IMG/VR virus record: IMGVR_UViG_3300039330_000027
Source: a virus
Lineage: Duplodnaviria; Heunggongvirae; Uroviricota; Caudoviricetes
Length of the DNA: 24,108 bases
Direction: 5' to 3' (one strand)
A program made the position numbers and the translations under genes. Under the pieces are notes generated by a model. It did no database searches and was not told where the DNA came from. It saw only the letters and a list, made by a program, of their open reading frames with translations. Of this stretch, positions 1-24,108 are shown piece by piece; positions within the stretch are counted from its first letter, which is position 1, and the number at the start of each line of letters is the position of its first letter.

Positions 1-235
1 ACATAATCTGTCGCGAGTGCCGGAAGAGTGAAGTTATGCAGCGCATATTGTCGTTTTATCAGGGTGATGTTCGGTATTTATTGAAGTGACGAGATTAAAG
101 TGCATTAGTTCAGATGCAAATTGACATTTTGTGGCACAGGGTAGAGCTAGCGTGGTTGTCCGCTTTGTGCCAACAGCGGACATTATAGATGGTATATGTA
201 GAAAGTGAACATGCGTAGATTGTATGATTTAGCCG

Positions 236-1045
236 TCACTTAATTATTGGATAACTCACACAAGTATGACCGTTGCTTATCGCATACATTTGGTTTCCCT
301 TAAGATTTACAAATGGAAATGTCGTATACTCATAATTTATAGAGGTCATATTAAATGTAAGGAATTTATCCTCAAGTTCTAATTTTGTAGAGTGGGCAGG
401 GTATGTTCCTTCATTTTTCATTGTGATAATAAAACCGATAGGAAAAAAATGTAAAGCACAAATAAATGCCACATGTCCTTCGTTCATAAATGCTACACTT
501 TGAGCGGATATGTGCATTCTGTGTGGGTAAAACCAGTAGTAAATATCATGAGTTTCCTCAAAACTTGAATTTTTACCCAAAACATAATCCTTTAAAGGTG
601 TATAGAAGGGGCTATCTACGGGTTCTTTTTTACAATCTTCAACTGAAGTTGCTGATAGCACGTGCCCAATCATAGCCTTAGTGAAAGATATGCTATCAAA
701 AGGTATTCTAATGAATGGATATACATTCATACCATTCATATATCGACTTAACTGTTCTTTAAAGGACTTTGTTACATTTTCAATTGCAACATCGAGCCCA
801 CCTAATACCTTATTGTTACAGTGGCTGCAAATGGTTCTGAAATAAGAGCCATTTTTAGCATTTAATGGTTTAACTGGTTCCTGAATACCAAAAAATTCGC
901 TAACTGTTTTCTGCAAAACAGGGCCTAAGGTTATGGCGCACTTTGGAGGAACATGATCTTTTGTGAGCAAGCCATATTTCCCACAAATATTGCAATAACC
1001 TTCAGTAATGCCATTGTGCTTCCATCGTTCACTAATTTTCGTCAT
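236..1045 (-). CDS. Hypothetical protein with an N-terminal HNH-like zinc-finger nuclease motif (CxxC...DHxPP...CxxC) and a C-terminal domain of about 190 aa of unknown function
   Basis: 269-aa ORF on the minus strand in a markedly AT-rich block. RBS GAGGGA lies 6 nt upstream of the ATG at 1045. Motifs CNICGKYGLLTKDHVPPKC and CSHCNNK resemble an HNH core. No recognisable phage structural role. Confidence 0.6.
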   Translation of the reverse strand: MTKISERWKHNGITEGYCNICGKYGLLTKDHVPPKCAITLGPVLQKTVSEFFGIQEPVKPLNAKNGSYFRTICSHCNNKVLGGLDVAIENVTKSFKEQLSRYMNGMNVYPFIRIPFDSISFTKAMIGHVLSATSVEDCKKEPVDSPFYTPLKDYVLGKNSSFEETHDIYYWFYPHRMHISAQSVAFMNEGHVAFICALHFFPIGFIITMKNEGTYPAHSTKLELEDKFLTFNMTSINYEYTTFPFVNLKGNQMYAISNGHTCVSYPIIK

Positions 1046-1368
1046 TTTTATTCCCTCAGTAGCATAAGCTATCTATACGTTTTTTAATCCTATCAAAGAT
1101 ACAACTTAACGTCAGGAAAATGATAGTGTTTATCTAAGTAATACAATTAACTTCAACGCGTGACAGTCTGCTTTTCGCTCAAAGCGGACTAGAAGGTTAG
1201 CTTGCGTCGGACTTGGCGTATTTAAAGAAGTGCTGGTGGTGACTGGTTGTTGTGTTCCATTTCTACAGAACAAAATCACAGAAACTATACCCAATAGTTG
1301 TATCTCATCAATGATGAGACAGCCTCATATTTATCAGAACTGGTGTACGTCCAATACAGGAGGTTGTC

Positions 1369-1458
1369 GTGCTGGTTCTCAAATGTGCGCTGGCTATTGC
1401 AGCTGTAATGGCAATTTATTGTCTTGCTGTTGTTCTTATGGATCGCTTTTCTGATTGA
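1369..1458 (+). CDS. Putative small hydrophobic peptide (29 aa, MLVLKCALAIAAVMAIYCLAVVLMDRFSD), possible type I toxin-like membrane peptide
   Basis: GTG start at 1369 is preceded by a canonical AGGAGG Shine-Dalgarno at 1358-1363 (5-nt spacer). The single predicted transmembrane helix ends in a charged tail. Below the 60-aa cutoff of the ORF track. Confidence 0.3.
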   Translation: MLVLKCALAIAAVMAIYCLAVVLMDRFSD

Positions 1459-1612
1459 TTTTATATTGGCGAGGTAACGGGAGTTAAGTAGAATGGCTGC
1501 GGGTGCTTGAGGCTATCTGTCTCAGGCATGAACACCAAAGGCAGATAGAGAAAAGCCCCAGTTAACATTACGCGTCCTGCAAGACGCTTAACATTAATCT
1601 GAGGCTCAATCT

Positions 1613-1825
1613 ATGAACGGCAAATCTAGGTTAGCCTCTTACGTGCCGAAAGGCAAGGAGAAGCAGGCTATGAAGCAGCAAAAGGCGATGTTAATCGCCC
1701 TGATCGTCATCTGTTTAACCGTCATTGTGACGGCACTGGTAACGAGGAAAGACCTCTGCGAGGTACGAATCCGAACCGGCCAGACGGAGGTCGCTGTCTT
1801 CACAGCTTACGAACCTGAGGAGTAA
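1613..1825 (+). CDS. mok: Mok-like overlapping reading frame (N-terminally extended form of Hok, modulator of killing)
   Basis: 70-aa ORF in the same frame as hok. The extension MNGKSRLASYVPKGKEKQA has the same pattern as the remembered E. coli MokC extension (KEKRAMKQ versus KEKQAMKQ here). Confidence 0.55.
   Translation: MNGKSRLASYVPKGKEKQAMKQQKAMLIALIVICLTVIVTALVTRKDLCEVRIRTGQTEVAVFTAYEPEE
1670..1825 (+). CDS. hok: Hok/Gef family type I toxin (small membrane-depolarising peptide), 51 aa
   Basis: Translation MKQQKAMLIALIVICLTVIVTALVTRKDLCEVRIRTGQTEVAVFTAYEPEE matches the Hok/Gef family and, from memory, is essentially identical to E. coli HokD (RelF). Confidence 0.85.
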   Translation: MKQQKAMLIALIVICLTVIVTALVTRKDLCEVRIRTGQTEVAVFTAYEPEE

Positions 1826-1892
1826 GAGACCTGGCGGGGGAGAAATCCCTCGCCACCTCTGATGTGTCAGGCATCCTCAACGCACCCGCACT

Positions 1893-1916
1893 TAACCCGC
1901 TTCGGCGTTTTTTCCG
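1893..1916 (+). terminator. Possible intrinsic terminator or hok mRNA 3' structure (GC hairpin with TTCG loop followed by TTTTTT)
   Basis: Sequence aacccgcttcggcgttttttcc lies downstream of the hok stop. The stem is short, so this could instead be part of the hok 3' fold-back (fbi) element. Confidence 0.35.
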
Positions 1917-1968
1917 TTGATTAACTCTAGTTATTAGAGAACCGAACTTTTATTGATGGGGCAGGGAG

Positions 1969-2361
1969 ATGAAGAAACTTGTTTTAGTCGCAGGTGTAAT
2001 GATTGCAACAGTAATGTTGGGAGGGTGTGCAGCAAAGATCGATCCAGCGTTGAAAGCAGAAGCAATGAAGCCACTAACATGTAATGATGAAAAGCAATGT
2101 GACTTTTATTGGAAACGAGCGCAATTCTGGTTGGCTAATAATTCCTCATGGAAAATTCAAACGGCGACAGACACGCTAATTTCCACTTATAATCCCTCTC
2201 CAAATAGTCCATTCCTCGCTTATCAAGTGAGTAAAATGCCAAATGAAGATGGATCCTCAAGAATTTTCATCAAGCCTTTTTGCGATAATATGTTTGGCTG
2301 TCAACCAAACCCCTATCAGGCAGTTGTTTCCTTTAAAAACTTCGTTAAAACAGGGCAGTAG
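1969..2361 (+). CDS. Putative secreted lipoprotein of unknown function (Cys-rich mature domain)
   Basis: 130-aa ORF with an N-terminal signal peptide and lipobox (MKKLVLVAGVMIATVMLGGC, Cys at position 20). The mature part contains four more Cys. AT-rich codon usage suggests an accessory (moron) gene. Confidence 0.7.
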   Translation: MKKLVLVAGVMIATVMLGGCAAKIDPALKAEAMKPLTCNDEKQCDFYWKRAQFWLANNSSWKIQTATDTLISTYNPSPNSPFLAYQVSKMPNEDGSSRIFIKPFCDNMFGCQPNPYQAVVSFKNFVKTGQ

Positions 2362-2560
2362 TGTATAGCTTGGACGATAAATTATTAGTGAAAACGCCGT
2401 AAACCCTCACCCAATGTGGACTAAGCCTATCAAACATGACTGTGATGATTAGTCCGTAGTTGTTGCCTATGAAATCTGGATTGAGTCAGGGTTTAATCCA
2501 ATAATTATTCTATCGTTCCTTTACAAGTCCGGTATATTACTTTCAGTTTGTTTTAGCATA

Positions 2561-2586
2561 CCCGCTTCGGCGGGTTTTGTTTTTTC
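2561..2586 (+). terminator. Rho-independent terminator
   Basis: Hairpin cccgc-ttcg-gcggg followed by ttttgttttttc, located between the accessory block and the downstream nin-like genes. Confidence 0.7.
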
Positions 2587-2657
2587 CTGGCATTCTGGTT
2601 TACAATTCGCACGCCAGCCTGAACAACTGGCACCTGCTGCGCCAGCAGAGACAACCG

Positions 2658-2936
2658 ATGGCGCACGATACCAAATTACACAATTCTGATGATTCTGCCG
2701 TCTTTGCCAGCAGGCGCGGGCGGCGTTCCCGCACTTTCAAATCTGACTGGTTCCAGCATGACCCATGTACTGAAGAACAGGCCGAATGGCTAATTCATAA
2801 CTATCGCAGACGCGGATACGAGATTAAGAAAGCCCTCAGCCTCGATTATCGTCACTGGATAATCTATGTCAGGCTCCCTTATTCCGAACGCCCACCGCGC
2901 CCATCCCGCACATACCAGCAACGGATCTGGAGGTAA
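2658..2936 (+). CDS. Hypothetical phage protein (92 aa); positional equivalent of rem in the Qin prophage, between hok and the DUF968 gene
   Basis: ORF whose stop overlaps the RBS and start of the DUF968 gene. The start is chosen as the first ATG downstream of the terminator T-run and is uncertain. No family recognised. Confidence 0.4.
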   Translation: MAHDTKLHNSDDSAVFASRRGRRSRTFKSDWFQHDPCTEEQAEWLIHNYRRRGYEIKKALSLDYRHWIIYVRLPYSERPPRPSRTYQQRIWR

Positions 2937-2937
2937 C

Positions 2938-3993
2938 GTGCGGATATTACTTCGACCTGTTCTGGTACCGGAACTTGGGCTGGTGGTCCTTAGGCCGGGC
3001 CGTGAATCCATGCAAGTATTTCATAACCCTCGAGTGCTGGTGGAGCCTGAACCGAAAAGCATGCGCGGTCTGCCGTCCGGAGTCGTCCCTGCCGTTCGCC
3101 AGCCGCTGGCGGAGGATAAATCATTACTGCCATTTTTCAGCGATGAGCGGGTGATTCGTGCTGCTGGCGGCGCTGGGGCACTGTCTGACTGGCTGTTGCG
3201 TCATGTCAAATCCTGCCAGTGGCCTCATGGTGACTATCATCACAGTGAAATCGTCATACATCGTTACGGTACCGGCGCGATGGTGTTGTGCTGGCACTGC
3301 GACAACCAGTTGCGTGACCAGACATCCGAATCACTCGGGCAGCTTGCTCATCAAAACCTGTCAGCATGGATGATTGACGTCATACGCCATGCAATGAATG
3401 GCACGCAGGAGCGGGAATTGTCGCTGGCTGAATTATCCTGGTGGGCGGTCTGCAATCAGGTGGCGGACGCGCTTCCGGAGGCAGTATTACGTCGTTCTCT
3501 GGGGTTACGTGCGGAAAAAATCCGCTCCTTGTACCGCGAAAGCGATATCGTACCGGGAGAGCAGACCGCCACCAGCATACTGAAGCAGCGCACAAAAAAT
3601 CTTGCGCCGTTGCCTCATGCCCACCAGCAAAACCCGCCACAGGAAAAGACGGTGGTCAGCATTGCCGTTGATCCGGAGTCTCCGGTTCAGTATCTCCAGC
3701 GCCAGAAACCACAACGGGAAGAGATGCCTGTATACACGCGCTGGGTAAAAACGCAGAAATGCATGACGTGCGGTAATCAGGCAGATGATCCGCATCACAT
3801 CATTGGTCATGGCCTGGGAGGTATGGGAACAAAGGCTGATGATTTGTTTGTTATTCCGCTGTGCCGTAAATGTCATAACGAACTGCACGCCGGGGTAAAA
3901 GATTTTGAAGAAAAACACGGCAGCCAGCTGTTGTTGCTGATTCGTTTTTTAATGCACGCGAGAAATTCGGGTGTTCTGAAGTGGAAAGCATGA
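2938..3993 (+). CDS. DUF968-family phage protein (YdfU-like) with a C-terminal HNH-like motif
   Basis: GTG start at 2938 is preceded by GGAGG at 2926-2930. The C-terminus CMTCGNQADDPHHIIGHGLGG...LCRKCHNELH is characteristic of DUF968 proteins found upstream of rusA and Q in lambdoid prophages. The ORF-track start at 2866 is judged too far upstream. Confidence 0.8.
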   Translation: MRILLRPVLVPELGLVVLRPGRESMQVFHNPRVLVEPEPKSMRGLPSGVVPAVRQPLAEDKSLLPFFSDERVIRAAGGAGALSDWLLRHVKSCQWPHGDYHHSEIVIHRYGTGAMVLCWHCDNQLRDQTSESLGQLAHQNLSAWMIDVIRHAMNGTQERELSLAELSWWAVCNQVADALPEAVLRRSLGLRAEKIRSLYRESDIVPGEQTATSILKQRTKNLAPLPHAHQQNPPQEKTVVSIAVDPESPVQYLQRQKPQREEMPVYTRWVKTQKCMTCGNQADDPHHIIGHGLGGMGTKADDLFVIPLCRKCHNELHAGVKDFEEKHGSQLLLLIRFLMHARNSGVLKWKA

Positions 3994-4371
3994 ATGACTG
4001 AACGCATAGAATTTGTTTTGCCTTACCCGCCGACGGTGAATACCTACTGGCGACGTCATGGCAATACGTATTTCATCTCGGAGGCCGGAAAGCGTTATCG
4101 CCGTGATGTGGCGCTAATTGTTCGCCAGCAGCGGCTGAAATTAAACCTGTCCGGAAGGCTGGCGATAAAGATTATTGCAGAGCCACCGGATAAGCGCCGT
4201 CGTGACCTGGACAATATCCTGAAGGCACCACTGGATGCGCTGACGCATGCCGGACTACTTATAGACGACGAGCAGTTTGATGAAATCAATATTGTGCGCG
4301 GTCAGCTCGTTCCTGGTGGGCGACTGGGCGTGAAGATTTGCGAAATCAGAGGTGATGGTAATGGGGCGTGA
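3994..4371 (+). CDS. rusA: Crossover junction endodeoxyribonuclease RusA (Holliday junction resolvase)
   Basis: 125-aa translation has RusA hallmarks (LPYPPTVNTYWRR..., DKRRRDLDNILKAPLDALTHAGLLIDDEQ) and a length close to E. coli RusA. The start overlaps the DUF968 stop (TGAATG). Confidence 0.9.
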   Translation: MTERIEFVLPYPPTVNTYWRRHGNTYFISEAGKRYRRDVALIVRQQRLKLNLSGRLAIKIIAEPPDKRRRDLDNILKAPLDALTHAGLLIDDEQFDEINIVRGQLVPGGRLGVKICEIRGDGNGA

Positions 4372-4711
4372 TATGTATGAGGTTTTAGATCGCTGGGGGG
4401 CATGGGCTGCAGCAGAAAATAGCGGTGTCGATTGGCAACCGATAGCAGCGGGCTTCAAGGGGCTTTTGCCACATGGCAAAAAGTCACGTCTCCAGTGTGA
4501 TGATGATGAAGGCATCATGATAGACGGTTGTGTGGCTCGGTTGCGAAAGTATAAACCAGAGGAATATGAGCTGCTCATAGCTCACTTTGTTATTGGTGTT
4601 TCTCTACGCTCAATCGCGAAGAAACGCAGGTGCTCAGATGGAACTATAAGAAAGGAGCTGCAAACTGCATTAGGCTTTATTGATGGATGTATATGCTTGA
4701 TTCTATCATAA
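4361..4711 (+). CDS. quuD: Late-gene antitermination protein Q (phage 82 / QuuD-type)
   Basis: Translation MGRDMYEVLDRWGAWAAAENSGVDWQPIAAGFKGLLP... aligns with the remembered E. coli DLP12 QuuD. The start is taken at ATG 4361 (RBS CAGAGG upstream); the ORF track begins at GTG 4352. Confidence 0.85.
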   Translation: MGRDMYEVLDRWGAWAAAENSGVDWQPIAAGFKGLLPHGKKSRLQCDDDEGIMIDGCVARLRKYKPEEYELLIAHFVIGVSLRSIAKKRRCSDGTIRKELQTALGFIDGCICLILS

Positions 4712-4968
4712 GTTATGACTGTTACTACTCGTTTGCTTGAGCTTTCGATTCGGCGTCAGATAAAGCATCAATACGAATATTTATGTTTTTTAATAGCTTA
4801 TTGTCTAGATCGATAAGACATTGGTTGTAGTGCGCAATTTGGTCTGGTGTTAGGTTAGGGTTGGCCAGGCAGTTCGTGATGAATTCAGTCAAAAAGGAAA
4901 TTCAATCCCGCAGTGATAAGGGTGGTAAACCATGCCTGCATTGCCAGGTAGGATTTAGTGTTCGCCAT

Positions 4969-5214
4969 TCACCTTCCTGCACTTGCTTCGTTGCGAGTTT
5001 TGAGTTCGCGTAGCAGTAGCGCCAACTCTTCTGCGTCATTTTCGTTTCTAACGCTGACTTTCCTTTTAGCGGTTCTGCCTTCAGGATCGGTGTAGGTTAG
5101 TTCAATATACGCATTCGGCTTTACCCAAACCAAGAACCTAAGCACAGCATATCTGACCGTCGCTGCGACAGCCATGAATACAGTGATGTAAAGCATAATG
5201 CTTAGGATTGACAT
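4969..5214 (-). CDS. Small membrane protein (81 aa; N-terminal transmembrane helix, charged C-terminal tail), second gene of the accessory two-gene operon
   Basis: ATG lies 4 nt after the stop of the upstream gene, with AGGAAA as RBS (translational coupling). Hydrophobic N-terminus MSILSIMLYITVFMAVAATV. AT-rich. Confidence 0.6.
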   Translation of the reverse strand: MSILSIMLYITVFMAVAATVRYAVLRFLVWVKPNAYIELTYTDPEGRTAKRKVSVRNENDAEELALLLRELKTRNEASAGR

Positions 5215-5217
5215 GAT

Positions 5218-6096
5218 TTAAAGTAGTTTCCTATCTGCCGCCGCTCTGTGGCGTATAACCTTAGTAATACTATAGCGTGGTTTAGACAGCGCGCCATTTG
5301 TTTCTTTTGTTGTTTCTGTCAGTTCTACAACAAAAAGATCACCCTTACAGAATGCTGCTTGGTTGTGTTCAACCCGTTCAAGAAAAGCCTCATCTTTCAT
5401 AGATGCGCTAACTTCTTCGCCATTTGGCAGGATGATATCCCAGCTTTTGCCTTGCTTGAATCGAACATTAGCAAAATGTACATTAGCTTGGCGTGTCGTT
5501 ACGTGCGTTTTCTCGACAAAGGTGGATTTTGCAGTTTTAAAACTTACTGCTTCAGCTTGCGTCACCCTGACTACCTTATGCTTCTGCTGTGAAACTGAGA
5601 ACGTGGATGGTTTTTCAGTCTGCAGGGGTTTATAGATTAATTTATCCAGTTCTTTTCGGATGATTGGACTGGTTATTAATTTTTGAATGTCGTTACTGCA
5701 TTTAACCTTCTCACCATCCACTTCGATTTCTGCTGTATCTTTTTGTTCATCGACGACAATGGAGCTGATTTTACGCCCTTTGAGCCATTCGATTATCCCG
5801 AGTACGCCACCTGCGGCAACTCCACCACCTGCAACGAGGCCAAGGGCGTTAATAGTTTTTATGCTCCCCATCACAGCAACAAGCAAAGTAAATGAACCTT
5901 CTTTTGTTGCCTTGATGTTGACTTTCGGCTCTGCTGTTTCGCCATTAATTATTTTTTCGGCGTGTTCAATCAGGGCACTAAGAGAGGTTAAGGCTTCGCC
6001 TAATGTTTTCGCGTCGATCTGATTATCTGCGTATGCCTCTCCACCGTAGGCAATTTCGATTTCTGTTATTGGCATGTTTTCGAGTTGCTGCGTCAT
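5218..6096 (-). CDS. Hypothetical protein (about 292 aa) with a central glycine-zipper hydrophobic segment; first gene of the accessory two-gene operon
   Basis: Long minus-strand ORF antisense to the phage late operon. The start is placed at ATG 6096 (AGGA RBS 8 nt upstream) because the GTG at 6129 would sit within about 6 nt of the predicted transcription start. Segment GLVAGGGVAAGGVLGIIEWL looks membrane-inserting. No family recognised. Confidence 0.65.
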   Translation of the reverse strand: MTQQLENMPITEIEIAYGGEAYADNQIDAKTLGEALTSLSALIEHAEKIINGETAEPKVNIKATKEGSFTLLVAVMGSIKTINALGLVAGGGVAAGGVLGIIEWLKGRKISSIVVDEQKDTAEIEVDGEKVKCSNDIQKLITSPIIRKELDKLIYKPLQTEKPSTFSVSQQKHKVVRVTQAEAVSFKTAKSTFVEKTHVTTRQANVHFANVRFKQGKSWDIILPNGEEVSASMKDEAFLERVEHNQAAFCKGDLFVVELTETTKETNGALSKPRYSITKVIRHRAAADRKLL

Positions 6097-6139
6097 CAAA
6101 AGCATCCTTTGCGCAAGAGAAATAGCCACAGGATACAGA

Positions 6140-6175
6140 TAATTATGAAAAAATCACTAACGCGTACGCAAAAAC
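6140..6175 (-). promoter_or_regulatory. Putative sigma-70 promoter of the minus-strand accessory operon
   Basis: On the minus strand, -35 TTGCGT (6171..6166), an 18-nt spacer, and -10 CATAAT (6147..6142). Predicted transcription start is near 6135. Confidence 0.3.
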
Positions 6176-6217
6176 TATCTTAATCTGTTAAGAGTGGTCG
6201 CTTCGCCACACAACTTA

Positions 6218-6240
6218 AACCCGCATCAAGCGGTTTTTTT
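6218..6240 (+). terminator. Possible intrinsic terminator (short GC hairpin plus T7 run)
   Basis: Sequence aacccgc-atcaa-gcgg-ttttttt on the + strand, upstream of the tRNA promoter. The stem is only about 4 bp. Confidence 0.35.
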
Positions 6241-6322
6241 GTGTCACTTATCTCGGATAGACATGGTGAATGCGCTGGTGGAGGAGATAAGGGTGATTTT
6301 TAACCAGGTGATTTTTGAATGC

Positions 6323-6351
6323 TTGCAACATTGATTTCGTAACGTTATTAT
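6323..6351 (+). promoter_or_regulatory. Strong sigma-70-like promoter immediately upstream of the tRNA array (candidate tRNA promoter or late promoter pR')
   Basis: -35 TTGCAA (6323-6328), a 17-nt spacer, and -10 TATTAT (6346-6351). Predicted transcription start is a few nt before the first tRNA at 6361. Confidence 0.5.
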
Positions 6352-6360
6352 CCTGCGCCC

Positions 6361-6436
6361 GGCCCTTTAGCTCAGTGGTGAGAGCGAGCGACTCATAATC
6401 GCCAGGTCGCTGGTTCAAATCCAGCAAGGGCCACCA
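6361..6436 (+). tRNA. ileZ: tRNA with CAT anticodon, most similar to tRNA-Ile2 (lysidine type, ileX/ileZ-like); tRNA-Met not excluded
   Basis: Manual cloverleaf: acceptor ggccctt/aagggcc, D-arm tagctcagtggtgagagc, anticodon loop cTCATAAt, T-arm gctggTTCAAATccagc, encoded CCA. Resembles the remembered E. coli ileX. Confidence 0.8.
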
Positions 6437-6437
6437 A

Positions 6438-6514
6438 CCGCCACTAGCTCATCAGGAAAGAGCGTCAACCCTTTAAGTTGAGTGTGCGAGGTTCGAGTCC
6501 CCGGTGGCGGTCCA
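6438..6514 (+). tRNA. tRNA-like gene with atypical anticodon loop CCTTTAA (probably Lys-UUU-like but with C at position 33); assignment uncertain
   Basis: Folds into a cloverleaf: acceptor ccgccac/gtggcgg, D-stem gctc/gagc, anticodon stem tcaac/gttga, T-arm cgagg-TTCGAGT-ccccg (one mismatch), discriminator T, encoded CCA. The anticodon loop lacks the usual U33. Confidence 0.5.
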
Positions 6515-6516
6515 GT

Positions 6517-6592
<76 letters not shown>

Positions 6593-6595
6593 TAT

Positions 6596-6670
<75 letters not shown>

Positions 6671-6676
6671 GTCAGA

Positions 6677-6722
6677 GTCTTTCAGTCTGCGATGATGGGA
6701 AATCCCGGAGTGACTGAAAGAC
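6677..6722 (+). repeat. 11-bp perfect inverted repeat (gtctttcagtc / gactgaaagac) with a 24-nt loop, immediately 3' of the tRNA array
   Basis: Direct reading of the sequence. Followed by gttt; could be a tRNA 3'-processing or termination structure. Confidence 0.5.
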
Positions 6723-6730
6723 GTTTAAGT

Positions 6731-6801
6731 TATGAATGATCGCCTTTTTTTGCAAAATTGCTGTGCAGAAATACTAACCTTCGGGCAGGCGATCATTCAT
6801 A
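6731..6801 (+). repeat. 14-bp perfect inverted repeat (tatgaatgatcgcc / ggcgatcattcata) separated by 43 nt
   Basis: Direct reading. The left arm is followed by a T7 run. Function unknown (RNA structure, protein-binding site or insertion scar). Confidence 0.5.
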
Positions 6802-6878
6802 AGCACTCTGCTTTTATTCCGATCAACTGTGGGTGGTTTGTTGGATAGAGTGCTTTCCTTTCTGTATATATCGTTTCG

Positions 6879-6899
6879 CCCGCTTTTGCGGTTTTTTCT
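6879..6899 (+). terminator. Intrinsic terminator-like hairpin upstream of the holin gene (candidate tR')
   Basis: Sequence ccgc-tttt-gcgg followed by tttttt. Confidence 0.5.
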
Positions 6900-6962
6900 T
6901 TTCAAATCCCTTTCATTTCTCAGTGTAAAACTACGCCATCCGTTATTTGCGGAGGTGAGGCT

Positions 6963-7178
6963 ATGAAATCCATGGACAAAATTTCAACGGGCATTGCCTA
7001 CGGCACCTCCGCAGGCAGTGCTGGCTACTGGTTTTTACAGTGGCTTGATCAGGTCAGTCCGTCACAGTGGGCTGCGATTGGTGTACTTGGGAGTCTGGTT
7101 CTGGGCTTCCTGACTTATCTGACAAATCTGTACTTCAAAATCAGAGAAGACAAGCGTAAGGCTGCACGGGGAGAGTAA
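6963..7178 (+). CDS. S: Class II holin / pinholin of the phage 21 S type, with dual start motif (antiholin from Met1, holin from Met4)
   Basis: 71-aa translation [53 protein letters not shown]... matches the remembered S21 pinholin. RBS GGAGGTGAGG upstream. Confidence 0.9.
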
Positions 7179-7182
7179 TTCA

Positions 7183-7533
7183 ATGACTCAAAACTATGAA
7201 CTGATTGTGAAAGGGATCCGCAATTTTGAGAATAAAGTTACGGTAACTTTAGCGTTACGGGACAAAAAACGCTTTGACGGTGAAATTTTTGACCTGGACA
7301 TCTCGCTGGACCGTGTTGAAGGTGCCGCGCTGGAGTTTTATGAGGCAGCAGCCAGAATGAGCATCAGACAGGTCTTCCTGGATGTTGCTGCCGGGTTATG
7401 TGAAGGGGATGAGCAGTCGCCGGAAAAGCGCCCCGTAATTTTAGAGGCGCAGAATGTATGGATAACCTACAAAGGAAAGCTACCGGGAAGAATTACTGGT
7501 TCTCTGAAGACTCCTCCGGAATCACAACCTTAA
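7183..7533 (+). CDS. YdfR-like protein (DUF1327), conserved ORF between holin and endolysin as in the Qin prophage
   Basis: 116-aa ORF with RBS GGAGAG. Family assigned from position (essQ-ydfR-rrrQ arrangement) and remembered similarity; function unknown. Confidence 0.5.
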   Translation: MTQNYELIVKGIRNFENKVTVTLALRDKKRFDGEIFDLDISLDRVEGAALEFYEAAARMSIRQVFLDVAAGLCEGDEQSPEKRPVILEAQNVWITYKGKLPGRITGSLKTPPESQP

Positions 7534-7596
7534 GTCACTGACCGGAACAGATAAACCTGTCCGTGGGCAGAAACCGATAAATCCTGATAAATATCC

Positions 7597-8130
7597 ATGA
7601 ACGCAAAAATCAGATACGGCCTGTCGGCTGCCGTTCTGGCACTGATTGCCGTCGGTGCGCCCGCGCCTGATATTCTCGACCAGTTTCTGGATGAAAAAGA
7701 AGGTAACCACACAACGGCATACCGCGATGGGTCCGGCATCTGGACCATCTGTCGGGGTGCCACGATGGTGGATGGAAAACCCGTTTTTCCCGGTATGAAA
7801 CTGTCGAAGGAAAAATGCGACCAGGTCAACGCCATTGAGCGTGATAAGGCGCTGGCATGGGTGGAGCGCAATATTAAAGTACCACTGACCGAACCACAAA
7901 AAGCGGGTATAGCGTCATTCTGTCCCTATAACATTGGCCCCGGTAAGTGTTTCCCGTCGACGTTTTATAAGCGGCTGAATGCCGGTGATCGTAAGGGCGC
8001 ATGCGAGGCGATTCGCTGGTGGATAAAAGATGGTGGGCGCGATTGCCGCATACGTTCAAATAACTGCTATGGACAGGTTATTCGTCGTGACCAGGAAAGC
8101 GCATTAGCCTGTTGGGGGATAGAGCAGTGA
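7597..8130 (+). CDS. R: SAR endolysin (phage lysozyme, glycoside hydrolase family 24, phage 21 R-like)
   Basis: N-terminal signal-anchor-release segment [15 protein letters not shown], then lysozyme motifs ([20 protein letters not shown]..., C-terminal CWGIEQ). Confidence 0.85.
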
Positions 8131-8588
8131 GCAGAGTCGCCGCGATTATTTATGCTTTGGTTATCTGCATCATCGTCTGCCTGTCGTGGGCGGTCAATCA
8201 TTACCGTGATAACGCCATCGCCTACAAAGAACAGCGTGATAAAAAAGTCAGTGAGCTGAAGCAGGCGATCGCCACCATCGCTGACATGCAGCAGCGTCAG
8301 CGTGATGTTGCTGCACTCGATGCAAAGTACTCGAGAGAATTAGCCAATGCGAAAGCTGAAAATGAAACTCTGCGCGCTGATGTTGCCGCTGGTCGTCGTC
8401 GGTTGCACATCAAAGCAGTCTGTCAGTCAGTGCGTGAAGCCACCACCGCCTCCGGCGTGGATAATGCAACCAGCCCCCGACTGGCAGACACCGCTGAACG
8501 GGATTATTTCACCCTCAGAGAGAGGCTGATCACTATGCAAAAACAACTGGAAGGAACCCAGAAGTATATTAATGAGCAGTGCAGATAG
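8127..8588 (+). CDS. Rz: i-spanin Rz
   Basis: Translation matches remembered RzpD-type spanins ([29 protein letters not shown]...[25 protein letters not shown]...). GTG start at 8127 overlaps the endolysin stop. Confidence 0.85.
8347..8529 (+). CDS. Rz1: o-spanin Rz1 (proline-rich outer-membrane lipoprotein) embedded in the +1 frame of Rz
   Basis: 60-aa [27 protein letters not shown]...PPPPPAW... with lipobox VVGC, lying entirely inside Rz. Confidence 0.8.
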
Positions 8589-8591
8589 AGC

Positions 8592-8609
8592 TGCCCATAT
8601 CGATGGGCA
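8592..8609. terminator. Possible bidirectional hairpin between convergent Rz and bor
   Basis: 7-bp stem tgcccat-atcg-atgggca with no adjacent T-run. Confidence 0.3.
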
Positions 8610-8619
8610 ACTCATGCAA

Positions 8620-8913
8620 TTATTGTGAGCAATACACACGCGCTTCCAGTGGAGTATAAATGCCTAAAGTAATAAAACCGAGAAATCCATTTACGAATGT
8701 TTGCTGGGTTTCTGTTTTAACAACATTTTCTGCGCCGCCACAAATTTTGGCTGCATCAACAGTTTTCTCCTGTCCAATTCCCGAAACGAAGAAATGATGG
8801 GTGATGGTTTCCTTTGGTGTTACTGCTGTCGGTTTGTTTCCAACAGTAAACGTCTGTTGAGCACATCCTGTAATAAGCATTGCCAGAGCGGCAGAAAACA
8901 ACATTTTTTTCAT
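8620..8913 (-). CDS. bor: Bor lipoprotein (serum-resistance / lysogenic-conversion protein)
   Basis: 97-aa translation MKKMLFSAALAMLITGCAQQTFTVGNKPTAVTPKETITHHFFVSGIGQEKTVDAAKICGGAENVVKTETQQTFVNGFLGFITLGIYTPLEARVYCSQ matches remembered lambda Bor. RBS AGGA lies 7 nt upstream of ATG 8913. Confidence 0.9.
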   Translation of the reverse strand: MKKMLFSAALAMLITGCAQQTFTVGNKPTAVTPKETITHHFFVSGIGQEKTVDAAKICGGAENVVKTETQQTFVNGFLGFITLGIYTPLEARVYCSQ

Positions 8914-9093
8914 CTTATTATCCTGCATTGTTAAAAATGGCAGAATCCTATGTGACAACAATTAAACGATAGTTAAATGGATTGATGAAAATTAAAACTA
9001 TATAGGTGGATGCTCAGCCTATTGGAGGTAGTCAGGATTTGAATGTCAGTCTGTTGTCGGCATTCTGGCAATGCAATTTGGATAAAGCGGGGA

Positions 9094-9216
9094 TTAAAAA
9101 GATAGAGGCGAGCCGGTCAGGTAGAAATGAATCAGGCTCAAAGTGAAGCGGAAAAGGTCTGTGGCACAAGCTGATGCAGCCATAATTACAGCCTGATGAT
9201 TTGTGGAATGAAACAT
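9094..9216 (-). CDS. Putative small protein (40 aa) upstream of bor on the minus strand
   Basis: Perfect Shine-Dalgarno AAGGAGG 6 nt upstream of ATG 9216 on the minus strand. Translation MFHSTNHQAVIMAASACATDLFRFTLSLIHFYLTGSPLSF. No homology recognised. Confidence 0.3.
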   Translation of the reverse strand: MFHSTNHQAVIMAASACATDLFRFTLSLIHFYLTGSPLSF

Positions 9217-9296
9217 GTTGAACCTCCTTAATTGATGTTATTCGAGTGATGAAGGCATTCTGTCCTTCTATAGTGTCCAGTAAATCAAACAGGAAA

Positions 9297-9318
9297 CTTG
9301 TCCAACGTGTTGGACAAG
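9297..9318. repeat. Perfect 10-bp inverted repeat (cttgtccaac gt gttggacaag), candidate protein-binding site
   Basis: Direct reading. Located in the bor-to-HNH/terminase intergenic region where the packaging site is expected. Confidence 0.5.
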
Positions 9319-9438
9319 CCTCTCCATTAGTGAGTTGTATTGATCACAACTCTACAAAGAATTCATTACTGGGTAGATGAAAATAGTTTCACTATGAATG
9401 GAGGAGGCTATGTCGGTGGCTTCTTCATTGGAGTACAT

Positions 9439-9789
9439 ATGCCCCCACGAATCCCACGCGCCTGCCGTAAGCGTGGATGTGCAGGTACAACCACAGACAG
9501 TTCTGGTTACTGCGATAAACATCGTGGCGAAGGATGGGTACAGCATCAACGCGGACTGAGCCGCCACCAGCGTGGCTATGGCTCGAAATGGGATGCCATA
9601 CGTGCGCGCATACTGAAGCGTGATAATCATCTGTGTCAGAACTGCCTGCGCAATGGGAGAGCCGTTGAAGCCAGAACTGTGGACCACATCATTCCGAAAG
9701 CTCATGGTGGCACGGATGCAGACAGTAACCTGCAGAGTCTGTGCTGGCCCTGTCATAAAGCAAAAACAGCGCGCGAACGCATCAATTGA
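9439..9789 (+). CDS. Phage-associated HNH endonuclease (packaging-associated, HK97-like)
   Basis: Motifs CRKRGCAG...C, VDHIIPKAHGG and LQSLCWPCH. Sits immediately upstream of the small terminase gene. Start chosen at ATG 9439 (GGAG upstream); the ORF track begins at 9340. Confidence 0.8.
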   Translation: MPPRIPRACRKRGCAGTTTDSSGYCDKHRGEGWVQHQRGLSRHQRGYGSKWDAIRARILKRDNHLCQNCLRNGRAVEARTVDHIIPKAHGGTDADSNLQSLCWPCHKAKTARERIN

Positions 9790-9936
9790 TAACAGTTCCC
9801 ATCTGTAGGGGAGGGGCAGGTCAAATCTCTGCAACCCTGGCTGCTCAGTACCGCCGCCTGACCTTTCCTCGCATCGCCGCAGGTTCGAAAACTTTTTTTT
9901 GGAATGTGATTAAATGATTGATAGGTAAAACCGATT

Positions 9937-10419
9937 ATGTCTGGACCCCCGAAAATCCCGCCACGCCTGCATTTGATACGAGGCAACCCCTCAAAGCGGC
10001 CAGTTAAAGACCTCAAAAAAACCGCTAAAAAGGATGAAAAAGGTCTCCCTAAAATTCCGCAACATTTAGGGGCGCAGGGGAAGTACTGGTTCAGGCGAAT
10101 GGCGGAAGAGCTGAATGCGGAAGGGATCATTTCTCAGCTCGATGCACGTGCGCTCGAGTTACTGGTGGAAGCCTACACCGAATACCGGCATCACTGCGAA
10201 ATACTCGATGTTGAGGGTTATACCTACCGCACGAAAACGCAGAATGGCGATGTGCTGATCAAGGCACACCCGGCTGCTGCGATGAAGGCTGATGCCTGGA
10301 AGCGGATTCGGGCGATGCTTGCAGAGTTTGGTATGTCACCGGCAAGCCGGGCGAAAGTAAATACCGCCGGACCGGATGATGTTGATCCGCTGGCAGAGCT
10401 TTTAAAAGCGAGAGACTGA
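9937..10419 (+). CDS. Terminase small subunit (P27-family-like)
   Basis: 160-aa basic protein immediately upstream of, and overlapping, the large terminase gene. Family assigned from position and composition. Confidence 0.7.
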   Translation: MSGPPKIPPRLHLIRGNPSKRPVKDLKKTAKKDEKGLPKIPQHLGAQGKYWFRRMAEELNAEGIISQLDARALELLVEAYTEYRHHCEILDVEGYTYRTKTQNGDVLIKAHPAAAMKADAWKRIRAMLAEFGMSPASRAKVNTAGPDDVDPLAELLKARD

Positions 10420-12176
10420 TGGCAAAAGTGGCTGACGGGATCCGCTACGCCGAACGTGTTGTTGCAGGAGAAATTGTTGCTGGCGAATTTGTCCGTCTGG
10501 CCTGCCAGCGTTTTCTTGATGATCTGAAGTACGGCGAAGAGCGGGGGATTTATTTCAGTGAACCTCGTGCACAGCACATCCTTAATTTCTACAAATTTGT
10601 ACCCCATGTGAAAGGGGCGCTGGCAGGTCAGCCCATTGAGTTGATGGACTGGCATGTGTTTATCCTCATTAATATTTTTGGTTTTGTCATTCCGCTGGTG
10701 AATGAAGAAACCGGGGAAGTTGTCATGCGCAGCGATGGCAGTGGACGCCCGGTGATGGTGCGCCGGTTCCGGACAGCATACAACGAAGTTGCCCGTAAAA
10801 ACGCAAAATCAACCCTGTCATCGGGTATCGGTCTGTATATGACGGGGGCAGATAGTGAAGGCGGAGCTGAGGTGTATTCAGCCGCAACCACGCTTGACCA
10901 GGCCAGAATCGTGTTTGAAGACGCCAAAAATATGGTCAGAAAAGCCCGGTCGACACTCGGGCGGTTGTTTGATTTCAACAAGCTGGCGATTTACCAGGAG
11001 CAGAGCGCATCAAAATTTGAACCGCTTTCCTCGGATGCAAACAACCTGGACGGTCTGAACATCCACTGCGCCATTATTGATGAGCTGCATGCACATAAAA
11101 CCCGCGACGTGTGGGACGTTCTGGAAACGGCAACCGGTGCCCGTCTGCAGTCCCTGTTATTTGGTATCACCACGGCTGGCTTTAACAAGGAAGGGATTTG
11201 TTACGAGCAGCGTGATTACGCCATCAAGGTATTGCGAGGCTATAACAGCGACGTGGAGGGCGCTGTAAAAGACGACTCTTACTTTGCGATCATTTACACG
11301 CTTGATGAGGGAGATGATCCGTTTGATGAAACGGTCTGGCAGAAAGCGAATCCTGGCCTGGGCATCTGTAAACGCTGGGATGATCTGCGTCGTCTGGCGA
11401 AAAAAGCGAAGGAGCAGGTCTCTGCGCGGGTGAATTTTTTTACCAAACACATGAATGTGTGGGTCACTGCCGAATCTGCCTGGATGGATATGATTAAGTG
11501 GGAGAAGTGCGAATACATTGCTCCACAACATGAGCTGAAAACATATCCCATGTGGGTCGGCGTCGACCTTGCTCATAAGATTGATATCTGTGCGGCGGCA
11601 AAACTCTGGCGAACCGATAACGGACATGTTCATGCTGATTTTAAATTCTGGCTTCCGGAAGGACGGCTGGAACGATGCTCGCGGCAGCAGGCAGAACTTT
11701 ACCGGAAGTGGGCGGAGATGGATAAGCTCATCCTGACGGATGGTGATGTTATCGATCATGCTCAGATAAAAAGTGACTTACTGGAATGGATTGGCGGTGA
11801 AAACCTCAGGGAACTGGGATTTGACCCGTGGAGCGCAATGCAGTTCAGCCTGGCACTGGCTGAAGAAGGGATACCGCTGGTGGAGGTTCCGCAGACGGTC
11901 CGCAATCTGTCAGAGGCCATGAAGGAAACGGAATCACTGGTTTATGCCGGGCGTTTCCATCACAGCAATCATCCGGTCATGAACTGGATGATGTCTAACG
12001 TTACTGTAAAACCGGACAAAAACGACAACATCTTCCCGAATAAATCCACGCCGGAAGCCAAAATCGACGGCCCTGTTGCGCTTTTTACAGCCATGAGCCG
12101 CTTTCTGGTAAATGGAGGGGGCGTGAATGACTTTCTGTCCACGCTTGATCCTGATGAGGACCTGTTAATTCTGTGA
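10419..12176 (+). CDS. Terminase large subunit (ATPase and nuclease)
   Basis: 585-aa ORF at the head of the morphogenesis module. Start overlaps the small terminase stop (TGATG). Confidence 0.85.
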   Translation: MAKVADGIRYAERVVAGEIVAGEFVRLACQRFLDDLKYGEERGIYFSEPRAQHILNFYKFVPHVKGALAGQPIELMDWHVFILINIFGFVIPLVNEETGEVVMRSDGSGRPVMVRRFRTAYNEVARKNAKSTLSSGIGLYMTGADSEGGAEVYSAATTLDQARIVFEDAKNMVRKARSTLGRLFDFNKLAIYQEQSASKFEPLSSDANNLDGLNIHCAIIDELHAHKTRDVWDVLETATGARLQSLLFGITTAGFNKEGICYEQRDYAIKVLRGYNSDVEGAVKDDSYFAIIYTLDEGDDPFDETVWQKANPGLGICKRWDDLRRLAKKAKEQVSARVNFFTKHMNVWVTAESAWMDMIKWEKCEYIAPQHELKTYPMWVGVDLAHKIDICAAAKLWRTDNGHVHADFKFWLPEGRLERCSRQQAELYRKWAEMDKLILTDGDVIDHAQIKSDLLEWIGGENLRELGFDPWSAMQFSLALAEEGIPLVEVPQTVRNLSEAMKETESLVYAGRFHHSNHPVMNWMMSNVTVKPDKNDNIFPNKSTPEAKIDGPVALFTAMSRFLVNGGGVNDFLSTLDPDEDLLIL

Positions 12177-12334
12177 AACAGCTTATTACTGATATGACCG
12201 GGCTGATCGGTTTCGGTTTGCTCACTGCTGGCGTTTATCTGTATGCAGGTCTGCCAGCGTCTCTGATGCTGTCGGGCTGTTTGTTGCTGCTTTATGCACT
12301 GGTGGTGTCCATGAGGAGAAAACATGCTTCTTGA
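12173..12334 (+). CDS. Putative small membrane protein (about 53 aa) between terminase and portal
   Basis: ORF overlapping the terminase stop (GTG 12173; alternative ATG 12194) and the portal start. Hydrophobic sequence LIGFGLLTAGVYLYAGLPASLMLSGCLLLLYALVV. Not in the ORF track because it is under 60 aa. Confidence 0.35.
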   Translation: MKQLITDMTGLIGFGLLTAGVYLYAGLPASLMLSGCLLLLYALVVSMRRKHAS

Positions 12335-13550
12335 TGCTCTGTTTCGCAGTGAGCCTCTGGAAAATCCCTCGGTTCCGGTAACCGGAGAGGCCGCTGAGAC
12401 GGATAATATTTTTGCCCGGGATGTGTATGTCAGTCCGGAAACATCCATGAAGCTGGCTGCTGTCTATGCCTGTATTTATGTTATTTCATCCAGTGTGGCT
12501 CAGATGCCCCTGCATGTGATGCGAAAAACGAATGAGCATGTTCAGCCGGCACGCGATCATCCGTTGTTCTGGCTCGTTCATGATGAACCTAATGCCTGGC
12601 AGACCAGCTATAAGTGGCGGGAACTGAAGCAGCGTCATGTGCTGGGGTGGGGCAATGGTTATACGTGGGTAAAACGTAATCGTCGTGGAGAGGTTACCAG
12701 CCTTGAATGCTGTATGCCATGGGAAACCACGTTACTTAACACCGGTGGGCGTCATACTTACGGGGTGTATAACGAAGAGGGTGCATTTGCGGTAAGTCCG
12801 GACGACATGATCCATATCAGGGCGCTGGGAAACAATCAGAAAATGGGACTGAGCCCGATCATGCAGCATGCTGAAACCATTGGTATGGGAATGAGTGGCC
12901 AGCAGTATACCAGCGCCTTTTTTAACGGTAATGCCCGTCCTGCCGGTATTATTTCTGTGAAAAATGAACTGAACGAACAAAGCTGGGGCAGGCTTAAAAA
13001 TATGTGGCAGCGGGCGGTGACAGCGCTTCGCAGCCAGGAAAATAAAACCATGTTGCTGCCTGCGCAACTGGATTACCGCGCTCTGACAGTTTCTCCGGTG
13101 GATGCTCAGATCATTGATATGACCAAGCTGAACCGGTCGATGATTGCCGGGATTTTTAATGTCCCGGCGCACATGATTAATGACCTGGAAAAAGCCACAT
13201 TTTCGAATATTACGCAGCAGGCGATTCAGTTTGTTCGCTACACGATGATGCCCTGGGTTGCGAACTGGGAGCAGGAGCTTAACCGTCGCCTGTTTACCCG
13301 TACAGAACGGGCTGCCGGGTATTACGTTCGTTTCAACCTCACGGGGTTGCTCCGTGGGACCCCACAGGAGCGTGCGCAGTTCTATCACTTTGCCATTACA
13401 GATGGCTGGATGAGTCGGAATGAAGCCAGGGCATTTGAGGATATGAACCCGGTTGACGGTCTGGATGAAATGCTGGTCAGCGTAAATGCAGCAAATCCGT
13501 TGAATAACTTTAAAGATACGAAAGGCAAAGAGGAAAAGAACGATGAATGA
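12324..13550 (+). CDS. Portal protein (HK97-like family)
   Basis: 408-aa ORF following terminase. RBS GAGGAG upstream. Confidence 0.85.
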   Translation: MLLDALFRSEPLENPSVPVTGEAAETDNIFARDVYVSPETSMKLAAVYACIYVISSSVAQMPLHVMRKTNEHVQPARDHPLFWLVHDEPNAWQTSYKWRELKQRHVLGWGNGYTWVKRNRRGEVTSLECCMPWETTLLNTGGRHTYGVYNEEGAFAVSPDDMIHIRALGNNQKMGLSPIMQHAETIGMGMSGQQYTSAFFNGNARPAGIISVKNELNEQSWGRLKNMWQRAVTALRSQENKTMLLPAQLDYRALTVSPVDAQIIDMTKLNRSMIAGIFNVPAHMINDLEKATFSNITQQAIQFVRYTMMPWVANWEQELNRRLFTRTERAAGYYVRFNLTGLLRGTPQERAQFYHFAITDGWMSRNEARAFEDMNPVDGLDEMLVSVNAANPLNNFKDTKGKEEKNDE

Positions 13551-14142
13551 CCGTGAAACGCGCTGTTACAGCGGGGAGGTGCGGGCGGAACAATATGATA
13601 ATGCCCCGACCCACATTCTGGGGTATGGCTCGGTATTTAACAGTCGTTCAGAACCTCTGTGGGGATTTCGTGAAATCATCAAGCCGGGGGCTTTTGATGA
13701 TGTACTGAATGATGATGTACGTGGCTTGTTTAATCATGATCCTAATTTCATTCTCGGACGAAGTTCTGCCGGCACGTTGTCATTGTCGGTGGATGAACGC
13801 GGTTTACGTTATGACATTGTTGCACCGGATACTCCGACTATTTGTGACCTGGTGCTGTCTCCAATGTTGCGTGGTGACATTAATCAGTCCTCGTTCGCGT
13901 TTCGTGTCGCCCGTGACGGAGAGAGCTGGTATGAAGACGACGAGGGGATTGTTATCCGGGAAATCACGCGCATTTCTCGTCTGTATGACGTCAGCCCGGT
14001 GACATATCCGGCCTATCAGGACGCAGACTCTGGTGTCCGCTCAATGAAAGCCTGGCAGGAAGCGCGGGCGAGTGGTGCGCTGAAGAAAGCTGTTAACGAA
14101 CGAATGGCGCGTGAGCGTCTTTTGACCCTTCTTAATGCATAA
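13543..14142 (+). CDS. Prohead maturation protease (HK97 family, peptidase U35-like)
   Basis: 199-aa ORF between portal and capsid genes; start overlaps the portal stop. Confidence 0.8.
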   Translation: MNDRETRCYSGEVRAEQYDNAPTHILGYGSVFNSRSEPLWGFREIIKPGAFDDVLNDDVRGLFNHDPNFILGRSSAGTLSLSVDERGLRYDIVAPDTPTICDLVLSPMLRGDINQSSFAFRVARDGESWYEDDEGIVIREITRISRLYDVSPVTYPAYQDADSGVRSMKAWQEARASGALKKAVNERMARERLLTLLNA

Positions 14143-14156
14143 GGATACTACTGACG

Positions 14157-15374
14157 ATGAAACTTCATGAGATGAAGCAAAAACGAAACACCATTGCAAA
14201 GGATATGCGTGCACTGCATGAAAAAATTGGTGATAACGCATGGACTGATGAGCAACGGGCAGAGTGGAACAGGGCGAAAGCTGAGCTGGATGCGCTGGAT
14301 GAGCAAATCGCCCGTGAAGAAGAGTTGCGCCGTCAGGATCAGGCATATGTGGATGAGTCCGGGCCGGAAGAGCGCCAGAATAATGAGGCGGAGAACGGGA
14401 AAAAGGCGGTGGAAGAGAAGCGCGCTGCGGCATTTAACCGTTTTCTGCGTGCCGGATTTGCAGAACTGAATGCTGAAGAGCGTAATCTGATGCGTGAACT
14501 GCGGGCTCAGAGTGTAACAACGGATTCTCAGGGCGGATATACGGTGCCCACGCAGATGCGTAACAAAATCATTGACACCATGAAGGCTTATGGCGGGATT
14601 GCCAGTGTGGCGCAACTTCTGACCACATCAACCGGGCAGGATATCACCTGGTCAACGTCTGATGGCACGACTGAAGAGGGCGAACTGCTGGCGGAAAATA
14701 CAGCCGCAACGGAACAGGATGTGACGTTCGGGACCGCTATTCTGGGGGCTAAAAAGCTGTCATCAAAAATAATTCGTGTGTCCAATGAGCTGCTCCAGGA
14801 CAGTGGGGTGGATATTGAATCTTATCTGGCAAACCGTATTGCCCAGCGTATTGGTCGTGGAGAGGCAAAATATCTGGTTCAGGGGACCGGAACGGGATCA
14901 CCGTTACAGCCAAAAGGGCTGGCAGCGTCGGTGACGGGAACCATCCAGACTGCAGCCTCTGCCGCTTTCACCTGGAAAGAAATGAATGCCCTGAAACATG
15001 CCATTGATCCGGCATATCGTGGTGGGCCGAAATACCGCTGGGCATTCAATGATGCCACATTGCAGACTATTGAAGAGATGGAGGATGGGCAGAAACGCCC
15101 GTTATGGCTGCCGGATATTGCAGGCGGTACGCCGGCTACTGTGCTGGGGATCCCTTATGTTATTGATCAGGCTATTGACGGGATTGGTACCGGAAAAAAA
15201 TTCATTTTCCTGGGGGATTTCAACCGCTTTATCATTCGCCGCGTTACTTATATGGAACTGAAACGTCTGGTTGAGCGTTATGCTGAGTTTGATCAGGTGG
15301 CATTTCTGGCTTTCCATCGTTTTGACTGTGTGCTGGAAGATGTGGCAGCCATCAAGGCGCTCACTGGCAAATAA
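14157..15374 (+). CDS. Major capsid protein (HK97 fold) with N-terminal coiled-coil delta/scaffolding domain
   Basis: 405-aa ORF. The N-terminal 100 aa are highly charged and helical (EEELRRQDQAYVDE...), as expected for a delta domain. Follows the protease. Confidence 0.85.
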   Translation: MKLHEMKQKRNTIAKDMRALHEKIGDNAWTDEQRAEWNRAKAELDALDEQIAREEELRRQDQAYVDESGPEERQNNEAENGKKAVEEKRAAAFNRFLRAGFAELNAEERNLMRELRAQSVTTDSQGGYTVPTQMRNKIIDTMKAYGGIASVAQLLTTSTGQDITWSTSDGTTEEGELLAENTAATEQDVTFGTAILGAKKLSSKIIRVSNELLQDSGVDIESYLANRIAQRIGRGEAKYLVQGTGTGSPLQPKGLAASVTGTIQTAASAAFTWKEMNALKHAIDPAYRGGPKYRWAFNDATLQTIEEMEDGQKRPLWLPDIAGGTPATVLGIPYVIDQAIDGIGTGKKFIFLGDFNRFIIRRVTYMELKRLVERYAEFDQVAFLAFHRFDCVLEDVAAIKALTGK

Positions 15375-15395
15375 CCACTCGTTGTTCAGTTACAG

Positions 15396-15417
15396 ACCGC
15401 GCCGACGCGGTTTTTTT
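15396..15417 (+). terminator. Intrinsic terminator-like hairpin after the major capsid gene
   Basis: Sequence accgcg-ccga-cgcggt followed by ttttttt. Confidence 0.55.
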
Positions 15418-15450
15418 ATGCCCGCACAGTGTTGCGGGCAGGAGTTTCTG

Positions 15451-15768
15451 ATGGCAGCAATAGTGGAAAAACTCAGGGCGCAGTGCCGTATTGATACAGA
15501 TGATGCAACTGATGATGAGTTACTGATGCTGTATTTCCGGGCTGCCTGCCGCAAGGCAGAAAATTTTATCAACCGTAAGCTTTATGAGGAGACGGTGCCG
15601 GAAGGTGATCCTGAAGGGGTGCTTATAGCTGATGATGTTTTGCTGGCGCTCATGTTGCTGGTCGGGCACTGGTACGAAAACCGGGAAAATTCCTCAGATG
15701 TCAGCAAGGCACCAGTCCCGTTTGGTTTTTCTTCTCTGCTGGAGCCTTATCGTTTTATTCCTTTGTAG
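15451..15768 (+). CDS. Head-tail connector protein (gp6 / lambda W-like role)
   Basis: 105-aa ORF with RBS CAGGAG 7 nt upstream of ATG 15451. The ORF-track start at 15271 overlaps the capsid gene and terminator and is rejected. Confidence 0.65.
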   Translation: MAAIVEKLRAQCRIDTDDATDDELLMLYFRAACRKAENFINRKLYEETVPEGDPEGVLIADDVLLALMLLVGHWYENRENSSDVSKAPVPFGFSSLLEPYRFIPL

Positions 15769-15776
15769 GAGGAGAC

Positions 15777-16115
15777 ATGCAGGCGGGCAGATTACGTGAT
15801 CGCGTAATTATTCTGAATGTCACCACCGCCCGCTCTCCGTCAGGGCATCCGGTGGAGACGGTGACGGAGGGAGCTACCGTATGGGCAGAAGTTAAGGGTA
15901 TCAGCGGGAGGGAGATAATCTCAGGCGGAGCAGAAACCGCTCAGGCTACGGTCAGAGTCTGGATGAGATTCCGGCGCGATGTGACAGCGACTTCACGTCT
16001 GAAAGTGCTGACCGGTGCATTTAAAGGGGCCATTCTGGGTATAGAAGGTCCACCAATACCGGATGCGCGCGCTACCCGGCTTGAAATACTCTGCAGCCTG
16101 AAGGGGAATGTGTGA
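15777..16115 (+). CDS. Head closure / head-tail joining protein (lambda FII-like role)
   Basis: 112-aa ORF with RBS AGGAGGA, in the conserved position after the connector. Confidence 0.65.
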   Translation: MQAGRLRDRVIILNVTTARSPSGHPVETVTEGATVWAEVKGISGREIISGGAETAQATVRVWMRFRRDVTATSRLKVLTGAFKGAILGIEGPPIPDARATRLEILCSLKGNV

Positions 16116-16561
16116 TGGATTTCAGTCTTGATTTTTCCGGCCTGGCGGATATTGCACGGGATTTGGAGACGCTCAGCAGGGCAGAAAACAATAAGGTTCT
16201 GCGCGATGCCACCCGTGCCGGTGCTGAAGTTATGCGGGATGCAGTTGTTGAACGTGCGCCGGAGCGAACCGGGAAACTGAAGAAAAATGTGGTTGTTCTC
16301 ACTCAGCGTTCAAAGCGTCGGGGGGAAATTATCTCGGGTGTCCACATTCGCGGACGGAACCTGCGAACCGGAAACAGTGATAACAGCATGAAAGCCAGCG
16401 ATCCCCGAAATGCATTTTACTGGCGCTTTGTGGAGCTGGGAACGATAAACATGCCCGCGCATCCATTCATTCGCCCGGCTTTCGATACGACAGAGGAGCT
16501 GGCGGCGCAGGTTGCCATACAGCGAATGAATCAGGCTATTGATGAGGTCTTAAGTAAATGA
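16115..16561 (+). CDS. Tail completion protein (HK97 gp10-like, lambda Z-like role)
   Basis: About 148-aa ORF; ATG 16115 overlaps the upstream stop; RBS AAGGGGA. Confidence 0.6.
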   Translation: MDFSLDFSGLADIARDLETLSRAENNKVLRDATRAGAEVMRDAVVERAPERTGKLKKNVVVLTQRSKRRGEIISGVHIRGRNLRTGNSDNSMKASDPRNAFYWRFVELGTINMPAHPFIRPAFDTTEELAAQVAIQRMNQAIDEVLSK

Positions 16562-16902
16562 GGGAGGGCACACTGTATTCCCTGTTGTCTCAGCTGGCCG
16601 GAGGACAGGTTTATCCTTATGTGGTCCCGCTGACGGAGGGAAAGCCTGCGGTATCTCCGCCGTGGCTGGTGTTTTCTGTGGTGTCTGACACGGCATCTGA
16701 TGTGCTTGATGGGCAGGCTGAATCCAGAATTACCGTGCAGATCGATGTCTGGGCGACAGTACCTGATGACGCAGATGATATTCGTGAGCAGGCGCTTGAT
16801 GCAGTAAGGAAACTGGCACCCTCCGTTATTTCTAAAACGCAGGGGTATGATCCTGACTCCCGTCTGAGCAGAGCCACGCTTGAATTTCAGGTAATAGCCT
16901 GA
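16558..16902 (+). CDS. Tail terminator-like protein (DUF3168-like, lambda U-like role)
   Basis: 114-aa acidic protein immediately upstream of the major tail protein gene. Confidence 0.55.
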   Translation: MREGTLYSLLSQLAGGQVYPYVVPLTEGKPAVSPPWLVFSVVSDTASDVLDGQAESRITVQIDVWATVPDDADDIREQALDAVRKLAPSVISKTQGYDPDSRLSRATLEFQVIA

Positions 16903-16923
16903 GGTCGTTAATGATTTTACCCA

Positions 16924-16944
16924 CCCGCCGCTGGCGGGTTTTTT
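16924..16944 (+). terminator. Intrinsic terminator-like hairpin upstream of the major tail protein gene
   Basis: Sequence cccgcc-gct-ggcggg followed by tttttt. Confidence 0.55.
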
Positions 16945-16961
16945 ATTTTCAGGAGACGAGT

Positions 16962-17666
16962 ATGTCCTCTAATTTTGAGCGTTCGCAACTGACGAAAATT
17001 ATGATTTCGTCTGCACCGGTAACAGCAGAAACCCTGGATTCTGCCAGCTATCTTGGCCTGAGCTGTACAATCAAAGAGGTGCAGTTTACTGCAGGACAAA
17101 AGCAGGATATTGATGTCACCACGCTGTGTTCTGTTGAGCAGGAAAATATTAACGGCCTTGGTGCTGCTTCAGAGATTTCCATGTCAGGCAACTTTTACCT
17201 CAATGCTGCCCAGAACGCGTTGCGCAGTGCCTATGACAATGACACCACGTATGGCTTTAAAGTTATTTTTCCGTCAGGCAACGGATTTACCTTTATGGCA
17301 GAGGTGCGTCAGCATACCTGGTCTGCAGGAACCAATGGTGTTGTGGCTGCAACGTTTTCTCTGCGCCTGAAAGGTAAACCTGTGCTGACGACAGAGCCGC
17401 TGAAAGTGAAGGTCGATTTAAAAAGCACGCTGCGGGTTGCTTCCGGATCGAAACTTGAAATGGCGGTTGAGGCTGCGGGTGGTGTGCCGCCTTATTCTTA
17501 TGTCTGGAAGAAAGGTGGTTCTCCTGTTTCCGGACAGACGGCGGCAACGTTCAGTAAGGCATCGGCAGTATCCGGTGATGCGGGTGCATATACCTGCGAG
17601 ATTTCTGATTCAGCAAGCCCGGTTAACAAAGTGACCTCTACTTCCTGCACTGTTACCGTCAGTTAA
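16962..17666 (+). CDS. Major tail (tube) protein with C-terminal Ig-like domain (lambda V-like)
   Basis: 234-aa ORF with RBS CAGGAG. The C-terminal ~90 residues (from LKVKVDLKSTLRVASGSKLEM to the end) have a Big_2-like pattern. Confidence 0.8.
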   Translation: MSSNFERSQLTKIMISSAPVTAETLDSASYLGLSCTIKEVQFTAGQKQDIDVTTLCSVEQENINGLGAASEISMSGNFYLNAAQNALRSAYDNDTTYGFKVIFPSGNGFTFMAEVRQHTWSAGTNGVVAATFSLRLKGKPVLTTEPLKVKVDLKSTLRVASGSKLEMAVEAAGGVPPYSYVWKKGGSPVSGQTAATFSKASAVSGDAGAYTCEISDSASPVNKVTSTSCTVTVS

Positions 17667-17680
17667 TGAGGATAGATGTG

Positions 17681-18052
17681 ATGACTAAAAATATCCGTAA
17701 TCTGGCACTGGCAACGATGTCGGGGTTTCGCCATAAAACTGTTGATGTGCCTGAATGGGAAGGGGCAACGGTTGTATTACGGGAACCTTCTGCAGAAGCC
17801 TGGTTGCGCTGGCAGGAGATCGTTAAAGCAAAAGATGATGAGACACCGTTATCCGTTGCGGAGCGCGCCCGCCGAAATCTGGAAGCGGATGTTGAACTGT
17901 TCATCGATGTTCTGTGTGATACCGGACTGCAACCTGTATTTTCAGAGGATGATCGTGAACAGGTGATTGCCGTGTATGGCCCGGTGCATGCGCGGCTTCT
18001 TCGGCAGTCTCTGGAACTAATCAGTGATGCCGGCGAGGTTAAAAAAAAGTAG
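17681..18052 (+). CDS. Tail assembly chaperone (lambda G-like)
   Basis: Small acidic protein between the major tail protein and tape measure genes. Ends in the slippery site A_AAA_AAG. RBS GAGGA upstream of ATG 17681. Confidence 0.75.
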   Translation: MTKNIRNLALATMSGFRHKTVDVPEWEGATVVLREPSAEAWLRWQEIVKAKDDETPLSVAERARRNLEADVELFIDVLCDTGLQPVFSEDDREQVIAVYGPVHARLLRQSLELISDAGEVKKK

Positions 18053-18354
18053 CGCTTCCGGGGATGCGTTTTCTGATGATGCTGGCGCTCAGGATGGGGC
18101 GCACATTGTCAGAGTTACGCCGGGAAATGTCCGCATCAGAAATCATGATGTGGGCAGAATTTGACAGGTTCAGCACGCTGGGGGACGAACGGGCTGATAT
18201 CCGGGCTGCCCAGATTGTTTCAGCTGTTTACGGTGCGCAGGGGGTCAAAGTGCCACTGAATGATGCGCTTCTTCAGTGGGAGAAGGAGCAGACAGAAGGC
18301 GTATCAGATCCATTTGCTGGACTGGAAAACGCGCTTTTAATAGTGTCTCAGTGA
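18043..18354 (+). CDS. T-like extension produced by -1 programmed ribosomal frameshift (G-T fusion chaperone)
   Basis: The -1 frame is open from the slippery heptamer A_AAA_AAG (18043-18049) to the stop at 18354. This matches the conserved G/GT arrangement upstream of the tape measure gene. Confidence 0.7.
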   Translation, partial: KKVALPGMRFLMMLALRMGRTLSELRREMSASEIMMWAEFDRFSTLGDERADIRAAQIVSAVYGAQGVKVPLNDALLQWEKEQTEGVSDPFAGLENALLIVSQ

Positions 18355-18363
18355 GTCAACATA

Positions 18364-18384
18364 ACCGCTTCGGCGGTTTTTTTT
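18364..18384 (+). terminator. Intrinsic terminator-like hairpin between the GT frame and the tape measure gene
   Basis: Sequence accgc-ttcg-gcggt followed by ttttttt. Confidence 0.55.
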
Positions 18385-18394
18385 CGTCCGGAGA

Positions 18395-21300
18395 ATGAGT
18401 GTGGCGACATTACGTGAACTGATTATTAAAATCTCGGCAAATTCCCGGTCATTCCAGTCAGAGATCTCCCGGGCTTCGCGTATGGGGCAGGATTACTACC
18501 GTACCATGCAGAACGGAGGCCGACAGTCCGCTGCTGCATCCCGTGAAATGCGGCGTGCACTGGCAGAAGTGACGGATCAGATAAATACAGCTAAATCTTC
18601 GGCACTGAACATGGCGGGGGCATTTGCCGGGGCTTTTGCTACCGGTCATCTTATTTCTCTCGCCGATGAGTGGAATTCAGTAAATGCCCGTCTGAAGCAG
18701 GCCTCACAGTCCAGTGATGATTTTCAGTCATCACAGCGTGAATTAATGGCGATCAGCCAGAGAACGGGGACGGCGTTTTCTGATAACGCCAGCCTTTTTG
18801 CCCGTTCTGCAGCTTCCATGCGGGAGTATGGTTACAGTTCTGAGGAGGTACTGAAAGTCACCGAGGCGATCTCCACGGGCCTGAAATTATCCGGTGCCAG
18901 TACAGCAGAAGCCAGTTCGGTGATCACGCAGTTCAGTCAGGCACTGGCGCAGGGAGTGCTGCGCGGTGAAGAGTTTAACTCGGTGAATGAGAACGGCGAT
19001 CGTGTTATTCGTGCGCTGGCTGCGGGAATGGGGGTTGCCCGTAAGGATCTGAAGGCCATGGCGGATAACGGAAAACTGACCGCCGATAAGGTTGTTCCTG
19101 CACTGATTAGTCAGCTTGGGGCGTTGCGTGATGAATATGCAGCAATGCCTGATACGGTTTCATCCTCTGCAACCAAAGTTGAAAACGCCTTTATGGCCTG
19201 GGTTGGTGGTGCGAACGAGGCAAGCGGAGTGACGAAGACGCTCTCCGGTGTGCTGAATGGTATTGCAGGCAATATTGACACCGTGGCAACCGCTGCTGGT
19301 GCTCTGGTTGCCGTCGGGGTAGCCCGATATTTTGGCAATATGGCGTCGTCTGCTGGATCTGCAACTGCCGGATTAATTACTGCAGCCAGAAACGAAGTGG
19401 CTCTTGCTGAAGTGCAACTTCGGGGGACACAGATAGCAACCGCCAGGGCGCGTGCGGCGGTTTATCGTGCGCAACAGGCGGTTGTTGCTGCTCGCGGTAC
19501 CGAAAGGCAGGCCGCAGCAGAAGCGAAGCTGACAGCTGCCCAGGTGTCACTTACCCGTAATATTGCGGCCAGAACAGCGGCACAGACAACGCTGAATAAT
19601 GTTACGTCAGTGGGGAGTCGTTTATTAAGTGGCGCGCTGGGGCTGGTTGGTGGTGTGCCGGGACTCGTCATGCTGGGGGCTGCGGCCTGGTACACGATGT
19701 ATCAGAATCAGGAGCAGGCCAGAGAATCTGCACGACAGTATGCCGCAACAATCGACGAAATTCGCCAGAAAACGTCGGCAATGTCGCTTCCTGAAGCGTC
19801 AGATAATGAGGAAAAGACGCGACAGGCACTGAAGGAGCAAAACAGGTTAATTGACGAGCAGAAAAGTAAGATTAAATCCTTACAGGAAAAAATTGCTGGC
19901 TATCAGTATGTGCTGGCAAACCCGGGCTGGACAACCGATAACGGTTTTATGATTAACCACATGACGTCGGTAAAAACTGTCACAGAAGGGCTTGCAGAAG
20001 CAACAAATCAACTGGCAGTTGAACAGTCTCGCCTCACTCAAATGCAGGGCAAAGCGCAATCCATTCAGGATGTGCTTGCCGGGCTGGAGGAGCGACGGGT
20101 GGCGTTGATCCGTCAACAGGCAGCGGAACAAAACAAAGCGTATCAGTCCCTGTTGATCATGAATGGGCAGCATACCGAGTTTAATCGCCTTCTCGGGCTC
20201 GGTAATGAATTACTTCAGCAGCGACAGGGGCTGGTGAATGTACCGTTACGGCTACCACAGGCAACCCTGGATGATAAACAGCAGACCGCACTGAATAACA
20301 GCGAGCGCGAACTGGCTCTGTCCCGCCTGAAGGGGGAAGCTCGTGAGCGTGCCCGCCTGGGTTATGCTGCGGATGATCTCGGCTTTGTGGGAGAGGCGTA
20401 TCAGACAGCAAGACTGAATTATATAAATAACTCACTGGATGCATGGCGAAATAACCAGGCAAATAAACCCAAAGCGCATAAAAAGACCGAAGCGGAAAAA
20501 ATAGAAGATACTTATAAGCAACTGATTAAACAGCAAAAAGAGCAAATAGCACTGGCAGGGCAGAATACTGAACTGGCTAAGATGAAATATCAGGTCAGCC
20601 AGGGCGAATTATCAACCCTGTCAGAAGCGCAGAAAAAAACGCTTTTGCAGAATGCAGCACTCATCGACCAGAAAAAGATTCGTGAGCAGCTTGCTGCGTA
20701 TGAGAGCAGTCTGGCGGACAGTAATGCCAGTGTCAGAGCATCAAATGAGGCTCAGTTACTGGGATATGGTGAAGGCTCACGGATGCGTGAACGACTTCAG
20801 GAAATGTGGAGCATCCGGCAGGAGTTTGAGCAGAAAAATAACGAGCTACTGAGACAGTATCAGGCCGGAGAAATTGAAGAAGCCCTGTGGAAACAGGAAA
20901 AATCTCTGAATGAAAAATATCTGGAAGAGCGTCTCAGCGATCAGCAGGATTATTATGCAAAGGCTGATGCTTTACGCAGTAACTGGAATGCCGGACTCCA
21001 GGAGGGACTGACGAACTGGGCAGACAGTGCCACCGATTATGCTTCGCAGGCGGCAGATGCTGTCGTTTCCACTATGGACGGGCTGGTATCAAATATTTCC
21101 GATGCACTGGCCGGAAATGTTGTGGACTGGAGAAACTGGGGGAGTTCAATTCTCCAGGAAGTTTCAAAAATTCTGATGAACGCTGCCATCGTTAACGGGC
21201 TGAAGTCACTTTCCAAAAGCATGTCCGGTGCCGGAGGATGGCTTGGTACAGTCGGCGACTGGCTTTCCGGTGCAGTGGCAAACGCAAAAGGTGGTGTTTA

Positions 21301-21640
21301 TACATCGGCAAATCTGAGTGCTTACAGTAACACCATTGTGGATACCCCGACGTATTTTGCTTTTGCGAAAGGTGCCGGGCTGATGGGCGAGGCCGGGCCT
21401 GAAGCAATCATGCCACTGACACGGGCAGCGGACGGCTCTCTTGGGGTCAGGGCCATTGGAAATGTGAATGGTGGCGGTGGATTTGTTTATTCTCCCGTGT
21501 ATCACATCAGCATTCAGAATCAAGGGAGCAATGGCGAGATAGATGCGCGCTCAGCCAGGGGACTGGTGGATCTGATCGACAGCAGGGTTGTGTCAATTAT
21601 GCAGTCATCACGTCGGGACGGAGGATTATGCAGTGCCTGA
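18395..21640 (+). CDS. Tail tape measure protein (lambda H-like role)
   Basis: 1081-aa ORF, Ala/Gln-rich and helical, with a glycine-rich hydrophobic segment, located after G/GT. Alternative in-frame GTG start at 18401. Confidence 0.9.
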   Translation: MSVATLRELIIKISANSRSFQSEISRASRMGQDYYRTMQNGGRQSAAASREMRRALAEVTDQINTAKSSALNMAGAFAGAFATGHLISLADEWNSVNARLKQASQSSDDFQSSQRELMAISQRTGTAFSDNASLFARSAASMREYGYSSEEVLKVTEAISTGLKLSGASTAEASSVITQFSQALAQGVLRGEEFNSVNENGDRVIRALAAGMGVARKDLKAMADNGKLTADKVVPALISQLGALRDEYAAMPDTVSSSATKVENAFMAWVGGANEASGVTKTLSGVLNGIAGNIDTVATAAGALVAVGVARYFGNMASSAGSATAGLITAARNEVALAEVQLRGTQIATARARAAVYRAQQAVVAARGTERQAAAEAKLTAAQVSLTRNIAARTAAQTTLNNVTSVGSRLLSGALGLVGGVPGLVMLGAAAWYTMYQNQEQARESARQYAATIDEIRQKTSAMSLPEASDNEEKTRQALKEQNRLIDEQKSKIKSLQEKIAGYQYVLANPGWTTDNGFMINHMTSVKTVTEGLAEATNQLAVEQSRLTQMQGKAQSIQDVLAGLEERRVALIRQQAAEQNKAYQSLLIMNGQHTEFNRLLGLGNELLQQRQGLVNVPLRLPQATLDDKQQTALNNSERELALSRLKGEARERARLGYAADDLGFVGEAYQTARLNYINNSLDAWRNNQANKPKAHKKTEAEKIEDTYKQLIKQQKEQIALAGQNTELAKMKYQVSQGELSTLSEAQKKTLLQNAALIDQKKIREQLAAYESSLADSNASVRASNEAQLLGYGEGSRMRERLQEMWSIRQEFEQKNNELLRQYQAGEIEEALWKQEKSLNEKYLEERLSDQQDYYAKADALRSNWNAGLQEGLTNWADSATDYASQAADAVVSTMDGLVSNISDALAGNVVDWRNWGSSILQEVSKILMNAAIVNGLKSLSKSMSGAGGWLGTVGDWLSGAVANAKGGVYTSANLSAYSNTIVDTPTYFAFAKGAGLMGEAGPEAIMPLTRAADGSLGVRAIGNVNGGGGFVYSPVYHISIQNQGSNGEIDARSARGLVDLIDSRVVSIMQSSRRDGGLCSA

Positions 21641-21974
21641 GTCTGAAGTTTTTAACTGGATCCCCCGCGAGGGGATGGAGACGACACGAAAGCCATCTGT
21701 TATTACGGTAAAGTTCGGTGACGGATATGAACAGCGACGGGCTGGTGGTCTGAATGCAGATCTGAAAACGTTTAAACCGGTATTTCGTGTCACGGATGAA
21801 TATTCCCGTGCCGCGCTGGACAGTTTTTTATCCCGTCATGCCGGGGTTCGTGCTTTTTTGTGGCGTCCGCCAAAACACAACAGGACTGTCCGGGTTGTCT
21901 GCAGGGAGTGGAGCATTTCGGATAATGCCATGTATACCGATTTTAACTGTACCTTTGAAGAGGTCACTCACTGA
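21633..21974 (+). CDS. M: Minor tail protein M
   Basis: Translation ...VITVKFGDGYEQRRAGGLNADLKTFKPVFRV... aligns with remembered lambda M. GTG start with GGAGG 9 nt upstream; the start is uncertain (ORF track begins at 21588). Confidence 0.75.
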   Translation: MPESEVFNWIPREGMETTRKPSVITVKFGDGYEQRRAGGLNADLKTFKPVFRVTDEYSRAALDSFLSRHAGVRAFLWRPPKHNRTVRVVCREWSISDNAMYTDFNCTFEEVTH

Positions 21975-22672
21975 TGCAGGATATACAGCAGGAAACACTC
22001 AATGAGTGCACTAAAACGGAGCAATCCGCGCTGGTCGTGCTCTGGGAAATTGATCTGACAGAGGTCGGCGGAGATCGTTATTTCTTCTGTAATGAGCAGA
22101 ACGAAAAAGGTGAACCAGTCACCTGGCAGGGGCGGCAGTATCAGGCCTATCCCATTCAGGGAAGTGGATTTGAGATGAACGGCAAAGGAGCCAGTGCAAG
22201 GCCAACGCTGAAAGTCTCTAATCTGCACGGCATGGTCACCGGGATGGCGGAAGACCTGCAGAGTCTGGTCGGCGGAACGGTGGTCAGGCGTAAGGTTTAC
22301 GCCCGTTTTCTGGATGTGGTGAACTTCGTCAACGGAAACAGCGAAGCCGATCCAGAGCAGGAGGTGATCAGCCGCTGGCGCATCGAGCAGTGCAGCGAAC
22401 TGAGCGCGGTGAGTGCCTCTTTTGTACTGTCCACGCCGACGGAAACGGATGGTGCTGTTTTTCCGGGACGTACCATGCTGGCCAACACCTGCACCTGGAC
22501 CTATCGCGGTGATGAGTGCGGTTATCACGGTCCGGCGGTTGCGGATGAATATGACCAGCCGACGTCCGATATCACGAAGGATAAATGCAGCAAATGCCTG
22601 AGCGGCTGTAAGTTTCGCAATAACGTCGGCAACTTTGGCGGCTTCCTTTCCATTAACAAACTTTCGCAGTAA
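21974..22672 (+). CDS. L: Minor tail protein L
   Basis: 232-aa translation is near-identical to remembered lambda L (MQDIQQETLNECTKTEQSALVVLWEIDLTEVGG...GGFLSINKLSQ). Confidence 0.9.
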   Translation: MQDIQQETLNECTKTEQSALVVLWEIDLTEVGGDRYFFCNEQNEKGEPVTWQGRQYQAYPIQGSGFEMNGKGASARPTLKVSNLHGMVTGMAEDLQSLVGGTVVRRKVYARFLDVVNFVNGNSEADPEQEVISRWRIEQCSELSAVSASFVLSTPTETDGAVFPGRTMLANTCTWTYRGDECGYHGPAVADEYDQPTSDITKDKCSKCLSGCKFRNNVGNFGGFLSINKLSQ

Positions 22673-22676
22673 TCCC

Positions 22677-23420
22677 ATGACACAGACAGAATCAGCGATT
22701 CTGGCGCACGCCCGGCGATGTGCGCCAGCGGAGTCGTGCGGCTTCGTGGTGAGAACGCCGGAAGGGGAAAGATATTTTCCCTGCGTGAATATCTCCGGTG
22801 AGCCGGAGGCGTATTTCCGGATGTCGCCGGAGGACTGGCTGCGGGCAGAGATGCAGGGTGAGATTGTGGCGCTGGTCCACAGCCACCCCGGTGGCCTGCC
22901 CTGGCTGAGTGAGGCTGACAGGCGGCTGCAGGTGCAGAGCGATTTGCCTTGGTGGCTGGTCTGCCGGGGTGAGATTCATAAATTCCGCTGTGTGCCGCAT
23001 CTTACCGGGCGGCGCTTTGAGCACGGGGCGACGGACTGTTACACGCTGTTCCGGGATGCTTATCATCTGGCGGGGATTGAGATGCCGGACTTTCATCGTG
23101 AGGATGACTGGTGGTGTAACGGCCAGAATCTCTATCTGGATAATCTGGAGGCCACAGGGCTGTATCAGGTGCCGTTGTCAGCGGCGCAGCCGGGCGATGT
23201 GCTGCTGTGCTGTTTTGGTTCATCGGTGCCGAATCATGCCGCCATTTACTGCGGCGACGGTGAGCTGTTGCACCATATTCCTGAACAACTGAGCAAACGA
23301 GAGAGGTATACCGACAAATGGCAGCGACGCACACACTCCCTCTGGCGTCACCGGGCATGGCACGCATCTGCCTTTACGGGGATTTACAACGATTTGGCCG
23401 CCGCATCGACCTTCGTGTAA
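22677..23420 (+). CDS. K: Tail assembly protein K (NlpC/P60 and JAB/MPN domains)
   Basis: Translation from MTQTESAILAHARRCAPAESCGFVV... is near-identical to remembered lambda K. Confidence 0.9.
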   Translation: MTQTESAILAHARRCAPAESCGFVVRTPEGERYFPCVNISGEPEAYFRMSPEDWLRAEMQGEIVALVHSHPGGLPWLSEADRRLQVQSDLPWWLVCRGEIHKFRCVPHLTGRRFEHGATDCYTLFRDAYHLAGIEMPDFHREDDWWCNGQNLYLDNLEATGLYQVPLSAAQPGDVLLCCFGSSVPNHAAIYCGDGELLHHIPEQLSKRERYTDKWQRRTHSLWRHRAWHASAFTGIYNDLAAASTFV

Positions 23421-23959
23421 AAACGGGGGCTGAAGCCATCCGGGCGTTGTCCACACAGCTCCCGGCGTTTCGTCAGAAACTGAATGACGGCTGGTATCAG
23501 GTGCGCATTGCCGGGCGTGATGCAGGTGAAACCGAATTATCTGCCCGTCTTAATGAGCCGCTGGCAAATGGTGCCGTGATCCACATCGTGCCGCGTCTGG
23601 CGGGAGCTAAAAGTGGCGGTGTGTTTCAGGTGGTGCTGGGAGCTGCTGTTATGGCGGTTGCTATATGGATGCCGGGGGTAGGAATAATGGCGAGTAATCT
23701 GCTGTTTTCTCTCGGTGCCAGTATGACGCTTGGCGGTGTTGCACAGATGCTGGCTCCTAAACCCAAAACCCCCCGTACACAGACAACGGATAACGGCAAG
23801 CAGAATACCTATTTTTCTTCGCTGGATAATATGATTGCCCAGGGTAATCCGTTACCGGTTCTGTACGGTGAAATGCGTGTGGGGTCACGTGTTGTTTCTC
23901 AGGAGATCAGCACGGCAGACGAAGGGGACGGTGGTCAGGTTGTGGTGATTGGTCGCTGA
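23318..23959 (+). CDS. I: Tail assembly protein I
   Basis: 213-aa translation matches remembered lambda I at both termini (MAATHTLPLASPGMARICLYGDLQRFGRR... and ...TADEGDGGQVVVIGR). Confidence 0.9.
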   Translation: MAATHTLPLASPGMARICLYGDLQRFGRRIDLRVKTGAEAIRALSTQLPAFRQKLNDGWYQVRIAGRDAGETELSARLNEPLANGAVIHIVPRLAGAKSGGVFQVVLGAAVMAVAIWMPGVGIMASNLLFSLGASMTLGGVAQMLAPKPKTPRTQTTDNGKQNTYFSSLDNMIAQGNPLPVLYGEMRVGSRVVSQEISTADEGDGGQVVVIGR

Positions 23960-23977
23960 TGCAAAATATTTTATGTG

Positions 23978-24001
23978 AAACCGCCTCCGGGCGGTTTTGT
24001 C
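23978..24001 (+). terminator. Terminator-like hairpin between I and J
   Basis: Sequence aaaccgcc-tccg-ggcgg followed by ttttgtcgttt. Confidence 0.45.
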
Positions 24002-24019
24002 GTTTATGGAGCGTTAGGA

Positions 24020-24108
24020 ATGGGTAAAGGCAGCAGTAAGGGGCATACCCCGCGCGAAGCGAAGGACAACCTGAAGTCCACGCAACTGCTGAGTGTGATT
24101 GATGCCAT
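24020..24108 (+). CDS. J: Host specificity / central tail fibre protein J, N-terminal fragment (continues beyond the window)
   Basis: Translation MGKGSSKGHTPREAKDNLKSTQLLSVIDA matches the remembered N-terminus of lambda J. Confidence 0.9.
   Translation, partial: MGKGSSKGHTPREAKDNLKSTQLLSVIDA

What the first reader, a model, noticed from the sequence alone, without database searches (positions are those of the whole stretch)
236..1100. Orphan HNH-motif protein with an unknown 190-aa C-terminal domain in an AT-rich moron block
Seen in sequence: a 269-aa minus-strand gene with a good RBS carries CxxC-x10-DHVPP-...-CxxC near its N-terminus (the DHxxP spacing resembles the packaging HNH gene at 9439..9789 in this same window), fused to a large C-terminal region with no recognisable motif. 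Its codon composition is far more AT-rich than the phage core genes. Inference: a nuclease fused to an unknown sensor or regulatory domain in a prophage accessory position is a typical architecture for single-gene anti-phage or exclusion systems.
Basis: partly seen in the sequence, partly recalled or inferred. Interest (0 to 1): 0.65.

Follow-up and report, generated by a model that had tools for sequence, protein, structure and literature searches.

The report
Mobile HNH nuclease cassette, probably anti-phage
This prophage gene encodes an uncharacterised but widespread zinc-dependent HNH-type nuclease with a second part of unknown fold. It travels as a 1-kb swappable cassette between phages, satellites and plasmids, in the slots where anti-phage defence genes are usually kept, so it is a good but untested candidate for a new single-gene defence system.

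Summary

It is not an orphan. There are 634 representative clusters, nearly all 260-290 aa, under strong purifying selection (dN/dS 0.05-0.17). C18, H31, C73, C76 and N77 are invariant, and D30, C21, D85 and H128 are at least 90% conserved. Short-insert relatives reach the Pfam HNH_5 threshold, so the N-terminal ~85 residues are an HNH_5-type domain split by a ~35-aa insert.

The gene always stands alone, in the P4 int-psu defence hotspot, the P2 tail-gene accessory slot, a lambdoid slot, an inovirus end, IncF plasmids and islands.

Unexpectedly, it is bracketed by two 24-bp palindromes (158-181 and 1166-1189). The same site pair flanks at least 20 other cargos in lambdoid and P2-like phages, and 6 of 11 tested match defence or candidate-defence models. 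A defence role is likely (about 0.55) but untested.

The parts
236..1045 (-). Complete CDS, 269 aa (identical to WP_000161640.1); stop codon at 236-238
   Evidence: dN/dS is 0.05-0.17 against six orthologues.
1053..1057 (-). Ribosome-binding site GAGGG, 7 nt upstream of the ATG
   Evidence: Read directly from the sequence.
737..1006 (-). N-terminal HNH_5-type part (residues ~14-103). Order of elements: zinc knuckle C18/C21, strand ending in D30-H31, ~35-aa insert with a helix, second strand, C73/C76-N77 at the start of a helix, D85.
944..994 (-). Motif 1: C18-N-I-C21-x8-D30-H31-V-P-P34
   Evidence: Invariant or at least 90% conserved; aligns to HNH_5 profile positions 1-23.
791..853 (-). Motif 2: N65-G-x-x-F-x-T-I-C73-x-x-C76-N77-x3-L-G-x2-D85
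   Evidence: C73, C76 and N77 are invariant; G66, L81, G82 and D85 are at least 90% conserved. Aligns to HNH_5 profile positions 19-56 in relatives.
239..736 (-). C-terminal alpha/beta part (residues 104-269) of unknown fold, with conserved G127-H128, W171, Y173, P202 and P244
   Evidence: No structural or sequence relative found. Found apart from the HNH part only in one probable chimera.
158..181 (.). A-site: 24-bp palindrome GTCCGCTTTGTGCCAACAGCGGAC at the 3' boundary of the cassette
1166..1189 (.). B-site: 24-bp palindrome GTCTGCTTTTCGCTCAAAGCGGAC at the 5' boundary of the cassette
158..1189 (.). The exchangeable cassette (1032 bp including both sites): 3' spacer, gene, and a ~120-nt upstream region with no recognisable sigma-70 promoter
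   Evidence: Cross-context homology ends at or within the sites. Nine identical-length copies occur in viral contigs. The promoter scan found nothing convincing.

Best explanation
The gene encodes a stand-alone metal-dependent nuclease of the HNH (beta-beta-alpha-metal) superfamily, closest to Pfam HNH_5.

Proposed active site (inferred): four cysteines (C18, C21, C73, C76) hold a structural zinc. H31 is the general base. D30 and N77, perhaps with D85, bind the catalytic metal. A ~35-residue insert separates the two strands of the motif.

The ~165-residue C-terminal part has no known fold. It packs against the nuclease and always accompanies it, so it most likely provides substrate recognition or gating (inferred).

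The gene is carried as a self-contained 1-kb cassette in accessory or defence slots of temperate phages, satellites, plasmids and islands. It most likely acts in the lysogen or plasmid host as a single-gene defence or exclusion factor. It would cut the nucleic acid of an incoming phage or other mobile element, or cut host nucleic acid or tRNA after sensing infection (abortive infection).

Shown here: the conserved catalytic-type residues, homology to HNH_5, single-gene organisation, purifying selection, and placement in hotspots. Inferred: nuclease activity, the target, and the anti-phage phenotype.
For: HNH assignment:
- C18, H31, C73, C76 and N77 are invariant, and D30, C21 and D85 are at least 90% conserved, across 118 sequences at 21-45% identity.
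- 80 of 118 members match HNH_5 (best E 1.9e-6), 9 match Endonuclease_7 and 7 match HNH.
- P0159 scores 27.9 bits against a cutoff of 27.5. P0181 aligns over HNH_5 profile positions 1-53 of 56.
- PtuB models hit 4 members.
- The secondary-structure order is that of a zinc-finger HNH.

Real, selected gene: dN/dS is 0.05-0.17, and 634 representatives have a constant length.

Stand-alone gene: clustering neighbours in 57 loci finds no recurrent partner, only recombinases, integrases and UmuDC.

Defence-type placement:
- Between int and psu of a P4-like satellite, the published P4 hotspot.
- Between the tail fibre and FI genes of the P2-like phage pro147, a P2 variable locus reported to include anti-phage genes.
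- In a Plesiomonas island with HEPN_AbiU2 and Shedu.
- At the end of an inovirus prophage.
- On 60 plasmids, 44 of them conjugative.

Same slot, other cargo: phage Tritos carries an FRG/PDC-S15 protein between the same two sites. Five of 10 further cargos hit PADLOC models, including TIR, PDC-S35 and an HNH-ATPase.
Against: - There is no experimental evidence of any kind. The protein accession and its PHROG number appear in no searchable paper, and the accession is absent from the held supplements of two large screens, which were cut when stored.
- The query itself scores only 11.6 bits on HNH_5, so homology rests on relatives.
- Hotspot residence is suggestive, not proof. The same A/B slots also hold clearly non-defence cargo: NUDIX+HAD, MFS+LysR, BCCT+DUF2254, glyoxalase and QueH.
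- I chose the 10 cargos for PADLOC by hand, so 5 of 10 is not an unbiased rate.
- No promoter was recognised upstream.
- No immunity partner or self/non-self mechanism is evident for a constitutively present nuclease.
Confidence: 0.55

Rival explanations
1. It is a selfish homing-type HNH endonuclease. It cuts slots or alleles that lack it (for example the A/B-flanked slot occupied by other cargo), and repair copies the cassette in. Its spread would then reflect drive, not benefit to the host.
For: It is the commonest cargo among A-B cassettes (10 of 46). It occurs at the same slot in unrelated phage backbones and plasmids at 94-100% identity. Free-standing HNH homing endonucleases are of similar size (established knowledge).
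Against: Distant family members lie in contexts without A/B sites, such as the P4 hotspot, an inovirus and islands. No NUMOD, IENR1 or HTH DNA-binding module was found. The gene is under strong purifying selection and all examined copies are intact, unlike the decay cycle typical of homing genes. It has moron-like composition and is on the opposite strand to the phage genes.
Confidence: 0.15
2. It is a maintenance or addiction toxin, or another host-directed nuclease that stabilises the carrying element (post-segregational killing or competitor exclusion between plasmids), rather than an anti-phage factor.
For: It is frequent on conjugative IncF plasmids beside RelBE and PemIK modules. In the prophage it is adjacent to hok/sok.
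Against: No antitoxin gene, RNA or repeat lies inside the 1-kb cassette. No partner is conserved in 57 loci.
Confidence: 0.1
3. It is an accessory nuclease serving the mobile element's own DNA metabolism (recombination, replication restart, packaging help) or acting as a counter-defence.
For: In lambdoid prophages it lies just downstream of the replication genes. HNH proteins assist terminases in HK97-like phages (established knowledge).
Against: The window already has its own packaging HNH at 9340..9789. The gene is dispensable and replaced by unrelated cargo in sibling phages. It also occurs on plasmids, satellites and filamentous prophages that have quite different DNA metabolism.
Confidence: 0.1
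4. It is a non-catalytic zinc-ribbon nucleic-acid-binding or regulatory protein that has kept only the HNH scaffold.
For: The query scores below threshold on HNH_5. A long insert disrupts the motif. NCBI names it 'metal-binding protein'.
Against: The catalytic-type residues H31 and N77 are invariant, not just the cysteines, and D30 and D85 are at least 90% conserved, down to 21% identity.
Confidence: 0.05

Closest known systems
Pfam HNH_5 (PF14279) zinc-finger HNH endonucleases
   Same: CxxC...[DE]H-x-x-P...CxxCN-x3-LG signature. Relatives align over profile positions 1-53 of 56, and one passes the curated cutoff.
   Different: A ~30-40-residue insert lies between the two strands (median 38 residues from the DHxPP motif to the second CxxC), so the query scores only 11.6 bits. 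An obligatory ~165-aa C-terminal part of unknown fold is attached.
PtuB, the HNH nuclease of Septu and of retron-Eco7
   Same: HNH_5-like nuclease used in anti-phage defence. PtuB models hit 4 family members (best E 5.4e-5). PtuB of retron-Eco7 degrades host tRNA-Tyr (abstract of PMC12673091), which shows that such nucleases need not target DNA.
   Different: PtuB works with the PtuA ATPase encoded next to it. Here no partner is conserved, and the extra C-terminal part is unrelated.
McrA of the e14 prophage (Type IV modification-dependent HNH restriction enzyme)
   Same: A prophage-borne, single-gene HNH nuclease of about 270-280 aa with no methyltransferase partner (my own knowledge; not tested here).
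   Different: McrA has its HNH at the C-terminus and an N-terminal modified-DNA-binding domain. No sequence or fold match to any solved chain was found.
P2 Z/fun and the P2 'TO region' accessory slot (Nilsson et al. 2004; Christie and Calendar 2016)
   Same: In pro147 the gene occupies the position between the tail-fibre genes and FI. Rousset et al. cite this literature for P2 variable loci that include anti-phage genes.
   Different: It is a different protein. That Z/fun blocks T5, and that Nilsson et al. proposed site-specific recombination there, are from my memory and the paper's title; the paper is not held.
PDC-S15 (FRG-domain single-gene phage-defence candidate, PADLOC)
   Same: It occupies exactly the same A/B-flanked slot in the sibling phage Tritos, also as a single minus-strand gene.
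   Different: An unrelated protein.
Integron gene cassettes, and engineered recombinase-mediated cassette exchange with heterospecific sites
   Same: Promoter-poor single-gene units are swapped at short palindromic sites. Half-sites segregate with their flanks. Two different spacer classes (A and B) bracket each cassette.
   Different: There is a site at both ends rather than one attC. The sites are 24 bp and lack the attC consensus. No IntI is present. Cargo orientation is not fixed. A small 200-aa tyrosine recombinase accompanies the sites on plasmids but in only 3 of 120 viral loci. Short-homology recombination is an equally good explanation.

Membership tests
HNH / beta-beta-alpha-metal nucleases (Pfam HNH_5, PF14279) | Two CxxC pairs forming a structural zinc site around the motif | tested here: met
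   C18, C73 and C76 are invariant and C21 is at least 90% conserved in 118 divergent sequences.
HNH / beta-beta-alpha-metal nucleases (Pfam HNH_5, PF14279) | Catalytic His preceded by Asp or Glu at the end of the first strand | tested here: met
   H31 is invariant and D30 at least 90% conserved. They lie at the end of strand 24-32 in the model.
HNH / beta-beta-alpha-metal nucleases (Pfam HNH_5, PF14279) | Asn or His metal ligand in the helix after the second CxxC | tested here: met
   N77 is invariant, directly after C76, in helix 74-80.
HNH / beta-beta-alpha-metal nucleases (Pfam HNH_5, PF14279) | Score at or above Pfam's gathering threshold (27.5 bits) | tested here: inconclusive
   The query scores 11.6 bits. 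Relatives: P0159 27.9 bits, P0181 26.6 bits, and 80 of 118 members at E up to 0.1. Membership is therefore transitive, through relatives.
HNH / beta-beta-alpha-metal nucleases (Pfam HNH_5, PF14279) | Beta-beta-alpha fold confirmed by structure comparison | tested here: inconclusive
HNH / beta-beta-alpha-metal nucleases (Pfam HNH_5, PF14279) | Metal-dependent nuclease activity | not testable with these tools
   Needs biochemistry.
Septu (PtuA-PtuB) | Adjacent PtuA ATPase partner gene | tested here: not met
   No recurrent neighbour in 57 loci. Single gene in all annotated contexts.
Any defence system in PADLOC-DB v2.0.0 | Significant match to a system's protein model | tested here: not met
   The query has 0 hits. 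Among 118 relatives only weak HNH-level hits to PtuB and PDC-M01B appear.
Free-standing HNH homing endonucleases | C-terminal DNA-binding modules (NUMOD, IENR1, HTH) | tested here: not met
   No such Pfam match in the query or in 156 member scans.
Free-standing HNH homing endonucleases | Cleavage of the cognate allele lacking the gene, with biased inheritance | not testable with these tools
   Needs cleavage assays and crosses.
Type IV modification-dependent restriction (McrA-like) | A recognisable modified-base reader domain (SRA, PUA-like or similar) | tested here: not met
Integron gene cassette | A single 3' attC site with the R''/L''/L'/R' consensus, and an IntI integrase | tested here: not met
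   Two 24-bp palindromes sit one at each end, with a different consensus. Only a 200-aa Phage_integrase-family protein is present, in some plasmid loci.

The most novel reading that the evidence does not exclude
This is the founding member of an undescribed, widespread single-gene immune family: an HNH_5-derived nuclease welded to a new-fold recognition lobe. Its E. coli copies are moved between lambdoid phages, P2-like phages and IncF plasmids by natural cassette exchange at a pair of heterospecific 24-bp palindromic sites. That site pair would define a shared, previously unmapped pool of defence cassettes across unrelated mobile elements.
Probability: 0.35. Interest if true: 0.8.

Novelty: new variant of a known kind. 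Interest (0 to 1): 0.6.

Why it matters
If the gene defends against phages, it adds a compact (269 aa) single-protein system. It is present in about 2.6% of complete E. coli genomes and on conjugative plasmids of E. coli, Klebsiella and Shigella, and it is currently invisible to PADLOC, Pfam and NCBIfam. Its second lobe has a fold not found in the PDB searches here, and that lobe must hold the key to target recognition.

Independently, the A/B site pair gives a simple sequence handle (GTCYGC-N12-GCRGAC in two spacer classes) for pulling out the accessory cargo of lambdoid and P2-like phages. At least 21 cargo types are seen here, many of them unannotated. It also offers a concrete, testable route by which such genes hop between phages and plasmids.

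Tried and rejected
- Direct family scans of the query (Pfam, NCBIfam, PADLOC, PDB sequences) gave nothing significant. The only strong hit was a PHROG of unknown function.
- A profile of the family against PDB sequences gave nothing.
- Members with N-terminal extensions were checked for domain fusions. The extensions are low-complexity or miscalled starts.
- A C-terminal-only profile search for alternative fusions found none among the 120 listed hits. The one apparent PRK fusion (P0256) comes from a single 1-kb contig and is probably a chimera.
- A conserved partner gene was sought in 57 loci. None was found, and the cluster-2 'partner' is an antisense ORF inside the gene.
- An RNA antitoxin or repeats inside the cassette were sought. 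Rfam finds only the neighbouring sok, and there are no tandem or direct repeats.
- Promoter and terminator scans recognised no promoter upstream. The A and B palindromes are not called terminators and lack a T-run.
- Literature: no paper holds the protein accession or the PHROG number. The accession is not in the held supplements of Rousset 2022 or DefensePredictor, which were cut when stored. The newly named P4 systems (Crouga, Bandua, Aernus, Toga, Reve, Hailong) are different proteins. Brenes and Laub 2025 and Nilsson 2004 are not held.
- The small 200-aa integrase as the general vehicle of the cassette was rejected for phages. It is present in only 3 of 120 viral loci.
- The search for related loci with the broad alignments failed for lack of a conserved stretch. 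A narrower alignment worked.

Full report
**1. What is there**

The window's left end carries a complete 269-aa ORF on the minus strand (236..1045, ATG start). GAGGG lies 7 nt upstream of the ATG. The first 1 kb is 36-37% G+C, against 49-58% in the structural genes.

The protein reads C18-N-I-C21, then eight residues, then D30-H31-V-P-P, and later C73-S-H-C76-N77. The window's packaging HNH (9340..9789) reads CQNC-x12-DHIIPKAHGG...N..LCWPCH, so the noted resemblance is genuine. The difference is that the last ligand here is Asn rather than His. The gene is not a fragment.

**2. It is a family, not an orphan**

Direct scans give nothing significant in Pfam (HNH_5 at E 0.29), NCBIfam, PADLOC or PDB sequences. 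The only strong hit is a full-length PHROG of unknown function.

Homologues are plentiful. There are 93 clusters at 90% identity, all about 270 aa, named 'hypothetical', 'chaperonin' or 'metal-binding protein'. An exhaustive HMMER pass finds 634 representatives at 50% identity, 296 of them at E up to 1e-10, nearly all 260-290 aa. Relatives reach Betaproteobacteria and Cyanobacteria. In E. coli the gene is in 141 of 5,426 complete genomes, at 120 chromosomal and 29 plasmid places.

dN/dS against six orthologues is 0.05-0.17. This is a functional, selected protein.

**3. The N-terminal part is an HNH_5-type nuclease domain**

- In 118 sequences only 21-45% identical to the query, C18, H31, P34, C73, C76, N77 and P202 are invariant. 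G16, C21, L27, D30, P33, G66, L81, G82, D85, G127, H128, A131, W171 and P244 are at least 90% conserved.
- Scanned one by one, 80 of the 118 match HNH_5 (best E 1.9e-6), 9 match Endonuclease_7 and 7 match HNH. Septu PtuB models hit four.
- Different members match either the first half (profile positions 1-23) or the second half (19-56) of the 56-position model. This is because an insert separates the halves; the median distance from the DHxPP motif to the second CxxC is 38 residues.
- In members with the shortest insert the match spans the whole model. P0181 covers positions 1-53 at 26.6 bits. P0159 scores 27.9 bits, above the curated cutoff of 27.5.
- The AlphaFold model (pLDDT 85, pTM 0.87) has the expected order of elements: zinc knuckle, a strand ending in D-H, the insert with a helix, a second strand, then CxxC-N at the start of a helix.

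I regard the HNH assignment as well supported (about 0.85). Catalysis by H31 with D30 and N77 is inferred.

**4. The rest is unknown, and not a detachable module**

A profile of this lobe alone retrieves 158 proteins. The 120 listed are all the same ~224-310-aa family. The one exception is a single-contig probable chimera. Longer members carry only low-complexity N-terminal extensions.

So the architecture is one obligate two-lobed enzyme, not a nuclease fused to a swappable sensor. The lobe most likely shapes substrate recognition or gating (inference).

**5. Context: always alone, always on something mobile**

The identical or near-identical protein lies in these places:
- A lambdoid prophage, between the replication genes and hokD. 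This is the window's context.
- The P2-like phage pro147, between the tail-fibre genes and FI.
- IncF-type plasmids beside IS26. In all, 60 plasmids of E. coli, Klebsiella, Shigella and others carry it, 44 of them conjugative.

More distant members lie in these places:
- Between int and psu of a P4-like satellite.
- At the end of a Vibrio inovirus prophage.
- In a Pseudomonas serine-recombinase island that splits an FKBP gene.
- In a Plesiomonas island with HEPN_AbiU2 and Shedu.

Clustering all ORFs within 6 kb in 57 loci finds no recurrent partner. The commonest neighbours are resolvases (9 loci), integrases, and UmuDC.

The P4 int-psu interval is the published main defence hotspot of P4. P2 variable loci including the tail-gene region are reported to hold anti-phage genes. 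In the 2026 study, 6 of 8 randomly chosen unknown P4-hotspot loci protected against phages.

**6. An unexpected finding: the gene is an exchangeable cassette between two palindromic sites**

A repeat scan showed a 37-nt inverted repeat with arms at 145-181 and 1166-1202. Its cores are two 24-bp palindromes:
- A-site: GTCCGCTTTGTGCCAACAGCGGAC (158-181).
- B-site: GTCTGCTTTTCGCTCAAAGCGGAC (1166-1189).

The generic pattern GTCYGC-N12-GCRGAC occurs exactly twice in the 24-kb window, against 0.01 expected by chance.

Homology between the window and other contexts stops at or within these sites. It covers 149/166-1189 in plasmids and 158-1131 in pro147.

The lambdoid phage Tritos matches the window over 1-184 and again from 1166. 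Between the same A and B sites it carries a different 1.8-kb cargo.

On plasmids the same site types sit at other module junctions. Half-sites stay with their flanks. The modules [HNH], [int] and [hyp] are permuted between two plasmids without change of orientation.

The A-site alone is in at least 120 viral contigs. Of these, 52 are lambdoid-type, 36 are P2-type and 32 are other. Forty-four show an A-to-B pair. Together with the window and Tritos, this gives 46 cassettes of 21 sequence types. The HNH cassette (1032 bp) is the commonest, with 10 copies.

Neither site is called a terminator.

The mechanism of exchange is open. One possibility is site-specific recombination. A 200-aa Phage_integrase-family protein accompanies the sites on plasmids and in an Erwinia locus, but it is in only 3 of 120 viral loci. 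The other possibility is short-homology recombination at the conserved palindromes. Nilsson et al. [quoted passage not shown] That paper is not held.

**7. What the cassette neighbours say about function**

The Tritos cargo is an FRG-domain protein matching the PADLOC single-gene candidate PDC-S15 at E 1e-98.

Of ten further cargos, five match PADLOC models:
- A TIR protein (PDC-S66 / ThsB-like).
- PDC-S35 (E 1e-69).
- PDC-S02.
- PDC-S33.
- An HNH-ATPase resembling CBASS endonuclease effectors.

I picked these ten by hand. Other cargos are plainly not defence genes: NUDIX+HAD, MFS+LysR, BCCT+DUF2254, glyoxalase and QueH. So the slot is enriched for defence candidates but not dedicated to them.

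**8. Most likely mechanism and rivals**

Best reading (0.55): a single-protein HNH nuclease expressed from the resident element that restricts incoming phages or other mobile DNA, either directly or by abortive infection. The substrate could be DNA or RNA, because the HNH_5-like PtuB of retron-Eco7 degrades tRNA-Tyr (abstract).

Rivals:
- A homing-type selfish nuclease (0.15). It fits the cassette's abundance, but not the site-less distant contexts or the strong purifying selection.
- An addiction or host-directed toxin (0.10). No antitoxin lies in the cassette.
- An element-serving DNA-metabolism or counter-defence nuclease (0.10). The gene is replaced by unrelated cargo in sibling phages.
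- A non-catalytic zinc protein (0.05). This is contradicted by the invariant H31 and N77.

**9. Novelty and verdict**

The family is absent from Pfam, NCBIfam and PADLOC and from every paper I could search. Its kind (a prophage-borne single-gene nuclease candidate) is familiar, so I rate it a new variant of a known kind.

The HNH assignment holds, the defence role is plausible but untested, and the modular sensor fusion is not supported. The A/B cassette slot raises the interest, because it offers both a discovery handle and a mobility mechanism. Interest 0.6.

Noticed in passing
window 158-181 and 1166-1189; also L060 1658-1681/3459-3482, L002/L004/L005, L017, and viral loci L063 onward: Two classes of 24-bp palindrome (A: GTCYGCTYTGTGCCARNAGCRGAC; B: GTCTGCTTTTCGCTCWWAGCGGAC) bracket exchangeable cargo in lambdoid phages, P2-like phages and IncF plasmids. 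Half-sites segregate with their flanks. 46 cassettes of 21 types were seen. Possibly the sites implied by Nilsson et al. 2004, which is not held.
   Followed up: yes
L005 6994-7596, L002 5302-5904, L017 455-1063, L044 302-937: A ~200-aa Phage_integrase-family protein (WP_001752951.1) sits as its own module among A/B-type sites on plasmids and in Erwinia. It is a candidate recombinase for the sites, but it is found in only 3 of 120 viral loci.
   Followed up: partly
L060 1827-3161 (-) (phage Tritos): A 444-aa FRG-domain protein matching PADLOC PDC-S15 (E 1e-98) occupies the same slot as the HNH gene.
   Followed up: yes
viral loci L094, L086, L111, L127, L085, L139, L090 (cassette types 3, 10, 13, 15, 9, 5, 11): Other A-B cargos include a TIR+TM protein, a PDC-S35 TIR-like protein with a second ORF, a protein that looks RelA/SpoT-like by eye (it hits PDC-S33), an HNH+ATPase, and several proteins that look like PD-(D/E)xK nucleases by eye and match no PADLOC model. 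The by-eye domain calls were not tested. These are a ready list of untested candidates.
   Followed up: partly
window 1501-1825: A hok/sok type I toxin-antitoxin locus lies immediately next to the cassette: sok RNA at 1501-1675 (Rfam RF01794, 110 bits) and the Mok/Hok reading frame at 1613-1825.
   Followed up: no
window 2866-3993: The 375-aa protein, whose counterparts in related prophages are annotated DUF968/YdfU, ends in a classical HNH motif (CMTCG...DPHHII...CRKCHNELH). The window therefore encodes three HNH-type proteins: this one, the packaging HNH at 9340-9789, and the cassette gene.
   Followed up: no
window 1969-2361 and 5218-6129: Two further low-GC stretches hold possible accessory genes. 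One is a 130-aa ORF with a lipoprotein-like signal (MKKLVLVAGVMIATVMLGGC) in the 2001-2500 stretch (0.40 GC). The other is a 303-aa minus-strand ORF in the 4501-6500 stretch (0.42-0.46 GC). Neither was examined.
   Followed up: no
P0242 (E. coli, 267 aa) and P0237 (Citrobacter, 267 aa): A second subfamily, 56-58% identical over the C-terminal lobe, is also common in E. coli (215 member sequences). Its contexts were not examined.
   Followed up: no
P0256 (256 aa, single 1,083-bp ENA contig): The N-terminal half of a phosphoribulokinase-like P-loop protein is joined to the family's C-terminal lobe. It is probably an assembly chimera or a disrupted gene, and it is the only apparent alternative fusion found.
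   Followed up: partly
L011 (Plesiomonas shigelloides CP027852.1, 746947-763759): An array of small, mostly same-strand genes (Fic, NUDIX, HEPN_AbiU2, PLD-like, Shedu SduA_C, IS110) surrounds the homologue. It looks like a defence island or cassette array.
   Followed up: no

What the first reader, a model, noticed from the sequence alone, without database searches (positions are those of the whole stretch)
1340..1460. Unannotated 29-codon hydrophobic ORF with a perfect Shine-Dalgarno upstream of hok
Seen in sequence: AGGAGG (1358-1363), a 5-nt spacer, then GTG at 1369 opening a 29-codon frame (MLVLKCALAIAAVMAIYCLAVVLMDRFSD) that is almost entirely one transmembrane helix with a short charged tail. 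This is the typical architecture of type I toxin peptides and small membrane regulators, and it is missed by the 60-aa cutoff of the ORF track. It sits about 150 nt upstream of mok.
Basis: seen in the sequence. Interest (0 to 1): 0.45.

Follow-up and report, generated by a model that had tools for sequence, protein, structure and literature searches.

The report
Conserved prophage small membrane-peptide gene
A real, conserved but uncharacterised 29-codon gene for a one-helix membrane peptide, apparently with its own promoter, sits beside the hok toxin gene in about a third of E. coli genomes, and nothing here shows that it is itself a toxin.

Summary
In detail: AGGAGG at 1358-1363, a 5-nt spacer, GTG at 1369, 29 codons and TGA at 1456-1458.

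One sequence does not beat chance, but comparison does.
- The ORF occurs in 1896 of 5426 complete E. coli genomes, in four sequenced phages, and on Shigella/EIEC pINV plasmids.
- Start and stop are almost always kept.
- Changes concentrate at third codon positions (9:5:22). Synonymous changes are enriched only in this frame (S21/N15, p=3e-4).
- The ORF is two to three times less variable than its flanks.
- A promoter-like site (TTGAAT-17-CATATT) lies 37 nt upstream even where the sequence further upstream is unrelated.
- Two decayed copies have lost the -10, the SD and the frame together.

The module also occurs without hok, so it does not depend on hok.

I read it as a small single-pass inner-membrane peptide gene carried as a prophage accessory unit. 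It has no Pfam, NCBIfam or PHROG family, and RefSeq annotated it in none of the rows I inspected.

The type I toxin reading is not supported. I found no conserved antisense promoter, no structured leader and no similarity to Hok. It is not excluded either. Translation, promoter activity and function remain untested.

The parts
1303..1331 (+). Predicted sigma-70 promoter of the small ORF. The -35 position is 1303-1308 (TCTCAT in this window; TTGAAT or TTGAAG in 111 of 135 loci). The spacer is 17 nt. The -10 CATATT is at 1326-1331. The inferred TSS is near 1338.
   Evidence: tabulates the hexamers over 135 loci. CATATT is present in 132, always 36-37 nt before the start codon. It is kept where the sequence further upstream is unrelated. 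This is a consensus match only; no TSS data exist for E. coli. The equivalent site on pINV shows no TSS in the M90T dRNA-seq table.
1303..1319 (.). Perfect palindrome TCTCATCA-A-TGATGAGA. In this allele it replaces the -35 hexamer.
   Evidence: One search finds a single exact match in the window (0.09 expected). The allele occurs in 13 intact loci of 135, and a 14th copy is one of the two decayed loci (L094). Its meaning is unknown.
1358..1363 (+). Shine-Dalgarno sequence AGGAGG, 5 nt before the start codon.
   Evidence: Variants elsewhere are AGGAGG, GGGAGG, AGGAGA and GGGGG. It is degraded to AGAAAG only in the two frameshifted copies.
1369..1458 (+). Small ORF: GTG start, 29 codons, TGA stop. 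It encodes MLVLKCALAIAAVMAIYCLAVVLMDRFSD, a predicted single-pass membrane helix (about residues 2-24) with the tail D-R-F-S-D.
   Evidence: Searches show frame-specific purifying selection and a peak of conservation. One search gives GRAVY 1.78 overall and 2.7 for residues 6-24. I16, Y17, C18 and L19 are invariant, including in the loci found by BLAST or tblastn rather than by the codon pattern (L137, L138, pINV).
1166..1302 (.). Conserved non-coding segment upstream of the promoter. It is present in the majority class only. It begins with the hairpin GTCYGCT-N10-AGCGGAC at the right edge of a variable gene island.
   Evidence: Other classes replace it with unrelated sequence, so it is not part of the minimal module. 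Indels of 15 nt and 1 nt rule out the overlapping 74-aa ORF (1230-1454) and the 54-aa ORF on the minus strand.
1466..1494 (+). hok promoter TTGGCG-17-TAGAAT, starting 8 nt after the small ORF's stop codon. No terminator lies between them.
   Evidence: promoter scan; no terminator found between 1458 and 1500. One search places the start of the hok/sok leader at 1501.
1501..1825 (+). Neighbouring hok/mok/sok locus: leader and sok region 1501-1675, mok 1613-1825, hok 1670-1825. It is adjacent to the small ORF, not part of it.
   Evidence: In 109 loci the hok ATG lies 210-213 nt after the small ORF's stop (192 nt in one). In 13 loci there is no hok.

Best explanation
The 29-codon ORF is a genuine protein-coding gene of lambdoid prophages of Escherichia and Shigella. 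In most alleles it forms a self-contained expression unit: a sigma-70-type promoter (TTGAAT-17-CATATT), a leader of about 30 nt, a strong SD and a GTG start.

Its product would be a 29-residue single-pass inner-membrane peptide. By the positive-inside rule the orientation is probably N-in/C-out, with K5 inside and the acidic tail outside.

I infer that it behaves like a prophage accessory ('moron') gene. On this reading it can be expressed from the prophage, and also from the early rightward transcript during lytic growth. I also infer that it acts inside the membrane through helix-helix contact with a host or phage membrane protein, rather than as the toxin of a toxin-antitoxin pair.

Shown here: the anatomy, the distribution, the coding-type selection, and independence from hok.

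Inferred: promoter activity, translation, membrane insertion, topology, and the mode of action.
For: Coding:
- Variation by codon position is 9:5:22. S=21 and N=15 against an expected synonymous fraction of 0.30, p=3e-4, with dN/dS about 0.3. Among open reading frames only this one shows it.
- The subset found without the codon pattern gives S=19, N=22, p=0.018.
- Codon 8 is seen as CTG, CTA, CTC, TTG and TTA, all leucine.
- The ORF is the least variable element of the locus, with nucleotide diversity 0.062 against 0.16-0.19 in the flanks.
- Two copies (L094, L134) carry a 2-nt deletion together with a mutated SD (AGAAAG) and a mutated -10 (TGTATT). The whole expression unit has decayed together.
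- The pINV copy is 19% diverged in DNA. It has no indel, only 1 of 17 changes falls at a second codon position, and it has gained an ATG start.

Independent unit:
- The promoter hexamers, spacing, SD and ORF are kept across at least five unrelated upstream contexts and three downstream contexts: hok, a convergent DUF1971 gene, and icsP.
- The ORF's end is the same in all of them, so a junction did not create it.

Membrane peptide: about 23 consecutive hydrophobic residues, and GRAVY 2.7 over residues 6-24.

Spread:
- 1896 of 5426 complete E. coli genomes.
- Phages Tritos, Evi, mEp460_ev081 and HannyBb.
- E. albertii, E. ruysiae and Shigella.
- 143 plasmid records, of which about 135 are Shigella/EIEC pINV copies at 60-80% identity.

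Against a toxin role: see the rival explanations.
Against: - No direct evidence of transcription or translation was available.
- In the only TSS data I could read (Shigella M90T pWR100, PMC7132871 Table S3), no minus-strand TSS lies at the predicted position (about 91027). The nearest same-strand TSS upstream is 91318. That copy sits in the icsP upstream region, which is reported to be H-NS-silenced, so it may not be representative.
- In this window the -35 is TCTCAT, a poor match.
- In BL21 the promoter is deleted altogether.
- All copies are at least about 79% identical at the protein level, and HMMER found no distant relatives among 1.84 billion representatives. The family is therefore young, and the selection signal rests on few substitutions.
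- Variable residues do not cluster significantly on one helix face (p=0.29), so nothing specifically supports a helix-helix interface.
- No partner and no phenotype is known.
Confidence: 0.5

Rival explanations
1. It is the toxin of a new type I toxin-antitoxin system. On this reading a membrane-depolarising peptide is held in check by an undetected antisense or trans-acting small RNA.
For: - Its size (29 aa), hydrophobicity and charged C-terminal tail resemble TisB, ZorO, DinQ and ShoB. They meet the peptide criteria of Fozo et al. 2010 (PMC2887945).
- It lies in a prophage next to another type I locus.
- A minus-strand promoter-like site (TTAACT-18-TAAAAT, 1487-1458) would drive an RNA antisense to the ORF in this window.
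- The SD can pair with CCUUUCUG at codons 26-29 in 96.6% of alignment cells.
Against: - The antisense -10 is TAAAAT only in this allele group. It is TGAAAT or TGTAAT elsewhere, and its -35 lies in sequence that is absent from the no-hok class and changed on pINV.
- The minimal shared module is about 160 nt and holds no other minus-strand promoter match.
- No Rfam family matches, even at E<=10.
- The inferred leader is only about 30 nt, and the transcript folds no better than shuffles (z=0.00).
- The SD/anti-SD helix has three G-U pairs, no compensatory change, and does not beat its shuffle control.
- Synonymous variation is spread along the whole ORF, so there is no sign of a second, RNA-level constraint.
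- There is no tandem duplication.
- The intergenic distances (323 nt upstream, 155 nt downstream) are below the >400/>250 nt used by Fozo et al..
- A decent promoter plus a perfect SD with no visible brake is hard to reconcile with a lethal product.
Confidence: 0.2
2. It works together with hok. One version makes it the first cistron of a longer transcript that reads through the hok promoter and so modulates hok/sok expression. The other makes it a membrane peptide that modulates or neutralises Hok.
For: - The stop codon lies 8 nt from the hok -35.
- No terminator was found between the ORF and hok.
- The hok ATG sits at a fixed 210-213 nt after the stop in 108 of 109 hok-linked loci.
Against: - Thirteen loci (the ERLSD class) keep an intact ORF, SD and promoter with no hok downstream. 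They have a convergent DUF1971 gene and a terminator hairpin instead.
- pINV keeps the ORF intact while hok is reduced to about 85 nt of decayed leader.
- Conversely, hok-region matches occur in 4968 genomes but the ORF in only 1896.
- The well-studied R1 hok/sok locus needs no such ORF (established knowledge).
- There is no sequence similarity between the two loci or the two peptides.
Confidence: 0.1
3. It is a recently arisen or hitch-hiking ORF with no function of its own. On this reading it is conserved only because the prophage module spread recently.
For: - The family is confined to Escherichia and Shigella, and all copies are at least about 79% identical.
- A 29-codon frame can stay open by chance over such short divergence.
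- No TSS was seen at the pINV copy.
- RefSeq annotated it in none of the rows inspected.
Against: - Frame-specific excess of synonymous change.
- The ORF is two to three times less variable than the adjacent promoter, leader and 3' flank in the same sequences.
- The start, the SD and the promoter spacing are retained across unrelated contexts.
- Only 2 of 135 loci carry a frameshift, and both have also lost the SD and the -10.
Confidence: 0.13
4. The conserved element is a DNA or RNA signal rather than a peptide, for example an upstream element of the hok promoter or a structured RNA.
For: It lies immediately next to the hok promoter, and an SD/anti-SD pairing is possible.
Against: - Variation has a three-base periodicity, which DNA or RNA signals do not produce.
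- There is no stable or covarying structure.
- The element is conserved where hok is absent.
Confidence: 0.04

Closest known systems
Short type I toxins of E. coli (TisB 29 aa, ZorO 29 aa, DinQ 27 aa, ShoB 26 aa)
   Same: Length, one hydrophobic helix, a short polar or charged C-terminus, a stand-alone small gene, and frequent omission from annotation.
   Different: - No detectable antitoxin RNA gene.
- The inferred leader is short and unstructured, whereas zorO, tisB and dinQ have long, folded and processed 5' UTRs (my own knowledge of those systems).
- The tail is acidic rather than basic.
- There is no sequence similarity.
- Toxicity is untested.
Small single-pass membrane proteins that modulate larger membrane proteins (MgtS 31 aa, PmrR 29 aa, KdpF 29 aa, AcrZ 49 aa, CydX 37 aa)
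   Same: Size, one transmembrane helix, ordinary SD-dependent translation, no antisense control, and omission from automatic annotation.
   Different: Those are chromosomal core or regulon genes with known partners. This one is mobile (prophage and plasmid), restricted to Escherichia and Shigella, and has no known partner or inducing signal.
Lambdoid prophage 'morons' (accessory transcription units such as lambda bor and lom, or HK97 gp15)
   Same: An extra gene with an apparent promoter of its own, inserted between conserved phage genes in the replication-to-Q interval. It is present or absent among otherwise related phages and lies next to other accessory genes (hok, a lipoprotein gene, defence-like genes).
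   Different: It is much smaller than described morons. It has no terminator of its own in the hok context. Expression from the repressed prophage has not been shown.
Hok/Gef family with mok and sok (its immediate neighbour)
   Same: A hydrophobic membrane peptide gene in the same prophage segment.
   Different: - No DNA or protein similarity beyond composition (peptide score reached by 213 of 1000 shuffles).
- No mok-like overlapping frame.
- No sok match.
- No fbi/tac-type long-range repeat.

Membership tests
Type I toxin-antitoxin system | Small (<60 aa) hydrophobic peptide with a predicted transmembrane stretch | tested here: met
   29 aa, with residues 2-24 almost all I/V/L/A/M/C. This satisfies the rule of Fozo et al. 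2010 of at least 10 hydrophobic residues in 15.
Type I toxin-antitoxin system | An antisense or partly complementary small RNA gene (the antitoxin) at the locus | tested here: not met
   - The one minus-strand promoter-like site (1487-1458) is not conserved across the hok, no-hok and pINV contexts.
- No Rfam match at E<=10.
- Only short, chance-level complementarities within 850 nt.

Sequence analysis cannot exclude an unrecognised RNA.
Type I toxin-antitoxin system | Toxin mRNA with a long, structured 5' UTR or a long-range fold that blocks the RBS | tested here: not met
   The inferred leader is about 30 nt. The fold of 1337-1500 has z=0.00. The consensus SD/anti-SD helix is weak and shows no covariation.
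Type I toxin-antitoxin system | Growth arrest or membrane damage on overexpression, relieved by the RNA | not testable with these tools
   Needs an experiment.
Type I toxin-antitoxin system | Large flanking intergenic spaces (>400 nt upstream, >250 nt downstream) or tandem duplication (search heuristics of Fozo et al. 2010) | tested here: not met
   323 nt to the upstream gene (1045) and 155 nt to mok (1613). There is one copy per locus.
Hok/Gef family | Sequence similarity to Hok, with the mok/sok/fbi regulatory anatomy | tested here: not met
   The local DNA alignment scores below the shuffle mean. The peptide score of 28 is reached by 213 of 1000 shuffles. Rfam's sok model hits only 1501-1675. 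No Pfam hit.
Prophage moron (independent accessory transcription unit) | Own promoter upstream of the gene | tested here: inconclusive
   TTGAAT or TTGAAG, 17 nt, CATATT is conserved in position across unrelated contexts. It is only a consensus match. It is weak in this window (TCTCAT). No TSS was seen at the pINV copy.
Prophage moron (independent accessory transcription unit) | Own terminator downstream | tested here: not met
   No terminator lies between the stop codon (1458) and the hok promoter. The first one downstream is hok's. In the no-hok class a hairpin shared with the convergent gene lies about 150 nt downstream.
Prophage moron (independent accessory transcription unit) | Present or absent between conserved genes of related phages | tested here: met
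   Always found between the replication/DUF977 genes and the DUF968/RusA/Q or DUF1367 genes. Present in 35% of E. coli genomes and absent from K-12 and O157 hok loci.
Any curated protein family (Pfam, NCBIfam, PHROGs, PADLOC) | Significant profile match | tested here: not met
   The best E-values are 0.04-0.7, to unrelated hydrophobic models. There are no PADLOC or Pfam hits.

The most novel reading that the evidence does not exclude
The peptide may be a new, narrowly distributed membrane-active effector carried by lambdoid prophages. Two versions are not excluded.
- It is a type I-like toxin whose controlling RNA escapes sequence-based detection.
- It is a Hok-linked peptide that tunes killing or phage exclusion at the edge of a prophage defence-gene hotspot.

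In either case its relic on the Shigella virulence plasmid could contribute transcription or a peptide within the H-NS/VirB-controlled icsP upstream region.
Probability: 0.15. Interest if true: 0.6.

Novelty: new member of a known kind. Interest (0 to 1): 0.4.

Why it matters
About a third of sequenced E. coli strains, several temperate phages and the Shigella/EIEC invasion plasmid carry this gene. RefSeq annotated it in none of the rows I inspected, and no family database contains it.

It is a concrete example of a small prophage membrane protein that length cut-offs hide. Comparative genomics makes it testable: the start codon, the promoter and natural knock-out alleles are all defined here.

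If it affects membrane physiology, phage exclusion, Hok activity or icsP regulation, that would matter for prophage biology and for Shigella virulence-plasmid studies, which routinely use this upstream region in reporter constructs.

If it proves to be just another small membrane peptide of modest effect, the result is ordinary.

Tried and rejected
1. Tandem, degenerate copy of hok. Rejected: no DNA or protein similarity beyond chance, and no weak sok hit.
2. The overlapping 74-aa ORF (1230-1454, +1 frame), the 36-aa ORF (1298-1408) and the minus-strand ORFs as the real gene. Rejected. dN/dS is 1 or higher in those frames, indels and unrelated upstream classes break them, and no open minus-strand frame spans the region.
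3. Truncated 5' end of a longer gene cut by the hok insertion. Rejected. The ORF ends at the same TGA, with about 10 nt of shared 3' sequence, in the hok, no-hok and pINV contexts. The longer database proteins are only N-terminal over-extensions.
4. A conserved helix face pointing to a binding interface. Not significant (p=0.29), so I dropped it.
5. A 5' UTR/codon 5-9 stem from the single-sequence fold. It is not kept in other alleles and is absent from the consensus fold.
6. An SD/anti-SD long-range helix. It is compatible with the alignment but has no covariation, so it stays undecided.
7. Literature. The peptide string appears in no paper. The small-membrane-protein hits in the CFT073 Ribo-seq preprint are different ORFs. 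Pro-SMP finder mentions only HokD.
I used degenerate DNA patterns, tblastn and a 30-aa HMMER query instead.
9. PADLOC and Pfam on the neighbouring 269-aa and 130-aa ORFs gave nothing.

Full report
**1. The observation**

Reading the window and listing its ORFs confirms every coordinate. AGGAGG is at 1358-1363, followed by five bases (TTGTC) and GTG at 1369. The 29 codons read MLVLKCALAIAAVMAIYCLAVVLMDRFSD, and TGA is at 1456-1458. The mok frame starts at 1613, hok at 1670, and Rfam's sok/hok-leader model matches 1501-1675.

The hok promoter TTGGCG-17-TAGAAT (1466-1494) begins 8 nt after the small ORF's stop, and no terminator lies between them.

Taken alone, the pattern is not beyond chance. 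The window has four cases of 'AGGAGG + start + ORF of at least 25 aa', against 1.5 in shuffles.

**2. Context**

The window is the right arm of a lambdoid prophage of E. coli. In order it holds:
- a 269-aa ORF on the minus strand (236-1045);
- the small ORF and hok;
- a lipoprotein-like ORF (1969-2361);
- DUF968, RusA and Q;
- four tRNAs;
- lysis and morphogenesis genes.

RefSeq annotates nothing under the small ORF in any listed row. Some GenBank and Prokka records call it 'hypothetical' or 'membrane protein', for example REL606 ACT39199.1, BL21 ACT43394.1 and pWR100 CP037924_00134.

**3. Distribution**

- A 110-nt query covering the SD and ORF matches 1927 of 5426 complete E. coli genomes, 1896 of them over at least 80% of its length.
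- A degenerate codon pattern found the ORF in E. albertii, E. ruysiae and Shigella, and in three MAG contigs assigned to other genera (Collinsella, Ca. Scatousia, Haemophilus), which may be mis-binned. This was among 185,579 species representatives. The same pattern found more than 120 IMG/VR contigs.
- tblastn found it in phages Tritos, Evi, mEp460_ev081 and HannyBb.
- tblastn also found it in 143 plasmid records. About 135 of these are Shigella/EIEC pINV copies at 60-80% identity (79% in those listed).
- HMMER against 1.84 billion representatives found only relatives at 83-93% identity, plus one 35%-identical hydrophobic match.
- It matches no Pfam, NCBIfam, PHROG or PADLOC model.

The family is real but young and narrow.

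**4. Is it coding?**

From 135 loci I obtained 31 ORF haplotypes and 20 peptide variants.

Integrity of the frame:
- GTG is the start in every prophage copy, and ATG on pINV.
- The stop is kept in all but two copies. One has a point change that adds 2 aa. One has a 10-nt deletion that adds 6 aa.
- Only L094 and L134 carry a frameshift. Both also have the SD changed to AGAAAG and the -10 changed to TGTATT.

Pattern of substitution:
- Variation by codon position is 9:5:22.
- Scoring each variant in the consensus codon gives S=21 and N=15, against an expected synonymous fraction of 0.30 (p=3e-4, dN/dS about 0.3).
- The other two plus-strand frames give dN/dS of 1 or higher.
- Only the complementary frame that shares wobble positions shows a weaker echo, and it is not open.
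- Excluding the ten codons constrained by my search pattern gives S=18 and N=13 (p=0.003).
- Using only the sequences found by BLAST or tblastn gives S=19 and N=22 (p=0.018).

The ORF is also the conservation peak of the locus. It has 38% variable sites (diversity 0.062), against 68-88% (0.16-0.19) in the promoter, leader, SD spacer, 3' flank and hok leader. Two caveats apply. Part of the ORF was fixed by the search pattern, and some flank columns mix non-homologous classes.

The pINV copy differs at 17 of 90 bases, with no indel and only one change at a second codon position.

I conclude with about 80% confidence that this is a protein-coding gene under moderate purifying selection.

**5. The expression unit**

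Aligning the upstream sequences shows several unrelated classes. All converge about 65 nt before the start codon on the same motif: TTGAAT or TTGAAG (111 of 135 loci), 17 nt, then CATATT (132 of 135), then 36-37 nt to the start. This looks like a sigma-70 promoter that would give a leader of about 30 nt.

There are exceptions.
- In this window's allele (13 intact loci, plus the decayed L094) the -35 is TCTCAT. This creates a perfect palindrome, TCTCATCA-A-TGATGAGA, at 1303-1319.
- In BL21 a deletion fuses the region to the end of a DUF977 gene and removes the promoter.

In a lambdoid phage the ORF also lies in the early rightward operon, so lytic transcription needs no promoter of its own. That point rests on established lambda biology and is an inference here.

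The only TSS data I could read concern the pINV copy. In M90T Table S3 (PMC7132871), minus-strand TSSs lie at 90709 and 90726 (icsP) and at 91318. None lies near the predicted 91027. Promoter activity is therefore unproven.

**6. Relation to hok**

- In 109 loci the hok ATG follows the stop, at 210-213 nt in all but one. In 13 loci, all with the C-terminus ERLSD, there is no hok. Those loci have a convergent DUF1971 gene with a hairpin terminator instead.
- On pINV only about 85 nt of decayed hok leader remain, followed by the AT-rich icsP upstream region.
- Conversely, hok-region matches occur in 4968 genomes and the ORF in only 1896.
- The two loci and the two peptides share no similarity beyond composition.

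The ORF is therefore an independent module that usually travels with hok.

**7. Toxin or not?**

In favour: its size, hydrophobicity, charged tail and location.

Against:
- The single minus-strand promoter-like site (1487-1458) is not conserved across contexts.
- Rfam finds nothing at E<=10.
- The putative transcript folds no better than shuffles (z=0.00).
- The consensus fold offers only a 7-bp SD/anti-SD helix with three G-U pairs. It is compatible in 96.6% of alignment cells but shows no compensatory change and does not beat its shuffle control.
- There is no tandem duplication.
- The flanking spaces are shorter than the type I heuristics of Fozo et al..

A good promoter and a perfect SD with no visible brake argue for a product that is tolerated at native levels. 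I therefore prefer 'small membrane peptide, prophage accessory gene' (0.5) over 'type I toxin' (0.2). The remaining alternatives are a hok-linked function (0.1), a functionless hitch-hiker (0.13) and a DNA/RNA signal (0.04).

**8. The peptide**

Residues 2-24 form one hydrophobic stretch (GRAVY 2.7 for residues 6-24).
- I16, Y17, C18 and L19, and the terminal D, are invariant, including in copies not selected by the pattern.
- C6 is invariant in prophages but is G on pINV.
- K5 and the tail [D/E/N][R/H][L/F][S/T]D are nearly invariant.
- The charge distribution is +1 on the N side and net negative on the C side. By the positive-inside rule this suggests N-in/C-out. That is an inference.
- Variable positions do not cluster significantly on one helix face (p=0.29).

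**9. Novelty and verdict**

This is a new, uncharacterised member of a familiar kind: the short single-helix membrane peptides that annotation misses. Its toxin interpretation is not supported. Interest is moderate. The gene is widespread, well defined and easy to test, but nothing about it is mechanistically surprising so far.

Noticed in passing
L139 3001-3090 (pWR100 NZ_CP037924.1, complement 90908-90997): The Shigella/EIEC invasion plasmid pINV carries an intact copy of the peptide gene, 79% identical. It has an ATG start and reads MLVLKGTLAIAAVMTIYCLIVVLMERFSD, with the same promoter and SD. Only about 85 nt of decayed hok leader follow. The copy lies about 200-290 nt upstream of the icsP transcription start, inside the region used for H-NS/VirB studies. 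M90T dRNA-seq lists no TSS at the predicted site; the nearest same-strand TSS upstream is 91318.
   Followed up: partly
window 1303-1319: A perfect 8+1+8 palindrome, TCTCATCA-A-TGATGAGA, replaces the -35 hexamer (TTGAAT) of the small ORF's promoter in this allele (13 intact loci of 135). It takes about four coordinated base changes relative to the common allele. It could be an operator or a hairpin.
   Followed up: partly
window 236-1045 (-) and the corresponding position in L002, L008, L009, L137: The slot immediately left of the module is a variable island. Here it holds a 269-aa ORF (phrog_21495, no Pfam or PADLOC hit, Cys-rich N-terminus CNICGK...DHVPPKC). Elsewhere it holds a SIR2 protein, a DUF262 + AAA ATPase + hypothetical trio, QueH + a methyltransferase fragment, or an alpha/beta hydrolase. 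It looks like a prophage defence or accessory hotspot.
   Followed up: partly
window 1166-1200: The conserved segment starts with a hairpin, GTCYGCT-N10-AGCGGAC, exactly where homology with other prophages begins. A second hairpin follows in some alleles (AGCCAAC-TAAAAT-GTTGGCT). They may be a recombination boundary or a terminator for the island genes.
   Followed up: no
L138 2273-2356: Loci with a different upstream class carry another unannotated 27-codon hydrophobic ORF (MTWPEAFTTVGIAMAVALVVYSICRWG). Its ATG overlaps the stop of the preceding gene (ATGA). It lies about 160 nt upstream of the small ORF and is followed by a GC-rich hairpin.
   Followed up: no
window 1357-1363 with 1447-1454: The SD (CAGGAGG) can pair with CCUUUCUG/CUUUUCUG at codons 26-29 of the same ORF. 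The pairing is possible in 96.6% of alignment cells but has no compensatory change. It could contribute to the conservation of the C-terminal tail.
   Followed up: yes
window 1518-1529 and 1863-1874: A direct repeat, TGTCTCAGGCAT / TGTGTCAGGCAT, lies near the 5' and 3' ends of the hok transcript, where hok mRNAs carry their long-range pairing elements. Together with the mok frame and the full sok match, it suggests this hok locus is complete, unlike K-12 hokD.
   Followed up: no
window 1969-2361: A 130-aa ORF with a lipoprotein-type signal (MKKLVLVAGVMIATVMLGGC) follows hok. It matches phrog_16082 and has no Pfam hit. In other prophages this slot holds rem and/or a 92-aa hypothetical protein.
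   Followed up: partly
window 6361-6670: Four tightly packed tRNA genes (Met-CAT, Lys-TTT, Thr-TGT, Gly-TCC) lie downstream of the Q antiterminator region. The closest E. coli relative (L001) has Ile and Arg tRNAs at the same place.
   Followed up: no
L003 2704-3063 (BL21): In E. coli B strains a deletion joins a shortened DUF977 gene to the small ORF region. The DUF977 CDS then overlaps the small ORF's start by about 40 nt in another frame, and the ORF has lost its own promoter.
   Followed up: partly

What the first reader, a model, noticed from the sequence alone, without database searches (positions are those of the whole stretch)
1480..1916. Complete mok/hok type I toxin locus without relBE, with a hairpin flanked by 9-nt direct repeats in the leader
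Seen in sequence: the hok ORF (1670..1825) carries an in-frame upstream mok-like extension (from 1613). The leader contains a hairpin gcgtc-ctgcaa-gacgc (1572-1587) flanked by the direct repeat ttaacatta (1562-1570 and 1588-1596). No relB or relE precedes it within the window. Established knowledge: in the E. coli Qin prophage, hokD is the third gene of relBEF and lacks its own mok/sok, whereas plasmid and chromosomal hok loci have a mok frame and a Sok antisense RNA covering the mok start. Inference: this prophage may carry an autonomous hok/sok-type module, with a Sok-like antisense RNA expected on the minus strand around 1560-1630. The minus strand has a weak promoter-like TTGCCT-N17-TAACCT reading into the mok start.
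Basis: partly seen in the sequence, partly recalled or inferred. Interest (0 to 1): 0.5.

Follow-up and report, generated by a model that had tools for sequence, protein, structure and literature searches.

The report
Ordinary prophage hok/mok/sok toxin–antitoxin locus
This is a complete, very common and already characterised hok/sok-type (hokD/hokW) RNA-controlled toxin–antitoxin cassette of E. coli lambdoid prophages, and the "hairpin flanked by 9-nt repeats" is just the long terminator stem-loop of its antisense Sok RNA.

Summary
The hok ORF is at 1670-1825 and an in-frame mok extension starts at 1613. The hairpin is at 1572-1587, and exact 9-nt repeats lie at 1562-1570 and 1588-1596. No relBE is present.

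Rfam's hok/sok model matches 1501-1675 at 110 bits (cut-off 59). Hok matches Pfam HOK_GEF and is identical to K-12 HokD. The full-length locus occurs in 4019 of 5426 complete E. coli genomes, where it is annotated hokD.

It is 93% identical to hokW-sokW of Stx2 phage Sp5. For that locus, the Sok RNA (71 nt of complementarity), its promoter and the antitoxin activity were shown experimentally (PMC8621323). The window's sok promoter is identical to Sp5's.

The 9-nt repeats are the two arms of the Sok terminator stem. They pair through G·U wobbles on the minus strand only (-28.3 versus -18.7 kcal/mol). The apical stem shows compensatory changes in other genera.

Predicted folds reproduce the published hok mRNA switch, tac/fbi changing to tac/ucb. 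K-12's relBE-hokD is the truncated exception.

Verdict: already known, low interest.

The parts
1466..1494 (+). Predicted hok mRNA promoter, TTGGCG-17-TAGAAT
   Evidence: Consensus scan gives 9 of 12 matches. It ends 7 nt before the conserved GGGTGCTTGAGG 5' end. The AGTTAAGTAGAAT stretch is conserved in alignment A1.
1501..1912 (+). Predicted full-length hok mRNA (5' end and 3' end both inferred)
   Evidence: Rfam RF01794 position 1 aligns to 1501. The 412-nt fold has z = -6.7. The 3' end is inferred from the T-run after a remnant terminator.
1501..1512 (+). tac (translational activator) element, GGGUGCUUGAGG
   Evidence: It pairs with 1875-1887 in the full-length fold and with 1553-1559 in the 3'-truncated fold. 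It is invariant in all 9 full-length loci aligned; K-12, which lacks the leader, is the only row that differs.
1553..1561 (+). ucb (upstream complementary box, the anti-SD of mok)
   Evidence: It pairs with the mok SD region 1599-1606 in the full-length fold and with tac in the truncated fold.
1554..1606 (.). On the minus strand it is the Sok terminator stem; on the plus strand it is the ucb/mok-SD stem-loop.
   Evidence: Stability is -28.3 kcal/mol on the minus strand versus -18.7 on the plus strand. The minus strand is the more stable in 31 of 31 distinct hok-family hairpins. The apical stem has compensatory pairs.
1601..1604 (+). mok Shine-Dalgarno sequence, GAGG
   Evidence: It lies 8 nt upstream of the ATG at 1613. 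It is sequestered by ucb in the full-length fold and paired to dcb in the truncated fold.
1613..1825 (+). mok reading frame (70 aa, in frame with hok)
   Evidence: ORF list. The ATG is present in 114 of the 115 locus copies tallied. The frame relative to hok varies: 92 in frame, 17 out of frame.
1633..1638 (+). dcb (downstream complementary box), AGCCUC
   Evidence: It pairs with the mok SD region 1601-1606 in the truncated fold. This matches the Rfam consensus helix.
1655..1660 (+). hok Shine-Dalgarno sequence, AAGGAG
   Evidence: Read from the sequence. It is paired in the full-length fold and mostly free in the truncated fold.
1670..1825 (+). hok toxin gene (51 aa, identical to HokD WP_000813254.1)
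   Evidence: Pfam HOK_GEF scores 82.9 bits. RefSeq annotates the identical sequence as hokD.
1875..1887 (+). fbi (fold-back inhibitory) element, CCUCAACGCACCC
   Evidence: It pairs with tac in the minimum-energy fold. Inverted repeats I6 and I2 support the same pairing.
1897..1912 (+). Remnant of the hok terminator (CCCGCTTCGGCG followed by T6)
   Evidence: There is no significant hairpin here (z = 0.36), whereas the BL21 allele folds at -12.8 kcal/mol. This tail is seen in 7 of about 100 loci.
1628..1656 (-). sok promoter: -35 TTGCCT (1656-1651), 17-nt spacer, -10 TAACCT (1633-1628)
   Evidence: It is identical to the Sp5 sokW promoter, whose -10 was mutated experimentally (PMC8621323; mapping). 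The position is conserved as TTGACC/TAATCT in other genera.
1551..1621 (-). Predicted Sok antisense RNA (about 71 nt): a 5' tail opposite the mok start, then a long terminator hairpin and a U-tract
   Evidence: The fold is -34 kcal/mol with z = -5.8. Its length matches the 71-nt complementarity reported for sokW. The sokW Northern probe corresponds to window 1592-1621. The exact ends are inferred.

Best explanation
Window 1466-1912 is an intact hok/mok/sok type I toxin-antitoxin cassette of the hokD/hokW lineage. It sits in the early-right (nin-like) region of a lambdoid prophage.

Proposed mechanism, step by step:

1. The plus strand gives a stable hok mRNA of about 410 nt starting at about 1501.
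2. In the full-length mRNA the 5' tac element (1501-1512) pairs with the 3' fbi element (1875-1887). The ucb box (1554-1561) occludes the mok SD. The mRNA is therefore silent and Sok cannot bind it.
3. Slow 3' trimming removes fbi. Tac then pairs with ucb, the mok SD shifts onto dcb (1633-1638), and mok is translated. Hok translation follows by coupling.
4. The minus strand makes a short unstable Sok RNA (about 1621 to 1551) from TTGCCT-N17-TAACCT. Its 5' tail covers the mok start, and the duplex is cut by RNase III.
5. When Sok synthesis stops (prophage induction, loss of the element, or transcription shut-off), Hok is made and depolarises the inner membrane.

TAATGTTAA is a wobble palindrome, so the two arms read as a direct repeat in DNA while pairing through G·U in the minus-strand RNA.

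What is shown here: the family membership, the anatomy, the alternative pairings (in silico) and identity to an experimentally validated sok promoter. What is inferred: the transcript ends, 3' processing, toxicity and the biological role in this particular prophage.
For: - Family models: Rfam RF01794 covers 1501-1675 at 110 bits against a cut-off of 59. Pfam HOK_GEF scores 82.9 bits.
- Relatives: 93% identity to Sp5 hokW-sokW. For Sp5, toxin activity, the antitoxin RNA, its promoter, and partial RNase III and Hfq dependence were shown (PMC8621323).
- Promoter: the published primers and probes map to the homologous positions, and the promoter is identical.
- Conformational switch: the full-length fold pairs tac with fbi and ucb with the mok SD. 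The truncated fold pairs tac with ucb and the mok SD with dcb. This is the switch described for plasmid R1 (PMC9841398).
- Hairpin strand: -28.3 kcal/mol on the minus strand versus -18.7 on the plus strand. The minus strand is the more stable in 31 of 31 distinct hok-family hairpins, mean difference -9.5 kcal/mol.
- Covariation: two compensatory pairs in the apical stem (GC to AU, UA to CG), and a G·U in HB-Coli0 that would be an A·C mismatch on the plus strand.
- mok: the ATG is conserved in 114 of 115 copies, but its frame relative to hok varies. This fits a role in translational coupling rather than as a protein.
- Distribution: full length in 4019 of 5426 E. coli genomes.
Against: - There are no expression data for this particular locus.
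- The sok promoter is weak against the consensus. The generic scan does not list it, and its -10 matches only 3 of 6 positions.
- The hok terminator is truncated in this allele, so the 3' end of the mRNA is uncertain.
- Chromosomal hok loci tested earlier did not give post-segregational killing (cited in bioRxiv 10.1101/2025.08.07.668861).
- All folds are thermodynamic predictions.
- The Sok 5' tail differs at 9 positions from the tested Sp5 allele.
Confidence: 0.9

Rival explanations
1. The locus is structurally intact but is a silent relic. It does not kill or stabilise anything in its host, as was reported for several chromosomal hok loci.
For: [quoted passage not shown] The hok terminator is truncated in this allele.
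Against: - Every regulatory element is intact and conserved.
- The Hok peptide is identical to HokD, which was used as a toxic control.
- The 93%-identical Sp5 locus is functional although its sequence after fbi also differs from the common terminator.
- Retention at full length in about 74% of complete E. coli genomes, with compensatory changes, argues for selection.
Confidence: 0.08
2. The 9-nt direct repeats flanking a small inverted repeat are a target-site duplication or footprint left by a mobile element in the hok leader.
For: An exact 9-bp repeat flanks a 17-bp segment that has 5-bp terminal inverted repeats. Rfam aligns the segment as a 16-nt insertion relative to its consensus.
Against: - The repeats pair with each other in the minus-strand RNA through G·U wobbles, forming one continuous helix.
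- The extension is conserved in E. coli phages, P1-like plasmids, Pseudocitrobacter and Kluyvera, with compensatory changes.
- The short-hairpin allele (PPompW) is not an empty site. It has a different sequence.
- No transposase or longer element is associated with it.
Confidence: 0.02
3. The apical extension is selected mainly for the hok mRNA (plus strand), for example as part of the Sok target or anti-SD stem-loop, rather than for the Sok terminator.
For: On the plus strand the base of the same hairpin is the ucb/mok-SD helix that silences mok. The plus-strand hairpin is also significantly more stable than shuffled sequence, z = -5.0.
Against: Pairs that are G·U on the minus strand become A·C mismatches on the plus strand. 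The minus strand is more stable in 31 of 31 variants. The HB-Coli0 change keeps the pair only on the minus strand. The two roles are not mutually exclusive.
Confidence: 0.1

Closest known systems
hokW-mokW-sokW of Stx2 phages Sp5/VT2-Sakai and 933W (Takada et al. 2021, PMC8621323)
   Same: 93% nucleotide identity over 417 nt. The architecture is the same, with an identical sok promoter and an identical extended hairpin apart from one loop base. Both sit in a lambdoid prophage, and both have a 70-aa in-frame mok.
   Different: The Hok C-terminus differs...VFTAYEPEE here versus ...VFVDYESEK in Sp5. Nine bases differ in the Sok 5' tail, which overlaps mok codons 2-5. The sequence after fbi and the neighbouring genes also differ.
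hokD (relF) of the E. coli K-12 Qin prophage, in the relB-relE-hokD arrangement
   Same: The HokD peptide is identical (WP_000813254.1), as are the 3' UTR and fbi. The downstream neighbourhood is of the same type: rem and DUF968 (ydfU).
   Different: K-12 homology begins only at about window 1656. K-12 therefore lacks the hok promoter, tac, ucb, mok and the sok gene, and has relBE in their place. The window carries the complete ancestral-type locus.
hok/sok (parB) of plasmid R1, the archetype
   Same: It has the same set of elements (tac, ucb, mok SD, dcb, fbi, antisense Sok with its promoter inside mok) and the same predicted full-length/truncated switch.
   Different: HokW and R1 Hok are only 44% identical. 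From my own knowledge, not tested here: R1 mok is out of frame with hok, Sok is about 64 nt, and the Sok hairpin is about 12 nt shorter. The R1 system sits on a plasmid and acts in post-segregational killing.
hokC/mokC (gef) and other chromosomal hok loci of Enterobacteriaceae
   Same: They belong to the same Hok subfamily (RKDLCEV...RTGQTEVAVFTAYE) and have a related leader.
   Different: They have a short Sok hairpin, with 18-24 nt between AAGCCCC and GAGGC against 41 nt here. They occupy fixed chromosomal positions rather than prophages.

Membership tests
[quoted passage not shown] | Small Hok/Gef-family membrane toxin ORF | tested here: met
   Pfam PF01848 scores 82.9 bits against a cut-off of 22. 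The peptide is identical to RefSeq HokD. NCBIfam Hok models match below their strict cut-offs.
[quoted passage not shown] | Upstream overlapping mok frame with its own SD, through which hok is translated | tested here: met
   The ATG at 1613 has GAGG 8 nt upstream, and the frame runs through hok. The ATG is kept in 114 of 115 copies while the frame varies. Translational coupling itself cannot be tested here.
[quoted passage not shown] | Antisense Sok gene opposite the mok start, with its promoter inside the mok/hok leader and a stem-loop terminator | tested here: met
   The promoter is identical to the experimentally mutated Sp5 sokW promoter. The terminator hairpin plus U-tract folds with z = -5.8. 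The structure is specific to the minus strand and shows covariation.
[quoted passage not shown] | Sok RNA is actually transcribed and neutralises Hok | not testable with these tools
   This was shown only for the 93%-identical Sp5 locus, by Northern blot, a promoter-less mutant and trans-complementation (PMC8621323).
[quoted passage not shown] | Long-range 5' tac / 3' fbi pairing that closes the full-length mRNA | tested here: met
   1501-1512 pairs with 1875-1887 in the minimum-energy fold. A 9-nt perfect inverted repeat joins 1498-1506 and 1882-1890. Both elements are almost invariant, so there is no covariation to count.
[quoted passage not shown] | Alternative tac/ucb and mok-SD/dcb helices in the 3'-processed mRNA | tested here: met
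   The truncated fold (1501-1872) pairs 1501-1508 with 1553-1559 and 1601-1606 with 1633-1638. The same helices appear in the Rfam consensus structure. This is an in-silico result only.
[quoted passage not shown] | Match to the curated covariance model of the hok leader / sok region (Rfam RF01794) | tested here: met
   110 bits against a gathering score of 59, E = 1.5e-24, full model length.
relBE-hokD operon arrangement (K-12 Qin) | relB and relE immediately upstream, hokD without its own leader, mok or sok | tested here: not met
   There is no relBE in the window or in the nearest genome's left flank. The complete leader is present here, whereas K-12 homology starts at about 1656.
Transposable-element footprint / target-site duplication | Direct repeats flank an insertion that is absent from otherwise identical empty sites and recurs elsewhere | tested here: not met
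   The segment is part of a conserved helix with compensatory changes across genera. The short allele is not an empty site. The 9-mer occurs nowhere else in the window.

The most novel reading that the evidence does not exclude
The hokD/hokW lineage has two distinctive features: an extended, wobble-rich Sok terminator helix, and a hypervariable patch of about 12 nt at the Sok 5' end (mok codons 2-5). These might act as specificity or stability determinants that let several co-resident prophage hok/sok copies work without cross-neutralising each other. E. coli genomes that carry the locus have a median of 2 and up to 10 copies.

The supporting evidence is thin. The entropy peak does lie at 1611-1620, and 23 patch variants exist. 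Of two same-genome pairs that I could check, one had identical patches and one had different patches.
Probability: 0.15. Interest if true: 0.35.

Novelty: already known. Interest (0 to 1): 0.1.

Why it matters
It matters little as a discovery. The locus is annotated as hokD in thousands of RefSeq genomes, and its close homologue hokW-sokW has been studied experimentally.

The useful outcomes are clarifications:

- The complete locus, not K-12's relBE-hokD, is the normal form.
- The hairpin with its 9-nt direct repeats is explained as a G·U wobble-palindromic Sok terminator stem.
- Rfam's "sok" model is built on the hok-sense strand. Its consensus runs 5' to 3' through the hok SD to an AUG. A plus-strand hit therefore marks the hok leader, not the Sok transcript itself.

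Tried and rejected
1. Transposon footprint or target-site duplication for the 9-nt repeats. Rejected: the repeats are helix arms, conserved with covariation across genera.

2. Generic sigma-70 scan for the sok promoter. It does not list TTGCCT/TAACCT. The promoter is accepted only because it is identical to the experimentally mutated Sp5 promoter.

3. Loose pattern scan of genome contigs.
- The N{10,40} gap was one base too short to catch the 41-nt window-type hairpin.
- It also pulled in about 35 unrelated Planctomycetota/Kuenenia hits with fixed 40/10 spacing. These have no hok ORF and no tRNA.
- The enterobacterial hits were still usable for the strand-asymmetry test.

4. Insulation between co-resident copies. 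Only two same-genome pairs could be identified, one identical and one different. This is inconclusive.

5. Pfam and NCBIfam searches of the neighbouring ORFs (236-1045 minus strand, 1369-1458, 1969-2361). Nothing was found.

6. The entropy profile is biased to zero at 1583-1605 and 1631-1642, because the viral-contig pattern fixed those bases. Only the unconstrained segments can be compared.

Full report
**Observation**

The sequence features are all present as described.
- The ORF listing gives a 70-aa ORF at 1613-1825. Its last 51 codons, from the ATG at 1670, are the hok frame, so the mok-like extension is in frame.
- TTAACATTA occurs exactly twice in the 24-kb window, at 1562-1570 and 1588-1596. 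Chance expectation is 0.19, and 2 of 100 shuffles reached two copies.
- The two copies flank GCGTC-CTGCAA-GACGC at 1572-1587.
- No relB or relE is present. The only sizeable upstream ORF is a 269-aa ORF on the minus strand with no family match.

**What it is**

- Rfam RF01794 ("sok") matches 1501-1675 on the plus strand over its whole length, at 110 bits against a gathering score of 59, E = 1.5e-24.
- The consensus of that model runs through the hok Shine-Dalgarno sequence to an AUG. The model is therefore written in the sense of the hok mRNA leader. The Sok transcript itself lies on the opposite strand.
- The 51-aa product matches Pfam HOK_GEF at 82.9 bits. It is identical to RefSeq HokD, WP_000813254.1.

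**Distribution**

- The 437-nt region is found in 4943 of 5426 complete E. coli genomes, and at 80% or greater coverage in 4019 of them.
- Genomes that carry it have a median of 2 and up to 10 places. 535 of the places are on plasmids. All are annotated hokD or Hok/Gef.
- Among phages it occurs in 110 records, mostly lambdoid and Stx-converting phages plus P1-like elements. There it is annotated MokW, HokD, gef or "host killer".
- In K-12 (BW25113) homology starts only at query position 177, about window 1656. That point is just upstream of the hok SD, and relB-relE occupies the place of the leader.
- In the closest genome (JP538, 99.2% identity over window 1-2400) the left neighbours are CI-like, Cro, YdaT and DUF977 genes. 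The right neighbours are DUF968, RusA, Q, four tRNAs and the lysis genes. There is no relBE.
The complete locus is the rule and K-12 is the truncated exception.

**Experimental anchor**

The locus is 93% identical over 417 nt to the hokW-sokW locus of VT2-Sakai/Sp5 (locus L002). Takada et al. 2021 (PMC8621323) reported the following for Sp5:
- HokW is toxic.
- sokW RNA, expressed from its own promoter, neutralises it.
- A promoter-less mutant becomes toxic and is rescued by sokW in trans.
- sokW has 71 nt of complementarity to the hokW 5' UTR.
- Antitoxin activity depends partly on RNase III and Hfq.
- sokW disappears on mitomycin C induction, HokW then accumulates in the inner membrane, and deleting the locus halves phage release.

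I mapped their oligonucleotides onto L002 and the window:
- The sokW Northern probe corresponds to window 1592-1621.
- The -10 mutation (TAGGTTA to CCGGCTC on the plus strand) corresponds to window 1627-1633.
- From 1628 to 1660 the window is identical to Sp5.

With a start about 7 nt after the -10, a 71-nt Sok runs from 1621 to 1551. It ends right after the UUUU that follows the terminator stem.

**The hairpin and the 9-nt repeats**

- On the minus strand, 1606 to 1554 folds into one long helix: GAGCCUCAG, a bulged A, UUAAUGUUA, an A/G mismatch, GCGUCU, the loop UGCA, and then the complementary arms.
- The sequences UUAAUGUUA and UAAUGUUAA pair through two G·U wobbles. The DNA of the two arms therefore reads as the same 9-mer twice, that is, as a direct repeat.
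- On the plus strand those positions are A·C mismatches and the helix is interrupted. Stability is -18.7 kcal/mol on the plus strand against -28.3 on the minus strand.
- Across 31 distinct hok-family hairpins from Escherichia, Klebsiella, Citrobacter, Rahnella, Erwinia, Pantoea, Aeromonas and others, the minus strand is the more stable in 31 of 31. The mean difference is -9.5 kcal/mol.
- The distance between AAGCCCC and GAGGC is bimodal. It is 18-24 nt in most hok loci and 38-41 nt in the hokD/hokW clade, which includes Pseudocitrobacter and Kluyvera relatives.
- In that clade the apical stem shows compensatory changes: GCGTC/GACGC to GCGCC/GGCGC and to ACGTC/GACGT. One single change is a G·U only on the minus strand.
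- The element is conserved in 8 of 9 full-length E. coli and phage loci that I aligned. PPompW phages carry a shorter, different hairpin.
- It is therefore a lineage-specific extension of the Sok terminator stem-loop, not a mobile-element footprint.

**mRNA switch**

- The minimum-energy fold of 1501-1912 (z = -6.7) pairs 1501-1512 (tac) with 1875-1887 (fbi). It also pairs 1554-1561 (ucb) with 1599-1606 (mok SD), and it pairs the hok SD.
- Removing the last 40 nt (fold of 1501-1872) re-pairs 1501-1508 with 1553-1559 (tac/ucb). It moves the mok SD (1601-1606) onto 1633-1638 (dcb) and largely frees the hok SD.
- This is the full-length/truncated switch described for R1 hok mRNA (PMC9841398).
- A plausible hok promoter, TTGGCG-17-TAGAAT, ends 7 nt before 1501.
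- These are thermodynamic predictions. Tac and fbi are nearly invariant, so covariation cannot be counted for them.

**Variation among copies**

I collected 101 distinct full-length loci, 115 copies tallied, from loci already fetched and from viral contigs.
- The mok ATG is kept in 114 copies.
- mok is in frame with hok in 92 and out of frame in 17. This fits a coupling role rather than a protein function.
- The highest sequence entropy in the locus is at 1611-1620, which covers mok codons 2-4 and the Sok 5' end. There are 23 patch variants, and the window's variant is among the commonest.
- Whether this variability insulates co-resident copies from one another is untested. Of two same-genome pairs, one was identical and one was different.

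**Caveats for this allele**

- The hok terminator is truncated: AACCCGCTTCGGCG|TTTTTT, where most alleles have AACCCGCTTCGGCGGGTTTTT. No significant hairpin remains, and the tail is shared by 7 of about 100 loci.
- The functional Sp5 allele also has a different sequence after fbi, so this need not inactivate the locus.
- The generic promoter scan does not pick up the sok promoter.
- Some chromosomal hok loci were reported as inactive in post-segregational killing assays.

**Comparison and novelty**

- The locus meets every testable defining feature of the hok/sok family. It fails the relBE-hokD arrangement test.
- It is a member of the hokD/hokW group, which is already annotated genome-wide and characterised experimentally in Sp5.
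- Enrichment of hok in prophages has also been documented (bioRxiv 10.1101/2025.08.07.668861).
- The wobble-palindrome reading of the repeats, worked out here and not checked against the literature, is a minor structural note.
- Verdict: already known, interest about 0.1.

Noticed in passing
window 1893-1925, compared with L004 1905-1945: The hok terminator is truncated in this allele (CCCGCTTCGGCG|TTTTTTCCG, where most alleles have CCCGCTTCGGCGGGTTTTT). The break appears to sit at a mosaic junction, with a 130-aa ORF with a lipoprotein-like signal sequence (1969-2361) replacing rem downstream. Seven of about 100 loci share this tail. Read-through into 1969-2361 is possible.
   Followed up: partly
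window 1369-1458 (+): A 29-aa hydrophobic ORF (MLVLKCALAIAAVMAIYCLAVVLMDRFSD) starts with GTG and has AGGAGG a few bases upstream. It lies just upstream of the hok promoter. RefSeq annotates it as a hypothetical protein in strain HB-Coli0 (WP_000960667.1). It has no Pfam or NCBIfam match. It could be another small membrane peptide.
   Followed up: partly
window 1572-1587, compared with L006 and L009: In RM10410 and PhiR12_3 the 16-nt apical hairpin is GCGTCTTGCAGGACGC. This is the exact reverse complement of the window's GCGTCCTGCAAGACGC. The pattern fits either two loop-edge substitutions or a hairpin inversion by template switching.
   Followed up: no
window 1611-1627: This is the most variable patch of the whole locus across 101 distinct copies, with 23 variants. 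It coincides with mok codons 2-5 and the Sok 5' end and discriminator. The flanking promoter and hairpin are nearly invariant, although part of that invariance was imposed by the search pattern.
   Followed up: partly
window 1613-1672, and L005 and L007: The mok frame relative to hok is not conserved. A 1-nt insertion (GGTCAAGG) in the P1-like and HB-Coli0 alleles puts mok out of frame with hok. HB-Coli0 has also lost the mok ATG (ATA).
   Followed up: partly
window 1808-1811: The Hok Tyr47 codon sits in a UACG context. This is the motif reported for TadA A-to-I editing (Tyr to Cys) in hokB, hokC, hokD and hokE mRNAs, as summarised in bioRxiv 10.1101/2025.08.07.668861. A second UACGAA lies at 1764-1769 (direct repeat D3).
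   Followed up: no
window 1501-1675 (Rfam hit): Rfam RF01794, named 'sok antitoxin', matches the hok-sense strand, and its consensus ends in the hok SD and AUG. A hit therefore marks the hok leader rather than the strand of the Sok transcript.
   Followed up: yes
window 6361-6670: A cluster of four tRNA genes (CAT, Lys-TTT, Thr-TGT, Gly-TCC) lies between the Q antiterminator region and the lysis genes. The CAT tRNA is called Met by ARAGORN but Ile in the RefSeq annotation of the related strain JP538.
   Followed up: no
window 236-1045 (-): A 269-aa ORF with several CxxC motifs lies on the opposite strand, immediately left of the hok locus. It has no Pfam or NCBIfam match. This slot differs between prophages: a SEC-C protein in AR_0089, a DUF4145 protein in HB-Coli0. 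It looks like a variable cargo position next to hok.
   Followed up: partly
L019, L021, L025 and about 30 other Planctomycetota/Kuenenia loci: The loose hok-leader pattern also hit a recurrent 73-nt stretch with fixed 40/10 spacing in Planctomycetota MAGs. It has no hok ORF and no tRNA. It is probably an unrelated conserved sequence.
   Followed up: partly

What the first reader, a model, noticed from the sequence alone, without database searches (positions are those of the whole stretch)
1969..2361. Cys-rich lipoprotein moron adjacent to hok: candidate superinfection-exclusion or envelope factor
Seen in sequence: a clear lipoprotein signal (lipobox LGGC) followed by a 110-aa mature domain with four cysteines (two likely disulfides), AT-rich, followed by a strong terminator at 2561-2586. 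Established knowledge: prophage-encoded outer-membrane lipoproteins such as Cor, Llp and Bor block phage receptors or alter serum resistance. Inference: this is an independent accessory gene acting on the cell envelope; it is unrelated in sequence to the Bor encoded at 8620..8913.
Basis: partly seen in the sequence, partly recalled or inferred. Interest (0 to 1): 0.45.

Follow-up and report, generated by a model that had tools for sequence, protein, structure and literature searches.

The report
Mobile lipoprotein gene inserted beside hok
This is a real, strongly conserved but uncharacterised outer-membrane lipoprotein gene that moves as a single-gene cassette between prophages and small plasmids, and it probably protects the carrier cell at its envelope, although that function has not been tested.

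Summary
ORF 1969..2361 (+) encodes a 130-aa lipoprotein precursor: lipobox L-G-G-C, Cys20, Ala at +2, and four more cysteines. It lies in a 39% GC block between hokD and the intact terminator at 2560-2586.

It is a 665-bp insertion into the hok terminator. A related phage has the empty site. A 13-bp repeat flanks the insert. The left hairpin copy is broken, so the "strong terminator" is hok's own, displaced downstream.

The protein (WP_000737634, PHROG 16082) has no Pfam, NCBIfam, PADLOC or PDB match. It belongs to a large unnamed family: 1140 clusters at 50% identity, nearly all lipoproteins, with the four cysteines invariant. The predicted fold is confident (pLDDT 93) but only loosely like KA1 or BamC domains.

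Relatives sit at five different junctions in siphophage tail modules and after parDE in Yersinia prophages. They are almost the only cargo of 2.5-4 kb ColE1 plasmids. Some are fused to LysM or PDZ domains. Others stand alone in environmental chromosomes.

Purifying selection is strong (dN/dS about 0.04-0.11). The protein does not co-vary with the phage's J receptor-binding domain.

Best reading: an autonomous envelope-protection moron, most likely for phage exclusion (about 0.35). Immunity to a periplasmic toxin or hydrolase is the main rival. It is not a member of the Cor, Llp or Bor families.

The parts
1501..1825 (+). Context and insertion target: the hok/sok type I toxin-antitoxin locus (sok region 1501-1675; mok/hok ORF 1613-1825; hokD as annotated by PGAP corresponds to 1670-1825).
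   Evidence: Pfam HOK_GEF 3e-23. Rfam sok RF01794, 110 bits. Annotated hokD in the identical E. coli locus.
1895..1913 (+). Left copy of the hairpin repeat (ACCCGCTTCGGCG then TTTTTT). It marks the 5' junction of the insertion. Its 3' stem half (GGG) is missing, so it is no longer a stable terminator.
   Evidence: Direct repeat D1, spaced 665 bp. Folds at -4.6 kcal/mol, z = -0.1. Not reported by the terminator scan. Comparison with the empty site.
1914..1968 (+). 5' leader that travels with the gene. It holds a conserved TTTTAyTGATGGGG.AGGGA motif (ribosome-binding region). It also holds the position where relatives carry an extended -10-like TGnTAGGAT; the window copy reads TTATTAGAG and is weaker.
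   Evidence: Alignment of upstream regions from five other contexts. No consensus sigma-70 site was found here in the window.
1969..2361 (+). Lipoprotein precursor gene, 130 codons plus stop (WP_000737634.1; PHROG 16082).
   Evidence: Purifying selection.
1969..2025 (+). Signal peptide (residues 1-19): MKK n-region, hydrophobic core, and the lipobox residues L17-G18-G19 (2017-2025).
   Evidence: Read directly from the sequence. Lipobox conserved across the family. Modelled as disordered, pLDDT below 50.
2026..2028 (+). Cys20, the predicted lipid-modified N-terminal residue of the mature protein. Next is Ala21, which is not a Lol-avoidance residue, so sorting to the outer membrane is predicted.
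   Evidence: Invariant in alignments. +2 residue statistics. The +2 sorting rule is established knowledge for E. coli.
2029..2358 (+). Globular mature domain (110 aa). Layout: helix, short strand, long helix, four-stranded antiparallel sheet, C-terminal helix. It has two C-x5-C motifs: Cys38/Cys44 (2080-2082, 2098-2100) and Cys105/Cys111 (2281-2283, 2299-2301).
   Evidence: AlphaFold2 models with pLDDT 83.8 and 92.9, pTM 0.84. Cysteines invariant. The disulfide pairing is inferred, not measured.
2362..2559 (+). 3' spacer of the insert, 198 bp, 36.9% GC, no convincing ORF. It contains an imperfect inverted repeat (2400-2415 / 2480-2495). Its origin is unknown.
   Evidence: The fold is no more stable than shuffles (z = -0.31). 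No plasmid match. Present with the gene in 251 of 5426 E. coli genomes.
2560..2586 (+). Right copy of the repeat: the intact rho-independent terminator ACCCGCTTCGGCGGGT plus TTTTGTTTTTT. It is the original hok terminator and now ends any transcript that crosses the lipoprotein gene.
   Evidence: Terminator scan. -13.1 kcal/mol, z = -2.6. Identical to the terminator that directly follows hok in the empty-site phage vB_EcoS-640R1.

Best explanation
A 665-bp single-gene cassette (a moron) has been inserted into the terminator hairpin of the prophage's hok gene.

The cassette encodes a precursor that is predicted to be processed by the Lgt/LspA/Lnt pathway. [quoted passage not shown] It is a 12.6-kDa periplasm-facing globular domain. 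The four invariant cysteines probably form two DsbA-made disulfides.

In this window the hairpin copy next to hok is broken and no good sigma-70 promoter lies in the 55-nt leader. The gene is therefore probably transcribed constitutively in the lysogen by read-through from hok, possibly with help from a weak promoter of its own. Transcription ends at the displaced hok terminator.

Proposed function (inferred, not shown): the domain binds a conserved envelope component from the periplasmic side and so protects the carrier cell. The most likely form is exclusion of incoming phages at adsorption or DNA entry. It might also spare progeny phages from adsorbing to cell debris. This works in the manner of Llp, Rtp45, Cor or HK97 gp15, but with an unrelated, larger, disulfide-bonded protein. 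The activity does not appear to be tuned to the receptor-binding domain of its own phage.

The confidence of 0.35 refers to this functional mechanism. The structural claims (real gene, lipoprotein, inserted moron cassette) are much firmer, at about 0.85-0.9.
For: Shown:
- The ORF, lipobox, Ala at +2 and the conserved cysteines.
- A confident compact fold.
- Empty versus filled site, the 13-bp flanking repeat, and the broken left and intact right hairpins.
- Foreign base composition.
- The insert is present as a unit in 255 of 5426 complete E. coli genomes.
- A 5' leader conserved across contexts, and the gene's own terminator directly after the stop codon in six other contexts.
- Strong purifying selection.

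Pointing towards a phage-related envelope role:
- Relatives are inserted, co-oriented, at five different junctions in siphophage tail modules. These are H|M in Enterobacter, M|L, I|J in Pantoea, upstream of I-J together with a second lipoprotein gene, and just before the tape-measure gene in a distant metagenomic phage.
- The first moron ever described, HK97 gene 15, occupies this kind of position in the tail operon and is a superinfection-exclusion gene (PMC3594210).
- In Yersinia prophages the gene lies in the early region near sieB.
- The gene is almost the only cargo of 2.5-4 kb ColE1 plasmids seen on at least 1000 contigs. This suggests it pays its way as a single gene.
- Known exclusion lipoproteins (Llp, Rtp45) act from the periplasmic leaflet of the outer membrane (PMC12685063; bioRxiv 10.64898/2026.03.26.714494).
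Against: - There is no functional data and no homology to any characterised exclusion protein. The PHROG Cor match (E = 0.009) covers only the signal peptide. PADLOC finds nothing.
- The protein does not co-vary with the J receptor-binding domain. This removes the simplest version, masking of the phage's own receptor.
- Most of the family lies in environmental Pseudomonadota. The four distant chromosomal contexts examined are stand-alone genes with no phage genes called nearby (taxonomy).
- The LysM and PDZ fusions fit a peptidoglycan- or protease-related periplasmic role at least as well.
- Only 2 of 50,697 deposited phage genomes carry it.
- Expression in the lysogen is inferred. The window copy lacks the TGnTAGGAT motif seen in relatives.
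Confidence: 0.35

Rival explanations
1. It is a periplasmic immunity or inhibitor protein. The domain would neutralise an incoming envelope-acting enzyme or toxin, such as a T6SS peptidoglycan amidase or glycosidase, a bacteriocin such as a colicin M or pesticin type, a lysozyme, or a phage tail-tip NlpC/P60 peptidase. Mobile elements would carry it as an orphan immunity gene.
For: - A single-gene cassette is the main cargo of Col-type small plasmids.
- Fusions to LysM (peptidoglycan binding) in about 126 Acinetobacter plasmids and to PDZ in several environmental members place the domain next to the wall and its enzymes.
- Stand-alone chromosomal copies sit in variable neighbourhoods, one beside HEPN, RelB and transposase genes.
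- Strong conservation independent of phage tail type suggests a conserved target.
- All the lambdoid carriers encode an NlpC/P60 gpK.
Against: - No cognate toxin or effector gene was seen next to any member.
- No sequence or fold match to known immunity proteins or lysozyme inhibitors.
- Repeated insertion inside tail modules is not explained, unless the target is a tail enzyme.
Confidence: 0.2
2. It is a Cor/Llp-type masker of the phage's own receptor. The lipoprotein would bind the outer-membrane protein recognised by its own phage's J or receptor-binding protein and switch it off.
For: - Its position next to J or inside the distal-tail module in several phages.
- An outer-membrane lipoprotein facing the periplasm, like Llp and Rtp45 (PMC12685063).
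Against: - The lipoprotein is 81-86% identical between the E. coli carrier and the Enterobacter carrier or the L074/L075 IMG/VR contigs. Their J C-terminal 250 residues have no detectable similarity, and the N-terminal parts are only 32-35% identical.
- In E. coli and Yersinia the gene is far from the tail genes.
- It also sits on plasmids and chromosomes without any phage.
- The mature protein is 111 aa, against about 6 kDa for Llp and Rtp45.
- No sequence relationship to Cor.
Confidence: 0.1
3. It is a host-interaction or virulence factor of the Bor/Iss/TraT kind. An outer-membrane lipoprotein would raise serum or complement resistance, or otherwise alter the surface in animal hosts.
For: - It is a prophage lipoprotein moron in a prophage that also carries bor.
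- Many carriers are avian, urinary or livestock E. coli isolates.
Against: - It is unrelated to Bor.
- The family is mostly environmental (soil and water metagenomes, Casimicrobiaceae, Mycetohabitans, Shewanella), where serum is irrelevant.
- No enrichment analysis was done. The isolate sources simply mirror what has been sequenced.
Confidence: 0.07
4. It is an ordinary envelope-maintenance lipoprotein that mobile elements happen to carry, with no defence role. It might be a chaperone-like or scaffolding domain for a periplasmic protein.
For: - A large chromosomal family.
- PDZ, LysM and DUF4124 fusions typical of periplasmic housekeeping proteins.
- A loose fold resemblance to BamC domains.
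Against: - Distribution is patchy. It is in 4.7% of E. coli genomes, always inside prophage DNA, and is nearly absent from species-representative genomes.
- It has been captured repeatedly and independently by phages and tiny plasmids.
- The fold matches are not significant (E at least 0.015, TM at most 0.56).
Confidence: 0.12

Closest known systems
HK97 gene 15 moron (gp15, a superinfection-exclusion protein related to YebO)
   Same: - A single-gene moron with foreign composition, inserted co-oriented inside a siphophage tail operon. Relatives of the present gene sit at H|M, M|L, I|J and before the tape-measure gene.
- It has many non-phage bacterial homologues.
- The product is located in the envelope (PMC3594210).
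   Different: - gp15 is a small inner-membrane protein, not a lipoprotein, and there is no sequence relationship.
- In this window the gene lies in the nin region, not the tail operon.
- Exclusion has been demonstrated for gp15 and not for this gene.
Llp (phage T5) and Rtp45 (phage Rtp) superinfection-exclusion lipoproteins
   Same: - Phage-encoded lipoproteins of the inner leaflet of the outer membrane that act from the periplasmic side.
- They are encoded near receptor-binding or tail-tip genes in some carriers (PMC12685063; bioRxiv 10.64898/2026.03.26.714494).
   Different: - Those proteins are about 6 kDa and specific for the receptor of their own phage (FhuA, LptD).
- This protein is 12.6 kDa with four conserved cysteines and a helix/sheet sandwich fold.
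- It does not co-vary with J and is also carried on plasmids and chromosomes.
Cor (phi80, N15, HK022, T1; PHROG 1119)
   Same: A prophage moron lipoprotein of lambdoid and T1-like siphophages. It blocks FhuA-dependent phages and colicin M (as summarised in PMC3594210).
   Different: The only similarity is in the signal peptide (E = 0.009, residues 1-43). Size, cysteine pattern and distribution all differ.
Bor / Iss lipoproteins (one copy is in this window at 8620..8913, minus strand)
   Same: A prophage-encoded outer-membrane lipoprotein moron in the same prophage.
   Different: No sequence similarity. Bor is restricted to enterobacterial lambdoid phages and is linked to serum resistance. This family is spread across Pseudomonadota and across plasmids.
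KA1 domains, the AMPK alpha C-terminal domain, BamC domains and Flpp3 (fold level only)
   Same: A two-layer sandwich of a four- or five-stranded antiparallel sheet with helices packed on one face. BamC and Flpp3 are also lipoproteins.
   Different: Foldseek E-values are at least 0.015, TM-scores 0.4-0.56 and identity 5-17%. None of these has the two C-x5-C motifs. This is a resemblance of architecture, not evidence of homology or shared function.

Membership tests
Bacterial lipoprotein (Lgt/LspA/Lnt substrate) | An N-terminal signal peptide with a positive n-region and a hydrophobic core, ending in a lipobox [LVI][ASTVIG][GAS]C. | tested here: met
   MKK-LVLVAGVMIATVM-LGG-C20. The aligned position in relatives reads LSGC, LAGC, MVGC or LTAC. 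205 of 228 family members have the motif. No dedicated predictor (SignalP or LipoP) was available.
Bacterial lipoprotein (Lgt/LspA/Lnt substrate) | Actual lipid modification and LspA cleavage. | not testable with these tools
   Needs globomycin sensitivity, palmitate labelling or mass spectrometry.
Outer-membrane (Lol-sorted) lipoprotein | No inner-membrane retention signal (Asp at +2 in E. coli). | tested here: met
   +2 is Ala in the window protein. It is Ala in 161 of 205 family members and never Asp. The rule itself is established knowledge for Enterobacterales.
Phage moron (Juhala/Hendrix sense; PMC3594210) | An extra gene absent from the same position in closely related phages. | tested here: met
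   Phage vB_EcoS-640R1 has hok followed directly by the terminator and the downstream genes. The window has 665 extra bp. Flank-only matches occur in thousands of E. coli records, against 254 filled sites.
Phage moron (Juhala/Hendrix sense; PMC3594210) | Base composition different from the surrounding genes. | tested here: met
   39.2% GC against 51.6-59.1% upstream and 53.7% downstream.
Phage moron (Juhala/Hendrix sense; PMC3594210) | Its own promoter and terminator. | tested here: inconclusive
   Terminator: relatives carry their own directly after the stop codon, whereas the window copy uses the displaced hok terminator. Promoter: an extended -10-like TGnTAGGAT is present in three relatives but degenerate in the window, and the scan finds no sigma-70 consensus site.
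Phage moron (Juhala/Hendrix sense; PMC3594210) | Expressed from the repressed prophage. | not testable with these tools
   Needs transcript data from a lysogen.
Cor superinfection-exclusion family (PHROG 1119) | Sequence homology over the mature protein. | tested here: not met
   E = 0.0088, and only residues 1-43 (signal peptide and linker) align.
Llp/Rtp45-type exclusion lipoproteins | A small (about 6 kDa) lipoprotein encoded beside, and specific for, the receptor-binding protein of its own phage. | tested here: not met
   The mature protein is 12.6 kDa. It is not adjacent to tail genes in the window. There is no co-variation with the J C-terminus. Direct sequence comparison with Llp or Rtp45 was not run, because their sequences were not in hand. 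The PDB sequence search, whose copy dates from 2026 and should include deposited complexes, found nothing.
Bor/Iss family | Sequence homology. | tested here: not met
   BLASTP against the window's own Bor gives E = 0.17 over 10 residues. There is no Pfam hit.
Spanins (Rz1-type o-spanin or T1 gp11-type u-spanin) | A lipoprotein encoded in the lysis cassette. A u-spanin additionally has a C-terminal transmembrane helix. | tested here: not met
   The gene is not in the lysis cassette; holin, lysozyme and Rz lie at about 7.2-8.6 kb. The C-terminus is an amphipathic helix ending KNFVKTGQ, not a membrane span. The PHROG spanin hit has E = 0.24.
Known anti-phage defence systems (PADLOC-DB 2.0) | A match to any defence-protein model. 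| tested here: not met
   No family at E <= 0.01.
PHROG 16082 (unnamed phage protein family) | A full-length profile match. | tested here: met
   E = 2.9e-84 over residues 1-130 of 130. The family has no annotated function.

The most novel reading that the evidence does not exclude
The gene is the E. coli representative of a previously unnamed, widespread family of disulfide-bonded outer-membrane lipoprotein domains. The family has at least 1100 clusters at 50% identity, is absent from Pfam, and has no solved structure.

On this reading the family forms a new class of single-gene, horizontally mobile envelope defence. It would be carried interchangeably by siphophage tail modules, prophage early regions, ColE1 mini-plasmids and, as LysM or PDZ fusions, other replicons. 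It would act on one conserved periplasmic or outer-membrane target to block phage entry, or a periplasm-acting toxin, by a mechanism different from Cor, Llp and Rtp45.
Probability: 0.3. Interest if true: 0.65.

Novelty: new variant of a known kind. Interest (0 to 1): 0.45.

Why it matters
Prophage morons are a main source of lysogen phenotypes, yet most remain "hypothetical". This one has properties that make it a good experimental target:
- It is a single small gene.
- It is under strong constraint.
- It has been captured again and again by different mobile elements, including plasmids that carry almost nothing else.
- Its fold is confidently predicted but unassigned.

If it excludes phages or neutralises a periplasmic toxin, it would define a new family of envelope-level defence. 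That family is present in about 5% of E. coli genomes and in many Enterobacterales, which is relevant to phage therapy host range and to plasmid ecology. It would also give a function to an unnamed domain found across Pseudomonadota.

The way it was inserted also matters. It broke the hok terminator and reuses the displaced copy. This is a clear example of terminator hairpins serving as recombination or insertion points for morons, and it may alter hok mRNA biology.

Tried and rejected
- Pfam, NCBIfam and PADLOC scans of the protein gave nothing meaningful.
- The PHROG Cor and spanin hits cover only the signal peptide.
- Foldseek of two models against PDB and one against BFVD gave no match at E <= 0.001.
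- A profile search of PDB sequences matched only a signal peptide and bL19 noise.
- The search for related loci in genome contigs failed once because no stretch was conserved enough. It found nothing with A5 and only three metagenome-assembled genomes with A6. No taxonomic census of the family was therefore possible.
- tblastn against deposited phage genomes found only the two E. coli prophage-derived records.
- Literature searches for WP_000737634 and WP_032201349 returned no paper. A search on small ColE1 plasmids, lipoproteins and phage resistance gave nothing relevant.
- The spanin idea was rejected on position and the lack of a C-terminal membrane span.
- The own-receptor-masking idea was weakened by the comparison with J.
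- The 198-bp 3' spacer was tested for RNA structure (z = -0.31), for Rfam families (only sok upstream) and for plasmid matches (none). It remains unexplained.
- Disulfide connectivity could not be checked because the model coordinates cannot be read.
Full report
**1. The observation**

The product begins MKK, continues with 14 hydrophobic residues and ends the signal peptide with L-G-G-C20. Gly at -2 is uncommon, but the aligned position in relatives reads LSGC, LAGC, MVGC or LTAC.

A simple motif count found a lipobox in 205 of 228 family sequences. Residue +2 was Ala in 161 of them and never Asp. By the E. coli +2 rule this predicts sorting to the outer membrane.

The mature protein is 111 aa and 12.6 kDa, with cysteines at 38, 44, 105 and 111. 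The block 1914-2559 is 39.2% GC, against 51.6-59.1% for hok and its 3' UTR and 53.7% downstream. The terminator at 2560-2586 is real.

The upstream neighbour is a hokD/sok locus. Bor at 8620..8913 (-) is unrelated.

**2. What the locus is**

The window is a lambdoid prophage. In E. coli MSHS 133 it is integrated at tRNA-Ser/mtfA. The gene (WP_000737634.1, "hypothetical protein") lies between hokD and the DUF968/rusA/Q genes.

A related phage, vB_EcoS-640R1, has the same flanks with nothing between them. There hok is followed directly by ACCCGCTTCGGCGGGTTTTGTTTTTTCC. In the window the 13-mer ACCCGCTTCGGCG occurs twice, 665 bp apart (1895 and 2560), bracketing the AT-rich DNA.

The right copy is the intact terminator (-13.1 kcal/mol, z = -2.6). 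It is the same as in the empty site (-13.9). The left copy has lost the 3' half of its stem and no longer folds (-4.6 kcal/mol, z = -0.1). So the "strong terminator" is hok's own, pushed 665 bp downstream, and hok has lost its proximal terminator.

The 641-bp insert is present as a unit in 255 of 5426 complete E. coli genomes, always chromosomal. Flank-only matches occur in more than 4000 records.

**3. The cassette travels**

Upstream regions of relatives in five other contexts share a leader, TTTTAyTGATGGGGATAGGGAT(A/G)TG. Three of them have an extended -10-like TGnTAGGAT. Two (L015, L075) have a CCCGCTTCGG[CT]GGGTTTT hairpin about 75 bp before the start codon.

The hairpin is therefore part of the travelling unit. 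Recombination between it and the near-identical hok terminator would explain both the flanking repeat and the hybrid, broken left copy (inference).

Six relatives carry their own terminator directly after the stop codon. The window copy instead has a 198-bp spacer of unknown origin. The window's leader lacks a consensus sigma-70 site. Read-through from hok is therefore the most economical route to expression (inference).

**4. The protein family**

There are no hits in Pfam, NCBIfam, PADLOC or PDB sequences. PHROG 16082 (unknown function) matches over the full length.

A word-indexed search found only enterobacterial relatives of 66-84% identity plus truncated E. coli fragments, all "hypothetical". 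A profile search of 1.84 billion cluster representatives found 1140 proteins at E <= 1e-3 and 532 at E <= 1e-10.

Most are 125-135 aa lipoproteins. In a 49-sequence alignment reaching down to about 32% identity, the lipobox cysteine and C38, C44 and C105 are invariant and C111 is in at least 90%. All four are invariant in the 56-sequence alignment.

Some members carry a C-terminal PDZ domain. One has an N-terminal DUF4124 domain, and one is a tandem duplication. In about 126 Acinetobacter plasmids the lipid anchor is replaced by a signal peptide plus a LysM domain.

**5. Structure**

AlphaFold2 gives a confident model: pLDDT 83.8 for the precursor, and 92.9 with pTM 0.84 for the mature domain. 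The layout is a short helix, a short strand, a long helix, four antiparallel strands and a C-terminal helix. Each C-x5-C motif sits at a strand-to-helix turn.

Foldseek finds nothing significant in PDB or BFVD. The best resemblances are KA1 domains, the AMPK alpha C-terminal domain, BamC domains and Flpp3. Their E-values are at least 0.015 and TM-scores at most 0.56. This is shared architecture, not a family assignment.

**6. Genomic contexts of relatives**

| Context | Position of the gene | Identity to window protein |
|---|---|---|
| Enterobacter hormaechei prophage | between tape-measure (H) and M | 81% |
| A Logan contig (phage) | between M and L | 66% |
| Pantoea ananatis prophage | between I and J | 72% |
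| Two IMG/VR contigs | upstream of I-J, followed by a second, unrelated lipoprotein gene whose start overlaps its stop; an ant gene lies upstream in one of them (L075) | 78-84% |
| A distant metagenomic siphophage | immediately before the tape-measure gene | 31% |
| Yersinia enterocolitica prophages | right after parDE, near sieB and the repressor | 57% |
| Phytobacter | a prophage remnant | 68% |
| ColE1 plasmids of 2.5-8.6 kb (Salmonella, Citrobacter, Enterobacter) | with its own promoter-like region and terminator; almost the only cargo of the 2.5-4 kb ones; seen on at least 1000 contigs | 41% |
| Environmental members | stand-alone, variable neighbours, no recurrent partner | distant |

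Species-representative genomes almost never contain the family.

**7. Selection and co-variation**

Between carriers, synonymous sites are saturated (pS 0.6-0.99) while pN is 0.06-0.38. The three measurable pairs give dN/dS of 0.04-0.11.

The lipoprotein is 66-86% identical between the E. coli carrier and the others. Over the same comparisons the J N-terminal parts are 32-35% identical. The J C-terminal 250 residues, which form the receptor-binding part, have no detectable similarity in four of the five comparisons.

The protein is therefore one of the most constrained genes in these phages, and it is not matched to its phage's receptor-binding domain.

**8. Interpretation**

Three conclusions are well supported:
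- It is a real gene.
- It encodes a lipoprotein predicted to reach the outer membrane, with a compact and probably disulfide-bonded periplasmic domain.
- It is an autonomous moron cassette inserted into the hok terminator.

The function is inferred. Several observations point to a self-sufficient, envelope-level benefit connected with phage infection:
- Repeated, independent, co-oriented insertion into siphophage distal-tail modules. The founding moron, HK97 gene 15, sits in such a position and is an exclusion gene (PMC3594210).
- Presence in prophage early regions beside other accessory and exclusion genes.
- Carriage as sole cargo by tiny plasmids.

Known exclusion lipoproteins act from the periplasmic leaflet of the outer membrane on FhuA or LptD (PMC12685063; bioRxiv 10.64898/2026.03.26.714494).

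I therefore favour phage exclusion through binding of a conserved envelope component, at about 0.35. Masking of the phage's own receptor is disfavoured.

The main rival, at about 0.2, is an immunity or inhibitor function against a periplasm-acting enzyme or toxin. The LysM and PDZ fusions and the Col-plasmid carriage fit it well. A Bor-like host-interaction role and a plain housekeeping role are less likely.

**9. Comparison with known families**

The protein works like, or may work like, Cor, Llp, Rtp45 or gp15, but it is not a member of any of them. The Cor similarity is confined to the signal peptide. Its size and lack of co-variation with J fail the Llp/Rtp45 pattern. Bor is unrelated. The spanin features are absent.

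It meets the moron definition on three of five criteria. One (own promoter and terminator) is inconclusive and one (prophage expression) is untestable here.

**10. Verdict**

The object is an uncharacterised variant of a known kind, a prophage or plasmid accessory lipoprotein. It belongs to a large unnamed family.

It is a sound experimental candidate rather than a surprise. Interest 0.45.

Noticed in passing
window 5218..6129 (-): A 302-aa ORF matches PADLOC candidate defence system PDC-S42 (PDLC05015, E = 3.3e-53, residues 21-298 of the protein). It lies downstream of the Q gene region, so this prophage seems to carry a candidate anti-phage defence gene as well.
   Followed up: no
window 236..1045 (-): A 269-aa ORF sits in a very AT-rich block (30-38% GC) just upstream of hok, on the opposite strand. 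It matches PHROG 21495 (unknown function) over its full length (E = 1e-194) and has several CxxC-like motifs. There is no Pfam, NCBIfam or PADLOC match. It looks like another moron of unknown function.
   Followed up: partly
window 1880..1916 (+): The insertion removed the 3' half of the hok terminator stem. Full-length hok mRNA may now extend through the lipoprotein gene to 2586. That could change the 3'-end-dependent folding and processing that normally controls hok translation. The same arrangement is shared by about 250 E. coli genomes.
   Followed up: partly
window 2362..2559 (+): A 198-bp non-coding spacer (36.9% GC) lies between the stop codon and the terminator. It has an imperfect inverted repeat (2400-2415 / 2480-2495). 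It is absent from the cassettes in other contexts, which terminate directly after the gene. It has no Rfam family, no unusual fold stability and no plasmid match.
   Followed up: partly
L074 6374-6784 and L075 6332-6679 (IMG/VR contigs): In two tail-module contexts the lipoprotein gene is followed by a second, unrelated lipoprotein gene whose start overlaps its stop. One is PHROG 890 'lipoprotein' and the other PHROG 914 'unknown'. An anti-repressor (ant) gene lies upstream in L075. This forms a small moron cluster in front of gpI-gpJ.
   Followed up: partly
L005-L007 (Yersinia enterocolitica prophages), 6314-7402: The 57%-identical homologue sits directly downstream of a parD-parE toxin-antitoxin pair, just as the window copy sits directly downstream of hok/sok. 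Two different toxin-antitoxin modules as upstream neighbours may be coincidence. It may instead reflect shared moron hotspots or terminator-mediated insertion.
   Followed up: no
protein collection, cluster of the window protein: The 90%-identity cluster that holds this protein (1137 members) has an 87-aa partial fragment as its representative. It also lists many 70-aa Hok toxins as members. This looks like a clustering artefact, so cluster-size figures for this protein should not be trusted.
   Followed up: no
window 2658..2936 (+) and 2866..3993 (+): The 92-aa ORF downstream of the terminator is annotated 'hypothetical' by PGAP and 'toxin to Rem' in RAST-style phage records. It overlaps the start of the long form of the DUF968/HNH (YdfU-like) ORF. 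PGAP starts DUF968 immediately after it instead. There is no PADLOC hit.
   Followed up: no

Follow-up and report, generated by a model that had tools for sequence, protein, structure and literature searches.

A mobile three-gene cassette beside the antiterminator gene Q encodes a catalogued anti-phage candidate and two small membrane-type proteins

One example of a membrane-acting prophage system is RexA/RexB of phage lambda, where a cytoplasmic sensor of about 280 aa and a membrane protein, RexB, which has four membrane helices, are co-transcribed with cI and collapse the membrane potential on infection. In other cases entry of the phage genome is blocked by small membrane proteins encoded by prophages, for instance P22 SieA, T4 Imm and HK97 gp15. 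A third point of comparison is EACC1 (PF19953), a pore-forming defence effector activated by a protease. Its published description gives a single conserved TM helix, in the middle of which small residues form a patch, with short alpha+beta extensions (PMC7159879), and it has been reported to form pores after a caspase-like cleavage that removes an N-terminal inhibitory fragment (bioRxiv 10.1101/2025.11.14.688446).

The cassette described here, which consists of a large protein, A, and two small partners, B and C, resembles RexA/RexB in architecture only, as a prophage-borne protein of about 290 aa with small membrane partners, and differs from it in having two such partners where Rex has one. 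On one contig the cassette lies directly 3' of a gene for a CI-like repressor (HTH and S24), 63 bp after it and on the same strand, which is a further likeness to the Rex arrangement; among the PDB sequence or fold matches of A there was no Rex-like entry. The likeness to EACC1 lies in a hydrophobic helix whose centre carries a glycine patch and which has alpha/beta flanks, where a weak HMM match is found, while the likeness to DUF7946 (PF25678; uncharacterised) is limited to distant relatives of A and to their N-terminal region of about 180 aa. There, 52 of 141 distant relatives match DUF7946 at E<=0.05 (best E 2e-8), and when ten A members were checked singly four matched, at 16.6-24.7 bits, below the Pfam threshold of 27; window A itself gave no DUF7946 match in the Pfam scan.

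The window, by which we mean the whole stretch of 24,108 nucleotides of viral DNA that was analysed (IMG/VR record IMGVR_UViG_3300039330_000027), carries the cassette as a block of minus-strand ORFs between the stop codon of Q (4711) and an array of four tRNA genes (6361-6670). The features of this region are as follows:

4352..4711, plus strand: antiterminator Q, 119 aa, Phage_antitermQ (PF06530, E 4e-45)
4725..4968, minus strand: gene C, a pseudogene in the window; its intact form has 128 aa and corresponds to PHROG 26468
4969..5214, minus strand: gene B, 81 aa, PHROG 27630, with an N-terminal transmembrane helix and a short soluble tail
5218..6096, minus strand: gene A, 292 aa from its ATG; an upstream alternative GTG start at 6129 would give 303 aa
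6097..6216, no strand assigned: region 5' of the cassette, with a chance-level minus-strand promoter match; probably the divergent plus-strand late promoter/qut
6217..6244, plus strand: terminator-like hairpin and T run, a candidate tR' of the late operon

The genes are tightly packed, with a gap of 3 nt between the TAA of A and the ATG of B, and with the ATG of C (4968) directly after the TGA of B. GC content is 0.42-0.44 over 5000-6000, as compared with 0.49-0.57 over 2800-4400 and 0.51 over 6200-6800, and the strongly negative AT skew of the block fits minus-strand coding. A first-pass annotation, made from the letters of the window, had described two minus-strand ORFs of 292 and 81 aa that were AT-rich relative to their flanks, a glycine-rich hydrophobic segment in the large protein, and a small partner that crosses the membrane once. 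All of this is borne out, as the ORFs are found (GC 42-44% against 50-57%), A carries the glycine-rich hydrophobic stretch GLVAGGGVAAGGVLGIIEWL, and B has its N-terminal transmembrane helix. The same annotation had called the block a two-gene operon, which is right as far as A and B are concerned, and incomplete in that the unit is whole only with a third gene, C: the unit is a three-gene operon, A-B-C, and it is horizontally mobile.

Protein A is not without known relatives. It matches the PADLOC model PDLC05015 of PDC-S42 (PADLOC-DB v2.0.0) with an E value of 3.3e-53 (179 bits; residues 22-299 on profile positions 4-294 of 302), with weaker matches to PDLC05016 and PDLC05017, and it matches the NCBIfam model NF053583 (LAPAL_fam) at 225.3 bits, where the curated cut-off is 60 bits (E 1e-66; residues 25-295 on profile positions 2-291 of 292), as well as PHROG 3243 (E 2.7e-94). 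A is thus a full-length, high-scoring member of all three, and window A is 100% identical to the RefSeq protein WP_000193722.1. By these profile matches, the family of A is one already catalogued as an anti-phage candidate, and the module would not count as a new discovery. The earlier statement that the large protein resembles no known family does not hold, given the PADLOC, NCBIfam and PHROG models; of the proposal of a candidate undescribed defence module, the candidate defence part stands, with the match to PDC-S42, and the word undescribed falls, with three models and about 1,000 contigs. A literature search retrieved no paper naming PDC-S42, the LAPAL motif, DUF7946 or WP_000193722.

The PDC entries are computational candidates obtained through "guilt-by-embedding", and most have not been validated (PMC12988326). 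When put to the test, some PDCs have been inactive (PMC12409345), and others have been active (bioRxiv 10.64898/2026.09.05.749240). PDC-S42 is listed as a single-gene system ("S" class), whereas here B and C are conserved after A, which does not agree with a single-gene definition. The unit for cloning is three genes, as opposed to the one gene in PADLOC and the two in the window. The product name of NF053583 is "LAPAL motif-containing putative phage structural protein"; the literal LAPAL string is present in 27 of 141 relatives of A, and it is absent from window A. This naming of the A family by the NCBI curators as a putative structural protein was counted against the defence reading.

The family is a large one. 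With a profile built from 21 homologues of A, 2,918 cluster representatives were found at E<=1e-3 and 1,480 at E<=1e-10, and in nearly all of the best 150 of the 2,918 the length is 280-310 aa. Named members come from the Enterobacterales, Orbaceae, Shewanella, Vibrio, Halomonas, Wohlfahrtiimonas, Pseudomonas and Burkholderia, and all are labelled hypothetical. Proteins identical to A and to C are present on about 1,000 contigs each, and proteins identical to B on 897. In the phage collection the sole match to the cassette is a distant protein of a Vibrio phage element (26% identity), and a profile of 141 sequences widened the k-mer-based homologue search by almost nothing.

Wherever the downstream sequence reaches far enough, a gene of about 70-87 aa and a further one of about 104-139 aa come after A, in that order; the one exception is a contig on which an IS1595 transposase directly adjoins A. 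The A-B-C order is kept down to about 25-30% identity. The first-pass annotation had named the lack of a conserved two-gene arrangement in other genomes as a finding that would speak against it; the A-B pair is indeed present in them, and C is the third member. At the position of B the RefSeq annotation has a gap of 249 bp; B has been deposited elsewhere, and it is conserved 3' of A in distant relatives. The A-B-C order was seen in the following contexts:

Orbaceae and Gilliamella: Mu-like prophages
Buttiauxella: a lambdoid prophage
Serratia fonticola: adjoining a DUF927-type primase gene and an AlpA-like gene
A second E. coli lineage: between hokD and DUF968-RusA-Q, co-directional with the early genes (nin region)
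An Enterobacter hormaechei island: with a serine recombinase gene and a VapE-like gene
Mu-like phage contigs: with an A 29% identical to window A
A MobA plasmid contig of about 6 kb: the cassette is the main cargo
Metagenomes: two contigs
Pseudomonas megaplasmids: replicons of 370-580 kb

The carriers of the family thus include lambdoid and Mu-like prophages, mobile islands and Pseudomonas resistance megaplasmids. As the order of the cassette is kept across prophages, islands and plasmids, the cassette is mobile accessory cargo and not a structural gene. In the contexts examined, A is placed in accessory or early regions only and never in a head/tail module. Homology of the large protein to a phage structural family, which the first-pass annotation had named as a finding that would speak against it, exists in the product name of NF053583, but the genomic context of A contradicts that label; the fit between label and contexts is poor, and the "putative phage structural protein" annotation looks misleading. 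With regard to the neighbours of the cassette, a PADLOC search of 84 neighbouring proteins from 12 contexts returned orphan methyltransferases, one exonuclease and one other candidate, and 10 further neighbouring proteins gave nothing convincing; embedding of the cassette in a defence island was not seen among these 84 neighbours in 12 contexts.

The structural model of A (pLDDT 76.5) contains an N-terminal beta-alpha-beta-beta unit, beta hairpins and helices, and a beta-rich C-terminal half, with residues 79-105 poorly modelled as two short helices around a glycine-rich loop. The predicted layout is an N-terminal alpha/beta region, a conserved hydrophobic segment rich in Gly, Ala, Ser and Thr (78-106), and then beta-rich domains, among them barrels of OB/SH3-like type. 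The hydrophobic segment is found at the same position in 141 distant relatives, where the best 19-residue hydropathy averages 1.6, and as a transmembrane helix it is borderline. Residues conserved across the family are Y17, L32, G67, S68, G86, R147, P157, W219, D235, F238 and V280, and no catalytic motif was seen among them. Conserved residues without a catalytic site lead us to read A as non-enzymatic, and as a membrane-associating sensor or scaffold. Comparison with the PDB by sequence and by fold gave no solved structure resembling A beyond generic small beta-barrels.

Of the two small proteins, B has across the family a transmembrane helix at its N-terminus and, after it, a short polar tail. 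In C the first helix is weakly hydrophobic, the second, at about residues 40-60, is strongly so, and the tail is charged; its AlphaFold model (pLDDT 72) contains four helices, at 3-28, 30-57, 62-82 and 89-127, from which C is predicted to be a two-helix membrane hairpin with a helical tail. It is in this predicted topology alone, with a pair of membrane helices and a helical tail, that C is like a holin. Pfam and PADLOC scans of B and C returned no family, and none of 11 C proteins matched a holin Pfam family at E<=0.01.

In the window, the third gene is broken. Of 5,426 complete E. coli genomes, 37 contain DNA of the A-B-C cassette, with an identity of 99.7-100%, and in all 37 of these carriers the corresponding stretch exceeds that of the window by about 143 bp. 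One E. coli carrier of an intact A-B-C is strain EcPNK006 (NZ_CP071436, 2666338-2667852). Their intact C is a protein of 128 aa (WP_000024152.1), encoded directly after the stop of B. When the window was aligned with one such E. coli locus (L001), window positions 2611-4885 corresponded to 6900-9174 of the locus, and window positions 4877-15360 to 9309-19792. This places a 143-bp deletion inside window C, with a junction at about 4877-4886, where only imperfect repeats are found, and with the reading frame shifted. What is left of C is a stub of 27 aa (4885-4968), MANTKSYLAMQAWFTTLITAGLNFLFD, ended by a stop codon, and a C-terminal remnant (4725-4892), which is out of frame and matches positions 76-128 of PHROG 26468. 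As C is destroyed by a frameshifting deletion, this copy may be non-functional, and it is probably inactive or altered through the loss of C; it amounts to a natural knock-out of the third gene.

The best explanation for the cassette is that of membrane-acting anti-phage accessory cargo with its site of action at the inner membrane, and in the first place on an abortive infection model, with exclusion of incoming DNA as the other form that an anti-phage role could take; we hold the abortive infection version tentatively, at somewhat short of an even chance. The evidence in favour is circumstantial and consists of the PADLOC candidacy of A, the cargo-slot locations and the architecture of the three proteins. 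Under this explanation, the resident element, whether a prophage, a satellite-like island or a plasmid, would express A-B-C and thereby shield its host from other phages. A would be mostly cytoplasmic, with its glycine-rich segment probably dipping into the inner membrane or anchored to it, and its C-terminal small beta-barrels could bind a ligand. A might then sense or gate, and a lesion in the membrane might be made or governed by B and C in the manner of abortive infection, a mechanism that is purely inferred. A more specific version is that of a new and mechanistically distinct three-component membrane defence, in which A would be a non-enzymatic sensor with a latent glycine-patch segment that inserts into the membrane, and would act together with B and C to collapse the membrane on infection; such a system would be unrelated in sequence and fold to the characterised ones and widespread on Gammaproteobacteria phages, satellite-like islands and plasmids. 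This version is possible and rather doubtful. Should the family have a role in phage defence, its 2,918 cluster representatives would make it a common membrane-acting system.

Another explanation is superinfection exclusion, where A-B-C would form an inner-membrane complex that blocks the entry of the genome of an incoming phage and does not kill the cell. B and C are small proteins of inner-membrane type and A has a membrane-associating segment, a repressor-like gene lies 5' of the cassette in some prophages, and the loss of C is tolerated in the window, which fits a non-toxic system. However, the cassette is also present on plasmids and small islands, where the logic of self-exclusion is less obvious, PADLOC and Pfam show no similarity to known exclusion proteins, and a cytoplasmic beta-barrel protein of 290 aa is atypical of known entry blockers. 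We consider exclusion unlikely.

It has also to be considered whether the cassette serves the element itself, either as an addiction module made up of a membrane toxin and its regulators, or as a modulator of lysis timing or of the lysogeny decision. In Mu-like prophages, genes for a holin and an SLT endolysin lie directly 3' of the cassette on the same strand; the gross topology of C, in which a charged tail comes after two membrane helices, is like that of a class II holin; and the cassette is the main cargo of the MobA plasmid contig of about 6 kb. Such a role is nevertheless improbable, as the cassette occurs in islands, in plasmids and in the nin region without lysis genes, most related prophages lack it (37 of the 5,426 E. 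coli genomes carry this version), and B and C match no holin or toxin family. In addition, A and B are kept after the loss of C, which speaks against C as an essential antitoxin.

A further proposal is that A is a latent pore-former like EACC1, where a glycine-patch helix would be released on activation and would permeabilise the membrane. A weak Pfam match covers the glycine-rich segment and the strands that follow it (E 0.016-0.018; profile positions 42-102 of 107), but its score of 15.5-15.6 bits stands against a Pfam gathering threshold of 23.6, only 3 of 141 relatives of A match at E<=0.05, no protease gene lies beside the cassette in the contexts examined, and EACC1 has only about a third of the length of A. 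This proposal is very improbable, and homology of A to EACC1 was rejected on the sub-threshold score, the 3 of 141 relatives and the lack of a partner protease; as an analogy for a possible insertion of A into the membrane, EACC1 is attractive. That A is a structural protein of the virion, for which the NF053583 product name and the many copies in prophages may be cited, is hardly credible, as A lies outside head/tail modules, has its place in early or accessory regions (in this window as an antisense gene) and also on plasmids and non-phage islands, travels with two small membrane-protein genes and resembles no solved virion protein.

With regard to the anti-phage cargo reading, the position of the cassette beside Q deserves attention. 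A prophage of E. coli F95 that lacks the cassette is homologous to the window up to position 4328 and again from 6217 onwards, and window positions 4329-6216, which hold the 119-aa Q and C-B-A, stand in place of a 229-aa Q of another family and 65 bp in F95, with nothing else in the cargo slot beside that different Q. On this comparison, the Q gene at 4352..4711 arrived with the cassette. In a prophage of strain 11PC, a Q that is 84% identical in DNA is followed by other antisense cargo (247 and 87 aa), then by an element of 69 bp that shares 85% identity with window 6156-6224, with a hairpin and a T run after it. The suggestion that the block is foreign cargo and that the position next to Q is a hotspot for such cargo is supported here, as the 11PC prophage has the same type of Q and holds different antisense cargo in that place.

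The hairpin at 6217-6244 (-11.4 kcal/mol, z = -3.7) coincides with the point where homology to the cassette-free prophages resumes. From the conservation seen in these comparisons, the late promoter/qut and tR' are likelier on the right-hand side of the cargo slot, which would place the slot between Q and its promoter. With the late promoter beyond the cassette, the late transcript that depends on Q would leave the cassette uncrossed, and only early-operon read-through via Q would be antisense to it. Silencing of the cassette by convergent late transcription, which the first-pass annotation had envisaged, is thus unlikely, as the late promoter region is probably to the right of the cassette.

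That annotation had also given the cassette a promoter of its own on the minus strand at 6140-6175, which was not picked up by the consensus scan. The best match, TTGCGT-18-CATAAT (about 6141-6170), agrees at 8 of 12 positions and is equalled or bettered by 58% of shuffles, and upstream of A no sigma-70 match better than shuffles was found in 11 contexts. A further possible late promoter is a promoter-like match at 4680-4709 (9 of 12 positions), which overlaps the end of Q but is not conserved in the 11PC prophage. In Mu-like contigs the cassette lies inside a rightward operon that starts with an HTH gene. Lambda rexAB is expressed in the lysogen, and by analogy the repressor-adjacent and HTH-operon placements hint that the cassette may likewise be expressed in the lysogen.

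The slot between Q and a conserved 69-bp element to the right of the cassette (window 6156-6224) acts as a cargo hotspot. Relative to an E. coli F95 prophage that lacks the cassette (L028), the window carries a mosaic swap, where a 119-aa Q (PF06530) together with the antisense cassette, occupying window 4329-6216, stands in for a 229-aa Q of another family (L028 1730-2510). Immediately to the left of the tRNAs, at approximately window 6193-6303, a 36-aa 'antiterminator' fragment has been annotated by RefSeq, and this is possibly a leftover of an earlier Q. In the prophage of E. coli strain 11PC (L029), whose Q is near-identical, the slot between Q and the 69-bp element holds a different cargo, for which PADLOC gave no convincing match:

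L029 2867-3870, antisense: two genes of 247 aa and 87 aa, both annotated as hypothetical

Within the cassette itself, gene B (~80 aa) and its transmembrane helix are conserved among relatives as distant as ~25-30% identity in gene A, and in several records gene B is left without annotation by both RefSeq and the gene caller:

L001 (E. coli prophage locus aligned to the window) 9401-9649: unannotated gene B
L009, L010 and L012 (further compared loci) 8871-9114: unannotated gene B

Gene C (minus strand) is broken in the window, where 143 bp are missing at 4877-4886 in comparison with 37 of 37 cassette-bearing complete E. coli genomes, shifting the reading frame. The repeats flanking the deletion junction are merely imperfect (TGATGAATT vs TGAGGAAGC), and the deletion may be either genuine, a natural knock-out, or an artefact of assembly. 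The Enterobacter hormaechei island that carries A-B-C has, in some of its copies, an orphan colicin/pyocin immunity-like gene ~500 bp downstream of the three genes:

L014 9995-10168 and L016 9998-10168 (island copies): colicin/pyocin immunity-like gene (PF01320)

To the right of the cassette, the first tRNA of the array (window 6361-6436) is called Met by ARAGORN (anticodon CAT) and tRNA-Ile by RefSeq, the latter being expected if the CAT anticodon is lysidine-modified. The lysis genes that begin further along point to a phage-21-type late region, even though the Q upstream of it is a PF06530 member:

Window 6963-7533: start of the lysis region, phage-21-type holin (PF04971), then a DUF1327/YdfR-family gene

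At the left end, the most AT-rich section of the window (GC 0.33-0.39) contains an ORF of 269 aa with multiple CxxC pairs (window 236-1045, minus strand). This ORF, possibly one more orphan cargo gene, has no match in Pfam and is missing from prophage L001, which is otherwise similar. Two further features follow:

Window 1501-1825: toxin-antitoxin locus of the hok/sok type, with a sok RNA matched in Rfam at 110 bits
Window 1969-2361, plus strand: ORF of 130 aa whose signal resembles that of a lipoprotein (...LGGCAAK)

The sok RNA overlaps a 70-aa ORF containing a hokD-like peptide. The 130-aa ORF has no Pfam family, and at the corresponding position in L002, another compared locus, there is a 130-aa gene annotated as hypothetical.
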